Shown: piece after piece, positions 1 to 41,647 of the stretch | Layout of the letters: each line of letters starts with the position of its first letter | How positions within the stretch are numbered: the stretch's first letter is position 1 | Notes under the pieces: model-generated | What the model was told of the DNA's origin: nothing | What the model saw: the letters and a program-made list of their open reading frames with translations, nothing else | Databases searched by the model: none | Program-made: the position numbers and the translations under genes | Source: a virus | Lineage: Duplodnaviria; Caudoviricetes | Virus record (IMG/VR): IMGVR_UViG_3300020045_010930 | Location: 1-41,647 of that record | Length of the DNA stretch: 41,647 bases | Strand: one strand, 5' to 3'

Positions 1-303
1 GGAGATATAGAAATATCCAAATCTGATTACTCTATACCTGCGGACAACAGATTGAAATTTAAAACACCTACGGTTACAACCACTACATACATACCTGCTA
101 GATCAGTAGCAGGGAATTACATGGTAAACACTACTTCAGAAACAACATACACCGTGTCAACTCTACCCGCTGGAGTTTTGAACGATATGGCTATAGTTAC
201 TGACGCATTATCTCCAACATTTCTGACTCCTGTTGCAGGAGGAGGAGGAGGTGCAGTAGTTTGTACAGTTTGGCACAACGGAACAACTTGGGTTTTTAAA
301 TAA
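1..303 (+). CDS. C-terminal end of tail fibre/spike (partial, open from window start)
   Basis: Frame 1 open from base 1; Thr/Gly-rich, ends YTVSTLPAG...VTDALSPTF...VWHNGTTW; same position as 33765-36572 relative to the lysis genes. Confidence 0.6.
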   Translation, partial: GDIEISKSDYSIPADNRLKFKTPTVTTTTYIPARSVAGNYMVNTTSETTYTVSTLPAGVLNDMAIVTDALSPTFLTPVAGGGGGAVVCTVWHNGTTWVFK

Positions 304-310
304 AAGAATT

Positions 311-556
311 TTGAAACACCTAATCATATTATTCAGCACAGTAATTTTTGCTCAAAGCAATACGGTTGCTTCTGGTCACGATAATTATACGGTAGGAAGT
401 CAATTAGTCGAGCTGCAGATTCCTGTAGTAAAAAAAGACCCTGTGCTGTCTGTTCCAAAATATGAAATCCCTATCGAGCCGCCAAAGCCGATAGTTGAGA
501 AGAAGAAAAGTCTTTGGCAGAAACTAGTAATATTAATTAAAAATTTGTTCAAATGA
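311..556 (+). CDS. Small signal-peptide protein, homolog of 36572-36826
   Basis: MKHLIILFSTVIFA|QSN; shares LSVPKYEIPIEPPKPIVEKKKSLWQK with 36572-36826. Confidence 0.7.
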   Translation: MKHLIILFSTVIFAQSNTVASGHDNYTVGSQLVELQIPVVKKDPVLSVPKYEIPIEPPKPIVEKKKSLWQKLVILIKNLFK

Positions 557-819
557 ACTGGATCAAAAACAACATTTTGCCTTTATTGATTTTCGCTGTA
601 GGTTTCGTGGTAAACAACACCGAAATAGTGGTTGATTTCTTAAAAAAAATAGCTGCGCCCGATTGGACTTTTAAAGCCGTAAACACAATAGGTATGCTTT
701 GGGCTGCTTATTTACTTTTCAACTCTAAATCTGCAAAAATCAAAAAAGAGATTGAAGAGGCTTTACAGACAGAGCCTGAAAAGATTGGAGGAGGTGGCAT
801 TAAAAACCCGCCAAACTAA
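553..819 (+). CDS. Putative holin (2 TM)
   Basis: Two hydrophobic segments, charged C-tail, upstream of the endolysin. Confidence 0.5.
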   Translation: MNWIKNNILPLLIFAVGFVVNNTEIVVDFLKKIAAPDWTFKAVNTIGMLWAAYLLFNSKSAKIKKEIEEALQTEPEKIGGGGIKNPPN

Positions 820-821
820 AA

Positions 822-1157
822 ATGAAATTTTTTCTAAAAAAGACAATTTACTTACTTCCTATTTTTCTGATGGGGGTAAGTTTTTTGTCTATTTTTTTTG
901 AATTAAATTTTACTCTTTGGGGAAATATAGGAGGTTTTTCTCTAGTAACTGACGTTTTATTTTTTTATATTTTCTATTACGGAAATTATTGTGCTTTAAC
1001 AAAATCGATACCTATTGCATTGTTTTTTATAAACATATTAAACATTTATGGTTTTTACTTCCCTAAAAATTACAATCCTTGGTATGAAATTGCTGTTTTT
1101 TGTGTAATTTTGACAATAGCAATGATTTACGAACTTAATAGACGAATTTTTAAATGA
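822..1157 (+). CDS. Multi-pass membrane protein of the lysis cassette
   Basis: About four hydrophobic segments in 111 aa. Confidence 0.55.
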   Translation: MKFFLKKTIYLLPIFLMGVSFLSIFFELNFTLWGNIGGFSLVTDVLFFYIFYYGNYCALTKSIPIALFFINILNIYGFYFPKNYNPWYEIAVFCVILTIAMIYELNRRIFK

Positions 1158-1393
1158 ATCCAACACCACAAGAATTTAACTCGGTAATCTCCAACACAGA
1201 TGCCACTACTATAGGAGTTTTGTTAGCCATAGCACTAGCTTTTGGTTGGGTAATTATTTATTTATTTAAGGTAAATCAAGAGTTGCATAAAAAGTTCATT
1301 GAAGAATTAAAAGCCAGTAACGAGGCTTTGATAAAAGTAAACAATTTTCAGAATGATTTTGTGAATAATATGGTCAAACTTGAAAAAAAATAA
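1154..1393 (+). CDS. Single-TM plus coiled-coil protein (holin/antiholin candidate)
   Basis: TIGVLLAIALAFGWVIIYLF then helical charged tail. Confidence 0.5.
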   Translation: MNPTPQEFNSVISNTDATTIGVLLAIALAFGWVIIYLFKVNQELHKKFIEELKASNEALIKVNNFQNDFVNNMVKLEKK

Positions 1394-1478
1394 ACTATGT
1401 GTTTGCCAAAATCAGATATTGAACTAATTAAACAGCACAGGAAAATTATAAATTCGTTGCTAAAAACATTGATAAAAA

Positions 1479-2018
1479 ATGATAACTCAAAAAGACTTCG
1501 AAAACCTATCTACTGAATTCGGTATCGAAATACCAATGGTAAAAGCTTTGGATTTGGTCGAAAGTAATAGCCAAGGGTTTGATACGAAAACTGGTAAAAT
1601 AAAAATACAGTTTGAGCCACATTGGTTTAAGAAATTATCGAAGTCGATTTCAGGACTTTGGTCTGTAAATAAAGTTGATGTTCAGTCAAAAGAATGGGAA
1701 GCGTTTAATGATGCTTTTGACAAAAACCCAACGGTAGCAATGATGTCAACTTCTATCGGAAGAATGCAGGTTATGGGGTTTCATTATGCTAGACTAGGTT
1801 TTAAAACCGTTGGAGAAATGTGGGATTTTGCAAAAAAATCTGAACGTAATCAATTGTGGTTAGGTTTGAAGTTTATGACAACAGACCCCGCTCTTTACAA
1901 GGATATTCGAAACAAGTATTTCAAAGGAATAGCATACAGGTACAATGGCGTGAATTATTGGATTAAAGGCTATCACATTAAAATCGAAAAGGCTTATAAT
2001 TTATTCAAAAAACAATGA
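1479..2018 (+). CDS. Endolysin, N-acetylmuramidase (DUF3380-like)
   Basis: VES..GF, IQFEPHWF, STSIGRMQVMGFHY..LGF, AYRYNG.NY motifs. Confidence 0.85.
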   Translation: MITQKDFENLSTEFGIEIPMVKALDLVESNSQGFDTKTGKIKIQFEPHWFKKLSKSISGLWSVNKVDVQSKEWEAFNDAFDKNPTVAMMSTSIGRMQVMGFHYARLGFKTVGEMWDFAKKSERNQLWLGLKFMTTDPALYKDIRNKYFKGIAYRYNGVNYWIKGYHIKIEKAYNLFKKQ

Positions 2019-2467
2019 AAACTTTCATAAAAGAAAATTGGCAATTCCTGATAAGTGTATCATTGGCTTTTATCGTATGCCTTTTGCTTTGCAGTTGCGG
2101 TACTCGATCGACCAGCAAAGAATATCACGAAATAACTTCGAAGAACACATTCAATGATAGCTCTTTCATTTTAACTCAAAATGTTCGCTTAAACGATATA
2201 GGCGAACTTTTTCCGATTGATAACACGAAGCCTTTTTTTGTTGACGGAAAGCGGTACTTTAATGTTTCTATAAAATTCGATAAATCTAAATTCGAAGATT
2301 TAAAATTAGAACAGAAAAATATAGGCACAGTTACTGGTTCATCTGAAATTAAAAGCAATCAAGCCACAGACCGTACAGATAATACGATGCTATGGCTTGG
2401 GATGTTTTTGATAATGATGATTTCAATTATCGCTTATTTGGTATTGAAAAAATGGGGATTTGTTTGA
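2015..2467 (+). CDS. Lipoprotein with C-terminal TM, candidate unimolecular spanin
   Basis: Lipobox-like LLLCSC, C-terminal MLWLGMFLIMMISIIAYLVL, follows the endolysin. Confidence 0.65.
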   Translation: MKTFIKENWQFLISVSLAFIVCLLLCSCGTRSTSKEYHEITSKNTFNDSSFILTQNVRLNDIGELFPIDNTKPFFVDGKRYFNVSIKFDKSKFEDLKLEQKNIGTVTGSSEIKSNQATDRTDNTMLWLGMFLIMMISIIAYLVLKKWGFV

Positions 2468-2515
2468 GTAAATATAGAGAGAAGTTTCGAGTTGTAGGTA
2501 AGTTTAGAGCAACTT

Positions 2516-2536
2516 GCCTGCCGAAGTTACGCAGGC
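2516..2536. terminator. Hairpin between convergent transcription units
   Basis: GCCTGC-N9-GCAGGC. Confidence 0.4.
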
Positions 2537-2820
2537 TATTTTATTACCTTTAAACTATCTAATTTTATAGATTCTATTTTATCTTCCATAGAAAAATTAA
2601 AACCTGACGGCTTGTAATTATTTATGTTTTTAAGAAAAATATTTACGCTGTCTTTTGAATAAAAAACACGTTCTTTCTTTTCTTTAACCGTTTGTGCGTG
2701 ATAAACAGCACAAGAAATCATTGATCTGTTTTGTGTTCCAAATTCAGATATTCTATTTGCATCTGGGCAAGGAGCTGATTGTATAGAAACAACAATCCAA
2801 CTGATAATATATTTATACAT
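2536..2820 (-). CDS. Hypothetical cassette protein
   Basis: Start MYKYIISW at 2820 in AT-rich context; the track's extension reads through the repeat element. Confidence 0.6.
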   Translation of the reverse strand: MYKYIISWIVVSIQSAPCPDANRISEFGTQNRSMISCAVYHAQTVKEKKERVFYSKDSVNIFLKNINNYKPSGFNFSMEDKIESIKLDSLKVIK

Positions 2821-2835
2821 AATTCGTGATTTAAA

Positions 2836-2936
2836 AAACCCACCTACAGCAATATATTGTAGCAAGTAAGGCTTTGGTTATTATTGTGATCTTTAAATTG
2901 CCATTTTACGGTAAAATTTACTTGCACAATCATATT
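2836..2936. repeat. Degenerate attC-like element 1
   Basis: ACCTACAGC core, then arms AATATATTGTAGCAAGTAA (2851-2869) / TTACTTGCACAATCATATT (2918-2936) pairing with two single-base bulges; no GTT core on the right. Confidence 0.5.
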
Positions 2937-3010
2937 TTAAAATATTGATTAATAGTTATTTAAGATATGGCGTTATAGCGGTTAGCATGTAGTTAGTATC
3001 AAGACTATGT

Positions 3011-3091
3011 TTACTTTTCAAAGTAATCTTTCCTTATTTTTATAATGCAAATTATTAGCAAAAAGATATAGAATAAACCTACAACATTCAT
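3011..3091 (-). CDS. 26-aa hydrophobic peptide in a mini-cassette
   Basis: MNVVGLFYIFLLIICIIKIRKDYFEK*, preceded by AAAATAAAATT; not in the ORF track. Confidence 0.45.
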   Translation of the reverse strand: MNVVGLFYIFLLIICIIKIRKDYFEK

Positions 3092-3135
3092 AATTTTATT
3101 TTTTATAATTAACATTTGTTTTTTTAATCCGTACA

Positions 3136-3222
3136 GCTACTAACAGCAGTCTTGAACTACCGCCAAAATCTCGTAACCGCATAGGTGGCAGTACAAGGCT
3201 ACAAAACGTTAGTGACAACCGC
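3136..3222. repeat. attC-like element 2
   Basis: GCTACTAAC, arms 3146-3164 / 3184-3202 (14/19 Watson-Crick), AAAAC, GTTAGTG at 3208. Confidence 0.7.
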
Positions 3223-3568
3223 CCACAATCATCGTAAAATGTTCACGACAAACATAAGCTGTTAAGTTATGGCGCATTCTGTCGGGGTCGTCCGATGGAA
3301 TTTCTTCTCCTAATTTATTGGTTGCATCTTTTCCGCAAACTGAACAAATCTCTCCTTTACAACTTCCAGAAATAAAATAAGGTGCAAATAATTCTAATGC
3401 TTTTGGTCTTTTGAAAGTATCAAATCCAATAGTTTTTATTTGTACATTTTGAGGGAAATAAGTATAATAACTTCTTTGAGGTATCCATCCATATTCGTCC
3501 ATAAGTCCGTTGGCTATGTCAAAATAATTTCCAAAAACTTCTTGTAATATTTCTTTAGGTGGTAACAT
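3209..3568 (-). CDS. Hypothetical cassette protein with C-terminal CxxC...CxxH
   Basis: Start MLPPKE at 3568; stop TAA lies inside the GTTAG core of element 2. Confidence 0.6.
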   Translation of the reverse strand: MLPPKEILQEVFGNYFDIANGLMDEYGWIPQRSYYTYFPQNVQIKTIGFDTFKRPKALELFAPYFISGSCKGEICSVCGKDATNKLGEEIPSDDPDRMRHNLTAYVCREHFTMIVGGCH

Positions 3569-3600
3569 ATAAATAGTTTTTAAATTAATAATAAGTGGTA

Positions 3601-3702
3601 TGCTGATAACATATGATAAGAGCAATTTGCAGACGTTTAGTCCTTCGATTCAGCTTTTGTAGTAGCAAACTGCTCCTATCATCAGCCGTTAGCAGATATA
3701 GC
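3601..3702. repeat. attC-like element 3
   Basis: GATAAC, arms ATGATAAGAGCAATTTGC (3613-3630) / GCAAACTGCTCCTATCAT (3665-3682) 16/18, CAGCC, GTTAGCAG at 3688. Confidence 0.75.
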
Positions 3703-3715
3703 TACAAAATCGTTC

Positions 3716-4240
3716 CTAAACGAAATTAATATCCGCTTCGACTTCTTCATAGATATATTCTAATTCCAATTGGCTTAATAAATCATCCATTTTCATTTTT
3801 GAATTACCGCCAGTCACATAATTATCGTAATTGTTTTGTCTATGAAACTCAAATAATTTACTCTTATTTACATCCAAAACAGCCTGTGCTTTTCTTTCTA
3901 AAAAAGAACCTTTCTCGTAAAAACTGCTATCTAAAATAATATCTTTCAAAACTTCAATAGTTCTTGAAGTAGGTTTAAAACTGCTATCAAAAGAAACATC
4001 GTTTATTACAGTTCCGTTGTCTATTCCATTTTCCATTACAATATACATTTCTCCTTGCATTAATTCGGAAGTGACTGTAAAGTAATGTGTATATTGCAAT
4101 TGATTGTGTTTTTCTATTGATTCATCAATATAACAGTGAAATTTTTTGTTTACTTTATCCCATTTAGAATCTCCTTTTTCTACAATTTCATTTAGTAAAT
4201 CTTCGTAGTATTTTGATTCTTGAAATTTTTCTATATTCAT
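3716..4240 (-). CDS. Hypothetical acidic cassette protein
   Basis: Start MNIEKF at 4240; flanked by 15-bp inverted cassette ends. Confidence 0.7.
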   Translation of the reverse strand: MNIEKFQESKYYEDLLNEIVEKGDSKWDKVNKKFHCYIDESIEKHNQLQYTHYFTVTSELMQGEMYIVMENGIDNGTVINDVSFDSSFKPTSRTIEVLKDIILDSSFYEKGSFLERKAQAVLDVNKSKLFEFHRQNNYDNYVTGGNSKMKMDDLLSQLELEYIYEEVEADINFV

Positions 4241-4261
4241 CACGTTTAGTTTTAAAAACCC

Positions 4262-4409
4262 GCTACATCTGCTAACAGCTAGTAAGCAATAGTCGTGCAA
4301 TAGGCTTGATTTATAAATTTGTTTGTATTTGTTGTGTTTTTGCTAGACCGAAAGTTTAGGTATATTTAGCACGACCATCGCCTACTAGCGGAACGTTAGT
4401 GACAACCGC
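4262..4409. repeat. attC-like element 4
   Basis: ATCTGCTAAC, arms 4278-4298 / 4369-4389 18/21, GGAAC, GTTAGTG at 4395; 4392-4409 identical to 3205-3222. Confidence 0.75.
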
Positions 4410-4438
4410 TAGTGTAAAAATAAATATTAGCCACATAA

Positions 4439-4708
4439 TTACTCGGTTATTTTCGTTAGTAGTTGCCTGATTTCTAAATCTGTATCGCTTACAAAAACAT
4501 TATTGAATGCTATTTTTTTCAACATTTCAAACATTTCTGGAGCTGCTACGATTAGTTTTGCGTTGGCTTGCATTTCTGTTTTTGTCACGCTTGAAAGATC
4601 ATATCCCCATATATCGCATATCGCTTTACTATAAGATACATTTACACAACATCTTGTTTCTCTAATTTCTAATTCCCACTTCCCTTTCGTTCCTTTAAAA
4701 TCTTTCAT
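4439..4708 (-). CDS. Hypothetical phage protein (FKGTKGKW...ANAKLIVAAPEM type)
   Basis: Motif common in small phage early proteins. Confidence 0.7.
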   Translation of the reverse strand: MKDFKGTKGKWELEIRETRCCVNVSYSKAICDIWGYDLSSVTKTEMQANAKLIVAAPEMFEMLKKIAFNNVFVSDTDLEIRQLLTKITE

Positions 4709-4709
4709 A

Positions 4710-4874
4710 TCAATTATTCTTAACAATTAACGGTTCAACAACTTCAATATCATTGACATCTTGCATTGCGACTATATGAAATGCACTAATCATTCTATTG
4801 TTGTCGTGCAAAAACTGATTATTCATTGCTTTCATCCAAAGATAAAATCGTTCTACGTTTGAGATTTGTTTCAT
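4710..4874 (-). CDS. Hypothetical protein, homolog of 39707-39871
   Basis: MKQISNVERFYLWMK...; 54 aa, not in the track, conserved in the second copy. Confidence 0.7.
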   Translation of the reverse strand: MKQISNVERFYLWMKAMNNQFLHDNNRMISAFHIVAMQDVNDIEVVEPLIVKNN

Positions 4875-5083
4875 TTTGATTTAAGGTATTCGTGAGTAGT
4901 TATTTTTGAAACTAAAGTAAGCCTAGATTTTAAAGAAACTAGACGGTGCTTGAATTCTCCGACAACTGCCGAATTATTCAATACCCAAGACACTTTGTCT
5001 TGTTCTTTTTTGAATTCTTTTAATCTTTTGATATTGTCTTGCAACAAAATCAGCTCCATTTCAAGCAGTTCTAATTCTTTCAT
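4871..5083 (-). CDS. Hypothetical coiled-coil protein
   Basis: ORF track; 4-bp overlap with the next gene. Confidence 0.6.
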   Translation of the reverse strand: MKELELLEMELILLQDNIKRLKEFKKEQDKVSWVLNNSAVVGEFKHRLVSLKSRLTLVSKITTHEYLKSK

Positions 5084-5085
5084 AA

Positions 5086-5271
5086 TTAATCGTTTTTGAA
5101 TGTTTCGTTGTAGTATGTTTCAGAGCTTGAATACACAGGATATATAACATTTCCTTCGTCCCAAGCATCAATAATCTGCTGTTTTTCTTTTTCGAGATAT
5201 TCTTCCATTCCAAAAAGCTCTAACCCGTCTTTCTTTAAAACCTCTATCAATTCTTGCATTGCTGTTTTCAT
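5086..5271 (-). CDS. Hypothetical phage protein (KTAMQEL...EKEKQQIIDAW type)
   Basis: ORF track; N-terminus shared with 39868-40062. Confidence 0.7.
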   Translation of the reverse strand: MKTAMQELIEVLKKDGLELFGMEEYLEKEKQQIIDAWDEGNVIYPVYSSSETYYNETFKND

Positions 5272-5465
5272 AACGTTTCTTTATAGATTTCTAAAAGTTG
5301 TTTTGTGGTTTTTCCATTGACTTCTCGAAGAGTTCTTTCTCCGTACCAATTCAAAAAACCAATAGCGAAGTTTTCTGCTATTTCTGCACATTTTTTAGAA
5401 GCATCAGGATCGTCTACAAACTCTGAAAACTGCATTTCGTTAAAATATTGCTGTTCTAATTTCAT
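5268..5465 (-). CDS. Hypothetical protein, homolog of 40059-40244
   Basis: AENFAIGF...LLEIYKETL in both copies. Confidence 0.7.
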   Translation of the reverse strand: MKLEQQYFNEMQFSEFVDDPDASKKCAEIAENFAIGFLNWYGERTLREVNGKTTKQLLEIYKETL

Positions 5466-5650
5466 TTCGATTGAGTTTTAAATTGTTTTAAATAATTATC
5501 GATTTCGCTTTGCTGAATACGTTTTGTAAATCCAAAAACAACCGTTTTTATTTGCTTTTTGTCAATCAACTTGTATAATGTAGGTCTGCTAATACCTATC
5601 ATTTCGGCAGCCTTTTGCAAAGATACGCCCCTGTCTATTTCTTTTTCCAT
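5462..5650 (-). CDS. Excisionase-like HTH DNA-binding protein (HTH_17 type)
   Basis: SLQKAAEMIGISRPTLYKLI...IKTV..G..KRI...EI. Confidence 0.8.
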   Translation of the reverse strand: MEKEIDRGVSLQKAAEMIGISRPTLYKLIDKKQIKTVVFGFTKRIQQSEIDNYLKQFKTQSK

Positions 5651-5673
5651 TTGATTTGGTTTTAAATTCTTTA

Positions 5674-5704
5674 CAAAGATATACAACTTTTTTACATTTA
5701 CAAA
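5674..5704 (-). promoter_or_regulatory. Leftward Bacteroidota-type promoter
   Basis: TTTG-N19-TATCTTTG on the minus strand. Confidence 0.75.
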
Positions 5705-5715
5705 TTTTTACACTT

Positions 5716-5734
5716 ATTTAAAATTAATATAAAT
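5716..5734. promoter_or_regulatory. Palindromic ATTTA-N9-TAAAT box
   Basis: 34 nt from each divergent -7 element. Confidence 0.55.
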
Positions 5735-5745
5735 AGTTTACAAAA

Positions 5746-5776
5746 TTTGCATATCCAAAAAACATCATTATCTTTG
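5746..5776 (+). promoter_or_regulatory. Rightward Bacteroidota-type promoter
   Basis: TTTG-N19-TATCTTTG; -7 region conserved at 40562. Confidence 0.75.
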
Positions 5777-5800
5777 TCGAAACAAAAAATAATAGAAATT

Positions 5801-6052
5801 ATGATGCTAGGCAATTTATCTGTTAAACAGATTGAAGAAAGGTTAGGAATTGAGTTTCCTGAAAATATCAGAGAGTTTATGAAAAATACTCATAATCCAA
5901 ACGCAAGTAATATTTCAATAGGTAAATGGCATTGTTTCGATTTGCCATTTCATATCGTTTGCGGAGATTTGGAAACAGCTACTAAAATTTACGAATCAGT
6001 AAAAGATAGGTCAAAAGAATGTAAAGAAGCTTTACGATTTTCAATAAAATAA
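5801..6052 (+). CDS. Hypothetical protein, N-terminus SMI1/KNR4-like
   Basis: QIEERLGIEFPENIREFM; ATG at 5801 downstream of the promoter. Confidence 0.55.
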   Translation: MMLGNLSVKQIEERLGIEFPENIREFMKNTHNPNASNISIGKWHCFDLPFHIVCGDLETATKIYESVKDRSKECKEALRFSIK

Positions 6053-6060
6053 TAGAAATT

Positions 6061-6294
6061 ATGGAAGAAAATAGAAAACCGAGTAATCCTGACTTATATA
6101 AAGGCGCTGTTGGTATGATTGAAGACAGAGTTACGTTAAGAGATTATTTCGCAAATAATGCGATGCAGTCTGTAATTAGAAAGTATAATGGTACCAAATC
6201 GGACAGCTATAATCTTGATTCAGAAGACGCGGAAGCTATTGCAGATTATAGCTACGAAATCGCCGATGCAATGCTAAAACAACGTGAATTATGA
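6061..6294 (+). CDS. Conserved phage protein (TLRDYFA...Y.IADAML type)
   Basis: Recognisable widespread phage motif. Confidence 0.75.
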   Translation: MEENRKPSNPDLYKGAVGMIEDRVTLRDYFANNAMQSVIRKYNGTKSDSYNLDSEDAEAIADYSYEIADAMLKQREL

Positions 6295-6533
6295 GCCTAG
6301 ACACCCACGACTACCACAACCCAGATGCTCCTTGGAATCAAATAGAAGTTGAAGCAGAAATTGAAACAGGTTATAAAGACATGACAGAAGCATACGAAAG
6401 CGGAGACGAAGATGTTTTTAAAGAAAAACAAAATGAGTGCCTAGATATGGCGCAAGAAATTTACGATGTTCTAAAATCGCTTGACAGTGGTTTGGTTCGT
6501 AAAATGCAAAAATTAATAGATAACTTAAAATAA
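6291..6533 (+). CDS. Hypothetical acidic protein, homolog of 40594-40830
   Basis: YHNPDAPWNQIEVEAEIETGYK in both copies. Confidence 0.75.
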   Translation: MSLDTHDYHNPDAPWNQIEVEAEIETGYKDMTEAYESGDEDVFKEKQNECLDMAQEIYDVLKSLDSGLVRKMQKLIDNLK

Positions 6534-6540
6534 AATAATT

Positions 6541-7059
6541 ATGGATTTGTCAAAAACAATTATCCCAAAATCAGACCAATTAAATGCAGATGATTTAATA
6601 TCAGGATCAAAAACTATCAAAATTCGTGAAGTAAAAGCTGGAGCAGACGAAACGCAACCAGTAGCTATTTATTTCTATGGCGACAACAACAAGCCTTTTA
6701 AACCTTGCAAGTCTATGCGTAGGGTTTTAGTTCAGTTATGGGGGGCAGATGGGTTGCAATATATAGGGCACAGATTGACAATATATCGTGAAAATAGTGT
6801 AAAGTGGTCAGGGGTTGAAGTGGGTGGGATTAGAATTAGCCACGCTTCACATATTGCAGAGCCAACACGTGTTCTTGTTACGATATCAAGAAATAAACGT
6901 GTACCTATTACTATTGATATTTTACCATTGGTAGAATTAAAAGATTTGGCAGGCGCAAGAACAGCTATCAAAGATAAAAAAGCAACTCTTTCTGCTATTT
7001 TAGAAAAGTACGACTTGACGGCTGAACAATTAAAAACTTTGCAAGATGAAACAGTCTGA
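6541..7059 (+). CDS. Conserved phage protein, putative ssDNA-annealing/recombination factor
   Basis: SDQLNADDL, KPCKSMRRVL, VGGIRISH; beside exonuclease and SSB; replaced by a Sak-like gene in copy 2. Confidence 0.55.
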   Translation: MDLSKTIIPKSDQLNADDLISGSKTIKIREVKAGADETQPVAIYFYGDNNKPFKPCKSMRRVLVQLWGADGLQYIGHRLTIYRENSVKWSGVEVGGIRISHASHIAEPTRVLVTISRNKRVPITIDILPLVELKDLAGARTAIKDKKATLSAILEKYDLTAEQLKTLQDETV

Positions 7060-7186
7060 CCAAATAGGATGCGGATATTGTGATAAAGAAAAAACGTGTA
7101 AAATCCGTGACCCTAAAATCAACAAAGCAAAACTAGACTGTAAAGAATTTAAACATTATTCAAAAGATGGAAATAAAAAAATTTAA
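7046..7186 (+). CDS. Small four-Cys protein
   Basis: MKQSDQIGCGYCDKEKTCKIRDPKINKAKLDCKEF..., 46 aa, fills the intergenic gap. Confidence 0.5.
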   Translation: MKQSDQIGCGYCDKEKTCKIRDPKINKAKLDCKEFKHYSKDGNKKI

Positions 7187-8018
7187 ATGCAGAGCGTCAA
7201 AGATTGGTATCTTAATGACTAATCATTCTGGAAAATCGTATAAAGAACAGTATGATGATGCCTTGTCGAAAAAAGAATCTTTAAACATCAGGCTGTCTGA
7301 ATTCAAAAACAAAGAATGTAAAACAGCTTTGCAAATTGTTAACGAAAAATTACCAGAAACGGATAAAGAAATCGAAAGATTAAAGCCTTTGATTGACGAA
7401 GTAATATTAAGCGAAAGCACAAAATCATACTGCAAAGAATGGCTTATTTCTGAAATCACAGGAAAACAAAAAGACATTCGATCAAAATATCTTTCACGTG
7501 GAAAAGCAATGGAAGAAGCCGCGATTAAACGAATTGCTAAACATTACGGCTGTGAACTGGTAAAAAACGAAATTCAGTTAGAAAATGAATATTTCACAGG
7601 AATGTTTGATACAAAAAATACCGATACGGTTATTGATGCTAAAGTTCCATTTGATTGCTTTACTTTTCCTTTTTTTGTATCAATAATTGACCCTGATTAC
7701 TACGGACAACTACAAGGATATATGAACTTGACAGGGTTAAAAAAAGGTAGTCTTTGCTATTGTTTAGAAAATGGTAGCGAAGAACAAATAGACAAATTAT
7801 ATTGGCAAATAGCCAAAGATTTAGGAAAAGATGAGCCAGATATTGAAGAGTGGGATTTAGCAGAAAATCAATTAAACTACGATAATTTGTCGGATGAATT
7901 ACGTATAAAAACTTTTGAGTTTGGATATGATGAAGATTATATTAATAGGGCTGAACAAATGGTTTTAGCTTGTAGAAAGTACATTAAAGAAGAATTATTA
8001 ACACAAATTAAATTTTAA
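7167..8018 (+). CDS. YqaJ/lambda-exonuclease-like nuclease
   Basis: RASKIG, RG..ME, FTG..D....DAK, YYGQLQGYM.LTG. Confidence 0.75.
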   Translation: MEIKKFKCRASKIGILMTNHSGKSYKEQYDDALSKKESLNIRLSEFKNKECKTALQIVNEKLPETDKEIERLKPLIDEVILSESTKSYCKEWLISEITGKQKDIRSKYLSRGKAMEEAAIKRIAKHYGCELVKNEIQLENEYFTGMFDTKNTDTVIDAKVPFDCFTFPFFVSIIDPDYYGQLQGYMNLTGLKKGSLCYCLENGSEEQIDKLYWQIAKDLGKDEPDIEEWDLAENQLNYDNLSDELRIKTFEFGYDEDYINRAEQMVLACRKYIKEELLTQIKF

Positions 8019-8020
8019 AA

Positions 8021-8359
8021 ATGTCAAAAATCACAATTACATTAGACGCAACTAAATTGAGAAATTTAGTAACAAAAAGAGAGTTCGATGCAAAAGACGG
8101 AACTAAAATGCAAGTTCAAGAAGTTAGATTTGAATTAGTAGAAATAAAAGAACCTAAAATAATTCACGAAGGTAGCGGTTACAAATTGCAAAAATCACAT
8201 TTCGCAAGCGTAATTCAAACCAAAGAAGAACGAGAAGCAAAAGCCGAAACAATTTTCATTGGCGAAGGAATTACTACTTTGTGGGACAAAAAAGAAGAGG
8301 TTTTTAATGCTGTTCCTGTTTCAGAAAGTCAAGAAGAACCTGATGATTTACCATTCTGA
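8021..8359 (+). CDS. ssb: ssDNA-binding protein
   Basis: Beta-rich, acidic tail ending DDLPF, in the recombination module. Confidence 0.7.
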   Translation: MSKITITLDATKLRNLVTKREFDAKDGTKMQVQEVRFELVEIKEPKIIHEGSGYKLQKSHFASVIQTKEEREAKAETIFIGEGITTLWDKKEEVFNAVPVSESQEEPDDLPF

Positions 8360-8400
8360 CAATACCCAGCATTCCGACTATTAGTAGAAACATTTGACTT

Positions 8401-8430
8401 AAACCCTCTTAATTGAGGGTTTGTTTATTT
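8401..8430 (+). terminator. Intrinsic terminator
   Basis: AAACCCTC-TTAATT-GAGGGTTT plus T-rich tail. Confidence 0.7.
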
Positions 8431-8489
8431 AGACTAAATATAAACTAATACCAAAAGTATTATTTATCCAAATGTTATTCTTATATTTG
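8427..8489 (+). promoter_or_regulatory. Promoter with upstream ATTTA-N9-TAAAC box
   Basis: TATATTTG at 8482-8489; box at 8427-8445. Confidence 0.6.
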
Positions 8490-8516
8490 TATAACAAAAT
8501 CAAACAAATAGGAATT

Positions 8517-8678
8517 ATGAAAGTAGCAGCAAACAATATCGAATTAAACAAATGCAAAGAAGTAATGAAATCTTTAATGGTTTTAATAAAAGATTCAAAA
8601 ACGAATATTGAAGATAAAAAACAATATTATTCTGAATATCTTCAATTATCTGCTAACTCACTAATAATGTCAAGATAA
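8517..8678 (+). CDS. Hypothetical protein
   Basis: Start MKVAANN downstream of the promoter. Confidence 0.55.
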   Translation: MKVAANNIELNKCKEVMKSLMVLIKDSKTNIEDKKQYYSEYLQLSANSLIMSR

Positions 8679-8839
8679 TGAAAATAGAATTCACAGCAGT
8701 TACTCGATTAGATGAAAAGATAACGAGTAACTGCATTATTCAAAGGCAAATAGCAGATGAATTAGTCATTTATTTAGGTATAAAAAAAGGGCATTGGGTA
8801 TTAATAAAAAACGAAACTTTAAAAATCAAAACACCATGA
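8678..8839 (+). CDS. Hypothetical protein
   Basis: MKIEFTAVTR..., TAATG coupling, 53 aa. Confidence 0.5.
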   Translation: MKIEFTAVTRLDEKITSNCIIQRQIADELVIYLGIKKGHWVLIKNETLKIKTP

Positions 8840-8915
8840 AAACACTTAACAAAATTTACGACACAATTTCTTTTTTATTATTCGGTGGGAGATCAACTGG
8901 GATTAATTGTTAATT

Positions 8916-9113
8916 ATGACTAAAACAGACATACTCCGACTACTGATCGGAAAACGGACACAAAAAGAATTTGCTAAAATTCACGGCAAAGGAGAGAACC
9001 AAGTTAGCCAATGGTTACTAGAGAAAAAAAATATTTCTTATAGCACATTGCAGGAAATAGCAAAAGCAGAGGGGTATTTATTAACGATTGAATTTGAATT
9101 AGAGAAATTATGA
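8916..9113 (+). CDS. XRE/Cro-type HTH regulator
   Basis: TQKEFAKIHG....QVSQWL..K.NIS.STL.EIA. Confidence 0.8.
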   Translation: MTKTDILRLLIGKRTQKEFAKIHGKGENQVSQWLLEKKNISYSTLQEIAKAEGYLLTIEFELEKL

Positions 9114-9487
9114 CAAAAGAAGAGAAAATACAGGAAGAATGGGGAGAAGATTTTAATAAAATTATTAATTCCGACGGATGGATGCTGTACGATAATCAAT
9201 CCGATATTAGAGATTTAGTAAAGAATTCTAAATTTGACTTCAAAAAGAACGAAGTGAGTAGGAATGTTTTTTTTAGACCAAAATCCCTCCAAGGAATCGA
9301 AAATAACAACGGCTGGATTAAAATTGAAAGCGAAGAGGATTTGCCGAAAGAAAATTGTGATGTTTGGTGCATTATAAAAAATAGTGATGTACATTATAGA
9401 AGATTTCAAGTCAATATGTCAAGATGGTGGACAGAATATATAAAATACTACCAACCAATACAAAAACCAAAACCACCTTTATACTAG
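9110..9487 (+). CDS. Hypothetical phage protein (RPKSLQGIENNNGWIKI type)
   Basis: ORF track; DUF551-like ending YYQPI.KP.PP. Confidence 0.7.
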   Translation: MTKEEKIQEEWGEDFNKIINSDGWMLYDNQSDIRDLVKNSKFDFKKNEVSRNVFFRPKSLQGIENNNGWIKIESEEDLPKENCDVWCIIKNSDVHYRRFQVNMSRWWTEYIKYYQPIQKPKPPLY

Positions 9488-9492
9488 AAATT

Positions 9493-9948
9493 ATGAAATT
9501 AGAATTAAAACATTTAGCAGGGTATTTGCCTTATGGGTTGGAAGTTGCGATAATGGGAGAGTTAAAAGAGCCAGATAGTCACGAACCAATAATATTTGAA
9601 TTAGTTGGATTAGATACTAATTACGTGGAATATCACGAAATAGGCAGAAGCGTGACTGAACAGGCTGTGTTTAGCGATTGTTTTCCGATCCTACGCCCAC
9701 TTTCAGACCTTACAAAAGAGATTGAGGTTAATGGAGAAAAGTTTGTGCCGATTGTCGAATTGGCTTTTACAAGTAATTTATCTATGTATCAATTTATTGA
9801 TGGCTTATTTTACTCTAATAATTATGGTAAATATTTAAAAATAAAAGAAATGCCTTATGTTGTAATCGAAAAACTCTACGAATGGCACTTCGACATTCAC
9901 GGACTAATCGAAAAAAGTTTGGCAATCGACAAAAAAACTTTATTATGA
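9493..9948 (+). CDS. Hypothetical phage protein
   Basis: Start MKLELKHLAGYLPYGL; PILRPLSDL, WHFDI motifs. Confidence 0.7.
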   Translation: MKLELKHLAGYLPYGLEVAIMGELKEPDSHEPIIFELVGLDTNYVEYHEIGRSVTEQAVFSDCFPILRPLSDLTKEIEVNGEKFVPIVELAFTSNLSMYQFIDGLFYSNNYGKYLKIKEMPYVVIEKLYEWHFDIHGLIEKSLAIDKKTLL

Positions 9949-10376
9949 AAACACTAAAAGACCTCGCACTTGCATTCCTTTTATGGATTGCACTACTAAC
10001 ATGCACTTGCGCACTTTCGCAAATCCACGTCAAAGACAATCAATCATTTCATATCGGCATCGGAAACGATGGAGTTGAAATTGAAACATCGAGAAACCTC
10101 TATATCCGTGGAGGAGTTGGAATTGATAAAGCGGTTGCTGGAGTTGGATTGAATATTTCTGATAGTTACGACGACAACTGGGTAAATCATTTTGGAATTC
10201 GATTAGGAAAACTTCACGGAGAACCTACTGGGGTATTTGGTTTGGAATACGGAGTTGACAAAAAATTAACTGAAAATCTGTTTGTTGGAGGTCGTGTTTA
10301 TAATGATTGGGTAGCAAAAAACACAGGTACGCAGTCAAGAGTTGGCTGGGGAATTAGATTAGGGTTTGTGTTATGA
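9945..10376 (+). CDS. Putative small outer-membrane beta-barrel
   Basis: Signal peptide ...ALS|Q, Gly-rich alternating strands, ends GIRLGFVL. Confidence 0.55.
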   Translation: MKTLKDLALAFLLWIALLTCTCALSQIHVKDNQSFHIGIGNDGVEIETSRNLYIRGGVGIDKAVAGVGLNISDSYDDNWVNHFGIRLGKLHGEPTGVFGLEYGVDKKLTENLFVGGRVYNDWVAKNTGTQSRVGWGIRLGFVL

Positions 10377-10582
10377 AATCTATAAATCAAATAGCTAGAG
10401 AGTGCGGTATAGTTTGGCAACGGGTTAGAGAAGTTGTGCGTAAAGAGGGAATTCTACCCGCTAAAACAATAGGTAGAAAGCAGTTTTATAACGAATATCA
10501 AGAAGATTACATACATAGTATTTTGTATTTTTCTCTGATGACTACAGAAATAACAATTGAATCAAAAATGAATAAATTATGA
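10373..10582 (+). CDS. HTH-like DNA-binding protein
   Basis: SINQIARECGI...RV.....GILP....GR..FY. Confidence 0.55.
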   Translation: MKSINQIARECGIVWQRVREVVRKEGILPAKTIGRKQFYNEYQEDYIHSILYFSLMTTEITIESKMNKL

Positions 10583-10797
10583 CAGATAAAGAATTAAAAG
10601 ATTTAGGATTCAAAGATAATTCATTTTTCGATGATGGAATTAGATTTACTGAATTTGAATTAATAACTAAAAAGTTTAAAATTGAAATAACAGGAATTAA
10701 CAGAGTTGAAATTAAATTCCCAGACACTGGATGGGTAGATGTTCCAAACTGCAAAACAATAGAAGATTTAAAACAACTTATAAAATTATTTTTATGA
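10579..10797 (+). CDS. Hypothetical protein
   Basis: ORF track, ATGA coupling. Confidence 0.6.
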   Translation: MTDKELKDLGFKDNSFFDDGIRFTEFELITKKFKIEITGINRVEIKFPDTGWVDVPNCKTIEDLKQLIKLFL

Positions 10798-10920
10798 CAA
10801 CCCCCGAAATATTCCAAAAACACAATCAACAGCTAAAAAGTAAATTGATTCCAGAAAAAACAGAACCGATATATTGTAATTCGGTTATTAATCCTAGTAA
10901 TGAACTTAAAAATTAAAATT

Positions 10921-11106
10921 ATGAAAACAACAGTAAAAACAACAATTAAAGGAAGTGAGAACCTTTTTGTGACTCAAAGTGCAGATGCAATTTATGACGC
11001 ATTAGCGGACAAGCACTCATTTATTAAATTAACTTTAATTGCTCACGATGGCAAGAAAACCCACATTGGAATTAAAAAAACTTCAATTAAAATGTTTAAA
11101 GAATGA
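10921..11106 (+). CDS. Hypothetical protein
   Basis: Start MKTTVK after AAAATT. Confidence 0.6.
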   Translation: MKTTVKTTIKGSENLFVTQSADAIYDALADKHSFIKLTLIAHDGKKTHIGIKKTSIKMFKE

Positions 11107-11261
11107 AAGATTTAATCGAACGCATCAAATCAATTCATATAGAATTAAAAGATTTGAAAAAAGAGCGAAATAAAATTCAAAAACAAATCGATAGCAAAGA
11201 AGGTGTTTTGGAAGAGTTAGAAAAATTGACTGTTAATCAATTAGATTTGTTTAAGGAATGA
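11103..11261 (+). CDS. 52-aa coiled-coil protein ending in QLDLF
   Basis: ATGA overlaps on both sides; not in the track. Confidence 0.65.
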   Translation: MKDLIERIKSIHIELKDLKKERNKIQKQIDSKEGVLEELEKLTVNQLDLFKE

Positions 11262-11470
11262 AAATACATTGTACAGATTGCACGCATTTCAAAGATGGAG
11301 TGTGTGCTAAAAATTCAAAGAACGGTTATTTTAATTGCAAGAAATTCAAAAGCATCCCGATTGATGTCCTGACCAAAGAATATAAATCATTACTGGTTTC
11401 AAAATCAAATCCAGAACGATTAAAATTTCTGAAAGACAAACTAGAATCATTTAATGGAGGGATAATTTAA
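11258..11470 (+). CDS. Small four-Cys protein
   Basis: CTDC...C...C. Confidence 0.6.
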   Translation: MKIHCTDCTHFKDGVCAKNSKNGYFNCKKFKSIPIDVLTKEYKSLLVSKSNPERLKFLKDKLESFNGGII

Positions 11471-11546
11471 TGCAAATCGATAAAGAAAAAGCGAGGGAAA
11501 TTAAAAAGAAAATTGATTATATACATTGGGGGGTTGAATAAATTAG

Positions 11547-11595
11547 TACATTTGTAATAACAAAATAAGCCAGTTTAATTATTGGCTTTTGTTTT
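11547..11595 (+). promoter_or_regulatory. Promoter -7 element followed by a terminator-like hairpin
   Basis: TACATTTG, then AAGCCAGT/ATTGGCTT plus T-rich tail. Confidence 0.45.
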
Positions 11596-11618
11596 AATTA
11601 AAAACTAAACATTGTAAA

Positions 11619-11768
11619 ATGGCAAAAGAAATTAGAAAAGACCTTTATACTCAAAGTAATTACGCTAAAAAAATAGGCGTAACACGGGCTAGGGTTAACC
11701 AAATGGTTAAGGCTGGAGAACTGAAAACGGTTTCAGTAAATGGTGGTATTTTAATAAAAATAGCTTAA
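11619..11768 (+). CDS. Small HTH protein upstream of the replication gene
   Basis: TQSNYAKKIGVTRARVNQMVKAGELKTV, 49 aa; not in the track. Confidence 0.7.
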   Translation: MAKEIRKDLYTQSNYAKKIGVTRARVNQMVKAGELKTVSVNGGILIKIA

Positions 11769-11805
11769 TTTTTTTAGCTAAAAACACTTAACAAAGTTAA
11801 CATAA

Positions 11806-14040
11806 ATGGATAAATCATTTTTAAAAAGACTTATAGATTCTAACTTATCTATCATACCAGTATCATTAGATAAAAGGCCTTTTGGGGCTTGGAAAAAATG
11901 GCAAACCGAGGCCAGAACAAAAGAGGACATTGACAAACTTGAAAGCCCACTTTATGGTATCGTAACTGGATATAATAATGTTGAGGTTATCGATGTTGAT
12001 TTGAAAGTTTTCGCAACGCTACAAGAACAAAACGACTTCTGGAGCGAATTTTTATCTTTCCTAAAAGATAATATTGATGATTTTGATAAGAAATTTGTAA
12101 TTTATAAAACAAAAAACCAAGGGTATCACATTTTATACAAGTGCGAAACTATCTCAGGAAATACAAAAATAGCAAACTTAAAAGGAATTAAAGAGGCCGT
12201 AATAGAATCCAGAGGTATAGGCGGGATGGTTGTAATTTATGACAATCAAATTTCAAAGTTGGCCTATTCTGAAATTCAAACTATTACGCCACGTGATAGG
12301 GATATAGCCTGGGGAATTGCTAAAACCTATAATTATATTGATGAGGCCGTAATCGAAAAACCAAAAGTAAAAGGCCAAGAATTGAACGAGGCCATAATAA
12401 CACCTTGGGATGACTATAATTCAAAGGTTAGTATTTTTGATTTAATATCAAGTGAATTGAAAATAGTTAGAACATTAAACGATAGGTATATTTTAAAACG
12501 TATTGGATCGGAACATCCAATGTCAGGAAGTGTTTTTAAATCAAATGGGTGTATGTATCTTTTTTCTACTGGGACTTCTTGGGAAAACGAAAAACTTTAC
12601 AGTCCTTTTACAGCATACAGCCGTTATTATCATAAAGATGACCATACAGCGGCCGCAAGTGATTTGTACAAAAAAGGATACGGCACACGGTTTGTCGGTA
12701 AAAAAGTTGATGTAGAAAAACGAGAAGTACCTAAAATAAATAAAGACGATTTAGTTTTTCCTATCGATATATTCCCAGAACCAATACAGGCCTATATTTT
12801 AGAATGTAAGGATACTTTGGATAGTTCAGTAGATTATATGGGATGTTCTATGCTTTGGTTAATTTCCGTTATTGTTGGTAATTCAATTCAAATTGAAGTA
12901 AAAAAAGGGTGGACTGAAACAGCTACTATTTGGTTGGCCGTTGTTGGTAAAGCTGGACTCGGAAAAACACCGAGTATCCACAATATAATTAAGCCTTTGT
13001 TAATGGCCAACAATAAGGAAATTAAAAAATACATAAAACAATCTGAAAAATATGAGTATTACGATAAATTATCGGCCAAAGAAAAGAAAGACCACGAAGA
13101 AATTCAAAAGCCAACTAAAAGCCAATTTATAGCCAATGATATTACTATTGAGGCTTTAGTAGAACTACACCAAGAAAACCCTAATAGTGTGGGGGTTTTT
13201 AAAGATGAGTTGGCAGGATGGTTTAAGGATATGAATAAATATAGAGAGGGTTCAGATTTAGAATTTTGGCTATCTACTTGGAGCGGTAAAGCTATTTCAT
13301 TGAACCGTAAAACGGCCAAATCCGCTTTTGTAGATAAACCGCTTGTTTCTGTTCTTGGTGGAATACAACCGAGCATATTAAATGCTTTTTATACCGATGA
13401 CAACAAGGATAATGGATTTATGGATAGGATGCTTTTGTCATACCCTGATTTAGAGATTGAAAAATGGAATGATAAAGAAATGGATTATAATACAATTCAA
13501 TGGTATCAAGATTCTATAATTTCATTTTACGAAACCATAAAACACAAAGTAGTCCAATATGATGAGGATGGAGATATTAAACCGCAAACGGCCATTATAC
13601 CACCTGAAAGTAAAAAGGAATGGATTAGGGTATTTAATGAATATACAGCCATTCAAAACTCGGATGCCGAAAATGAATATATGAAATCTATGTTGCCTAA
13701 ACAAAAATCCTACTTACCAAGGTTCGCTTTATTGATTAATACTATGGATAGTTTTTTTGATGACACACATAAAATGGACGCTCGGTCAATATCTAAAGAA
13801 TCTATTTTAAAGGCCGAGAAAGTTTCAAAGTATTTTATAGCTATGGCCAAGAAAATTAAAGTTAATTCAGTGGAAACTCACGAAATTAAAACAATAATAA
13901 CGGCCAATAAAACCAAATCAAACAAAGAGAAGTTTTTAGAATTGTATAAAATTAATCCAGAATTGGATAAAAAAGAAGTGGCCGAAATACTTGGAGTTTC
14001 ATTACAAATGATATACAAATACGTAAAAGAGGCCAAGTAA
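11806..14040 (+). CDS. Primase-polymerase (AEP) fused to DUF3987-like P-loop helicase, C-terminal HTH
   Basis: KRP..AWK.WQ, IDVD, T...GYH; Walker A GKAGLGKT, Walker B DELAG; KEVAEILGVS. Confidence 0.85.
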   Translation: MDKSFLKRLIDSNLSIIPVSLDKRPFGAWKKWQTEARTKEDIDKLESPLYGIVTGYNNVEVIDVDLKVFATLQEQNDFWSEFLSFLKDNIDDFDKKFVIYKTKNQGYHILYKCETISGNTKIANLKGIKEAVIESRGIGGMVVIYDNQISKLAYSEIQTITPRDRDIAWGIAKTYNYIDEAVIEKPKVKGQELNEAIITPWDDYNSKVSIFDLISSELKIVRTLNDRYILKRIGSEHPMSGSVFKSNGCMYLFSTGTSWENEKLYSPFTAYSRYYHKDDHTAAASDLYKKGYGTRFVGKKVDVEKREVPKINKDDLVFPIDIFPEPIQAYILECKDTLDSSVDYMGCSMLWLISVIVGNSIQIEVKKGWTETATIWLAVVGKAGLGKTPSIHNIIKPLLMANNKEIKKYIKQSEKYEYYDKLSAKEKKDHEEIQKPTKSQFIANDITIEALVELHQENPNSVGVFKDELAGWFKDMNKYREGSDLEFWLSTWSGKAISLNRKTAKSAFVDKPLVSVLGGIQPSILNAFYTDDNKDNGFMDRMLLSYPDLEIEKWNDKEMDYNTIQWYQDSIISFYETIKHKVVQYDEDGDIKPQTAIIPPESKKEWIRVFNEYTAIQNSDAENEYMKSMLPKQKSYLPRFALLINTMDSFFDDTHKMDARSISKESILKAEKVSKYFIAMAKKIKVNSVETHEIKTIITANKTKSNKEKFLELYKINPELDKKEVAEILGVSLQMIYKYVKEAK

Positions 14041-14275
14041 ATTTTAAACCATTTTAAACTAGGTTTAAAGCTGCGAAGCCTTATAAACACAAGCGATTAA
14101 GCCACTTTAAACCAGTTTTTAGTTTAAAGTATAAAAATTAAAAAAAAGTTAGATAATTTTTAAAAAAAATGGTTTTAAACCAAAAAAGTTTAAAATCGGT
14201 TTAAAAACCAATGATAGCAAAGGATTACAGCTTTAAACTAGGTTTAAAATTAGTTTAAAAAGTTTAAAAATTAAA
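14041..14275. repeat. Candidate replication origin (TTTAAA iteron-like cluster)
   Basis: Non-coding; many TTTAAA units; TTTAAACTAGGTTTAAA at 14053-14069 and 14232-14248. Confidence 0.6.
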
Positions 14276-14290
14276 ACATACAAAAAAACT

Positions 14291-15523
14291 ATGAAATTAA
14301 GACAATATCAAATAGAAATATCGGAAAAAGCACACGAAATATTACAGCGTTTGAAAATTGTTTATTTATGTTGTGAGGTTAGAACAGGAAAAACATTAAT
14401 GGCTTTAGAAACTGCAAAACTTTACGGCGCATTAAATGTTTTATTCTTAACTAAAAAGAAAGCTATTGATTCGATTTTAAAAGATTACAGGGCTTTAAAT
14501 TATCAGTATGAACTAACTGTTATAAATAACGAAAGCGTTCATAAGATAACAGAAAAATACGATTTGATTATTAGTGACGAACATCATAGAAACGGTGCAT
14601 TCCCTAAACCAAACAACGCTACTAAAATCATTAAAGAAAAGTTTTCACATTTGCCAATGATTTTTTTAAGTGGAACGCCTACTCCAGAAAGCTACTCTCA
14701 AATTTATCATCAGTTTTGGTTATCTAATTACACGCCGTTTAAAGATTATAATAATTTTTATAAATGGGCAAAAGATTACGTTAATGTTAAAAAACGATAT
14801 TTAGGATATGCAGAAGTAAATGATTATTCAGATGCCTATCAGGAACGCATAAAAAAATTAACTCAAAAATATATGATTACTTTCACACAGGAACAAGCAG
14901 GATTTGAAACGAAGGTACACGAAACTATTTTAGAGGTTGAAATGAAACCAATAATTTACAACATTTCAAAAGCTTTGAAAAAAGATAAATTATTTAAGGG
15001 TTCTACCGATATGATCTTAGGAGATACAGCTGTTAAACTTATGAGTAAATTACACCAGCTTTATTCAGGAACTTGTATTTTAGAAAGTGGTAATGGGATT
15101 GTTTTGGATAATTCTAAATTAGTTTTTATTGATAAAAAGTTCAAAAACAATAAGATTGCAATCTTCTATAAGTTTCAAATGGAACTTGAAATGATAAAAG
15201 GATTTTACGGCGATGATGTCTGCTTTGATTTAGAAACATTCGATACTACTGATAAAAACATAGCTTTGCAAATTGTTTCAGGACGTGAGGGAATAAGTTT
15301 GAAAAATGCAGATTACTTGATTTATTTAACGCCTGATTTTTCGGCTACTTCTTATTGGCAATCACGTGATCGTTTAACAACAATGGACAGAAAAGAAAAC
15401 AATGTTTTTTGGGTTTTCGCTAAACAAGGAATTGAAAATTATATTTACAAATCGATAATGAGTAAAAAAAATTATACATTATCACAATTCAAAAAAGACT
15501 ATGGCATCAAGTTTTCAAACTAA
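14291..15523 (+). CDS. Superfamily 2 helicase
   Basis: LRQYQ, VRTGKT, DEHH, LSGTP, GREGISL, QSRDR. Confidence 0.85.
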   Translation: MKLRQYQIEISEKAHEILQRLKIVYLCCEVRTGKTLMALETAKLYGALNVLFLTKKKAIDSILKDYRALNYQYELTVINNESVHKITEKYDLIISDEHHRNGAFPKPNNATKIIKEKFSHLPMIFLSGTPTPESYSQIYHQFWLSNYTPFKDYNNFYKWAKDYVNVKKRYLGYAEVNDYSDAYQERIKKLTQKYMITFTQEQAGFETKVHETILEVEMKPIIYNISKALKKDKLFKGSTDMILGDTAVKLMSKLHQLYSGTCILESGNGIVLDNSKLVFIDKKFKNNKIAIFYKFQMELEMIKGFYGDDVCFDLETFDTTDKNIALQIVSGREGISLKNADYLIYLTPDFSATSYWQSRDRLTTMDRKENNVFWVFAKQGIENYIYKSIMSKKNYTLSQFKKDYGIKFSN

Positions 15524-15773
15524 GACGATTAAAAATTACGAATCTAACGGATGGACAGTATTAAAAATAATAAATCTTTCAGACAATGGTTATCCAGATT
15601 TATTATGTATGAAATTAGGAGAAAAAGATAATTGGATTGAATGCAAAGAAGGAAAGGACACTCTTAAGGAACTGCAAAAATTTCGTATTGACGAATTAAA
15701 TAAATTAGGTAAAATAGCTTTTTGCCTTCACGACAAACAAGGTCTAATTTACCCTAACAATATCGAGTTATAA
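15501..15773 (+). CDS. VRR-NUC / PD-(D/E)XK nuclease
   Basis: GYPDLL...WIECK...L.ELQ. Confidence 0.8.
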   Translation: MASSFQTKTIKNYESNGWTVLKIINLSDNGYPDLLCMKLGEKDNWIECKEGKDTLKELQKFRIDELNKLGKIAFCLHDKQGLIYPNNIEL

Positions 15774-15808
15774 CCCCAACAAAACATTAATCACTTAAAA
15801 ATAAAATT

Positions 15809-16051
15809 ATGAAATTAGAAAAAACATTACTTGAAACGCATCAAGTATTAAAAGATTCTTTAGGCGTTGAAGTAAAAATTGATTGGCGACAAGTTTTAAA
15901 AATAACAGTCGAAGATTTAATAAAAAAGTACGATTCTTGCGTTGAAAGAAAAAGTGACCATCAAAACGCTTTTAAAGAGGTTTTATTATATTATTTAGGC
16001 GATGAAGATTTTGAAAAATATGTTATCAATAAAAAACAAATAAAACTATGA
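15809..16051 (+). CDS. Hypothetical protein
   Basis: ORF track. Confidence 0.6.
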   Translation: MKLEKTLLETHQVLKDSLGVEVKIDWRQVLKITVEDLIKKYDSCVERKSDHQNAFKEVLLYYLGDEDFEKYVINKKQIKL

Positions 16052-16131
16052 AACTAAAAGAAGCAATCAAGATATTGAAGCGTCACAATGAATGGAAAAG
16101 CAATTGATAAAATAATTAAAAAACTAACGAA

Positions 16132-16425
16132 ATGAAACTAACAGGAAAAACAAAAGAAGCGTTCACAGGATGGATGAAAAAATATCCGCATATATATCCA
16201 GATCAGTTTGAAATTATGCCAGATTGGATGATAAACTCACTTATAATCGAGTTCTTTGATTCGGTAGGGATTTATATTTCAATAATAAAAACAAAAGATT
16301 TATGTCAATTTGTTTTAGAAGATGATTTTAAAAACTACCATCAAAGAAGTAATGATTTCAACTCAAGACCCGAAGCAACCAACGTAGCAATCGAAAAAGC
16401 AAACGAAATTTTTTTATTAAGATAA
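16132..16425 (+). CDS. Hypothetical phage protein (LTGK.KE.F...FFDSVGIYI type)
   Basis: ORF track. Confidence 0.65.
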   Translation: MKLTGKTKEAFTGWMKKYPHIYPDQFEIMPDWMINSLIIEFFDSVGIYISIIKTKDLCQFVLEDDFKNYHQRSNDFNSRPEATNVAIEKANEIFLLR

Positions 16426-16431
16426 TTTTTG

Positions 16432-16506
16432 TATATTTGTAATTCATAATTACTAATAATTTTTACCGCTTTTGGTTGGGGTGTCCTTGGTTGAAAGCGG
16501 TTTTTT
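16432..16506 (+). promoter_or_regulatory. Late promoter with terminator-like leader
   Basis: TATATTTG; ACCGCTTT/AAAGCGGT stem extended by G-U pairs; T tract. Confidence 0.55.
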
Positions 16507-16529
16507 GTCTAAAATAGACTAAATAGACA

Positions 16530-16799
16530 ATGGCAACATCAAATGGAGACAAAACAGGTGGTAGACAAAAAGGTTCGGTAAACAAAGATTTACTACCTAT
16601 TCGTGACGCTTTTAAATCATTAATTGAAAATAATTTAGAACAAATCGAAAAGGATTTACTTATACTTAAACCAGCCGAAAGAATAAAAGCCATTACCGAA
16701 CTATCTAAATTTTGCGTACCAACTTTAAAAGCAGTTGATTTTACAGACAATACCACACCGCCGAAAGAACCAGTAAGAATCATATTTGAAAAGAAATGA
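16530..16799 (+). CDS. terS: Terminase small subunit (putative)
   Basis: KTGGRQKGSVNK, directly upstream of the large subunit. Confidence 0.7.
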   Translation: MATSNGDKTGGRQKGSVNKDLLPIRDAFKSLIENNLEQIEKDLLILKPAERIKAITELSKFCVPTLKAVDFTDNTTPPKEPVRIIFEKK

Positions 16800-18112
16800 T
16801 AAAGTTTTCTGAAAAATATAAACCTCTTTTTTATTTATTAGATGCAAAAAAAGAATATGAAAACGGAAACGAAAAGTATAAAGAAGAATCGGGAGTTGAT
16901 ATTGTTTTAATTTCAGGCGGTAGGGATTCAGGAAAAACATTTGGAGCTGGTGTAATGATTGCAACCGCTGCCGATTCTTACAGCCATAGAGTTCTTTATA
17001 CTCGTTACACGATGTCAAGTACAAACAACTCCATCACACGTGCGCTTGACAACAGAATGGAGTTATTGCAAATAACAGATAATTTCAATTTCGCTAACAA
17101 CGATTATAAATCAAAACACGGCAAAGGATTGATTTCTTTGACAGGGCAAAAAACAAGTTCAGGAGAGCAGACTGCTAAATTAAAGTCAATTGAAGACTAT
17201 TCAATATTTGTAACAGAAGAAGGCGAAGAACTTACTTCTTATGAGGAATGGGAAAAGATTAAACGATCCATTAGAGCAAATGATGTTCAGTCGTTATCAA
17301 TGATTATTTTCAACCCGCCTACAAAAGACCATTGGCTATATCCGCAATTCTACCAAGGTGTACCTGATGGATTCAACGGGATCATTGGAAATGTGATGTA
17401 CATTCACACCACCTACCAAGACAACGGAAGGGAAAATATGGCGCCGCATAACTGGAATGAATACGAAAGATTGAGGTTAGTTTATGAATATTGGTTAGCT
17501 AATCCAGCCACAACTGACAAAAAAATAATCAAAGAAGCAAAGAATTATAAAAATACAGTACTTGGAGCGTTTCGAGATATTGCCGAAGGAGTTATCTTTG
17601 ATTACGAAATTGGAGAATTCAACCCTGACAATCTACCTACTACCTTTGGGATGGATTTTGGTTTTATTGATCCGATTACATTAGTTGAAGTAGCCATCGA
17701 CAACAAAAGAAATATTGCATACGTTAAGCAACATCTTTACAAAAGCGGAATACTTGCCGAAGATGCTTATGATTTGATTAAAGATATTGTTGGACTGAAA
17801 TTAATATTAGCCGATGCGCAAAAGATTGACGATATTACACGTTTGCAAAATCTTGAGTTAAACATTGAAAAATGTTTTAAAGGCGGTGGATTAAATGGGT
17901 CTAGTATATTGCCTGGAATAAAAGCGATGAAGAACTTTGATATTATTGTCGAACCAAGTAGCACAGAACTAATTCACGAATTTAATAATTATTGTTGGGA
18001 CATCCGAAAAGTTGAAACTCCAAAAGCAGGAAACGACCATCTTATTGATGCGGTTCGTTATGTTATTTATGACAATGAAATTAACGCTAATTCAGAATTA
18101 TGTTTAGGATAA
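16796..18112 (+). CDS. terL: Terminase large subunit (PBSX-like)
   Basis: GGRDSGKT, EEGEE, FNP, GMDFGF.DP, DHLIDAVRY. Confidence 0.92.
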   Translation: MIKFSEKYKPLFYLLDAKKEYENGNEKYKEESGVDIVLISGGRDSGKTFGAGVMIATAADSYSHRVLYTRYTMSSTNNSITRALDNRMELLQITDNFNFANNDYKSKHGKGLISLTGQKTSSGEQTAKLKSIEDYSIFVTEEGEELTSYEEWEKIKRSIRANDVQSLSMIIFNPPTKDHWLYPQFYQGVPDGFNGIIGNVMYIHTTYQDNGRENMAPHNWNEYERLRLVYEYWLANPATTDKKIIKEAKNYKNTVLGAFRDIAEGVIFDYEIGEFNPDNLPTTFGMDFGFIDPITLVEVAIDNKRNIAYVKQHLYKSGILAEDAYDLIKDIVGLKLILADAQKIDDITRLQNLELNIEKCFKGGGLNGSSILPGIKAMKNFDIIVEPSSTELIHEFNNYCWDIRKVETPKAGNDHLIDAVRYVIYDNEINANSELCLG

Positions 18113-18534
18113 AAGATTTAAGAGCAGGAGAATTTATAGATATCGACAATTATTATCGAGAATTTGAACAAGGAAGTAATGAACACGAAAAAGACTTTTT
18201 TACTATATTTGGTTTAGAAATTCCAAAAACAGAAGCAGATTATTTAATTTTCTTTGAACAATACCACGCTCAAATACTGGAAATTAAAGTAAGTTTTGAA
18301 TTTATTTACAACCCACCGCCCTTGCCTTCTACACTAAATAAAGAAGGCAACACCATTGGCGATGAGTACCGAAAAGAATTTGCAGAAATGTATGGAGGTT
18401 ACGTTCAAAATATTTATTTAGTTTCGATTAATTTTCGTAAATTGCCAAACGAAATACTAGAAATGAACGTAATGGATTTTCTTTTCTGGGCGAATTATTT
18501 ACTTCATCAGAAGTGGTGTGAACAAATAAAATAG
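18100..18534 (+). CDS. Hypothetical protein (possible assembly chaperone)
   Basis: L..GEFIDID; first gene of the morphogenesis block. Confidence 0.55.
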   Translation: MFRIKDLRAGEFIDIDNYYREFEQGSNEHEKDFFTIFGLEIPKTEADYLIFFEQYHAQILEIKVSFEFIYNPPPLPSTLNKEGNTIGDEYRKEFAEMYGGYVQNIYLVSINFRKLPNEILEMNVMDFLFWANYLLHQKWCEQIK

Positions 18535-18859
18535 AAATACATTTGGCATTCGGCTTTATTGGTTCTGAAATTTCAGAAGCTACACTTTTTGAATCCGCAA
18601 AAAATCATTTAGAAAAAAGACTTGAAATAGATTTAAAAATATTGTCTATCGATCTTTTAGAAGAAAAAAATGGAGGACAAACAAGGGTTTATAATGTTGA
18701 TTTCGAACAAATAAAGTAAATTATGAAATTCAAAAGAAAGCAATTTAGAGTATTTAATATAAACTATTGTAAAAAAGAAGACGCTTTATTTAGTGTTCGA
18801 AATGGATATAGAAAAAGTATTTTATTATTTGGATGGTATTTTTATAAAGCGAATAAATT

Positions 18860-19312
18860 ATGTTTTCAAAAGTAACAAACTACATCGTAAATAGATTTCA
18901 ACAGGATGAAATGGTACACACTATTTCATTTAGTGATATTAATTTGATTGATACTAAAAAAGAAAACATTTACCCGTTAGTTGCTATTTCATTTAACGAA
19001 AAAGATTTATCTGTTGACGATACAGCCACTTATGATTACACTATTACGGTTCTACAACAACGTGACAATCGAAAAGTTGAGAAGCCAAGCAAGTTAATGG
19101 AAGATGAAAATTGGATTGACAATTTAAACGAATGTGATTCTATTTGCACACGCTTCATAAATCACATTAGACGAATGGAAATTGACGAAAACATAAACAT
19201 AGACTCTATTTCAGTACTCGAACCATTAAGCGGATACGGTGGTGCTAATTTAGATGGATTTAGATTTGAAATAACATTGGCAATTCCTAATACAGGGTAT
19301 TGTGGCGTATAG
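18860..19312 (+). CDS. Putative tail completion/terminator protein
   Basis: About 150 aa, acidic, YPLVAI motif, next to gp10-like genes. Confidence 0.5.
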   Translation: MFSKVTNYIVNRFQQDEMVHTISFSDINLIDTKKENIYPLVAISFNEKDLSVDDTATYDYTITVLQQRDNRKVEKPSKLMEDENWIDNLNECDSICTRFINHIRRMEIDENINIDSISVLEPLSGYGGANLDGFRFEITLAIPNTGYCGV

Positions 19313-19739
19313 TCAATCAGAATTAAGAGCCATTGCACGTGAGATTGTGCAAAAATCCAAGGCATCGGCTCACGTCGATACTGGAAGATTGAAACGTTCT
19401 ATTTCTTTTGTGGTAAATTTACAAGGCGTAATCACGTTTACCGAGGTGTTCTATGGACGGTTTGGAGAAAATTCAGATTTAGAAGAGAATATAAATAAAA
19501 TGTTTCCGATAGATGTGCCGTTTAATTTGATTTATGTTGACGATAATGGCAATCCATACCAAGTAGTTAGAAGAACATCCAGCGGACGTGCTACGGTCGA
19601 AACAAAAGCAACTAAAGCAACCACTAGAAAATCATTAGGAATAAATGGTATTAAGAATTTTTTAAAAGGATTTCAAAATGGCAAAGCGAAGAACCAAAGC
19701 ACAGATAGCGAGCGACAAGATAATCAAACAGAATCTTAA
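19302..19739 (+). CDS. HK97 gp10-like tail component
   Basis: VDTGRLKRSI. Confidence 0.55.
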   Translation: MAYSQSELRAIAREIVQKSKASAHVDTGRLKRSISFVVNLQGVITFTEVFYGRFGENSDLEENINKMFPIDVPFNLIYVDDNGNPYQVVRRTSSGRATVETKATKATTRKSLGINGIKNFLKGFQNGKAKNQSTDSERQDNQTES

Positions 19740-20007
19740 TATTCTAGGCGAAAAGATTTATAAACAAGCTAGAAGAACTACAAGGGTTTTGACTGGTTCG
19801 TTAAAAAACTCTATTAACTATGCTGTCAAGCCCGATACTCGTTTAACATTCTACCAAAATGAATATGGTAAAGATGTACGACCAGCAGGGAAAAATAGCG
19901 GAGAAAATGACGCTTTGTTGATTGCTATAAAAGAATTAGTACCTTTGGGAATCGAAGTGATAAAAAAAGATTTGATTGAATCAGTAATGTATCCGTTTAG
20001 AAAATGA
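19678..20007 (+). CDS. Second HK97 gp10-like tail component
   Basis: VLTGSLKNSI. Confidence 0.55.
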   Translation: MAKRRTKAQIASDKIIKQNLNILGEKIYKQARRTTRVLTGSLKNSINYAVKPDTRLTFYQNEYGKDVRPAGKNSGENDALLIAIKELVPLGIEVIKKDLIESVMYPFRK

Positions 20008-21137
20008 TTACGCCCACCACAATAACCACCGAAGACCAAATTTATTTAACAGGTTCGCCAATAAATATACGCATTCGTAACGCCAACGCAGACACTACGA
20101 TCAAAAGTGCCGTGTGCGAATTATATGTTTGGAGTGGTAGTCTAAACGCACCGCCAACACTACCATCTTATACACTTGTTGCAGACAAAGTAAGTGCAAA
20201 CGATAATTATATTAACTTTCAAATATCTGAAATAGTAGCCAGCCATATTAAAGGGACTAAATTTGCTTGGGCTAGTGGCGATAACGCCCCGTCAATTGCA
20301 GGCGAGGGTGTGTTTTTTCATTACAAATACCAAGTTACCAGCGCAACAGTTGAAGCACCAGTTGAAAGTTATACCAATTTCGCAACTCTTGGCTATCGTT
20401 GGGATTACGAACAAGTAGGCGATACTGAAAATCAACAGCCTTATTTGGGATTAGTGCCAATTAATTACAATCGAAAATACACAGAACACATTAAATACTT
20501 TAAACGTGATTTTGATTTTACAAAATCATTGGGGACTTGCACCAGCGAAAATATAATTTCATCAACAGTAAATATTCCGACCTCAACTAAATGCCAATTA
20601 GGGGATAAATATTTAGTTGTATATTTAAACCGTCACGGTTTATGGGATTATTTCACGACCTATGGTAAAGCGGTTAAATCAATTAAAATAGATGGCGACA
20701 CCGTGCCGAGATTGTACCGTAATCCAAATTCAATAAACAATAGTGTAAACCATTCAAAGAATAGAATGATTGAAACAACCGATCAATTATATACAATAAA
20801 CACAGGCGATCTTCACGAATCAATGACAGAACAGGTTGAAGAAGTAATTTATTCGCCATTGGTTTATTTGATTGAATTTACTGGAGAAACTTTTATTACA
20901 ACTAATTTAGGTTTGACAGTTGACAGCACAACAGTAACAGTCGACAGCACAACCTACACCGTGGACAACGAAACGGTAACAACGCAAGATTTGGGATATT
21001 TTTCTACATTCAAACAAATACCAGTTACCAATGAAAATAAAGACTTCATTAGAAAAACTCGTTTGAATGATAAATCAAAAATCAATTATGATTTGACTTT
21101 TGGAGTAACGATGGGAAGAATTAATCAATTGAAATAA
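20004..21137 (+). CDS. Virion structural protein (tail/baseplate)
   Basis: Beta-rich, YLNRHGLWDYF, TVDSTT repeats. Confidence 0.6.
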   Translation: MITPTTITTEDQIYLTGSPINIRIRNANADTTIKSAVCELYVWSGSLNAPPTLPSYTLVADKVSANDNYINFQISEIVASHIKGTKFAWASGDNAPSIAGEGVFFHYKYQVTSATVEAPVESYTNFATLGYRWDYEQVGDTENQQPYLGLVPINYNRKYTEHIKYFKRDFDFTKSLGTCTSENIISSTVNIPTSTKCQLGDKYLVVYLNRHGLWDYFTTYGKAVKSIKIDGDTVPRLYRNPNSINNSVNHSKNRMIETTDQLYTINTGDLHESMTEQVEEVIYSPLVYLIEFTGETFITTNLGLTVDSTTVTVDSTTYTVDNETVTTQDLGYFSTFKQIPVTNENKDFIRKTRLNDKSKINYDLTFGVTMGRINQLK

Positions 21138-21138
21138 A

Positions 21139-21360
21139 ATGAAAACACAAAAAGAAAAAGCAGAAGAGATATTTATAAAAATGTTAAGCAATACATTTGA
21201 ACAAAACGAAACAGACGAGTGTAGGCATACGGCTAAACAGTGTTCTATTGATTGCGTTGATGAAATCATAGAATCTTTTTCGCTATGTGATGAAAATTGG
21301 AGAATTAGAATGTTATTATTTTGGAATGAAGTAAAAATAGAATTACAAAAATACGATTAA
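21139..21360 (+). CDS. Hypothetical non-structural insert (KEKA.E...AKQC....VDEI...W.EVK type)
   Basis: Early-gene-like small protein between structural genes. Confidence 0.6.
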   Translation: MKTQKEKAEEIFIKMLSNTFEQNETDECRHTAKQCSIDCVDEIIESFSLCDENWRIRMLLFWNEVKIELQKYD

Positions 21361-23607
21361 ATGAAACTCCAAACCGAAGTATATATTTCCATCGATAACG
21401 AAAACTTTTACAAGATTGATTTAGCAAAAAACGAGTCGATAAATATGAAGTATGTGTTGAAAGATACTACTGATTTATCTAAAATATTTTCTCCTTTCAG
21501 TTTGTCATTTACTTTTCCAGGCACTTTAAATAATCAAAGTATTTTTGGCTTTGTTGGCAATACCAAAGTTTTCAAAACTAAAACTGATAATCTTTTTTCG
21601 TGCAAAATTTATTCCAACGGTTTGTTGTCCCAAACAGGAAAACTAAAACTTACCGAGGTTCGAGAAGAAAACGGATTCGTAAAATCATTCACGGCAAACT
21701 TTACGACTACAATGTTGTCATTGGCTTTGCGCATGGGAGAGGATTTGATTAACGACTTGCCAACCAATCCAGTACAAATAAATTGGATTCCAAATGAAGT
21801 TTTCCAAAGTATTTCGTCTATTCGACTAGCACCATCACAGCCAAGATCTGGAGTAGATGCAAAATACTATGTGCCGTTAATTTCCAATATTAGAATCTTT
21901 CAAAGGCAACAAGTTACAACTACTAATTATTTAGACAACGTTCGTTATTTAGCCACAGCCGATCCGACAAGCACAAAAGTCTTAAAAAGCGAAGAGTTTT
22001 CTCCAGCAGTTCAAGCGAGAACCATTATTGATATGATGAAAATCAAATACAATTTGGATATTGAAATGCCTTTGGAAAACACACAGGAATATAACGACTG
22101 GTTTATTTGGTGTAATTCTGCAAAAGCACAATCAGTTGATTTTGTTTATTTTGATTTGATAAAACAATTTGGATCGTCGATTGAATTTAACGTTAGGCGT
22201 GGAGATAGAATTCCAGACGAAAGAAAGTTTTTAATTAATGGAAATTTGACAACAAACCAAATGACTATTACTAAAAACCCATCGTCTAACGGGAGTTTTT
22301 ACGATTTCTTAAATTTAAGAATCACTTTTAATAATGTAGTTTCAACTAAAGGCGAAAGTGATGTCGATGTGATATTTGTTATTGAATTATCAAATGGCGC
22401 AATTTTCAATCAAATTACTTCTAAAGTAGAAAATGGAAAGGTAACAGCTGATTTTTTAATTAAGGATGCTGATTTTTTAAGCGGTACTTTTATTTTTAAG
22501 CTTAAAATAAAACCGACCTCGCCAATATTTTGGACTTCAAGTGATATTGGAATTTACAATACTTACTACGATTCCAACGCTGGAGGAGGTTCGACACGTT
22601 CGGCAAGTGCTGATTACAAGCAAGAAAGTTTTGGAAACAACAACAGCGCAACGATGGGAGGCACTCGAATTGATTTATACAAGTCTTTGCCAGATATGAA
22701 GTGCACAGATTTCCTAGCGTCTTTTATTAAAATGTTTAATATTTCCATTTTCGATGCTTCGCCAAGTGATGATAAATTATTTTGGTTAACGCCAAACGAT
22801 TTATTGATTCCGAATAAAAGCTATTCCAAAAAAGAAGTTGATTATACCGAATTCATAATATCAAAATCGGTTACTAAAACAATCGCAGCCGATTATAATT
22901 ATTATAATTTCAAACATAAAACATCAAAATATAAATCGAATGCCGATTATTTAGTAGCACGTGGAATTGAATTTGGACAGACAACATATCCAACAATAAA
23001 ACCCACACAAGATTTATTGGAATTCAAAGTTGAAACCGCATTTAGTATTTTGGAAGCGTTGCCAATCGCTGGTATGGTGGATGAATTCACGTCTTATGGA
23101 TTTACAAACGAAACACCCGAAACATTAGTTACTGGCGAAAAGAGATATAAGCCGAATACAGATGATTTTACAATTTTTTTTGCGTGTGGATTGAGATTAT
23201 TGGAGGGCGAAAAATCTTTAGGATTTCAAAAAACGAATACTTCAAACATCACAGTTACAGGCGAATTGAAAAGTTATATTAAAACAAGTCCTGTGCATCC
23301 GTTAGGAACTTCTTTTGGATTCTCATTAATTCAAGAAGCTACTTTACGATCTTTGTATTTTGATTTTTATAAAAGGCAAACCGAAAGATTATTGAATCCA
23401 AATACGTTAAAACAAATGTATAAGTTACGTTTACCAGCGTCCGAACTGGTTTTAAATTATAAAACAACACAGGCTGGAATGTCGCAAGTGCCAGACGGTT
23501 TTAGATTGCAAAACGAAATTGTTTTGCAGGAGCAACGTTTTTCGATTATTGACGCTCAAATAGATATTACAACAGGCGATGCCACAATGAACTTATTAAA
23601 TTTTTAA
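21361..23607 (+). CDS. Large tail/baseplate protein
   Basis: 748 aa, D.SKIFSPFSLSFT.P...NN motif, next to the tape measure gene. Confidence 0.6.
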   Translation: MKLQTEVYISIDNENFYKIDLAKNESINMKYVLKDTTDLSKIFSPFSLSFTFPGTLNNQSIFGFVGNTKVFKTKTDNLFSCKIYSNGLLSQTGKLKLTEVREENGFVKSFTANFTTTMLSLALRMGEDLINDLPTNPVQINWIPNEVFQSISSIRLAPSQPRSGVDAKYYVPLISNIRIFQRQQVTTTNYLDNVRYLATADPTSTKVLKSEEFSPAVQARTIIDMMKIKYNLDIEMPLENTQEYNDWFIWCNSAKAQSVDFVYFDLIKQFGSSIEFNVRRGDRIPDERKFLINGNLTTNQMTITKNPSSNGSFYDFLNLRITFNNVVSTKGESDVDVIFVIELSNGAIFNQITSKVENGKVTADFLIKDADFLSGTFIFKLKIKPTSPIFWTSSDIGIYNTYYDSNAGGGSTRSASADYKQESFGNNNSATMGGTRIDLYKSLPDMKCTDFLASFIKMFNISIFDASPSDDKLFWLTPNDLLIPNKSYSKKEVDYTEFIISKSVTKTIAADYNYYNFKHKTSKYKSNADYLVARGIEFGQTTYPTIKPTQDLLEFKVETAFSILEALPIAGMVDEFTSYGFTNETPETLVTGEKRYKPNTDDFTIFFACGLRLLEGEKSLGFQKTNTSNITVTGELKSYIKTSPVHPLGTSFGFSLIQEATLRSLYFDFYKRQTERLLNPNTLKQMYKLRLPASELVLNYKTTQAGMSQVPDGFRLQNEIVLQEQRFSIIDAQIDITTGDATMNLLNF

Positions 23608-23610
23608 ACG

Positions 23611-25476
23611 ATGGCAGAAGAAAATAAAGAAAAGTATTCGATAGACTTTCAAACGAATGCCGATGCAGCCACAAAAGATGTGCAAGGATTGAGTGCGTCA
23701 ATCGAGCAATCGACAGAAGCGACAAAGAAAAACACGGCTGCTAACGACATACAGGAAGAGCAATACAAAACTTTCAAAACCCAACTTCGAGAAGCTAATC
23801 AGGAGTTACAAAAGTCTATCCAAATTTATGGCGAAACTTCTGCAGAAGCTGTAAAGGCAGCTAAAGGAGTTGCTGATTTAAAAGATCAAATGGGATTTGC
23901 AAAAGATTTAGCGGAAACGTTTAATCCTGATCAAAAATTCAAAGCACTTGGAGTTGCTACACAAGTAGCAGGAACAGGATTGCAAGGATTGACTTCTGGA
24001 ATGGCATTATTTGGCGGAGAAAGTGAAGATACGCAAAAACAATTGTTAAAAGTACAGGCTGCAATGGCTTTTAGTGATGCAATTTCAAACTTGTCAAACG
24101 TAGCTGACCAATGGGCGATTTTAAAAACGGCAATAACATCTTCTTCTGTTGCGCAAAAAGCTAACACTGCTGCAACTGGAGTGGCTGCGATAGTTCAAAA
24201 CCTATTTACAGGATCTGTAGCAACCACTACAACTGGTTTTAAATTATTAAAATTCGCAATTGCAGCGACTGGAATTGGTTTATTGGTTGTAGCAGCAGTT
24301 GCGGTTGTTCAGAATTTTGATAAAATTTCAAAAGTAATAACAAATTTAGTACCTGGACTTGCAGGAGTTGGCGATACTATTATGTCAATCGTTCAGGCAG
24401 TTACTGATTTTATAGGTGTTACTTCTGATGCCGATAGGGCGTTGGATAGATTGAAATCAAATGCTGATGCTTCTTTGGCGTTAAATAAAAAATTCCTAGC
24501 CGAACACGGTTCGCAACTTGACGAATTTACAAAGCAAAAGATACAGGCAAAAAACGAATACAATGAAGCAATCAAAGAAGGTAACGCTGATGTGATTGCG
24601 CTTGGCGAAGAATTAAACAGAAAATTAGCAAAAATAGAGTACAGTAGGGGCGATGAAGCGAGAGAAATAGCTAAAGAAAACGCTGAAAAAGCAGCCGAAG
24701 AAGCGCAAAAAAGACGTGAAAAAGCTATTGAAGACGAGAAAAAAGCACGTGAAAAAGAAGCCGAAGATAGGCGAGAATATCTTGAAAATGCCAATAAAAT
24801 AGAGGAAGAGTTTGATGATTTAAGAATTGAAAAAAAGATTCGAGAAGAAGAAGAGGCGAAAGAAAAAAGAGAAAAAGAGTTAGAGGATTTAGCACAACGA
24901 GCACAAGATGCCACTGATGTAGCTAATAATGCAACGACAGAAGAAAAGCGAAGACAAGATGCGCTTAACGCCATTCAAGCCGATTCAAAAGACAGGATGT
25001 TGGCTAATGGAGAAAGTCTAGCTAAAGGAGTTCAGGCGTTAGCTGGAAAAAACAAAGCGGTTCAAAAAGCTGCTATAATTGCGGAGGGCGGAATTAATTT
25101 AGGTAAGGCTGTTGCTAACACAGCCGCAGCGGTTACTTCTGATTTGAAATTGGGATTCCCTGCAAATATCGCCCCCATTGCATTGGATATTGCGACAGGT
25201 GCAGTTAGCGCAGCTTCTATTGTTTCAGGGACAAATAAAGCTTTGCAGGCTGTTGGTGGCGGTGGTTCGATTACTGCTCCAGCACCACAACAAGTTCCGA
25301 GCGGAGTTTCAGCAACACCGCAGACAGGATTTCAAGCGAGCAGTGAGAATCAAATAGCCACTTCAATTTCGCAACAAAACCAAACGCCAGTTATTAAAAC
25401 TTATGTTGTAGGTAGTGAGGTCAAAACACAAACAGACCTTGATGCAAAATTAATTCAACAAAACAGTTTTGGTTAA
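23611..25476 (+). CDS. Tape measure protein
   Basis: Ala/Gly-rich helical, AATGIGLLVVA, long coiled coil. Confidence 0.75.
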   Translation: MAEENKEKYSIDFQTNADAATKDVQGLSASIEQSTEATKKNTAANDIQEEQYKTFKTQLREANQELQKSIQIYGETSAEAVKAAKGVADLKDQMGFAKDLAETFNPDQKFKALGVATQVAGTGLQGLTSGMALFGGESEDTQKQLLKVQAAMAFSDAISNLSNVADQWAILKTAITSSSVAQKANTAATGVAAIVQNLFTGSVATTTTGFKLLKFAIAATGIGLLVVAAVAVVQNFDKISKVITNLVPGLAGVGDTIMSIVQAVTDFIGVTSDADRALDRLKSNADASLALNKKFLAEHGSQLDEFTKQKIQAKNEYNEAIKEGNADVIALGEELNRKLAKIEYSRGDEAREIAKENAEKAAEEAQKRREKAIEDEKKAREKEAEDRREYLENANKIEEEFDDLRIEKKIREEEEAKEKREKELEDLAQRAQDATDVANNATTEEKRRQDALNAIQADSKDRMLANGESLAKGVQALAGKNKAVQKAAIIAEGGINLGKAVANTAAAVTSDLKLGFPANIAPIALDIATGAVSAASIVSGTNKALQAVGGGGSITAPAPQQVPSGVSATPQTGFQASSENQIATSISQQNQTPVIKTYVVGSEVKTQTDLDAKLIQQNSFG

Positions 25477-25487
25477 ATAAATTTCAT

Positions 25488-25600
25488 TATATTTGTGATT
25501 GAAAATTGTGTGAAGATACACAAAACCAAAAATTAGCCATTTTGAAAACAAAACTAAAAGACTTAAAAAGCCTATCTGTTTAATTACGGATAGGCTTTTT
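25488..25600 (+). promoter_or_regulatory. Promoter and leader ending in a terminator hairpin
   Basis: TATATTTG at 25488; AAAAAGCCTATCTGT/ACGGATAGGCTTTTT at 25565-25600. Confidence 0.55.
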
Positions 25601-25614
25601 GTCGTTAATACAAA

Positions 25615-26667
25615 ATGAAAAGATACAAGATACATACAGGCGAAGATTCCAAAGGACTTTTGAAAGTTTCCTTTGTTGCCGAGCCAGCTATACAGTCAAA
25701 ACTGATGTATTTCACGGAAGAAAAACGAAAGTTTATATTTTCTGATGATGAAAAAGGGGTTATTTACGCTCCCGCATTGATTCCTGATTTGGATATTTTT
25801 AGAAAAAATGTGAATGGAGAGCCAGCTAATGTGTTCTTTGACAAAGAAACTATCTTAAAATTGCATTTAGATGGTTGCCGAAATGGTTACGATTCAAAAA
25901 TTAATCTAAATCATAGCGAAGACAAAGACCTTGAAGGTGTTTATTGTTTTGAAAATTGGATAGTTGGAGATGATAACCGAGCAGAAAAGTTCGGTTTCGA
26001 AGTTCCAGAAGGTACTTTAATGAAAGGTTATAAAATTGACAATCCAGAAATTAGACAAGATATTAAGGACGGAAAAATTACAGGACTTTCTATTGAAGCA
26101 AATCTTATGCCAGTTGAAGAAGAAGAAATTAAACCAATAAATAAATTTAGTATGAATAAAAAAACGATTATTGACAAGATAATTGCCTTGTTCGCAGATG
26201 AAAAAACAGAATACGCAACAGGCGTTTTTGGAACTTCATTAGAAGCAGGTTCAATTATTACCGATGCGGACGGCAATCCGTTAGCGGATAAAGAATTTGA
26301 ATTTGACGGTAAAAAGTACAAAACTGATTCAGAAGGAAAAGTTTCGGAAATGGAAGTTGAAATGGAAGGCGAAACACCTACAGCAGAGGACGACAAGGAC
26401 GCAAAAATTACAGCATTGGAAACAGAAATTGCTGATTTGAAAGCACAACTTGTTGCCAAAGAAGAAATGAAGATGGCAAATGAAAAAGCTGAAACTGAAT
26501 TAGCTACTTTGAAATTGTCAGTAGAAGATAAGGACAAAGAAATTGTAAAGCTGAAAGGGGAAATTGTCGAAGCTAAAAAAGTTGAGAATTTTCAAAAACA
26601 GGAACCAATTCCTTATGAAAAAATGACCAACGCACAAAAAGTAAAGTATAACCGTGAAAACAAATAA
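25615..26667 (+). CDS. Prohead protease (XkdF-like) fused to scaffold
   Basis: VS.V.EPAI, PALIPD..I.R, NLNH, E.WI, I.G.SIE; acidic coiled-coil C-half. Confidence 0.8.
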   Translation: MKRYKIHTGEDSKGLLKVSFVAEPAIQSKLMYFTEEKRKFIFSDDEKGVIYAPALIPDLDIFRKNVNGEPANVFFDKETILKLHLDGCRNGYDSKINLNHSEDKDLEGVYCFENWIVGDDNRAEKFGFEVPEGTLMKGYKIDNPEIRQDIKDGKITGLSIEANLMPVEEEEIKPINKFSMNKKTIIDKIIALFADEKTEYATGVFGTSLEAGSIITDADGNPLADKEFEFDGKKYKTDSEGKVSEMEVEMEGETPTAEDDKDAKITALETEIADLKAQLVAKEEMKMANEKAETELATLKLSVEDKDKEIVKLKGEIVEAKKVENFQKQEPIPYEKMTNAQKVKYNRENK

Positions 26668-26669
26668 AG

Positions 26670-26837
26670 ACGGCTAAAGCAGACTTTCTTAATCCGTTAG
26701 AAGCTGGTGTTTCATACGCTGATTTTTTAGCAGAGGTTGAAAAATCAAAAAAATCAATTGCAGAATATTGCAAAAGACATCTTGAAGAAGATACAATTAA
26801 TTGGATCGAAAACGAAATTAACCAAATAAAAAAATAA
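26670..26837 (+). CDS. 55-aa ORF with apparent ACG start
   Basis: (M)AKADFLNPLEAGVSYADFL...; fills the gap between protease stop and capsid start. Confidence 0.5.
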   Translation, partial: TAKADFLNPLEAGVSYADFLAEVEKSKKSIAEYCKRHLEEDTINWIENEINQIKK

Positions 26838-26840
26838 ACA

Positions 26841-27887
26841 ATGGCAGGAGTAACCTTTTCTGGAACTAAAGTTCCACAAACGCAATTGGAGGAAATCCAA
26901 AGCGAAATCTACGCAGACTGGGGCACGTTCAGAGAGCGAGATATTTTTATTGATGAAAATCACAAATCAGGTACTGATGTTTACGAATCGAAAGTAACCG
27001 TAAACATGAAAGCCGCTTCTACGGCAGCAGTAACAGCGGATGGAACAGCGGAGTATAAAGTTGAAAAAACACCAGTAACAAACGACAGAGTTATGTTTGC
27101 TGATGTTATTGACCAATCAACTTTGTTGGATACAAGATTTGAGAAATCAATGGCAACAGGGGCGTTTAATTTAGTTTCTACTGAATTTGATAATAAAGTG
27201 TTGCAATTCATTCAACCAGCTATTTCTGAAAGAATGGAAAGTGCATTGTGGGATGGAGCAACAACAGCCCAAAAAGTTGCTATTGCAGCATTAACTCCAG
27301 GCGCAGGACAGGGAAGTATTTCTGCTGGAGCGCAAACATTAGCAGCTGCTATGCCTGTAAACTTGTTCAACTCTTTGCCTGCAACTATTTTGTATAATAG
27401 TTCTTTGTCAAAAGTGGCTCCAGGAGCAGGTTTAGGTGATTACAAAAAAGTATTGTCTATTACAGCAATCACAAGCGCAAATATTGCAGCTCAATACCAA
27501 TTGTTATTTGCTACTTTAGACCCAAAAGTTTTGGCAGACCCAGCAAACCCACCTGTTATTTATTCGCCATTGGCACACCGCCAATTGATGAGAACCGCAA
27601 ACAACAGCGTTGGTGCAGCATCAAACAAAAACTTTGATTTTGTTGACAACACTTTGCAGTCAAAAGTTTATTTTCAAGGAATTGAAGTAAAATTCAAGCC
27701 TTTGGTTGGATTTATGATTTGCGCAGACCCACGTTACTTAAAATTGTTATTAGACTTGATTTCAGACATTTCAACTTTACAAACAGGAGAAGTCGCAAAC
27801 GGAGCTCAACAAATGTGGTACAAAAACGTTCAATCAATCCAAACTTGGGTAACGAACCAAAGATATATCACTCTTTACGGAGGATAA
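26841..27887 (+). CDS. Major capsid protein
   Basis: 348 aa, follows the protease/scaffold, followed by a strong terminator. Confidence 0.75.
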   Translation: MAGVTFSGTKVPQTQLEEIQSEIYADWGTFRERDIFIDENHKSGTDVYESKVTVNMKAASTAAVTADGTAEYKVEKTPVTNDRVMFADVIDQSTLLDTRFEKSMATGAFNLVSTEFDNKVLQFIQPAISERMESALWDGATTAQKVAIAALTPGAGQGSISAGAQTLAAAMPVNLFNSLPATILYNSSLSKVAPGAGLGDYKKVLSITAITSANIAAQYQLLFATLDPKVLADPANPPVIYSPLAHRQLMRTANNSVGAASNKNFDFVDNTLQSKVYFQGIEVKFKPLVGFMICADPRYLKLLLDLISDISTLQTGEVANGAQQMWYKNVQSIQTWVTNQRYITLYGG

Positions 27888-27909
27888 TCTAAAACGATTC
27901 TAAATAACT

Positions 27910-27935
27910 AACCCTCTCGTTTGAGGGGGTTTTTT
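27910..27935 (+). terminator. Intrinsic terminator
   Basis: AACCCTCTC-GTTT-GAGGGGGTT plus T tract. Confidence 0.75.
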
Positions 27936-27949
27936 AATACAAAAAGTTT

Positions 27950-28252
27950 ATGCCACGAATTAATTTAGGGGTTCTTAATTGTTTGCCAGAAAATAAATTA
28001 CCTGTTGGTTACAAAAAACCATTGGTAAATACTTTTCCAGCTTACAATTTAATTGAAAAATTAACATTGACTGTTTTAAAATCTGACGTAAAAAAGCCGA
28101 TGGTTGATATTGTTAATAGTTTGAAAAAACAGATTAATTTTTTAGTTGAAAAAAGAACCAATATAGAAACATTCGGGGTTTTTAAAAACGTTTCAGAAAA
28201 TGCAACTTCCTATGTTTGTGAAGTTGATTTGTACATTAAAAATTTAACTTAA
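27950..28252 (+). CDS. Hypothetical protein
   Basis: ORF track. Confidence 0.55.
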   Translation: MPRINLGVLNCLPENKLPVGYKKPLVNTFPAYNLIEKLTLTVLKSDVKKPMVDIVNSLKKQINFLVEKRTNIETFGVFKNVSENATSYVCEVDLYIKNLT

Positions 28253-28264
28253 AAAATAAAAGAT

Positions 28265-28792
28265 ATGGCTTGTGGAACTACGCTAACAGCATCGAGAAAA
28301 AAATCAGGTTTTGTAAAGCCTAAAGGTTACAAAGCCATTGGTTTTGCTACTTGGGATGGAGCAAACATCATCCAAAATACAGCGACAGGCGTAATTGCTT
28401 TACCTGCTGGAATTGCTAACGTTTACCGTTTTGAAGTAAAAAATACAGCGGATATTTATTCCGATGTTTGGACAAAAGACCCTGTAACTATGACAGGAGC
28501 AAATGTAGGAACAGGAACTTTTGCGCTTATGTATTGCGAAAGAATTAAGAATTTAGCGGACGCAATCGCTTTACGTGATGGAGTTTGGAATATTTTCTTT
28601 GAAAGTAACGACATAGTAACGGGAATTACTGTTTTCGGCTCTGTAAACGGAGCTGAAATACTTACAGTTACAGAAACATCAGATGCACAAGGCTTCTTGT
28701 TTACATTTTCATCCATGGAACCAAGTCCAGCGTATTCACTTGCAGCAGCTGGAATCACGGCTTATAACGCTCTTATTGCTAATTACGCATAA
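28265..28792 (+). CDS. Major tail tube protein (putative)
   Basis: MAC..LT..R....G.K.I; beta-rich, 175 aa. Confidence 0.6.
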   Translation: MACGTTLTASRKKSGFVKPKGYKAIGFATWDGANIIQNTATGVIALPAGIANVYRFEVKNTADIYSDVWTKDPVTMTGANVGTGTFALMYCERIKNLADAIALRDGVWNIFFESNDIVTGITVFGSVNGAEILTVTETSDAQGFLFTFSSMEPSPAYSLAAAGITAYNALIANYA

Positions 28793-29118
28793 TGAAAATT
28801 TTAAAATTAAATACTCCTTTTGAAATTAGCGCAGTTCCAAGAATTGCGCTTGTTTCATCGGATGTTTTGATTTTTACAGCGAGAAATGAAAACACCAATG
28901 TTAGTTTTAATTATACGCTGATTTGGTCTATTGTAAGTGGACGTTTGGTTTTCGAACTTCCAAATACTAATCCTGATTTTATCGCTGGAAACAAATACGA
29001 AATTTTTATCAAACGAATAGACGAAATTGTCTATCGTGGTAAAATGATTATAGTAAAAGAAGACACTGACATTCAAAACTACACACCATCGAAACAAACG
29101 ACACCACGATTTCTTTAA
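28792..29118 (+). CDS. Small virion/adaptor protein
   Basis: Beta-rich, YRGK motif, directly before the portal. Confidence 0.5.
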   Translation: MKILKLNTPFEISAVPRIALVSSDVLIFTARNENTNVSFNYTLIWSIVSGRLVFELPNTNPDFIAGNKYEIFIKRIDEIVYRGKMIIVKEDTDIQNYTPSKQTTPRFL

Positions 29119-30407
29119 TGACATTTTCGGCTTATATGCCGTCAATAAAAGAAATACAAATAGGCACTAAATACGTTCTAAATGGTTTAAATAACGATAA
29201 TTATAAGCTCTTTGCAGATGCTTATGATGATTCTGTTACTAATTCCGCTTGTATAAACGACATTTCAAACCTAATTAAAGGCGAAGGATTGATAAATGCT
29301 AATGGTGGTAAAAGTCCATCGAGTATTATTTCAGATGATGATTGGGGATTGATTGTTTTGGACTATAAAAAACAAGGACAAACCGCTTTACAAGTTATTT
29401 GGTATGGCGGAAAGCCTGTAAAAATTTATCATATTCCGCTGGAAAACACAGGTTTAAACGTCGATGAATCAGGAATGAAAGTTGACGGATACTGGTATTG
29501 CTATGACTGGAAAAAACAATATAAATACAGACCTGTTTTTTATCCTAAATTCAGTGCAGACAATCCAGAGAATAAAACTCAAATGTTGGTTATCAAAAGA
29601 CCATCAAACGAACCGTTATTTGCAAGACCTGACTGGTTTCCTGCTTTACGTTGGGCGCAAGATGAGGGGTTGATGGCACAACATTCTTACAGAGATATTC
29701 GAACGGGGTTTTCAGGAAAAAAAGTAATTAACTGGGTTGGAGGTCGTGGATTGACGCAAGAACAAAAGGATGAGACGAAAAAAGAGATTCTTTCAAAATT
29801 CACAGGTATAGACGGAGAGGATACGATTGTTTCAGTAAATGCAAGTGCTGAAAATTCGATAGTTGTAGACAACATTAGTCCTCCAAATGTAAACACTACT
29901 TATGTGAACTACACAGAAGAAGCAGAAAGAAAAATTTTGATTGCCCATTCGTATCCATCTATTTTATTAGCGGGATCTAAAACAGGATTTTCTTCGAATG
30001 CTGATGAAATTGCTGTGGCGACTAAATCAGTTTTTCGTAGAGTAATTAATCCAGCACGTGAAACATTGCTTTCGGGGTTGCAAACTATTTTTGATGTTAT
30101 TGGGGAAATTACTTTAGGAGTAAAAGATTTTGAAAGTGAAGAACTGGACAACAACACGGACGGAGAACCAGTTGAAAGATTAGGAGACAAAACAGCCGAG
30201 CAACAAAATGCAGAAGCGCAAGCGCAATTGCGTGGAAGTGTCGGAGGTGTTCAAGCGTTATTGGAAATTCAAGCTTCTTATGTTGCAAAAACTACCAGTT
30301 ACGAAAGCGCAATAGCTATGATTAATTTGATTTACGGATTTACCGAGGAAGAAGCGAAAAAATTATTAGGAAACCCGCAAGTTGCGCCAATACCACCAAC
30401 TATATGA
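29118..30407 (+). CDS. Portal protein
   Basis: S..NSACI, KFTG, I..AH.......G...GFSSNADEI. Confidence 0.75.
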   Translation: MTFSAYMPSIKEIQIGTKYVLNGLNNDNYKLFADAYDDSVTNSACINDISNLIKGEGLINANGGKSPSSIISDDDWGLIVLDYKKQGQTALQVIWYGGKPVKIYHIPLENTGLNVDESGMKVDGYWYCYDWKKQYKYRPVFYPKFSADNPENKTQMLVIKRPSNEPLFARPDWFPALRWAQDEGLMAQHSYRDIRTGFSGKKVINWVGGRGLTQEQKDETKKEILSKFTGIDGEDTIVSVNASAENSIVVDNISPPNVNTTYVNYTEEAERKILIAHSYPSILLAGSKTGFSSNADEIAVATKSVFRRVINPARETLLSGLQTIFDVIGEITLGVKDFESEELDNNTDGEPVERLGDKTAEQQNAEAQAQLRGSVGGVQALLEIQASYVAKTTSYESAIAMINLIYGFTEEEAKKLLGNPQVAPIPPTI

Positions 30408-30880
30408 GTACAATTAAACTAATGATACAGCCAGCGGATGTAATTGCGCTTACTCAATTGGACGGAAATATTGATAACGACAATTTAAAGCCTATTATTT
30501 ATGCATCGCAAACAACGCATTTAAAAGCTTTTTTGGGATTGAAATTGTACACGAAAATTTATACTGATTTCGCAGCAGATACTTTGACAGGCGAATATTT
30601 AATTATTTTCGACGAATACATTAAAGACTTTCTTTCTTATTATTCATCGGCTTTGTTTGTAGATTTCGGAGGATATAAGATTTCAGAAAACGGTTTACAT
30701 AAAATCAGTGGCGAAAATATGACATCACTTTCTGAAACAGAAACCGAAACTTTGTCGTTAAAATTCACTAAATTAGTTGCCAACGTAGAAGCTAATTTCA
30801 AAGAATATGTTTCAGACAAAAATATTCCTGAATTAGTAGGCGAAACTATTAATGTTCAAACTGATTTTCCATGGCTATAA
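30404..30880 (+). CDS. Head-tail adaptor protein
   Basis: GNID.D.L.P.I...Q...L...LG..LY; follows the portal. Confidence 0.65.
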   Translation: MSTIKLMIQPADVIALTQLDGNIDNDNLKPIIYASQTTHLKAFLGLKLYTKIYTDFAADTLTGEYLIIFDEYIKDFLSYYSSALFVDFGGYKISENGLHKISGENMTSLSETETETLSLKFTKLVANVEANFKEYVSDKNIPELVGETINVQTDFPWL

Positions 30881-31677
30881 TTCAAGTAGTAAATGTTTCA
30901 ACTCCAAATGATGGTTTAGGCGATCCGTTAAGAGTTTCGCAGGTCAAGGCGAATGATAATTTTTCAGAACTTAATGCAAAAAAAGTTGAAGTTATTCCTG
31001 GTTTTGATTTGTCGGAGAATAATTTTACGGATGCAGAAAAAGCAAAATTAGCAGGAATTGAAACTGGCGCACAAGTCAATGTTCGTGGCAATATGCAGCA
31101 GCAAGACCCGAGCGCACCTGATTATATTTTAGGAAAGCCGACAAGTGGCAATATAGTTACTTATGGAACTTATGCTTTAGTCGAGCAAAACTTAACTATT
31201 TTTGCTGGCTGGGTTTGGAAGATAAACGATGTTTTGTACACCAATTCAACCGACATTGTAATTAATTTTCATTATACTGCAACTGGATTACAGCGTTTGG
31301 ATGCAGTTGTTTTTGATACTTTAAATTCTGCACAGCGTGTTGATGGCGATGAGGTAGCAAGTTCGCCAACTGTTCCGTTATTAATACCTGATTCTATATT
31401 GTTTTCTATTTCTTTGATTACTGATGGCACGGTGGGTGCGCCATCTGTTCCAACAGCAACTGGTATTTTTTCCATTCGATACGCAGGATCAGGACAGGAC
31501 TATGAATTACCAGCAGGAACAACAGCTTTTCAAGGATTCATAAATGAAGCCTTACAATTTCCAGAAGATATTGATTTCTTGACTGATACAAATACATTTA
31601 CGCAATCTGGAACTACGGTTACTTTTCTTAAAACAATAACGGCAGGGCAAAGAATTAGGATTCAGTATTATTTATAA
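30871..31677 (+). CDS. Tail fibre-associated structural protein
   Basis: PNDG.GDPLR....K.NDNF.EL; LSENNFTDAEKAKLAGIE.GAQVN. Confidence 0.65.
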   Translation: MAIIQVVNVSTPNDGLGDPLRVSQVKANDNFSELNAKKVEVIPGFDLSENNFTDAEKAKLAGIETGAQVNVRGNMQQQDPSAPDYILGKPTSGNIVTYGTYALVEQNLTIFAGWVWKINDVLYTNSTDIVINFHYTATGLQRLDAVVFDTLNSAQRVDGDEVASSPTVPLLIPDSILFSISLITDGTVGAPSVPTATGIFSIRYAGSGQDYELPAGTTAFQGFINEALQFPEDIDFLTDTNTFTQSGTTVTFLKTITAGQRIRIQYYL

Positions 31678-31698
31678 CAAATCTAATTCCAAATAAGC

Positions 31699-31729
31699 AA
31701 CACTCTCATAATCGGGGGTGTTTTTTTTT
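31699..31729 (+). terminator. Intrinsic terminator
   Basis: AACACTCTC/GGGGGTGTT plus long T tract. Confidence 0.7.
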
Positions 31730-31802
31730 GTTTAGAATGAATGTGAATTAGTGAAATAATCTTTGAAATGTGTTGCATGTATCAAATGTATTCTTATATT
31801 TG
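31730..31802 (+). promoter_or_regulatory. Moron promoter with upstream palindromic box
   Basis: TTG-N19-TATATTTG (31773-31802); GTTTAGAATGAATGTGAAT at 31730. Confidence 0.6.
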
Positions 31803-31832
31803 TAAAAGAAATAACAGCTAAAACAAATAAAA

Positions 31833-31994
31833 ATGGAAGCTATTTGCAACGAAACTTTAAATGCTAAAAAAAAATACAATACAGAAAAAAGAATGTGGCA
31901 ATATATTACAGAAAATAATGAGGTTATTTTAACTTGTAAAACAGAAAAAGGATTAGACAGTAATTATTCAAAAATGTTAAATACTTTATCTTAA
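31833..31994 (+). CDS. Hypothetical protein
   Basis: MEAICNETL..., 53 aa, first gene after the promoter. Confidence 0.55.
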   Translation: MEAICNETLNAKKKYNTEKRMWQYITENNEVILTCKTEKGLDSNYSKMLNTLS

Positions 31995-32161
31995 TGAAGA
32001 AAATTGATTGTTATGGTGTGGAACTTACTGAACTTCAAAATATGGAGTTCAGTATTTATAAAGAAAATAGCAACTTACCAGCTATGAATACAATTTCAAA
32101 AGAAGAAAGAAAACAAATAGTTTTAGAATGGAAAAACAAACTCGCGGAGGAAAACGTCTAA
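31994..32161 (+). CDS. Hypothetical protein
   Basis: MKKIDCYGVEL..., TAATG coupling. Confidence 0.5.
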   Translation: MKKIDCYGVELTELQNMEFSIYKENSNLPAMNTISKEERKQIVLEWKNKLAEENV

Positions 32162-32277
32162 ACTCGGGGCGTAAAAAAGGAATTGAAACAACGACAATGC
32201 GAGTACCGTTGTATTTAAAAGAGATTATTCAAAGATTTATATTACGCAAACAACTAAAAAAAGAAGAGAAATTATGA
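32128..32277 (+). CDS. Small DNA-binding protein (RGG.R..SGRK plus ribbon-helix-like)
   Basis: MEKQTRGGKRLNSGRKKGIETTTMRVPLYL. Confidence 0.6.
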   Translation: MEKQTRGGKRLNSGRKKGIETTTMRVPLYLKEIIQRFILRKQLKKEEKL

Positions 32278-33230
32278 AAAAAGCAATTGCAATGAAATGC
32301 ACACAGGAAGATTGGGATTCGATTAAGGATAGAATTCCGAAAGACCTGATAAACGACAATCAATTTGATTTAATTGAATATCCGTATTTAACAAACAATT
32401 ATTATTCTGAATGCAAAAAAGGAATAGGAACTCACAGCAAATGCTATATCAAAGGCGGTGTAGAAATCCACGAAACATTCAACGCTAAAATATTTTTGGA
32501 TGCGTGTGGGATTGAAACAACGCCAACATTAGAAGAAGTTAAGGAGTATTTTAAGGATGCGGAAATTGTGAAAAGTATTTACGGAAAACAAGGAAAGCCA
32601 ACTGGAAATTTTCATTTCGAACATGATTGTTATTTTTGCGAAGCCGAAAAAGATACTTATTTAGCATTATGGAAAGAACGGTATGTCTACGCAAAAATAC
32701 TAACTTACAAAACGCCTAAATTCGAGATTACAAATGAGCAGGTTTTGTCATTGCATCGCCACGGTCACGATTTGACAAAAACACAATTAGAAGATATTTT
32801 TCCAGAGGTTTTTAAAAATGAGTTGGCTGTTGGGGTTTGGCAGAAAGTAAAGGGAAGAAATATTATATTTTGCTTATTTGAAAATGGAATATATGGATTT
32901 TTAAACGGTGTTGAAAAAACTTTAAATTGGGATTTTGCTAGTAACGAAAGTTTGGAGGAAGTAACCCCGCAAGAAGTTAAAGACGCTTTGATTGGGGAAG
33001 CGAAGAAGAGAGGGTTTGAAAGTACAGTGAGTTTTAAACCAGTTGATTATGAGAATACAGTAACAAGAAGTGCTTTTGAATTCGGATTTGATTTAAAAAA
33101 CAACAAAATATTATTTGGTAATTATTGCATTTTTGACAACGGCATCTGGGCAACCATCACAGAAACCATCACAATCCAAGAATCCGAGAAACTTTTAAAA
33201 GAGCAAGGAATTAATAAAAAGATAGTATGA
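32274..33230 (+). CDS. Hypothetical multi-module phage protein
   Basis: 318-aa ORF; EV..ALI.EAKKRGF, IF.NG.WATI motifs. Confidence 0.7.
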   Translation: MKKAIAMKCTQEDWDSIKDRIPKDLINDNQFDLIEYPYLTNNYYSECKKGIGTHSKCYIKGGVEIHETFNAKIFLDACGIETTPTLEEVKEYFKDAEIVKSIYGKQGKPTGNFHFEHDCYFCEAEKDTYLALWKERYVYAKILTYKTPKFEITNEQVLSLHRHGHDLTKTQLEDIFPEVFKNELAVGVWQKVKGRNIIFCLFENGIYGFLNGVEKTLNWDFASNESLEEVTPQEVKDALIGEAKKRGFESTVSFKPVDYENTVTRSAFEFGFDLKNNKILFGNYCIFDNGIWATITETITIQESEKLLKEQGINKKIV

Positions 33231-33382
33231 AAAACCTAAAAGAAATAGTATCGGAAATTAAAGGCTATCCCGTAACAATGGAAGAAGCTTTGAAAATGGC
33301 AGAAAATAACTTCGGGCAAATATACGCTTGGGTTAAGGCGGATGTGGTTGATAAATTGTTGGAAGAGAAACTGAAATTATGA
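33227..33382 (+). CDS. Hypothetical protein
   Basis: MKNLKEIVSEIKG..., ATGA overlaps on both sides. Confidence 0.55.
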   Translation: MKNLKEIVSEIKGYPVTMEEALKMAENNFGQIYAWVKADVVDKLLEEKLKL

Positions 33383-33612
33383 GTAAGATAGAAGAAATAA
33401 AGCAAAAAGTAAGAGACAATATTGAGTTTTCAATTGGTAAATCAAAAAGACCAATTGGCGGACAAAGTTGTGGAATTGAACATTTACCGATAATTCTAAA
33501 AAGTGAGGAATTAGAAATTGAAATTTCGATAAATCATTTCAAAAGTAAACATCAAAATAAGGATTATGGCAAAATGATTTTTGATTTAATAATTGATGAC
33601 CTTGTAAAGTAA
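33379..33612 (+). CDS. Hypothetical protein
   Basis: ORF track; GGQSCG motif. Confidence 0.6.
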   Translation: MSKIEEIKQKVRDNIEFSIGKSKRPIGGQSCGIEHLPIILKSEELEIEISINHFKSKHQNKDYGKMIFDLIIDDLVK

Positions 33613-33617
33613 ATTTT

Positions 33618-33648
33618 AATTCCCTACTCGAAAGTTTAGGGAATTTTT
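33618..33648 (+). terminator. Intrinsic terminator closing the moron
   Basis: AATTCCCTA/TAGGGAATT plus Ts. Confidence 0.65.
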
Positions 33649-33649
33649 G

Positions 33650-33740
33650 TATATTTGCAATTACTCCGTGATTTATTATTGTTCATTCGAGTGAATAATA
33701 ATTCCTAAACCACAATTTTACTATTGTGGTTTTTTTTATT
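33650..33740 (+). promoter_or_regulatory. Promoter with two-hairpin leader/terminator
   Basis: TATATTTG; hairpins 33676-33701 and AAACCACAAT/ATTGTGGTTT plus T tract. Confidence 0.55.
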
Positions 33741-33764
33741 TATATTTACCGTAAAATTCAAACT

Positions 33765-36572
33765 ATGAAAAAACTAATATTATTTTTACTATTGCCGTTG
33801 TGGATGCTGGGACAAACTAGCACGGGGCAGGAACAAGAATTCGATTACGGAATCAAAAATAATTCCACGCAAATAATTACAACACCGCCATTTCTAGGTA
33901 CATTCGGAACAGACGGGACACAGGGAAAAATCCCCGCTGCATACATAGCAACTACACAAGCGATGAATGATAGTTTAGCTAAAAAACTAAACATATCCGA
34001 CCTACCAGCCAACTTAACACTATATCCAACAACCACAGCGAGTGACGTTAGTGGATATGTTGTTTTGGTAAAAGATATTCATGACCCAAGATATAATTCT
34101 ACAGCGGTTAACGTATCCACGCCAGCAATTACAGGAACTGCTCAATTGATTTCTCAAAGAATTTCAGACGCTGGAGTTTTAACTGGTAATCCAGGTGTTT
34201 TTAACGTTACGACTTATGGAAACATTCGAAAATTAAGCGGTTCAGGTACTGCTCAATTTTACTTTGAAGTTTACCACAGAGATATCGCAGGAACCGAAAC
34301 ACTAATCTGTACTTCGAGTATCAGTTCAGAAGTCGTAAACGGAACTTATGCGGAATTTTCAGCTTCTGGAATATGGGATAACGGCGCATTTGATAGCACG
34401 GATAGAATCGTAATCAAAACCTACGCTAACCGTATCGCTGGAGGTTCAGACCCTGTTTATCAATTGCAGTTTGGAGGAAGTGAGCCTGTTCGAACGGTTT
34501 TGCCAGTTCCGTTTACAGTTTTGGCAGGGGAGTATGAAATTAAAGCAAATAAATCAGACAGCTACACAACTTCTTCAAGTATTACTTATGCGAGTACCAA
34601 GGCTTTGGTTGATGGATTAGCAACTAAAGCAGGCACTGGAACACCGTATAATTCAAATCCGTACACTGATAAAATTATAATTTACGGAAACTCAATCGAA
34701 ACAGGAGCAGGAGCAGAACCAAGAAGTGTTTACGGTTGGCAATCTATTGCTCCGCAGATTTTAGAAACAAAAGTAGATAACTATGCGATAAGTGGCACTA
34801 CATTAGTTAAATTCTTTGATGGAGATAATTCTGGAATAGACAGATTATCTATAATTACACCTACCTACACATCGGACATAAGAGCATATATATCAGGTAT
34901 TGGGGTTAACGATATGTACAATATTAATGGGACTTATAACGAAACCAATTTCAGAACTGCTTACAATACATTGATTGATCAATTGGTTACTGACGGCTAT
35001 CCTTTGTCAAAAATTTACTTATTTTTTCCTTTAACAGCTAATTCAAACACAGCTACAATGAATTCTACAGTAGCTAATATTGCTTTGCTAAAAGGCGTTA
35101 ATTTCATAGATGTAAAAAGTGCTATGGATTCGAACGGTGGATTAGCATTAGTTTCAGGAGATGGCATACACCCAAACAATTCGGGTCACAAAATAATAGC
35201 AGAAACAATATCGAATGCAGTTACAGGTACTAAATACGGTTATACGCAATTCAATCAAGATGTGTCGACTACGGGCGTAATAACTGCGGGTGTAGGTATA
35301 TCTGGAGGAAATGAAGCAAATGGACTAGAAATAAGAGGCACTAATGGATTGAGTTTAGGTAGTAAGATCTCTATGTACGCTTCAGATGTATATATAAATG
35401 GTAAGAGTCACTTTTCTGATAATCTATCGATAGGCACTAGTGCGCCCTCAATATCTCCAAAATCTATAGACTTTGGAAGCAACACTTACACCACCGAACC
35501 TATAAACATCTACAACACTTCTATAAGAGCTTATGAAGGCTCTGGAATAGGCTTTAGTTCTTCCACAGGAGTTACTATTCTTTCCGTTTTATCTGGCGGA
35601 ATAACTTTAGACAGCAATTCAACAAGCAATGAAGGTACTTTTTTGTCGAAGGGTACAATTGAATGCAACGAGTTTTTAAATATCAATAAAAGCATGGAAT
35701 TAGGAAGATCCCTTACGGGCGGTCTTTCTTCTCCTGCCTACTTATATATGGGTGACTCTTATGCTAATTCGCCTGTTAATGGTAGTAACTTGAAACTAGT
35801 ACTATATCCGTCTACAGGGCTAGGCGTGGACGGGTCAAATGGCTTGGCATTATATTCAAGCGCGGGAGGTAATAGGATAACATCTATAAGTGACCATTAC
35901 TTTTTAGCTAACGTTTTTGCAAATAACACAATTTCGGCTAATGCTTTAAAACTAACCACAACCCCAACAGCCAGTGCAGGTAGTTACTTGTTTCTGACTT
36001 ATAACGCTGCAACTGATGAAGTGGAGCAGACAAGCACAGTGCCAACACAACCTGTTGGGACAAATAACGGCACGATTGCCAATACCGCTTTTGTGCAAGC
36101 TGCTATAGTTACAGGCGCAACAACTATAATTAAACAATTAACTCCAGTAACTCATACAGGAACGACTTCTCAAACTGATTTAGTTGATATTTTAATACCT
36201 GCCAATACGTTAGCTAGTTCGGGTGTTTATAAATTATACATTTCAGCTAGTAGAAACTCTGGTACAGGATCAGGAGCGGATATCCACGCCTATATGACTG
36301 GAGATTCTTCTGGAGCAGGATTTGTAAGACAGCTACCTGTTGGCACAGCTTCTAATACTCAAGCAAAAGTTGAGAAAACTATTCAGTTCCAAGGAGGTAA
36401 CAGGATACTGCATTCTGAATCAGGCAGTTATTACAACGACATGGGTGTTTTAGCAAAAACAGTCACATCATACGACACTACTACAGATACTCATTTGTAC
36501 GTAGGTCTTCAACTAGCTAATGCTTCTGATACTTACCAAATTGATTACGTTATTTTAAAGAGAATTGACTAA
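33765..36572 (+). CDS. Tail spike/fibre-like protein with SGNH/GDSL esterase domain and signal-peptide-like N-terminus
   Basis: GNSI, AISG, GVND, DGIHPN..GH blocks; TQPVGTNNGTIANTAFVQ fibre motif. Confidence 0.75.
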   Translation: MKKLILFLLLPLWMLGQTSTGQEQEFDYGIKNNSTQIITTPPFLGTFGTDGTQGKIPAAYIATTQAMNDSLAKKLNISDLPANLTLYPTTTASDVSGYVVLVKDIHDPRYNSTAVNVSTPAITGTAQLISQRISDAGVLTGNPGVFNVTTYGNIRKLSGSGTAQFYFEVYHRDIAGTETLICTSSISSEVVNGTYAEFSASGIWDNGAFDSTDRIVIKTYANRIAGGSDPVYQLQFGGSEPVRTVLPVPFTVLAGEYEIKANKSDSYTTSSSITYASTKALVDGLATKAGTGTPYNSNPYTDKIIIYGNSIETGAGAEPRSVYGWQSIAPQILETKVDNYAISGTTLVKFFDGDNSGIDRLSIITPTYTSDIRAYISGIGVNDMYNINGTYNETNFRTAYNTLIDQLVTDGYPLSKIYLFFPLTANSNTATMNSTVANIALLKGVNFIDVKSAMDSNGGLALVSGDGIHPNNSGHKIIAETISNAVTGTKYGYTQFNQDVSTTGVITAGVGISGGNEANGLEIRGTNGLSLGSKISMYASDVYINGKSHFSDNLSIGTSAPSISPKSIDFGSNTYTTEPINIYNTSIRAYEGSGIGFSSSTGVTILSVLSGGITLDSNSTSNEGTFLSKGTIECNEFLNINKSMELGRSLTGGLSSPAYLYMGDSYANSPVNGSNLKLVLYPSTGLGVDGSNGLALYSSAGGNRITSISDHYFLANVFANNTISANALKLTTTPTASAGSYLFLTYNAATDEVEQTSTVPTQPVGTNNGTIANTAFVQAAIVTGATTIIKQLTPVTHTGTTSQTDLVDILIPANTLASSGVYKLYISASRNSGTGSGADIHAYMTGDSSGAGFVRQLPVGTASNTQAKVEKTIQFQGGNRILHSESGSYYNDMGVLAKTVTSYDTTTDTHLYVGLQLANASDTYQIDYVILKRID

Positions 36573-36826
36573 TGAAAATTATAATCATACTTCTTTTCTG
36601 CTTTTCAATCCAAGCACAGGAAAGCATAGTAGCAAGCGGGACTGATACATACACAATAGGCGAAATGTTTCCAATAATGCAACAGGATATGAAACAAAAA
36701 GAAGTTTCTCTTTCAGTACCGAAATATGAAATCCCTATCGAACCGCCAAAGCCGATAGTTGAGAAGAAGAAAAGTCTTTGGCAGAAAATAATTGAAGCGT
36801 TTAAAAAAGTGTTTAAAATCGTTTAA
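36572..36826 (+). CDS. Small signal-peptide protein, homolog of 311-556
   Basis: MKIIIILLFCFSIQA|QES; shared C-terminal block. Confidence 0.7.
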   Translation: MKIIIILLFCFSIQAQESIVASGTDTYTIGEMFPIMQQDMKQKEVSLSVPKYEIPIEPPKPIVEKKKSLWQKIIEAFKKVFKIV

Positions 36827-36855
36827 AAAGTATTTAAATTTAAAACTATATTAAT

Positions 36856-37077
36856 ATGAAAACAAGATGGATTACGTGGCTTATTACCATAGGCGCAGGA
36901 ATTGATCAGATTTACGGTGTAATTGCCGAAAACGCTGGTCTTTTAGTAGAAATTGGAGTATCTCCAAAAGTAACAAAAATTATTTTAGTTGTAGGTATAA
37001 TTTGGAATGCTTTTTCAAAAAGCTTAACTCCAAAAGAGATTCAAAGCATTGGATTGCCGAAACCGCCAAAGCCTTAA
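36856..37077 (+). CDS. Putative holin
   Basis: Two hydrophobic segments; position equivalent to 553-819. Confidence 0.5.
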   Translation: MKTRWITWLITIGAGIDQIYGVIAENAGLLVEIGVSPKVTKIILVVGIIWNAFSKSLTPKEIQSIGLPKPPKP

Positions 37078-37081
37078 TTAA

Positions 37082-37417
37082 ATGAGAAAAATACACAAAA
37101 TAATGCTTATAATGCCAGTTATTATAGTTTGGTATTGGTTGTTTTGTGTATTATTTTTTGTTAAAACTGTATTTTATGCAAATAATTTTGAAGTACTTGA
37201 TACAATAGACACTTTTTTAGTTGGATTGTGCGGTACTCACTTTATATTTTTTTATTTCATTTATAATAGAATTTCAAAAATATATCTATCCTGCATTTAT
37301 TCTATTGTAATATTAAATTTTTTGTATATTTACCTTACAAATGAAATTTATTATTTCTTTTACTACTCAATAATCATAACCTACATATTATTACCACTTT
37401 GGAAGAAGAAAAATTAA
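37082..37417 (+). CDS. Multi-pass membrane protein of the lysis cassette
   Basis: About four TM, 111 aa like 822-1157. Confidence 0.55.
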   Translation: MRKIHKIMLIMPVIIVWYWLFCVLFFVKTVFYANNFEVLDTIDTFLVGLCGTHFIFFYFIYNRISKIYLSCIYSIVILNFLYIYLTNEIYYFFYYSIIITYILLPLWKKKN

Positions 37418-37704
37418 AAGAGGATTTCAGAATGCAAAAGATGGAAGAACATCTTAAGCGTATGAAAGATTCTGTAGAAGCAACTAATGAGTCTATAAGT
37501 AAAATATCTAATGCCCTAGTAGGGAATGAATATACAGGAGGTATCGGAATGGTTCATACTTTGCAAAAATTAAAAACAGAAGTTGAAAAAAATCAAGATG
37601 AAATTGCTATATTAAAAGACAATATGGGACTTATAAAATGGTTTGCCTCTGGACTAGGCGGTTTGGTAATTGCAATAATAATTTATTTACTTGGTAAAAT
37701 ATGA
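37399..37704 (+). CDS. Coiled-coil protein with C-terminal TM
   Basis: Helical, ends WFASGLGGLVIAIIIYLLGKI. Confidence 0.6.
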   Translation: MEEEKLKEDFRMQKMEEHLKRMKDSVEATNESISKISNALVGNEYTGGIGMVHTLQKLKTEVEKNQDEIAILKDNMGLIKWFASGLGGLVIAIIIYLLGKI

Positions 37705-38243
37705 ATCTTCAAAAAAAATACAAGTCACTTTTTGAAAAATACGGACTTACCACAAAGTTACGAATTGCACATTTTATGGCGCAAATTGAACACGAAAGCG
37801 GATTGAAGCCAATCAGTGAGAATCTTAATTATAGTGCGGTTAGGTTGTTAAAAGTATTTCCTAAATATTTCAAGAATAGCAAAGAGGCAAGTGTTTTTTC
37901 AAATAATCCTATTATGATAGCCAATAGAGTTTACGCTAATCGTGGAGGTAACGGAAATGAAGCGAGTGGGGATGGTTGGAGATATAGAGGAAGAGGTTTT
38001 TTACAAATAACACTAAAAGAAAACTATTTTAGACTTGCCAACGATACCGATTTAGATTGTTTAAAAAATCCTGATTTGTTACTTGAAGAAGCAAACGCTA
38101 TGATTTCTGCTTTATGGTTTTGGAATTTAAAAGGACTTAATAAATTGGCAGATAAAAACGATATTATTGGAATTACCAGGAAAATAAACGGTGGTTTGAA
38201 TGGAATTGATCATAGAAAAGAATTGCTAAAAAAGTACCTATGA
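37701..38243 (+). CDS. Endolysin, glycoside hydrolase family 19
   Basis: AHFMAQI.HES, ENLNYS, GDGWRYRGRG.LQIT, T.KINGG.NG. Confidence 0.9.
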   Translation: MNLQKKYKSLFEKYGLTTKLRIAHFMAQIEHESGLKPISENLNYSAVRLLKVFPKYFKNSKEASVFSNNPIMIANRVYANRGGNGNEASGDGWRYRGRGFLQITLKENYFRLANDTDLDCLKNPDLLLEEANAMISALWFWNLKGLNKLADKNDIIGITRKINGGLNGIDHRKELLKKYL

Positions 38244-38314
38244 CCCGCCAAACCATCATTGAATCAATAATTTGGATTGTCGCAATTTCTGCGATTTTGT
38301 ACCTATATTTATAA
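38240..38314 (+). CDS. 24-aa hydrophobic peptide
   Basis: MTRQTIIESIIWIVAISAILYLYL*, ATGA overlap with the endolysin stop. Confidence 0.35.
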   Translation: MTRQTIIESIIWIVAISAILYLYL

Positions 38315-38364
38315 AGTGCCCCACCGCATTCGCTACAGTGCTGCACTATAAAAAACTTAAAACA

Positions 38365-38817
38365 ATGAAAACTTTCATAAAAGAAAATTGGCAATTCCTG
38401 ATAAGTGTATCATTGGCTTTTATCGTATGCCTTTTGCTTTGCGGTTGCGGAGGAACTCGATCCACTAGCAAAGAATATCACGAAATAACTTCGAAGAACA
38501 CATTCAATGATAGCTCATTCATTTTAACTCAAAATGTTCGCTTAAACGATATAGGCGAACTTGTTCCAATCGATAACACGAAGCCGTTTTTTGTTGATGG
38601 AAAAGAATACTTTAATGTTTCTATTAAATTCGATAAATCTAAATTCGAAGATTTAAAATTAGAACAGAAAAATATAGGCACAGTTACTAGTTCATCTGAA
38701 ATTAAAAGCGATCAAACCACAGACCGTACAGATAATACGATGCTATGGCTTGGGATGTTTTTGATATTCGTTGTAGCTGTTTTTGCTTGGTTTTATTTGC
38801 CAAGATTGAAAATATAA
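38365..38817 (+). CDS. Lipoprotein with C-terminal TM, candidate unimolecular spanin (copy 2)
   Basis: Near-identical to 2015-2467 except the C-terminal TM. Confidence 0.65.
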   Translation: MKTFIKENWQFLISVSLAFIVCLLLCGCGGTRSTSKEYHEITSKNTFNDSSFILTQNVRLNDIGELVPIDNTKPFFVDGKEYFNVSIKFDKSKFEDLKLEQKNIGTVTSSSEIKSDQTTDRTDNTMLWLGMFLIFVVAVFAWFYLPRLKI

Positions 38818-38823
38818 TCTAAT

Positions 38824-39018
38824 TTATTCAGTTTCAAGGAATTTAATAACTTTTGTTTTTCCTGTTAATTTAGAGTGTTCTAATTCTAATTGTGCCGACT
38901 TCAACATAGCATTCGATGTAGCTACAAGTGTTTTTCCTTGCCCCACCTCTATAGTGCCGTCTTTTACTCCCACAAACACTTTTACCAGTTCGTCTCTTAA
39001 TTCTTTTGCGTTTTTCAT
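38824..39018 (-). CDS. Hypothetical protein
   Basis: ORF track. Confidence 0.65.
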   Translation of the reverse strand: MKNAKELRDELVKVFVGVKDGTIEVGQGKTLVATSNAMLKSAQLELEHSKLTGKTKVIKFLETE

Positions 39019-39512
39019 TTTGTTAATTTTTTTAGTGATATTAAATATTTATTTACTTCTATTAAATAAGGATATTTTGCAACATCACTTACTTTTAAAT
39101 TTGATTTGGTTTTAATTAGATTGCTTCTTATGTATTGTAAGATATTACGAGTTGTTAATCCTAATTCTAATTGCTGATTGTACTCGCATTCTTTACATTG
39201 GTAATTTAATTTGTCTGGAAAAACAGAAAAGCTATTGAATTCTATTTTTTGCTTTTTATTGTTGCACAAAATACACGTTTTTAAATCGGTTTTACCCTCC
39301 CTAATATGTCTACGTTTTCTTTCTTTTTCTCGTTGTTCAGGTTTTCTGCAATACTCATTATGATAACCTGACTCCTTATTTTTTTGTCTTTGTCTTTTTT
39401 GCATAGAACGACCACTTTCAGATTCACAATACAATTTCTTTTTTAAACGTATTTCTTCTTTTTTACGTTCTCGATACTTTTTATCGTATTCTGCTTTTTG
39501 TTGCTTATCCAT
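39015..39512 (-). CDS. Basic protein with CxxC...CxxC zinc ribbon
   Basis: KTCILC...F........QCKEC; no HNH motif seen. Confidence 0.6.
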   Translation of the reverse strand: MDKQQKAEYDKKYRERKKEEIRLKKKLYCESESGRSMQKRQRQKNKESGYHNEYCRKPEQREKERKRRHIREGKTDLKTCILCNNKKQKIEFNSFSVFPDKLNYQCKECEYNQQLELGLTTRNILQYIRSNLIKTKSNLKVSDVAKYPYLIEVNKYLISLKKLTK

Positions 39513-39524
39513 ACTTTAAAAAGA

Positions 39525-39710
39525 TTATTTCAACAAGCCGTCCTGCACTTCCAACAATTCCCGAAGTTCAATATTTTCTTTTGAAATTGCGTTGTGTTCG
39601 TTGTTTAATCGATCGATTGTTTTTTGCTTTTCATCTATAATGTAAATCAAACAATACATAAAAGCGCACAGTACTAATGTTGTAAAAATGAGTATTGTTT
39701 CCATAGTCAA
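39525..39710 (-). CDS. Single-TM coiled-coil protein
   Basis: N-terminal hydrophobic stretch. Confidence 0.55.
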   Translation of the reverse strand: MTMETILIFTTLVLCAFMYCLIYIIDEKQKTIDRLNNEHNAISKENIELRELLEVQDGLLK

Positions 39711-39871
39711 TTAGTTTTTACAATTACAGGATTCACGACTTCAATATCATTCACATCTTGCATTGCAACTATATGAAATGCACTGATCATTCTATTATTG
39801 TCGTGTAAAAATTTGTTATTAATCGATTTCATCCAAAGATAAAATCTTTCTACGTTTGATTGTTTTTTCAT
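39707..39871 (-). CDS. Hypothetical protein, homolog of 4710-4874
   Basis: MKKQSNVERFYLWMK. Confidence 0.7.
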   Translation of the reverse strand: MKKQSNVERFYLWMKSINNKFLHDNNRMISAFHIVAMQDVNDIEVVNPVIVKTN

Positions 39872-40062
39872 GATTTTTCTTCTAAAAGTTTGACAATAAA
39901 ATAACCAACAATACATATATGAGCCGCAATGTAGAATGCGTTTTCACAAACTTGAATAGCATCAAGTAACGCCTCTTCTGCCGTGTATTTTATTTTGCTA
40001 CTTATTTGAAGTCTCAATTGTTGTTCGAAATATTCTTTAAGTTCTTGAACTACTGTTTTCAT
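39868..40062 (-). CDS. Hypothetical protein
   Basis: ORF track. Confidence 0.55.
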   Translation of the reverse strand: MKTVVQELKEYFEQQLRLQISSKIKYTAEEALLDAIQVCENAFYIAAHICIVGYFIVKLLEEKS

Positions 40063-40244
40063 AACGTTTCTTTATAGATTTCTAAAAGCTCTATTGTAGT
40101 TTTGCCTCCAAGCTCTCTTCTTCCGTTATTTCTACACCAATCTATAAACCCAATAGCGAAGTTTTCTGCTACTTCTACATATTCCTTGATGTATTCCGAA
40201 TTTGTGAACGGAAACTTTTCTTTTATTTGTTCTTCTAATTTCAT
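40059..40244 (-). CDS. Hypothetical protein, homolog of 5268-5465
   Basis: Shared motifs with copy 1. Confidence 0.7.
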   Translation of the reverse strand: MKLEEQIKEKFPFTNSEYIKEYVEVAENFAIGFIDWCRNNGRRELGGKTTIELLEIYKETL

Positions 40245-40257
40245 TTCCCTTGGTTTT

Positions 40258-40440
40258 TTAGTCGTTTTTCTCTTTCAACTTGGTTAATACTAATTTTTGG
40301 TGCTTTTCTGGACAATCCCAAAAGCCACCGAACCAATGGTTATAAATACTTCTTGCGCCTGTTCCTGTTTCTTTGCTGATTTCCTCACAAAAAGCTTTTT
40401 TGTCTTTTAACTTTTTGTACAATATTTTTATTTCTTCCAT
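40258..40440 (-). CDS. Putative HTH regulator (replaces 5462-5650)
   Basis: KKAFCEEISKETGTGARSIYNHWF; first gene after the leftward promoter. Confidence 0.55.
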   Translation of the reverse strand: MEEIKILYKKLKDKKAFCEEISKETGTGARSIYNHWFGGFWDCPEKHQKLVLTKLKEKND

Positions 40441-40462
40441 TTTTATAGTTTTAAATTCGATA

Positions 40463-40569
40463 CAAACATACAACATATTGTTTAATATTTAACCACCACC
40501 ACCACAATTTATACCCGTTCTAAATTGCTGTGGTGGTGGTTATTTATCCAAAAAACATCATTATCTTTG
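40463..40569. promoter_or_regulatory. Divergent promoters with central 22-bp inverted repeat
   Basis: TATGTTTG (minus, 40463-40470), TATCTTTG (plus, 40562-40569); arms 40490-40511 / 40521-40542 match 20/22. Confidence 0.75.
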
Positions 40570-40593
40570 TCGAAACAAAAAAAAATAGAAATT

Positions 40594-40830
40594 ATGGATA
40601 CCCAATACTACCACAACCCAGACGCTCCTTGGAATCAAATCGAAGTTGAAGCCGAAATTGAAACAGGTTATAAAAACTTAACCGAAGCTTACGAAAGTGA
40701 TTTCGAACAAGTTTTTAAAGAAAAACAAAGCGAGTGCCTAGATATGGCACAAGAAATTTACTATGTTCTAAAATCACTTGACAGTGGTTTGGTCGGTAAA
40801 ATGCAAAAATTAATAGATAACTTAAAATAG
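40594..40830 (+). CDS. Hypothetical acidic protein, homolog of 6291-6533
   Basis: Start MDTQYYHNPDA. Confidence 0.75.
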   Translation: MDTQYYHNPDAPWNQIEVEAEIETGYKNLTEAYESDFEQVFKEKQSECLDMAQEIYYVLKSLDSGLVGKMQKLIDNLK

Positions 40831-40837
40831 AGTAATT

Positions 40838-41452
40838 ATGAGCGAAAATCTAAAACTTTGGAATGCAGTTGAAAAAACAAATCCAAAGTACACTAAACAA
40901 GCAAATGTTGGAGGCAATAAAATAACCTCTATTGCTCCACAATATCAGATAATGAATGTTACCGAACAATTCGGAAGTTATGGTAAAACTTGGGGGTTTA
41001 GAAATATTGAATTGGATTATACGTTAGTAACAGAATTCAATTTGATTGTTTTTAAAGCTACTTTCTTTTATCCAGGTGGAGAGTTTCCAACAATCAATTC
41101 AATAAAGATGTTTATGGATAATGCCAAACTTAAAATAGATGATAATTTCGCAAAGAAATTAGAAACTGATACTTTGACAAAGGCAATATCAAAACTTGGC
41201 TTTAATGCCGATATTTTTATGGGTAAATTTGACGATGTGAAATATCTTGCCGAAGTCACGAAGGAATTTGCATCTAATGAACCAAAAGAGGTTCCAACAA
41301 TGAACAACGCTCAACACAAGAAACTAATTGACACTGCAACCGCTGAAAGATTGGAAGAGGTTTTAAATGCAATTGAAGAGGGAAAACTAGATGCAAATCC
41401 AGGACAAGTATTGACTTTAGAAGAAAAATTAATTGAATTAAAAACCGTGTAA
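40838..41452 (+). CDS. Rad52/Sak-like ssDNA-annealing protein
   Basis: TEQFG.YG..WG, AKK..TD.LTKA.S.LGF.ADIF.G. Confidence 0.7.
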   Translation: MSENLKLWNAVEKTNPKYTKQANVGGNKITSIAPQYQIMNVTEQFGSYGKTWGFRNIELDYTLVTEFNLIVFKATFFYPGGEFPTINSIKMFMDNAKLKIDDNFAKKLETDTLTKAISKLGFNADIFMGKFDDVKYLAEVTKEFASNEPKEVPTMNNAQHKKLIDTATAERLEEVLNAIEEGKLDANPGQVLTLEEKLIELKTV

Positions 41453-41454
41453 TT

Positions 41455-41647
41455 ATGGGAGCAACAAGAGAAAAAAGAGAAGAAATCCTTTGGGATGAAC
41501 ACCAAGAACAATCTGAAATAATTCCTTTGGAATTTACAGAAGAAATCAAGCCTGAAACATTCGGGATTGAAGTTTCAAAAGCAACCGAAATGGTATCGGG
41601 CTTATCGACTACATTAGCCGAAAGAGAAGTTTTGAAAAACGCATACA
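41455..41647 (+). CDS. Hypothetical protein (partial)
   Basis: MGATREKREE..., open to the window end. Confidence 0.5.
   Translation, partial: MGATREKREEILWDEHQEQSEIIPLEFTEEIKPETFGIEVSKATEMVSGLSTTLAEREVLKNAY

Follow-up and report, generated by a model that had tools for sequence, protein, structure and literature searches.

The window, by which we mean the whole stretch of DNA analysed (41,647 nucleotides), is the record of a tailed phage that carries terminase, portal, tape measure and muramidase genes, together with an excisionase-like HTH gene. At one locus of this phage, four small reverse-strand ORFs are set apart by three intact sites and one broken site. The original prediction described this arrangement as an integron-like gene-cassette array, and the coordinates and sequences that it gave were all found in place. 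A scored scan for YAAC, a spacer and an arm, followed by the second arm, a spacer and GTTR, recovered exactly three intact sites in the whole 41,647 bases, all of them on the + strand and all in the array. The features of the locus and of two other positions in the record are listed below; a slash within a core marks the crossover position.

2491..2850: body of cassette A, with left end GTTGTAGGTAAG at 2491 and right end at 2839-2850
2536-2865, - strand: ORF of cassette A, 109 aa from TTG or 94 aa from the ATG at 2820, no family match
2839..2936, + strand: site 1, broken, with AGC in place of AAC and 55 nt between the arm and the next GTT
2974..2995, + strand: likely entry (attI-like) site, TATAGCGGTTAGCATGTA/GTTA(G), resembling the unfolded first core of the recombinase-less arrays L001 and L002
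2992..3207: cassette B, ends 8/9 complementary, with a 34-codon ORF at 3011-3115 on the - strand
3133..3219 (scan 3141-3211), + strand: site 2, TAAC at 3141, GTT at 3208, spacers 1/5, arm 19
3205..3222 and 4392..4409, + strand: 18-bp direct repeat AACGTTAGTGACAACCGC, whose two copies bracket cassettes 2 and 3
3208..3687: cassette 2, ORF 3209-3568 on the - strand, 119 aa with a Cys/His-rich C-terminus; left end not cognate
3599..3699 (scan 3607-3691), + strand: site 3, TAAC at 3607, GTT at 3688, spacers 2/5, 18-bp arm with 2 A.C mismatches and no G.T
3688..4394: cassette 3, ORF 3716-4240 on the - strand, 174 aa
4265..4406 (scan 4273-4398), + strand: site 4, TAAC at 4273, GTT at 4395, spacers 1/5, 21-bp arm with 3 A.C mismatches and no G.T
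5704-5674, - strand: promoter match TTTG-N19-TATCTTTG, at the head of the leftward early operon, which continues into the array
38818..39706: the same locus in a second, diverged copy, with other genes and no sites

The fixed geometry that had been predicted holds for the three intact sites (spacers 1-2/5, arms of 18-21 bp), and the 1-2/5 geometry gave no hit in 15 Markov-simulated windows. The 18-mer is repeated exactly at 3205 and 4392 and the five arm mismatches of sites 3 and 4 are all A.C on the top strand, both as described before. The claim that one strand folds better stands for sites 2-4, where the bottom/top fold energies calculated with DNA parameters are -10.0/-8.4, -14.5/-11.9 and -16.9/-11.3 kcal/mol, respectively, but not for site 1, where the bottom strand is not the better folder. 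Moreover, the element at 2836-2936, previously called degenerate, is indeed off the pattern but is more than degenerate, since it lacks AAC and a normally spaced GTT. The cassette ends are complementary at 3688/4262 (14/15), 2491/2836 (12/15) and 2992/3136 (8/9), as had been proposed; cassette 2, which the prediction did not list, reaches only 5/15 (3208 versus 3599-3613). In site 2 the conserved T at +7 after AAC is replaced by C. The broken site 1, the missing T of site 2 and the non-cognate left end of cassette 2 all count against the reading that we favour below. In relatives, the left end of cassette 2 is GTTATCAG; in the window the 18-bp repeat has replaced it, for which target duplication, conversion and microhomology deletion are candidate causes. 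The stop codon of the cassette 2 ORF falls inside the GTTA core.

The ends of cassette A also occur in L001, and one contig tracks the lipoprotein gene up to 2491 and diverges from there. The best reading is that cassette A is a separate insertion at 2491, now stranded. The right part of site 1 (2890-2935) is present in other contigs with unrelated flanks, and a gene whose start may form this right half was absent among the loci examined. No copy of the attI motif that is linked to the recombinase in other loci (see later in the text) lies at the window array, which also counts against our reading; to judge from its sequence, the variant core at 2974-2995 is likely to be the entry site. The window array is thus a short, partly decayed orphan row of single-gene cassettes.

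The window cassette proteins gave no Pfam, PHROG or PADLOC match. The cassette 3 protein has 128 homologues, with no Pfam domain on any of the 120 listed; the ESM Atlas returned no usable hit for it, and for cassette 2 only unnamed clusters at 0.90. Both cassettes recur in other loci, cassette 2 in L010 (93%) and cassette 3 in L006 (84%) and L009 (100% over the 121 nt compared, then diverging at the core), each time with different neighbours and with the homology borders at cores. The cassette 3 gene is also found in L008, without sites, and the end family of cassette B in L001 and L010. Near-identical copies of cassette 2 were present in contigs from all four sequencing runs examined; in one run its borders lie at 3216 and 3691, and the loose end at 3216 bears the self-complementary GTTATCAG left end. 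Neither an excised circle nor a skipped-cassette joint was seen for the window cassettes in these four runs, whose shares are small (0.05-0.17), and this too is counted against our reading.

Six blocks, 77-98% alike, are shared by the two ends of the record, so that the second copy is best described as a diverged allele; the record may be either a tandem phage or a mixed assembly. Both ends (positions 1-6550 and 36690-41647) cover the lysis and early region, as alleles that have diverged and that encode different endolysins. The scored scan agrees with the earlier statement that 38818-39706 is free of sites. At the same locus, the relative L003 has no sites, and the relatives L001 and L002 hold other cassettes. 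The promoter match at 5704-5674, which we take to be of the Bacteroidota type, is one of five on the - strand and lies upstream of a run of - strand ORFs that continues into the array. No terminator-like site was detected on the - strand in 2300-6000, and a sigma-70 scan was at chance level (16 versus 20.6 +/- 4.3). The array is probably transcribed from 5674. A 48-bp inverted repeat at 5673-5777 extends across the divergent promoter region that separates the leftward from the rightward early genes.

As had been predicted, the phage record holds no integrase: PF00589 had no match at E<=10, which counts against our reading of the array. However, loci L009 and L007 and the record of L010 encode a tyrosine recombinase of 266-271 aa directly after the array. 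Using the alignment of these three proteins as a query, we obtained 63 viral loci. Upstream of these recombinase genes there are 160 sites on the opposite strand and 6 on the same strand, and 1 site lies downstream; 5 of the 6 belong to one locus with a second, opposed array. Simulated sequence contained no site. At least one site occurs in 43 of the 63 loci, which are not all independent, and 11 of the other 20 hold <300 bp upstream. In 39 of the 47 viral loci scored, an unfolded attI-like core, mostly ATATA-N4-A/GTTA, lies 33-104 bp before the recombinase match, and the first cassette starts there. The search for linked IntI-like recombinases, which had been suggested as a check, thus gave a linked tyrosine recombinase but not one of the IntI type, as it lacks the I2 insertion.

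Several further arrangements were seen in these loci. L065:2900-7800 holds two opposed arrays back to back, one of which ends at the recombinase, with genes antisense to the sites in each. An empty 29-bp cassette (GTTGTAAAA...TTTTACAAC) is the first at the attI-like core in L007:6610-6638. In arrays without a neighbouring recombinase, a gene of 59-67 aa with a weak DUF6290 match (E 0.001-0.002) takes the place expected for the recombinase, right behind the entry core (L001:6413-6592, L002:1945-2124, L006:8340-8543). The system also occurs in a Candidatus Nomurabacteria record (L096:5880-8780) and in an Ignavibacteriales record with 3/5 spacers (L099:7800-16300). Ingeline has a similar recombinase, but its single weak site is on the other strand, so that this enzyme is not tied to an array here.

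The sites of the viral loci share an architecture rather than a sequence. In 150 viral cassettes, 5.7 of the 8 positions beyond the core match between the left end of a cassette and the right end of the same cassette, and a single mismatch, at position 11, is fixed. When the partners are shuffled the value falls to 2.6 +/- 0.1 of 8, and none of 1000 shuffles exceeded 2.9. The left arm carries the box motif AAC-N6-T[AT]-N6-A in 190 of 198 viral sites, and the opposite arm has 9-10 nt in 177 of the 198. Top-strand mismatches are A.C in 306 cases, G.T in 82 and other in 130, and the bottom strand is the more stable one in 187/209 sites. The earlier remark that the spacer geometry is non-canonical was well founded: under free geometry, 137/163 sites show a spacer asymmetry of 3-4 nt and 2 are symmetric, whereas Vibrio attC sites, used as a control, score 3/3 and give no hit with the 1-2/5 geometry.

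Cassette ORFs of viruses are antisense to their site in 149/150 cases. Since the phage gene faces against its site and toward the recombinase end, the row is probably transcribed as the last part of a phage early operon. In 43 of 109 phage cassettes the ORF starts inside the site, which can therefore also serve as a region of translation start, and the N-termini of these proteins are encoded by the hairpin arm and the core. Recurrent N-terminal peptides (…LLAVV…, …AVSGS…) were seen in such ORFs, for example in L016, L022 and L023. Among 1084 non-array phage ORFs, 11 of the 109 phage cassette ORFs have a homologue, and none has one among 68 host cassette ORFs; from their sequences, phage cassettes look as if they were built from phage genes. 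Relatives carry C5 and N6/N4 methylases as cassettes. Matches between loci were few, which counts against our reading: 115 metagenomic cassettes gave only 6 matches to other loci, with right borders within 12 nt of G/TT in 2, at 13 and 18 nt in 2 and inside the loop in 2. An all-against-all comparison of 151 cassettes returned isolate pairs only.

The prediction of a host-side tyrosine recombinase is supported by homologues at E<=1e-50 in 68 of 121 Flavobacterium-genus genomes. We examined 18 of 72 host places, chosen for long contigs. Sites lie beside the enzyme in 15 of these 18 regions, downstream on the same strand in 12 (2 to 20 sites in 14 kb) and upstream on the opposite strand in 3; the remaining 3 have none. 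The 1/5 geometry is found in 93/124 host sites. Host cassette ORFs are sense in 75 and antisense in 4 of 79 cases, with 25 lacking a call. The hosts keep XerC and XerD besides the enzyme.

The recombinase measures 263-276 aa in phages and mostly about 345-390 aa in hosts, where it has an N-terminal extension. It contains the domains PF00589 and PF13495, and the catalytic R-K-H-R-H-Y residues are invariant in 10/10 aligned members. Scores for the integron integrase model TIGR02249 (92-148 bits) and for XerA (147-173 bits) are below the respective cut-offs of 265 and 220, and the best NCBIfam, PDB-sequence and fold matches are to XerA. The structural model is moderate (pLDDT 70, pTM 0.50, from 3 sequences) and supports the fold class only. 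The IntI-specific I2 insertion near patch III corresponds to a gap of ~40 columns against IntI1, Shewanella IntI and Vibrio IntIA in 4/4 members aligned. In a 25-row tree with XerC/D the family forms one branch (SH-aLRT 84, not starred), placed beside IntI and apart from XerC/D (98; midpoint root); a tree without the outgroup leaves its monophyly open. Phage recombinases form a branch of their own. At least 2911 clusters match the recombinase at E<=1e-60 among 8000 candidates scored, a count of enzyme matches alone.

Cultured isolates prove that whole cassettes are exchanged at AAC/GTT. Compared with Freya_10, the phages Freya_1, Freya_5 and Freya_9 are without 4942, 3198 and 307 bp, respectively, and in Freya_6 469 other bases replace 3195 of Freya_10. 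All Freya junctions are at AAC, with 3 bp shared, and each one terminates at the core that lies 47 bp ahead of the recombinase gene; Freya_8 has no junction in the stretch compared. The phages mumin6-1 and mumin6-4 differ by one precise 506-bp cassette, although mumin6-1 has no PF00589 match; this junction shares 7 bp, so that microhomology is possible there. Between lillamy9-1 and 9-6 a swap lies between cores, and Danklef_1 and Danklef_5 have the same gene list in the array region. The Danklef recombinase is annotated in pieces (L124:9719-10483, Danklef_5), and the Freya isolates have a whole enzyme and differing arrays. Cassette gain and loss in relatives thus breaks at GTT cores, as the original prediction had anticipated. 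Its central idea, a gene-capture array with crossover at GTT that is tied to a tyrosine recombinase, is borne out by the core-bounded recurrence of cassettes, by the isolate junctions and by the linkage of recombinase and sites.

Given the observed sites, polarity, covariation, breakpoints and recombinase linkage, we consider it likely that the window holds a recombinase-less cassette row of an integron-like system of Bacteroidota and their phages, which probably uses a short Xer-like recombinase and would be served in trans. A cassette runs from G/TT through the gene, TAAC and a hairpin to the next G/TT. The recombinase would cut at the G/TT of a site that is predicted to form by the folding of one DNA strand. 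Upon excision the two ends of the same cassette, whose pairing is evident from covariation, would meet and pair. In the predicted folded site, two Xer-like boxes of 11 bp are separated by 6 nt on one arm and by 9-10 nt on the other, which creates a bulge of 3-4 nt where attC has a symmetric spacer; the outer box spans 12 bp and pairs over 10-12 bp. New cassettes enter at the unfolded attI-like core beside the recombinase gene, as seen in the Freya isolates. The short tyrosine recombinase is very probably the catalyst, and the folded bottom strand is probably its substrate. In the exchange of IntI a single strand is transferred and the product is resolved by replication. The three bases shared at the junctions argue against a second, homology-checked exchange, and a single exchange at G/TT on the folded bottom strand, which replication may then resolve, is the best reading. 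The window row would be served by the enzyme of the host or of a co-infecting phage, and present activity in trans on this array has a somewhat better than even chance. Because phage and host cassette genes do not overlap and phage recombinases branch separately, the action of a host enzyme on phage sites is a step that we infer.

The most serious alternative keeps the same cassettes and enzyme but regards the window array as the dead remnant of a recombinase-bearing ancestor, which changes only by homologous exchange between co-infecting phages. Such decay would fit a record without the enzyme, the broken site 1, the off-consensus site 2, the replaced left end of cassette 2 and the empty locus of the other allele. 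However, sites 3 and 4 have remained intact, over 121 nt cassette 3 shows 100% identity with its counterpart in the enzyme-bearing L009 and diverges at the core, and the recombinase-less mumin isolates show a precise cassette indel, so that we regard a dead array as possible but doubtful.

A different objection concerns the substrate, namely that the enzyme could act on double-stranded or cruciform sites by two ordinary exchanges, as Xer does at dif. The dif site has two 11-bp boxes 6 nt apart, and the boxes described here are spaced in this manner on one arm; moreover, XerA is the best match of the modelled structure. The enzyme also lacks I2, which the parts of PMC8138268 covered describe as the element of IntI that reads the folded attC. 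However, the Freya partners share AAC only (3 bp), too little for a second exchange that needs an identical overlap, the arm sequences vary while their pairing is kept, and one strand is favoured in 187 of 209 sites. Action on double-stranded sites is therefore unlikely, and folded single-strand recombination is preferred.

We think it very improbable that the sites are ordinary attC sites (CALIN) served by a true integron integrase. Canonical attC sites have a near-symmetric unpaired spacer between the R and L boxes, and extrahelical bases. The GTT/AAC cores and the bottom-strand bias would agree with this assignment, and Qi et al. 2023 (PMC9892861), in the parts covered, gave the name CALIN to phage arrays, one of them part of such an array in Polaribacter phage P12002L. 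In our analysis this phage has the same site family (11 + strand calls in two clusters), methylase cassettes and no PF00589 match. P12002L attC1, the sole whole site of the family in the covered parts of PMC9892861, was the one of six sites that IntI1 did not recombine; the 'divergent' attC2 of the same study maps to the left end of the same cassette. The aadA7 attC oligo used there shows the canonical spacer geometry, and the sections of that paper covered do not mention the short recombinase, the attI-like core or the asymmetric geometry. In addition to this asymmetry, TIGR02249 was over its cut-off in none of the 5 host genomes with arrays.

A reading of the elements as RNA hairpins, with a role in termination, processing or translation, amid ordinary phage shuffling, to which the ORFs starting inside sites might appeal, is scarcely credible, since pairing joins ends a whole gene apart, the recombinase linkage is strand-fixed, no terminator-like call falls at the sites, Rfam gave no match at E<=1 in 1-8000 of the record, and the base-precise Freya junctions already refute a hairpin as the sole role. 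The Flavo-1 RNA motif (RF01705), likewise a dispersed hairpin family of Flavobacteria, was rejected, as its alignment rows show another sequence and it has no Rfam match in 1-8000.

The integron-like cassette system preferred here resembles integrons, especially sedentary chromosomal ones, in its single-gene cassettes, G/TT crossover, own-end pairing and bottom-strand folding bias, in the entry of cassettes, in relatives, at an unfolded attI-like core next to the recombinase gene, and in the 16-20 sites within 14 kb of a host chromosome. Unlike integrons, it has a recombinase without I2, spacers of 1-2/5 and an outer box paired over 10-12 bp, an enzyme that precedes the array in the same direction in 12/18 host regions, and phage genes that face against the sites whereas host genes do not. 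In its working the system is thus like an integron, but its enzyme, site geometry and gene polarity place it outside the integrons. With XerC/XerD and archaeal XerA it shares a simple two-domain tyrosine recombinase and two 11-bp boxes 6 nt apart; it differs from Xer-dif systems in scores below the cut-offs, in hosts that retain XerC and XerD, in a separate branch beside IntI and in sequence-diverse sites.

The literature searched contained no description of this system, subscription papers being outside its scope; it included the covered parts of PMC8618304, PMC2864571, PMC9723704, 10.1101/2022.02.06.479319 and 10.1101/2024.07.02.601686. Neither 'cassette' nor 'integron' occurs in the covered passages of PMC7077304 and PMC8776804, the papers on the isolates. 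In an integron-like subgroup, the IntI insertion was reported to be 'not fully conserved' (PMC8138268, in the parts covered), and this subgroup may include the recombinase described here. Surveys of integrons depend on the IntI insertion and on models of attC, which is why the system was missed.

What was missed is a system whose enzyme occurs in more than half of the Flavobacterium-genus genomes searched and whose cassettes are swapped in cultured phages. With it, gene-by-gene variation among flavobacterial phages acquires a site-specific cause, and this extends to the methylase differences linked to plating efficiency in the covered parts of PMC7077304. It also makes testable the question of how sequence-diverse sites are handled by a recombinase that has no I2 helix, and the window array is of value as a substrate for testing action in trans. 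We give even odds to the broader reading, taken as a whole, of a second lineage of integrons. In this reading a sister of IntI, which either never acquired I2 or has lost it, would read a folded dif-like site with a central bulge, form arrays of super-integron size in Bacteroidota chromosomes, and allow phages to build cassettes of reverse polarity out of phage genes (methylases, early genes) and to drop and borrow the enzyme. If true, this second lineage would fill the functional gap between Xer and IntI and would act generally as a source of mosaicism in phages.

Follow-up and report, generated by a model that had tools for sequence, protein, structure and literature searches.

Avoidance of restriction sites in phage genomes has been treated in PMC6286503 and PMC12707154 and, in their accessible parts, these papers and PMC9516812 are limited to avoidance and viral methylation. 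Orphan methylases have site clusters at origins, as described for Dam GATC at oriC, CTCGAG in Nocardia, TTAA in Arthrobacter and the clusters at haloarchaeal orc1/cdc6 (PMC4752239), while the nearest published case inside coding sequence is the pac site of phage P1 (PMC10028697). In phage SPP1, a programmed break drives the theta-to-sigma switch (PMC3485210). In the literature that we searched, mainly the main texts of open-access papers, islands of restriction sites on the replication genes of phages are not described.

Here we analyze a window of 41,647 nt, the whole of the viral record IMGVR_UViG_3300020045_010930, which is a 41.6-kb tailed phage. Avoidance as treated in PMC6286503 and PMC12707154 accounts for the 39 kb of the window without GGCC and for its lack of CCGG, CGCG and CATG. 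However, avoidance predicts loss everywhere, and the window presents the opposite in an essential gene, where the avoided site shows an approximately 20-fold local excess. The locus resembles the orphan-methylase clusters in that a short palindrome of the methylase type is packed beside replication genes. Yet those clusters, as presented in PMC4752239, are found in non-coding DNA at the origin and go together with an orphan methylase that is conserved, whereas the phage islands are coding, cover 2-6 kb, skip the iteron array and are made of a word that is purged elsewhere; besides, they are found in some lineages only, their motif switches, and the matching host methylases come with nucleases. 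With P1 pac the window shares methylase sites within phage coding sequence that synonymous recoding can remove. P1 pac, for its part, is a 161-bp stretch with seven fixed hexamers on the packaging gene pacA and has a known reader (PMC10028697), while the window has 19 shifting sites on a replication gene, ending 2.5 kb from the terminase genes (before position 16530, on the terminase side), and in the sampled relatives the terminase genes are without islands.

A computed scan found 19 GGCC sites in the window, all of them inside the primase-helicase gene and none in the remaining 39.4 kb (Table 1). They are exactly the 19 positions listed by the first-pass annotation, a reading of the letters by a model, and the scan added no further site. 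The island extends from codon 24 to codon 743, with 8.5 sites per kb across the gene. Base composition predicts 1.65 sites there, in line with the one or two that had been estimated. One could argue that local GC content or plain codon bias is the cause, and both were ruled out: the gene has a GC content of 0.328 and the rest of the window 0.331, and the claimed excess held against synonymous codon shuffling within the gene, with a mean of 4.1 sites and a maximum of 12 in 10,000 shuffles, so that 19 was never reached. With codons drawn from the rest of the genome, the same gene had 0.96 sites on average and never more than 5 in 3,000 draws. Regarding the other called genes (35,373 nt), they contain no GGCC versus 18.6 +/- 3.9 expected, the minimum among 300 shuffles being 10. 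According to these values, two effects are at work, a purge outside the gene and an excess of about 20-fold inside it.

Seventeen of the sites fall in the frame xxG-GCC, with alanine as the second residue, and the two others encode Arg-Pro and Gly-Gln. The claim that most sites arise from synonymous choices needs a correction: the codon before GCC is ATG (Met) in two of these 17, which are thus not purely synonymous, and amino-acid changes accompany some sites. Residue 743, for example, is Ala in the window and Leu, Ile or Phe in 14 aligned relatives, and the protein of the window contains 38 alanines versus 21-32 in 20 island-free alleles. GCC makes up 21/38 of the Ala codons in the island gene and 72/684 of those elsewhere in the window, and 17 of the 28 X-Ala pairs that could be converted are used as sites. 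A longer motif around GGCC was ruled out, given that the flanking bases vary, with only GGNCC avoided and no fixed extended repeat around the core. Fixed spacing or helical phasing was not significant (R 0.135, p about 0.08, on non-independent distances).

Table 1. Features of the replication region and of related genes in the window (positions in the 41,647-nt stretch; a dot marks features to which strand does not apply)
Feature	Position	Strand	Remarks
RecE-like recombination exonuclease	7167..8018	+	0 GGCC
Exchanged replication cassette (HTH, primase-helicase, iterons)	11556..14260	+	77-80% identical to L003, L004, L090
HTH gene, 49 aa	11619..11768	+	start of swapped cassette; 0 GGCC, sister alleles 1-4
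Primase-polymerase/helicase, 744 aa	11806..14040	+	Prim-Pol residues 9-154, DUF3987 residues 341-684
GGCC island	11876..14034	.	19 palindromic sites, spacing 17-285 nt
AT-rich (78%) repeat array, 250 nt, 13 TTTAAA	14041..14290	.	predicted replication origin
SF2 helicase	14291..15523	+	outside cassette; 0 GGCC; 91% DNA identity to island-free sister genome L258
VRR-NUC-like nuclease	15501..15773	+	below Pfam cut-off

The Prim-Pol and DUF3987 matches confirm that the island gene is a primase-helicase, as had been read from the letters; a C-terminal HTH match is weak and below the cut-off. The repeat array contains no GGCC and is found at the same place in relatives, with different repeat units in each lineage. 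Since it lies directly behind the primase gene and its units differ by lineage as iterons do, we infer that it is the replication origin, which agrees with the earlier proposal of a cluster beside an origin. Searches with PF00145 and PF01555 detected no phage methyltransferase in the window, as the first-pass annotation had held. The gene at 25615-26667 was rejected as a methylase: a PHROG labelled “DNA methyltransferase” matches residues 42-177, a protease PHROG covers the same stretch, and the gene sits among head genes. The PF00589 search gave no tyrosine integrase in the window, and control of lysogeny was set aside with none in five of five near-complete records. The gene at 6541-7059, which precedes the RecE-like exonuclease, matches only families of unknown function. 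The VRR-NUC-like nuclease is a candidate for a host-independent source of breaks or for junction resolution.

GGCC is not the only avoided word, a correction to the first-pass annotation: CCGG, CGCG and CATG are avoided too, with 0 versus 40 expected, 4 versus 39.5 and 15 versus 73, respectively, and so is GATC. The cultured Flavobacterium phage elemoF contains no GGCC, CCGG, CGCG or CATG across the 50 kb read, and this complete purge indicates that these words are restriction targets of such phages. The window's primase allele follows the avoidance of its own genome, with no CATG, no CCGG and one GATC, while sister alleles retain 4-10 CATG, 2-5 GATC and 3-4 CCGG.

Motif islands on replication genes are a family trait, shared with uncultured relatives that are likely to infect Flavobacterium. 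Such islands, of GGCC or CGCG, were found on unrelated primases, on SF2 helicases and on recombination genes beside an iteron-like array, and none was found on packaging or structural genes among the relatives sampled. All five dereplicated primase alleles with at least 85% identity, including that of the window, carry 9-19 GGCC; among the 23 at 74-85% identity, two have 7-8 and 21 have 0-1. The complete relative G002 has 24 of its 26 GGCC within 3.2 kb (the HTH gene, the primase and two genes past the iterons) together with a CGCG island on recombination genes 5-6 kb from the primase, and no methylase was detected in it by PF00145 or PF01555. Three further records, G041, G040 and L048, have 24/25 GGCC in 5 kb, 18/22 GGCC in the helicase and 14/14 CGCG in the primase, respectively, and G042 has 43/56 CGCG in a 5.6-kb block of recombinase-like, exonuclease, SSB, primase, helicase and VRR-NUC genes. 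The SF2 helicase alleles of four records contain 18, 14, 10 and 10 GGCC and those of six others 0-1; two of the four rich ones adjoin an unrelated primase family, and the helicase tree fits a single island gain as well as several. Regarding methylases, five other island-bearing records encode N6/N4 enzymes, and G041 encodes a C5 methylase whose similarity to M.HaeIII is only distant. This recurrence on other replication genes and with a second motif is something that the first-pass annotation could not see. Among the sequencing runs listed, there was one DNA run with a small share, whose contigs are relatives that bring no new information, and no RNA run.

From loci whose GC content does not exceed 40%, we screened the non-redundant ORFs for enrichment in any of 12 palindromes. 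Twelve of 1,852 ORFs passed P<1e-4, all of them replication or recombination genes, in loci that were gathered around replication and terminase genes and include related, non-independent alleles. Among ORFs of at least 300 residues, 13/206 replication genes versus 1/257 others passed P<1e-3; the classes were assigned by hand, the lone “other” ORF is a primase by Pfam, and one of the clusters placed in the replication class turned out to encode a methylase. No ORF of the terminase clusters was among the enriched genes. Apparent CATG and GANTC islands (L018, L017, L015 and also L002) were rejected, since the counts within the gene come close to neutral and the purge is confined to the flanks. 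In L084, L195 and L239, the excess of CCGG is only 3- to 4-fold and sites are also present in the flanks. Finally, no cultured example came up: in 10 annotated phage records, of which five were covered over only about 50 kb, the replication block showed no clear island. The marine T4-like isolate HTVC008M has no GGCC array over gp5. Phage phi38:1 presents a mild excess, with 11 GGCC in the polymerase gene, a CCGG peak in FL-1 is a tandem repeat and not an island, and Fpv5 is rich in CCGG along its whole genome (139 versus 27 expected from composition).

The first-pass annotation had offered a recent import as one origin of the island. Between 11556 and 14260 the window follows the three relatives named for the cassette in Table 1, and from 14284 onwards it follows L258 at 85-91% identity, a genome with a different primase allele and no GGCC in it. 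The island edges coincide with this change of closest relative, so the import of an HTH-primase-iteron module accounts for the edges. What it does not explain is the enrichment: a donor rich in GGCC turned up neither in 262 long non-replication genes nor in 40 host stretches, a sample made of contigs reached through replication and terminase genes plus these stretches, which hold 0.2-1.5 GGCC per kb and at most 8 in any window of gene length.

One could argue that biased repair or conversion, or a GGCC-rich lineage outside our sample, made these alleles and that cassette swaps moved them into motif-avoiding genomes without any benefit, an account to which we give rather little credit. The swap itself is consistent with it, and so is the fact that islands often stop at gene borders, as in L268, where the helicase has 14 GGCC and a primase fragment none. 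The near-neutral CATG and GANTC counts of L018, L017 and L015 mark those cases as plain un-purged imports, and the genome-wide richness of Fpv5 indicates that, for one other motif at least, there are donors rich in it; both Fpv5 and FL-1 have about twice the CCGG of codon-shuffled controls. Besides, the islands are short of GGTC/GACC, on which Vsr-type repair would act as precursor (10 versus 20.9 expected), and the sequence outside them is not (ratio 1.04), which makes a Vsr-like contribution possible. Vsr repair makes an inner-C change. Most of the sites at invariant X-Ala pairs, however, cannot come from that change, and the other one-off neighbours of GGCC are mostly enriched or neutral rather than depleted, as decay and regain would leave them. 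Density also argues against an origin without selection: the top value among 262 long non-replication genes is 4.3 GGCC per kb (4-5 sites), whereas 8 of 201 replication genes reach 5.4-10.9, and the relatives of the window's terminase are not enriched in GGCC. Finally, the window allele lost CATG and CCGG, words that its own genome avoids, but not GGCC.

The island is likely kept by selection. In four disjoint sister pairs, with both directions pooled, site-making bases were kept in 41/54 and 47/65 comparisons, versus 146/384 and 17/63 for control synonymous bases (Fisher P 2e-4 and 4e-4 on halved counts), that is, retention was 2 to 2.7 times that of the controls. A directional mutation or repair process would mimic such retention. 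Individual positions turn over: 36 were used across six alleles, five are common to all four alleles of the window's clade, and seven are used by the window allele alone. It is thus the number of sites, rather than their position, that is held. According to these results, the recurrent island on replication genes is real and probably selected, the proposal of a functional cluster gains weight from site bases held above the synonymous background, and a link of this selection to host methylation seems to us quite likely.

Which host enzymes could act on the sites depends on a host that we infer, since the window has only distant homologues, at 51-65% identity, in assemblies labelled Flavobacterium, Flavobacteriales, Psychroflexus, Mucilaginibacter, Bacteroidetes and one Sphingomonadaceae bin. 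A search for the M.HaeIII-like family detected methylases in 7 of 251 genomes of the likely host genus, and the methylase matches M.HaeIII at E 4e-125. All seven adjoin a nuclease, five of the HaeIII type and two of the NgoPII type. GGCC restriction-modification pairs therefore occur in this genus. When prophages were sought, close homologues turned up in only 1 of 401 genomes of the host family, namely the seed genome itself.

The sites might be read through their methylation, with a host methylase marking the array and a protein of the phage or the host reading full versus hemi-methylation to time origin firing or the expression of replication genes, in the manner of Dam and SeqA at oriC and of Dam at P1 pac. 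We regard this as doubtful. There are precedents in the conserved motif clusters of orphan methylases at origins in four prokaryote groups (PMC4752239) and in the seven GATC repeats that P1 pac holds within coding sequence (PMC10028697), and the usable codon pairs are close to saturation, which suggests an advantage of having more sites. GGCC as a target of cytosine methylation is backed by the M.HaeIII match. Both clearly enriched motifs, GGCC and CGCG, are typical targets of this kind. On the other hand, the iteron array of the window lacks the site, the intergenic stretches of nine island relatives hold only two, and the distances show no clear helical phasing. No methyl-reading domain was detected among the window proteins scanned, and the reader would need to change its specificity between lineages. 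The HaeIII-type methylases of the genus are rare and paired with nucleases rather than conserved orphans, and no GGCC cluster was found at host dnaA or gidA in 40 stretches of 20 kb from 20 genomes, which may miss the true oriC. A reader like Dam/SeqA is therefore unsupported, and the analogy with GATC at oriC in the first-pass annotation is a weak one, the sites being coding and the methylases rare and paired.

Methylation could also act as camouflage, in that dense methylcytosine made by the host across the replication block would weaken defences that are independent of sequence and sensitive to methylation, for example DISARM, whose DrmAB loads on single-stranded replication intermediates. 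The ATPase activity of DrmAB is lower on DNA with three 5-methylcytosines and DISARM is activated at the onset of replication (PMC9142583), and genes of the DrmB family are present in 11 of 251 genomes of the genus, where the scanned loci were confirmed to contain both DrmA and DrmB, and one of these loci also a DrmMII-like methylase. Yet in the primary study (10.1101/2021.12.28.474362) restriction rose by as much as 12-fold when unmethylated motifs were added, and protection depended little on the methylase genes. The 11 DrmB genomes and the seven with a HaeIII-type methylase do not overlap, which says little, as an overlap would be rare by chance. Camouflage also gives no account of why replication genes alone would be marked, and we consider it improbable. 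As for signals for the phage's own primase or helicase, used in priming or loading, a palindrome would offer a site on both strands and the island adjoins the predicted origin. This we judge very unlikely, given that 21 of the 23 primase alleles at 74-85% identity have 0-1 sites, that unrelated primase families have the motif in common, and that the motifs are words fully purged by elemoF in 50 kb.

Existing readers could be shown only for the host pair, namely its methylase and its nuclease, and we therefore favour, at a probability of roughly 0.3, a reading in which the island, next to the predicted origin, is a confined zone where a host GGCC restriction enzyme cuts, and in which the cut sets off recombination-dependent replication; every step of it beyond the presence of the sites is conjecture. 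The lineage would live in a host with a GGCC restriction-modification pair, so that incoming DNA would be methylated and safe. DNA near the origin, copied first and most often, might outrun the host methylase and would occasionally be unmethylated on both strands, and the host enzyme could then cut one daughter arm within the island. The DNA end would be taken by the RecE-like exonuclease and by putative annealing proteins of the phage, and would start recombination-dependent or rolling-circle copying into concatemers, that is, packageable DNA, as the break does in SPP1. Clustered cuts would act as one break and leave a 39-kb piece whole, while a scattered site would be only an added risk of death and would be purged. 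Any four-base cutter would serve, which would fit the switch between GGCC and CGCG. SPP1 is the model for the window in that its break occurs near a defined locus and is processed by a phage exonuclease and a recombinase into concatemers; it differs in relying on its own roadblock, G38P at oriR, and on the resolvase G44P (PMC3485210), whereas the use of a host enzyme in the window is our proposal.

A host-enzyme cutting zone accounts for the purge outside the island, the clustering, the holding of number over position, the switching of motifs and the lack of a phage methylase. It accounts poorly for islands that are one-sided and bounded by genes. The siteless helicase that adjoins the predicted origin and the CGCG island of G002, 5-6 kb off, indicate that gene-wise inheritance fits better than distance from the origin. 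Three further observations speak against programmed cutting: 19 sites mean full sensitivity if the phage arrives unmethylated, hosts carrying the GGCC pair make up about 3% of the sampled genomes, and most relatives manage without an island, as the 21 alleles with 0-1 GGCC do.

To a lytic phage, restriction sites are regarded as nothing but a liability, and the window contrasts with this, with a site purged from 95% of the genome yet enriched and retained in an essential replication gene. The purge, the local enrichment and the recurrence across unrelated genes and with a second motif indicate that some force favours the targets of host restriction-modification there, and the candidates for this force may be exploitation of a host cutter, a methyl-reader or a local repair bias of a kind not described so far. 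Most sites being silent, synonymous recoding can separate the signal in the DNA from the function of the protein. For an uncultured phage, the island also serves to predict the restriction-modification system of its host. Tentatively, we propose that phages may have evolved arrays of host sites on their replication genes, with the host enzyme as a methylation-timed switch, and that this may have arisen more than once with different enzymes, for GGCC and for CGCG. If true, a defence would have been turned into part of the phage replication cycle.

Besides its GGCC island, the relative G002 carries another one, made of CGCG: nine of 11 CGCG sites fall on recombinase-like and YqaJ exonuclease genes, at a distance of 5-6 kb from the GGCC island. 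Another relative, G042, a 63.7-kb record, has two replication modules placed back-to-back, with primase families that differ between them; a CGCG island is found on only one of the two modules.

In the cultured phage mumin9-1, six of the seven CCGG sites lie inside a single DNA methyltransferase gene. Fpv5 shows an excess of CCGG across its whole genome, with 139 sites versus 27 from composition, and this genome contains no CGCG and a single CATG. Regarding phi38:1, its DNA polymerase gene holds 11 GGCC sites and the first 14.5 kb account for 42 of 85 sites, so that GGCC is slightly enriched across the replication region.

DrmAB pairs, components of the DISARM defence, are present in the Flavobacterium-type host genomes (L388-L394). 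Considering ORFs of at least 200 residues, a C5 methylase adjoins only one of the seven DrmAB loci and a type I system adjoins another, while an unassigned protein of ~800 residues precedes most of them.

Phage L005, with a GC content of 27%, contains a GC-rich element of ~170 nt with one copy on either side of a single ORF.

Both ends of the window are divergent copies of one another (446-6543 versus 36710-40840), with 77-98% identity over six matches of 52-408 nt each, and there are two lysis cassettes, one with a muramidase and the other with a GH19 enzyme. The record may represent a ~36.5-kb circular genome with read-through into a copy from a sister strain.

Coordinates of features in the window, its relatives and cultured phages
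Feature	Record	Positions
Muramidase (lysis cassette)	window	1479-2018
GH19 enzyme (lysis cassette)	window	37701-38243
Iteron array	window	14041-14290
Second (CGCG) island	G002	17868-18975 (L004 3619-4726)
Replication modules of G042	L019	1445-5094 and 10001-13922
GC-rich element	L005	~640-790 and ~1240-1390
DNA methyltransferase gene	mumin9-1 (L396)	1649-2305
DNA polymerase gene	phi38:1 (L352)	6311-8209
Whole genome	Fpv5 (L397)	

Finally, the iteron array of the window and the equivalent stretches in L002, L017, L020, L048, L084 and L268 keep a constant layout, while the unit differs by lineage (TTTAAA, GTGACA, TTGAAC, GTGAAC, GTGCAA, TGTCAA and GTTACA). Lineage-specific units in one layout constitute a natural series for initiator-origin specificity.
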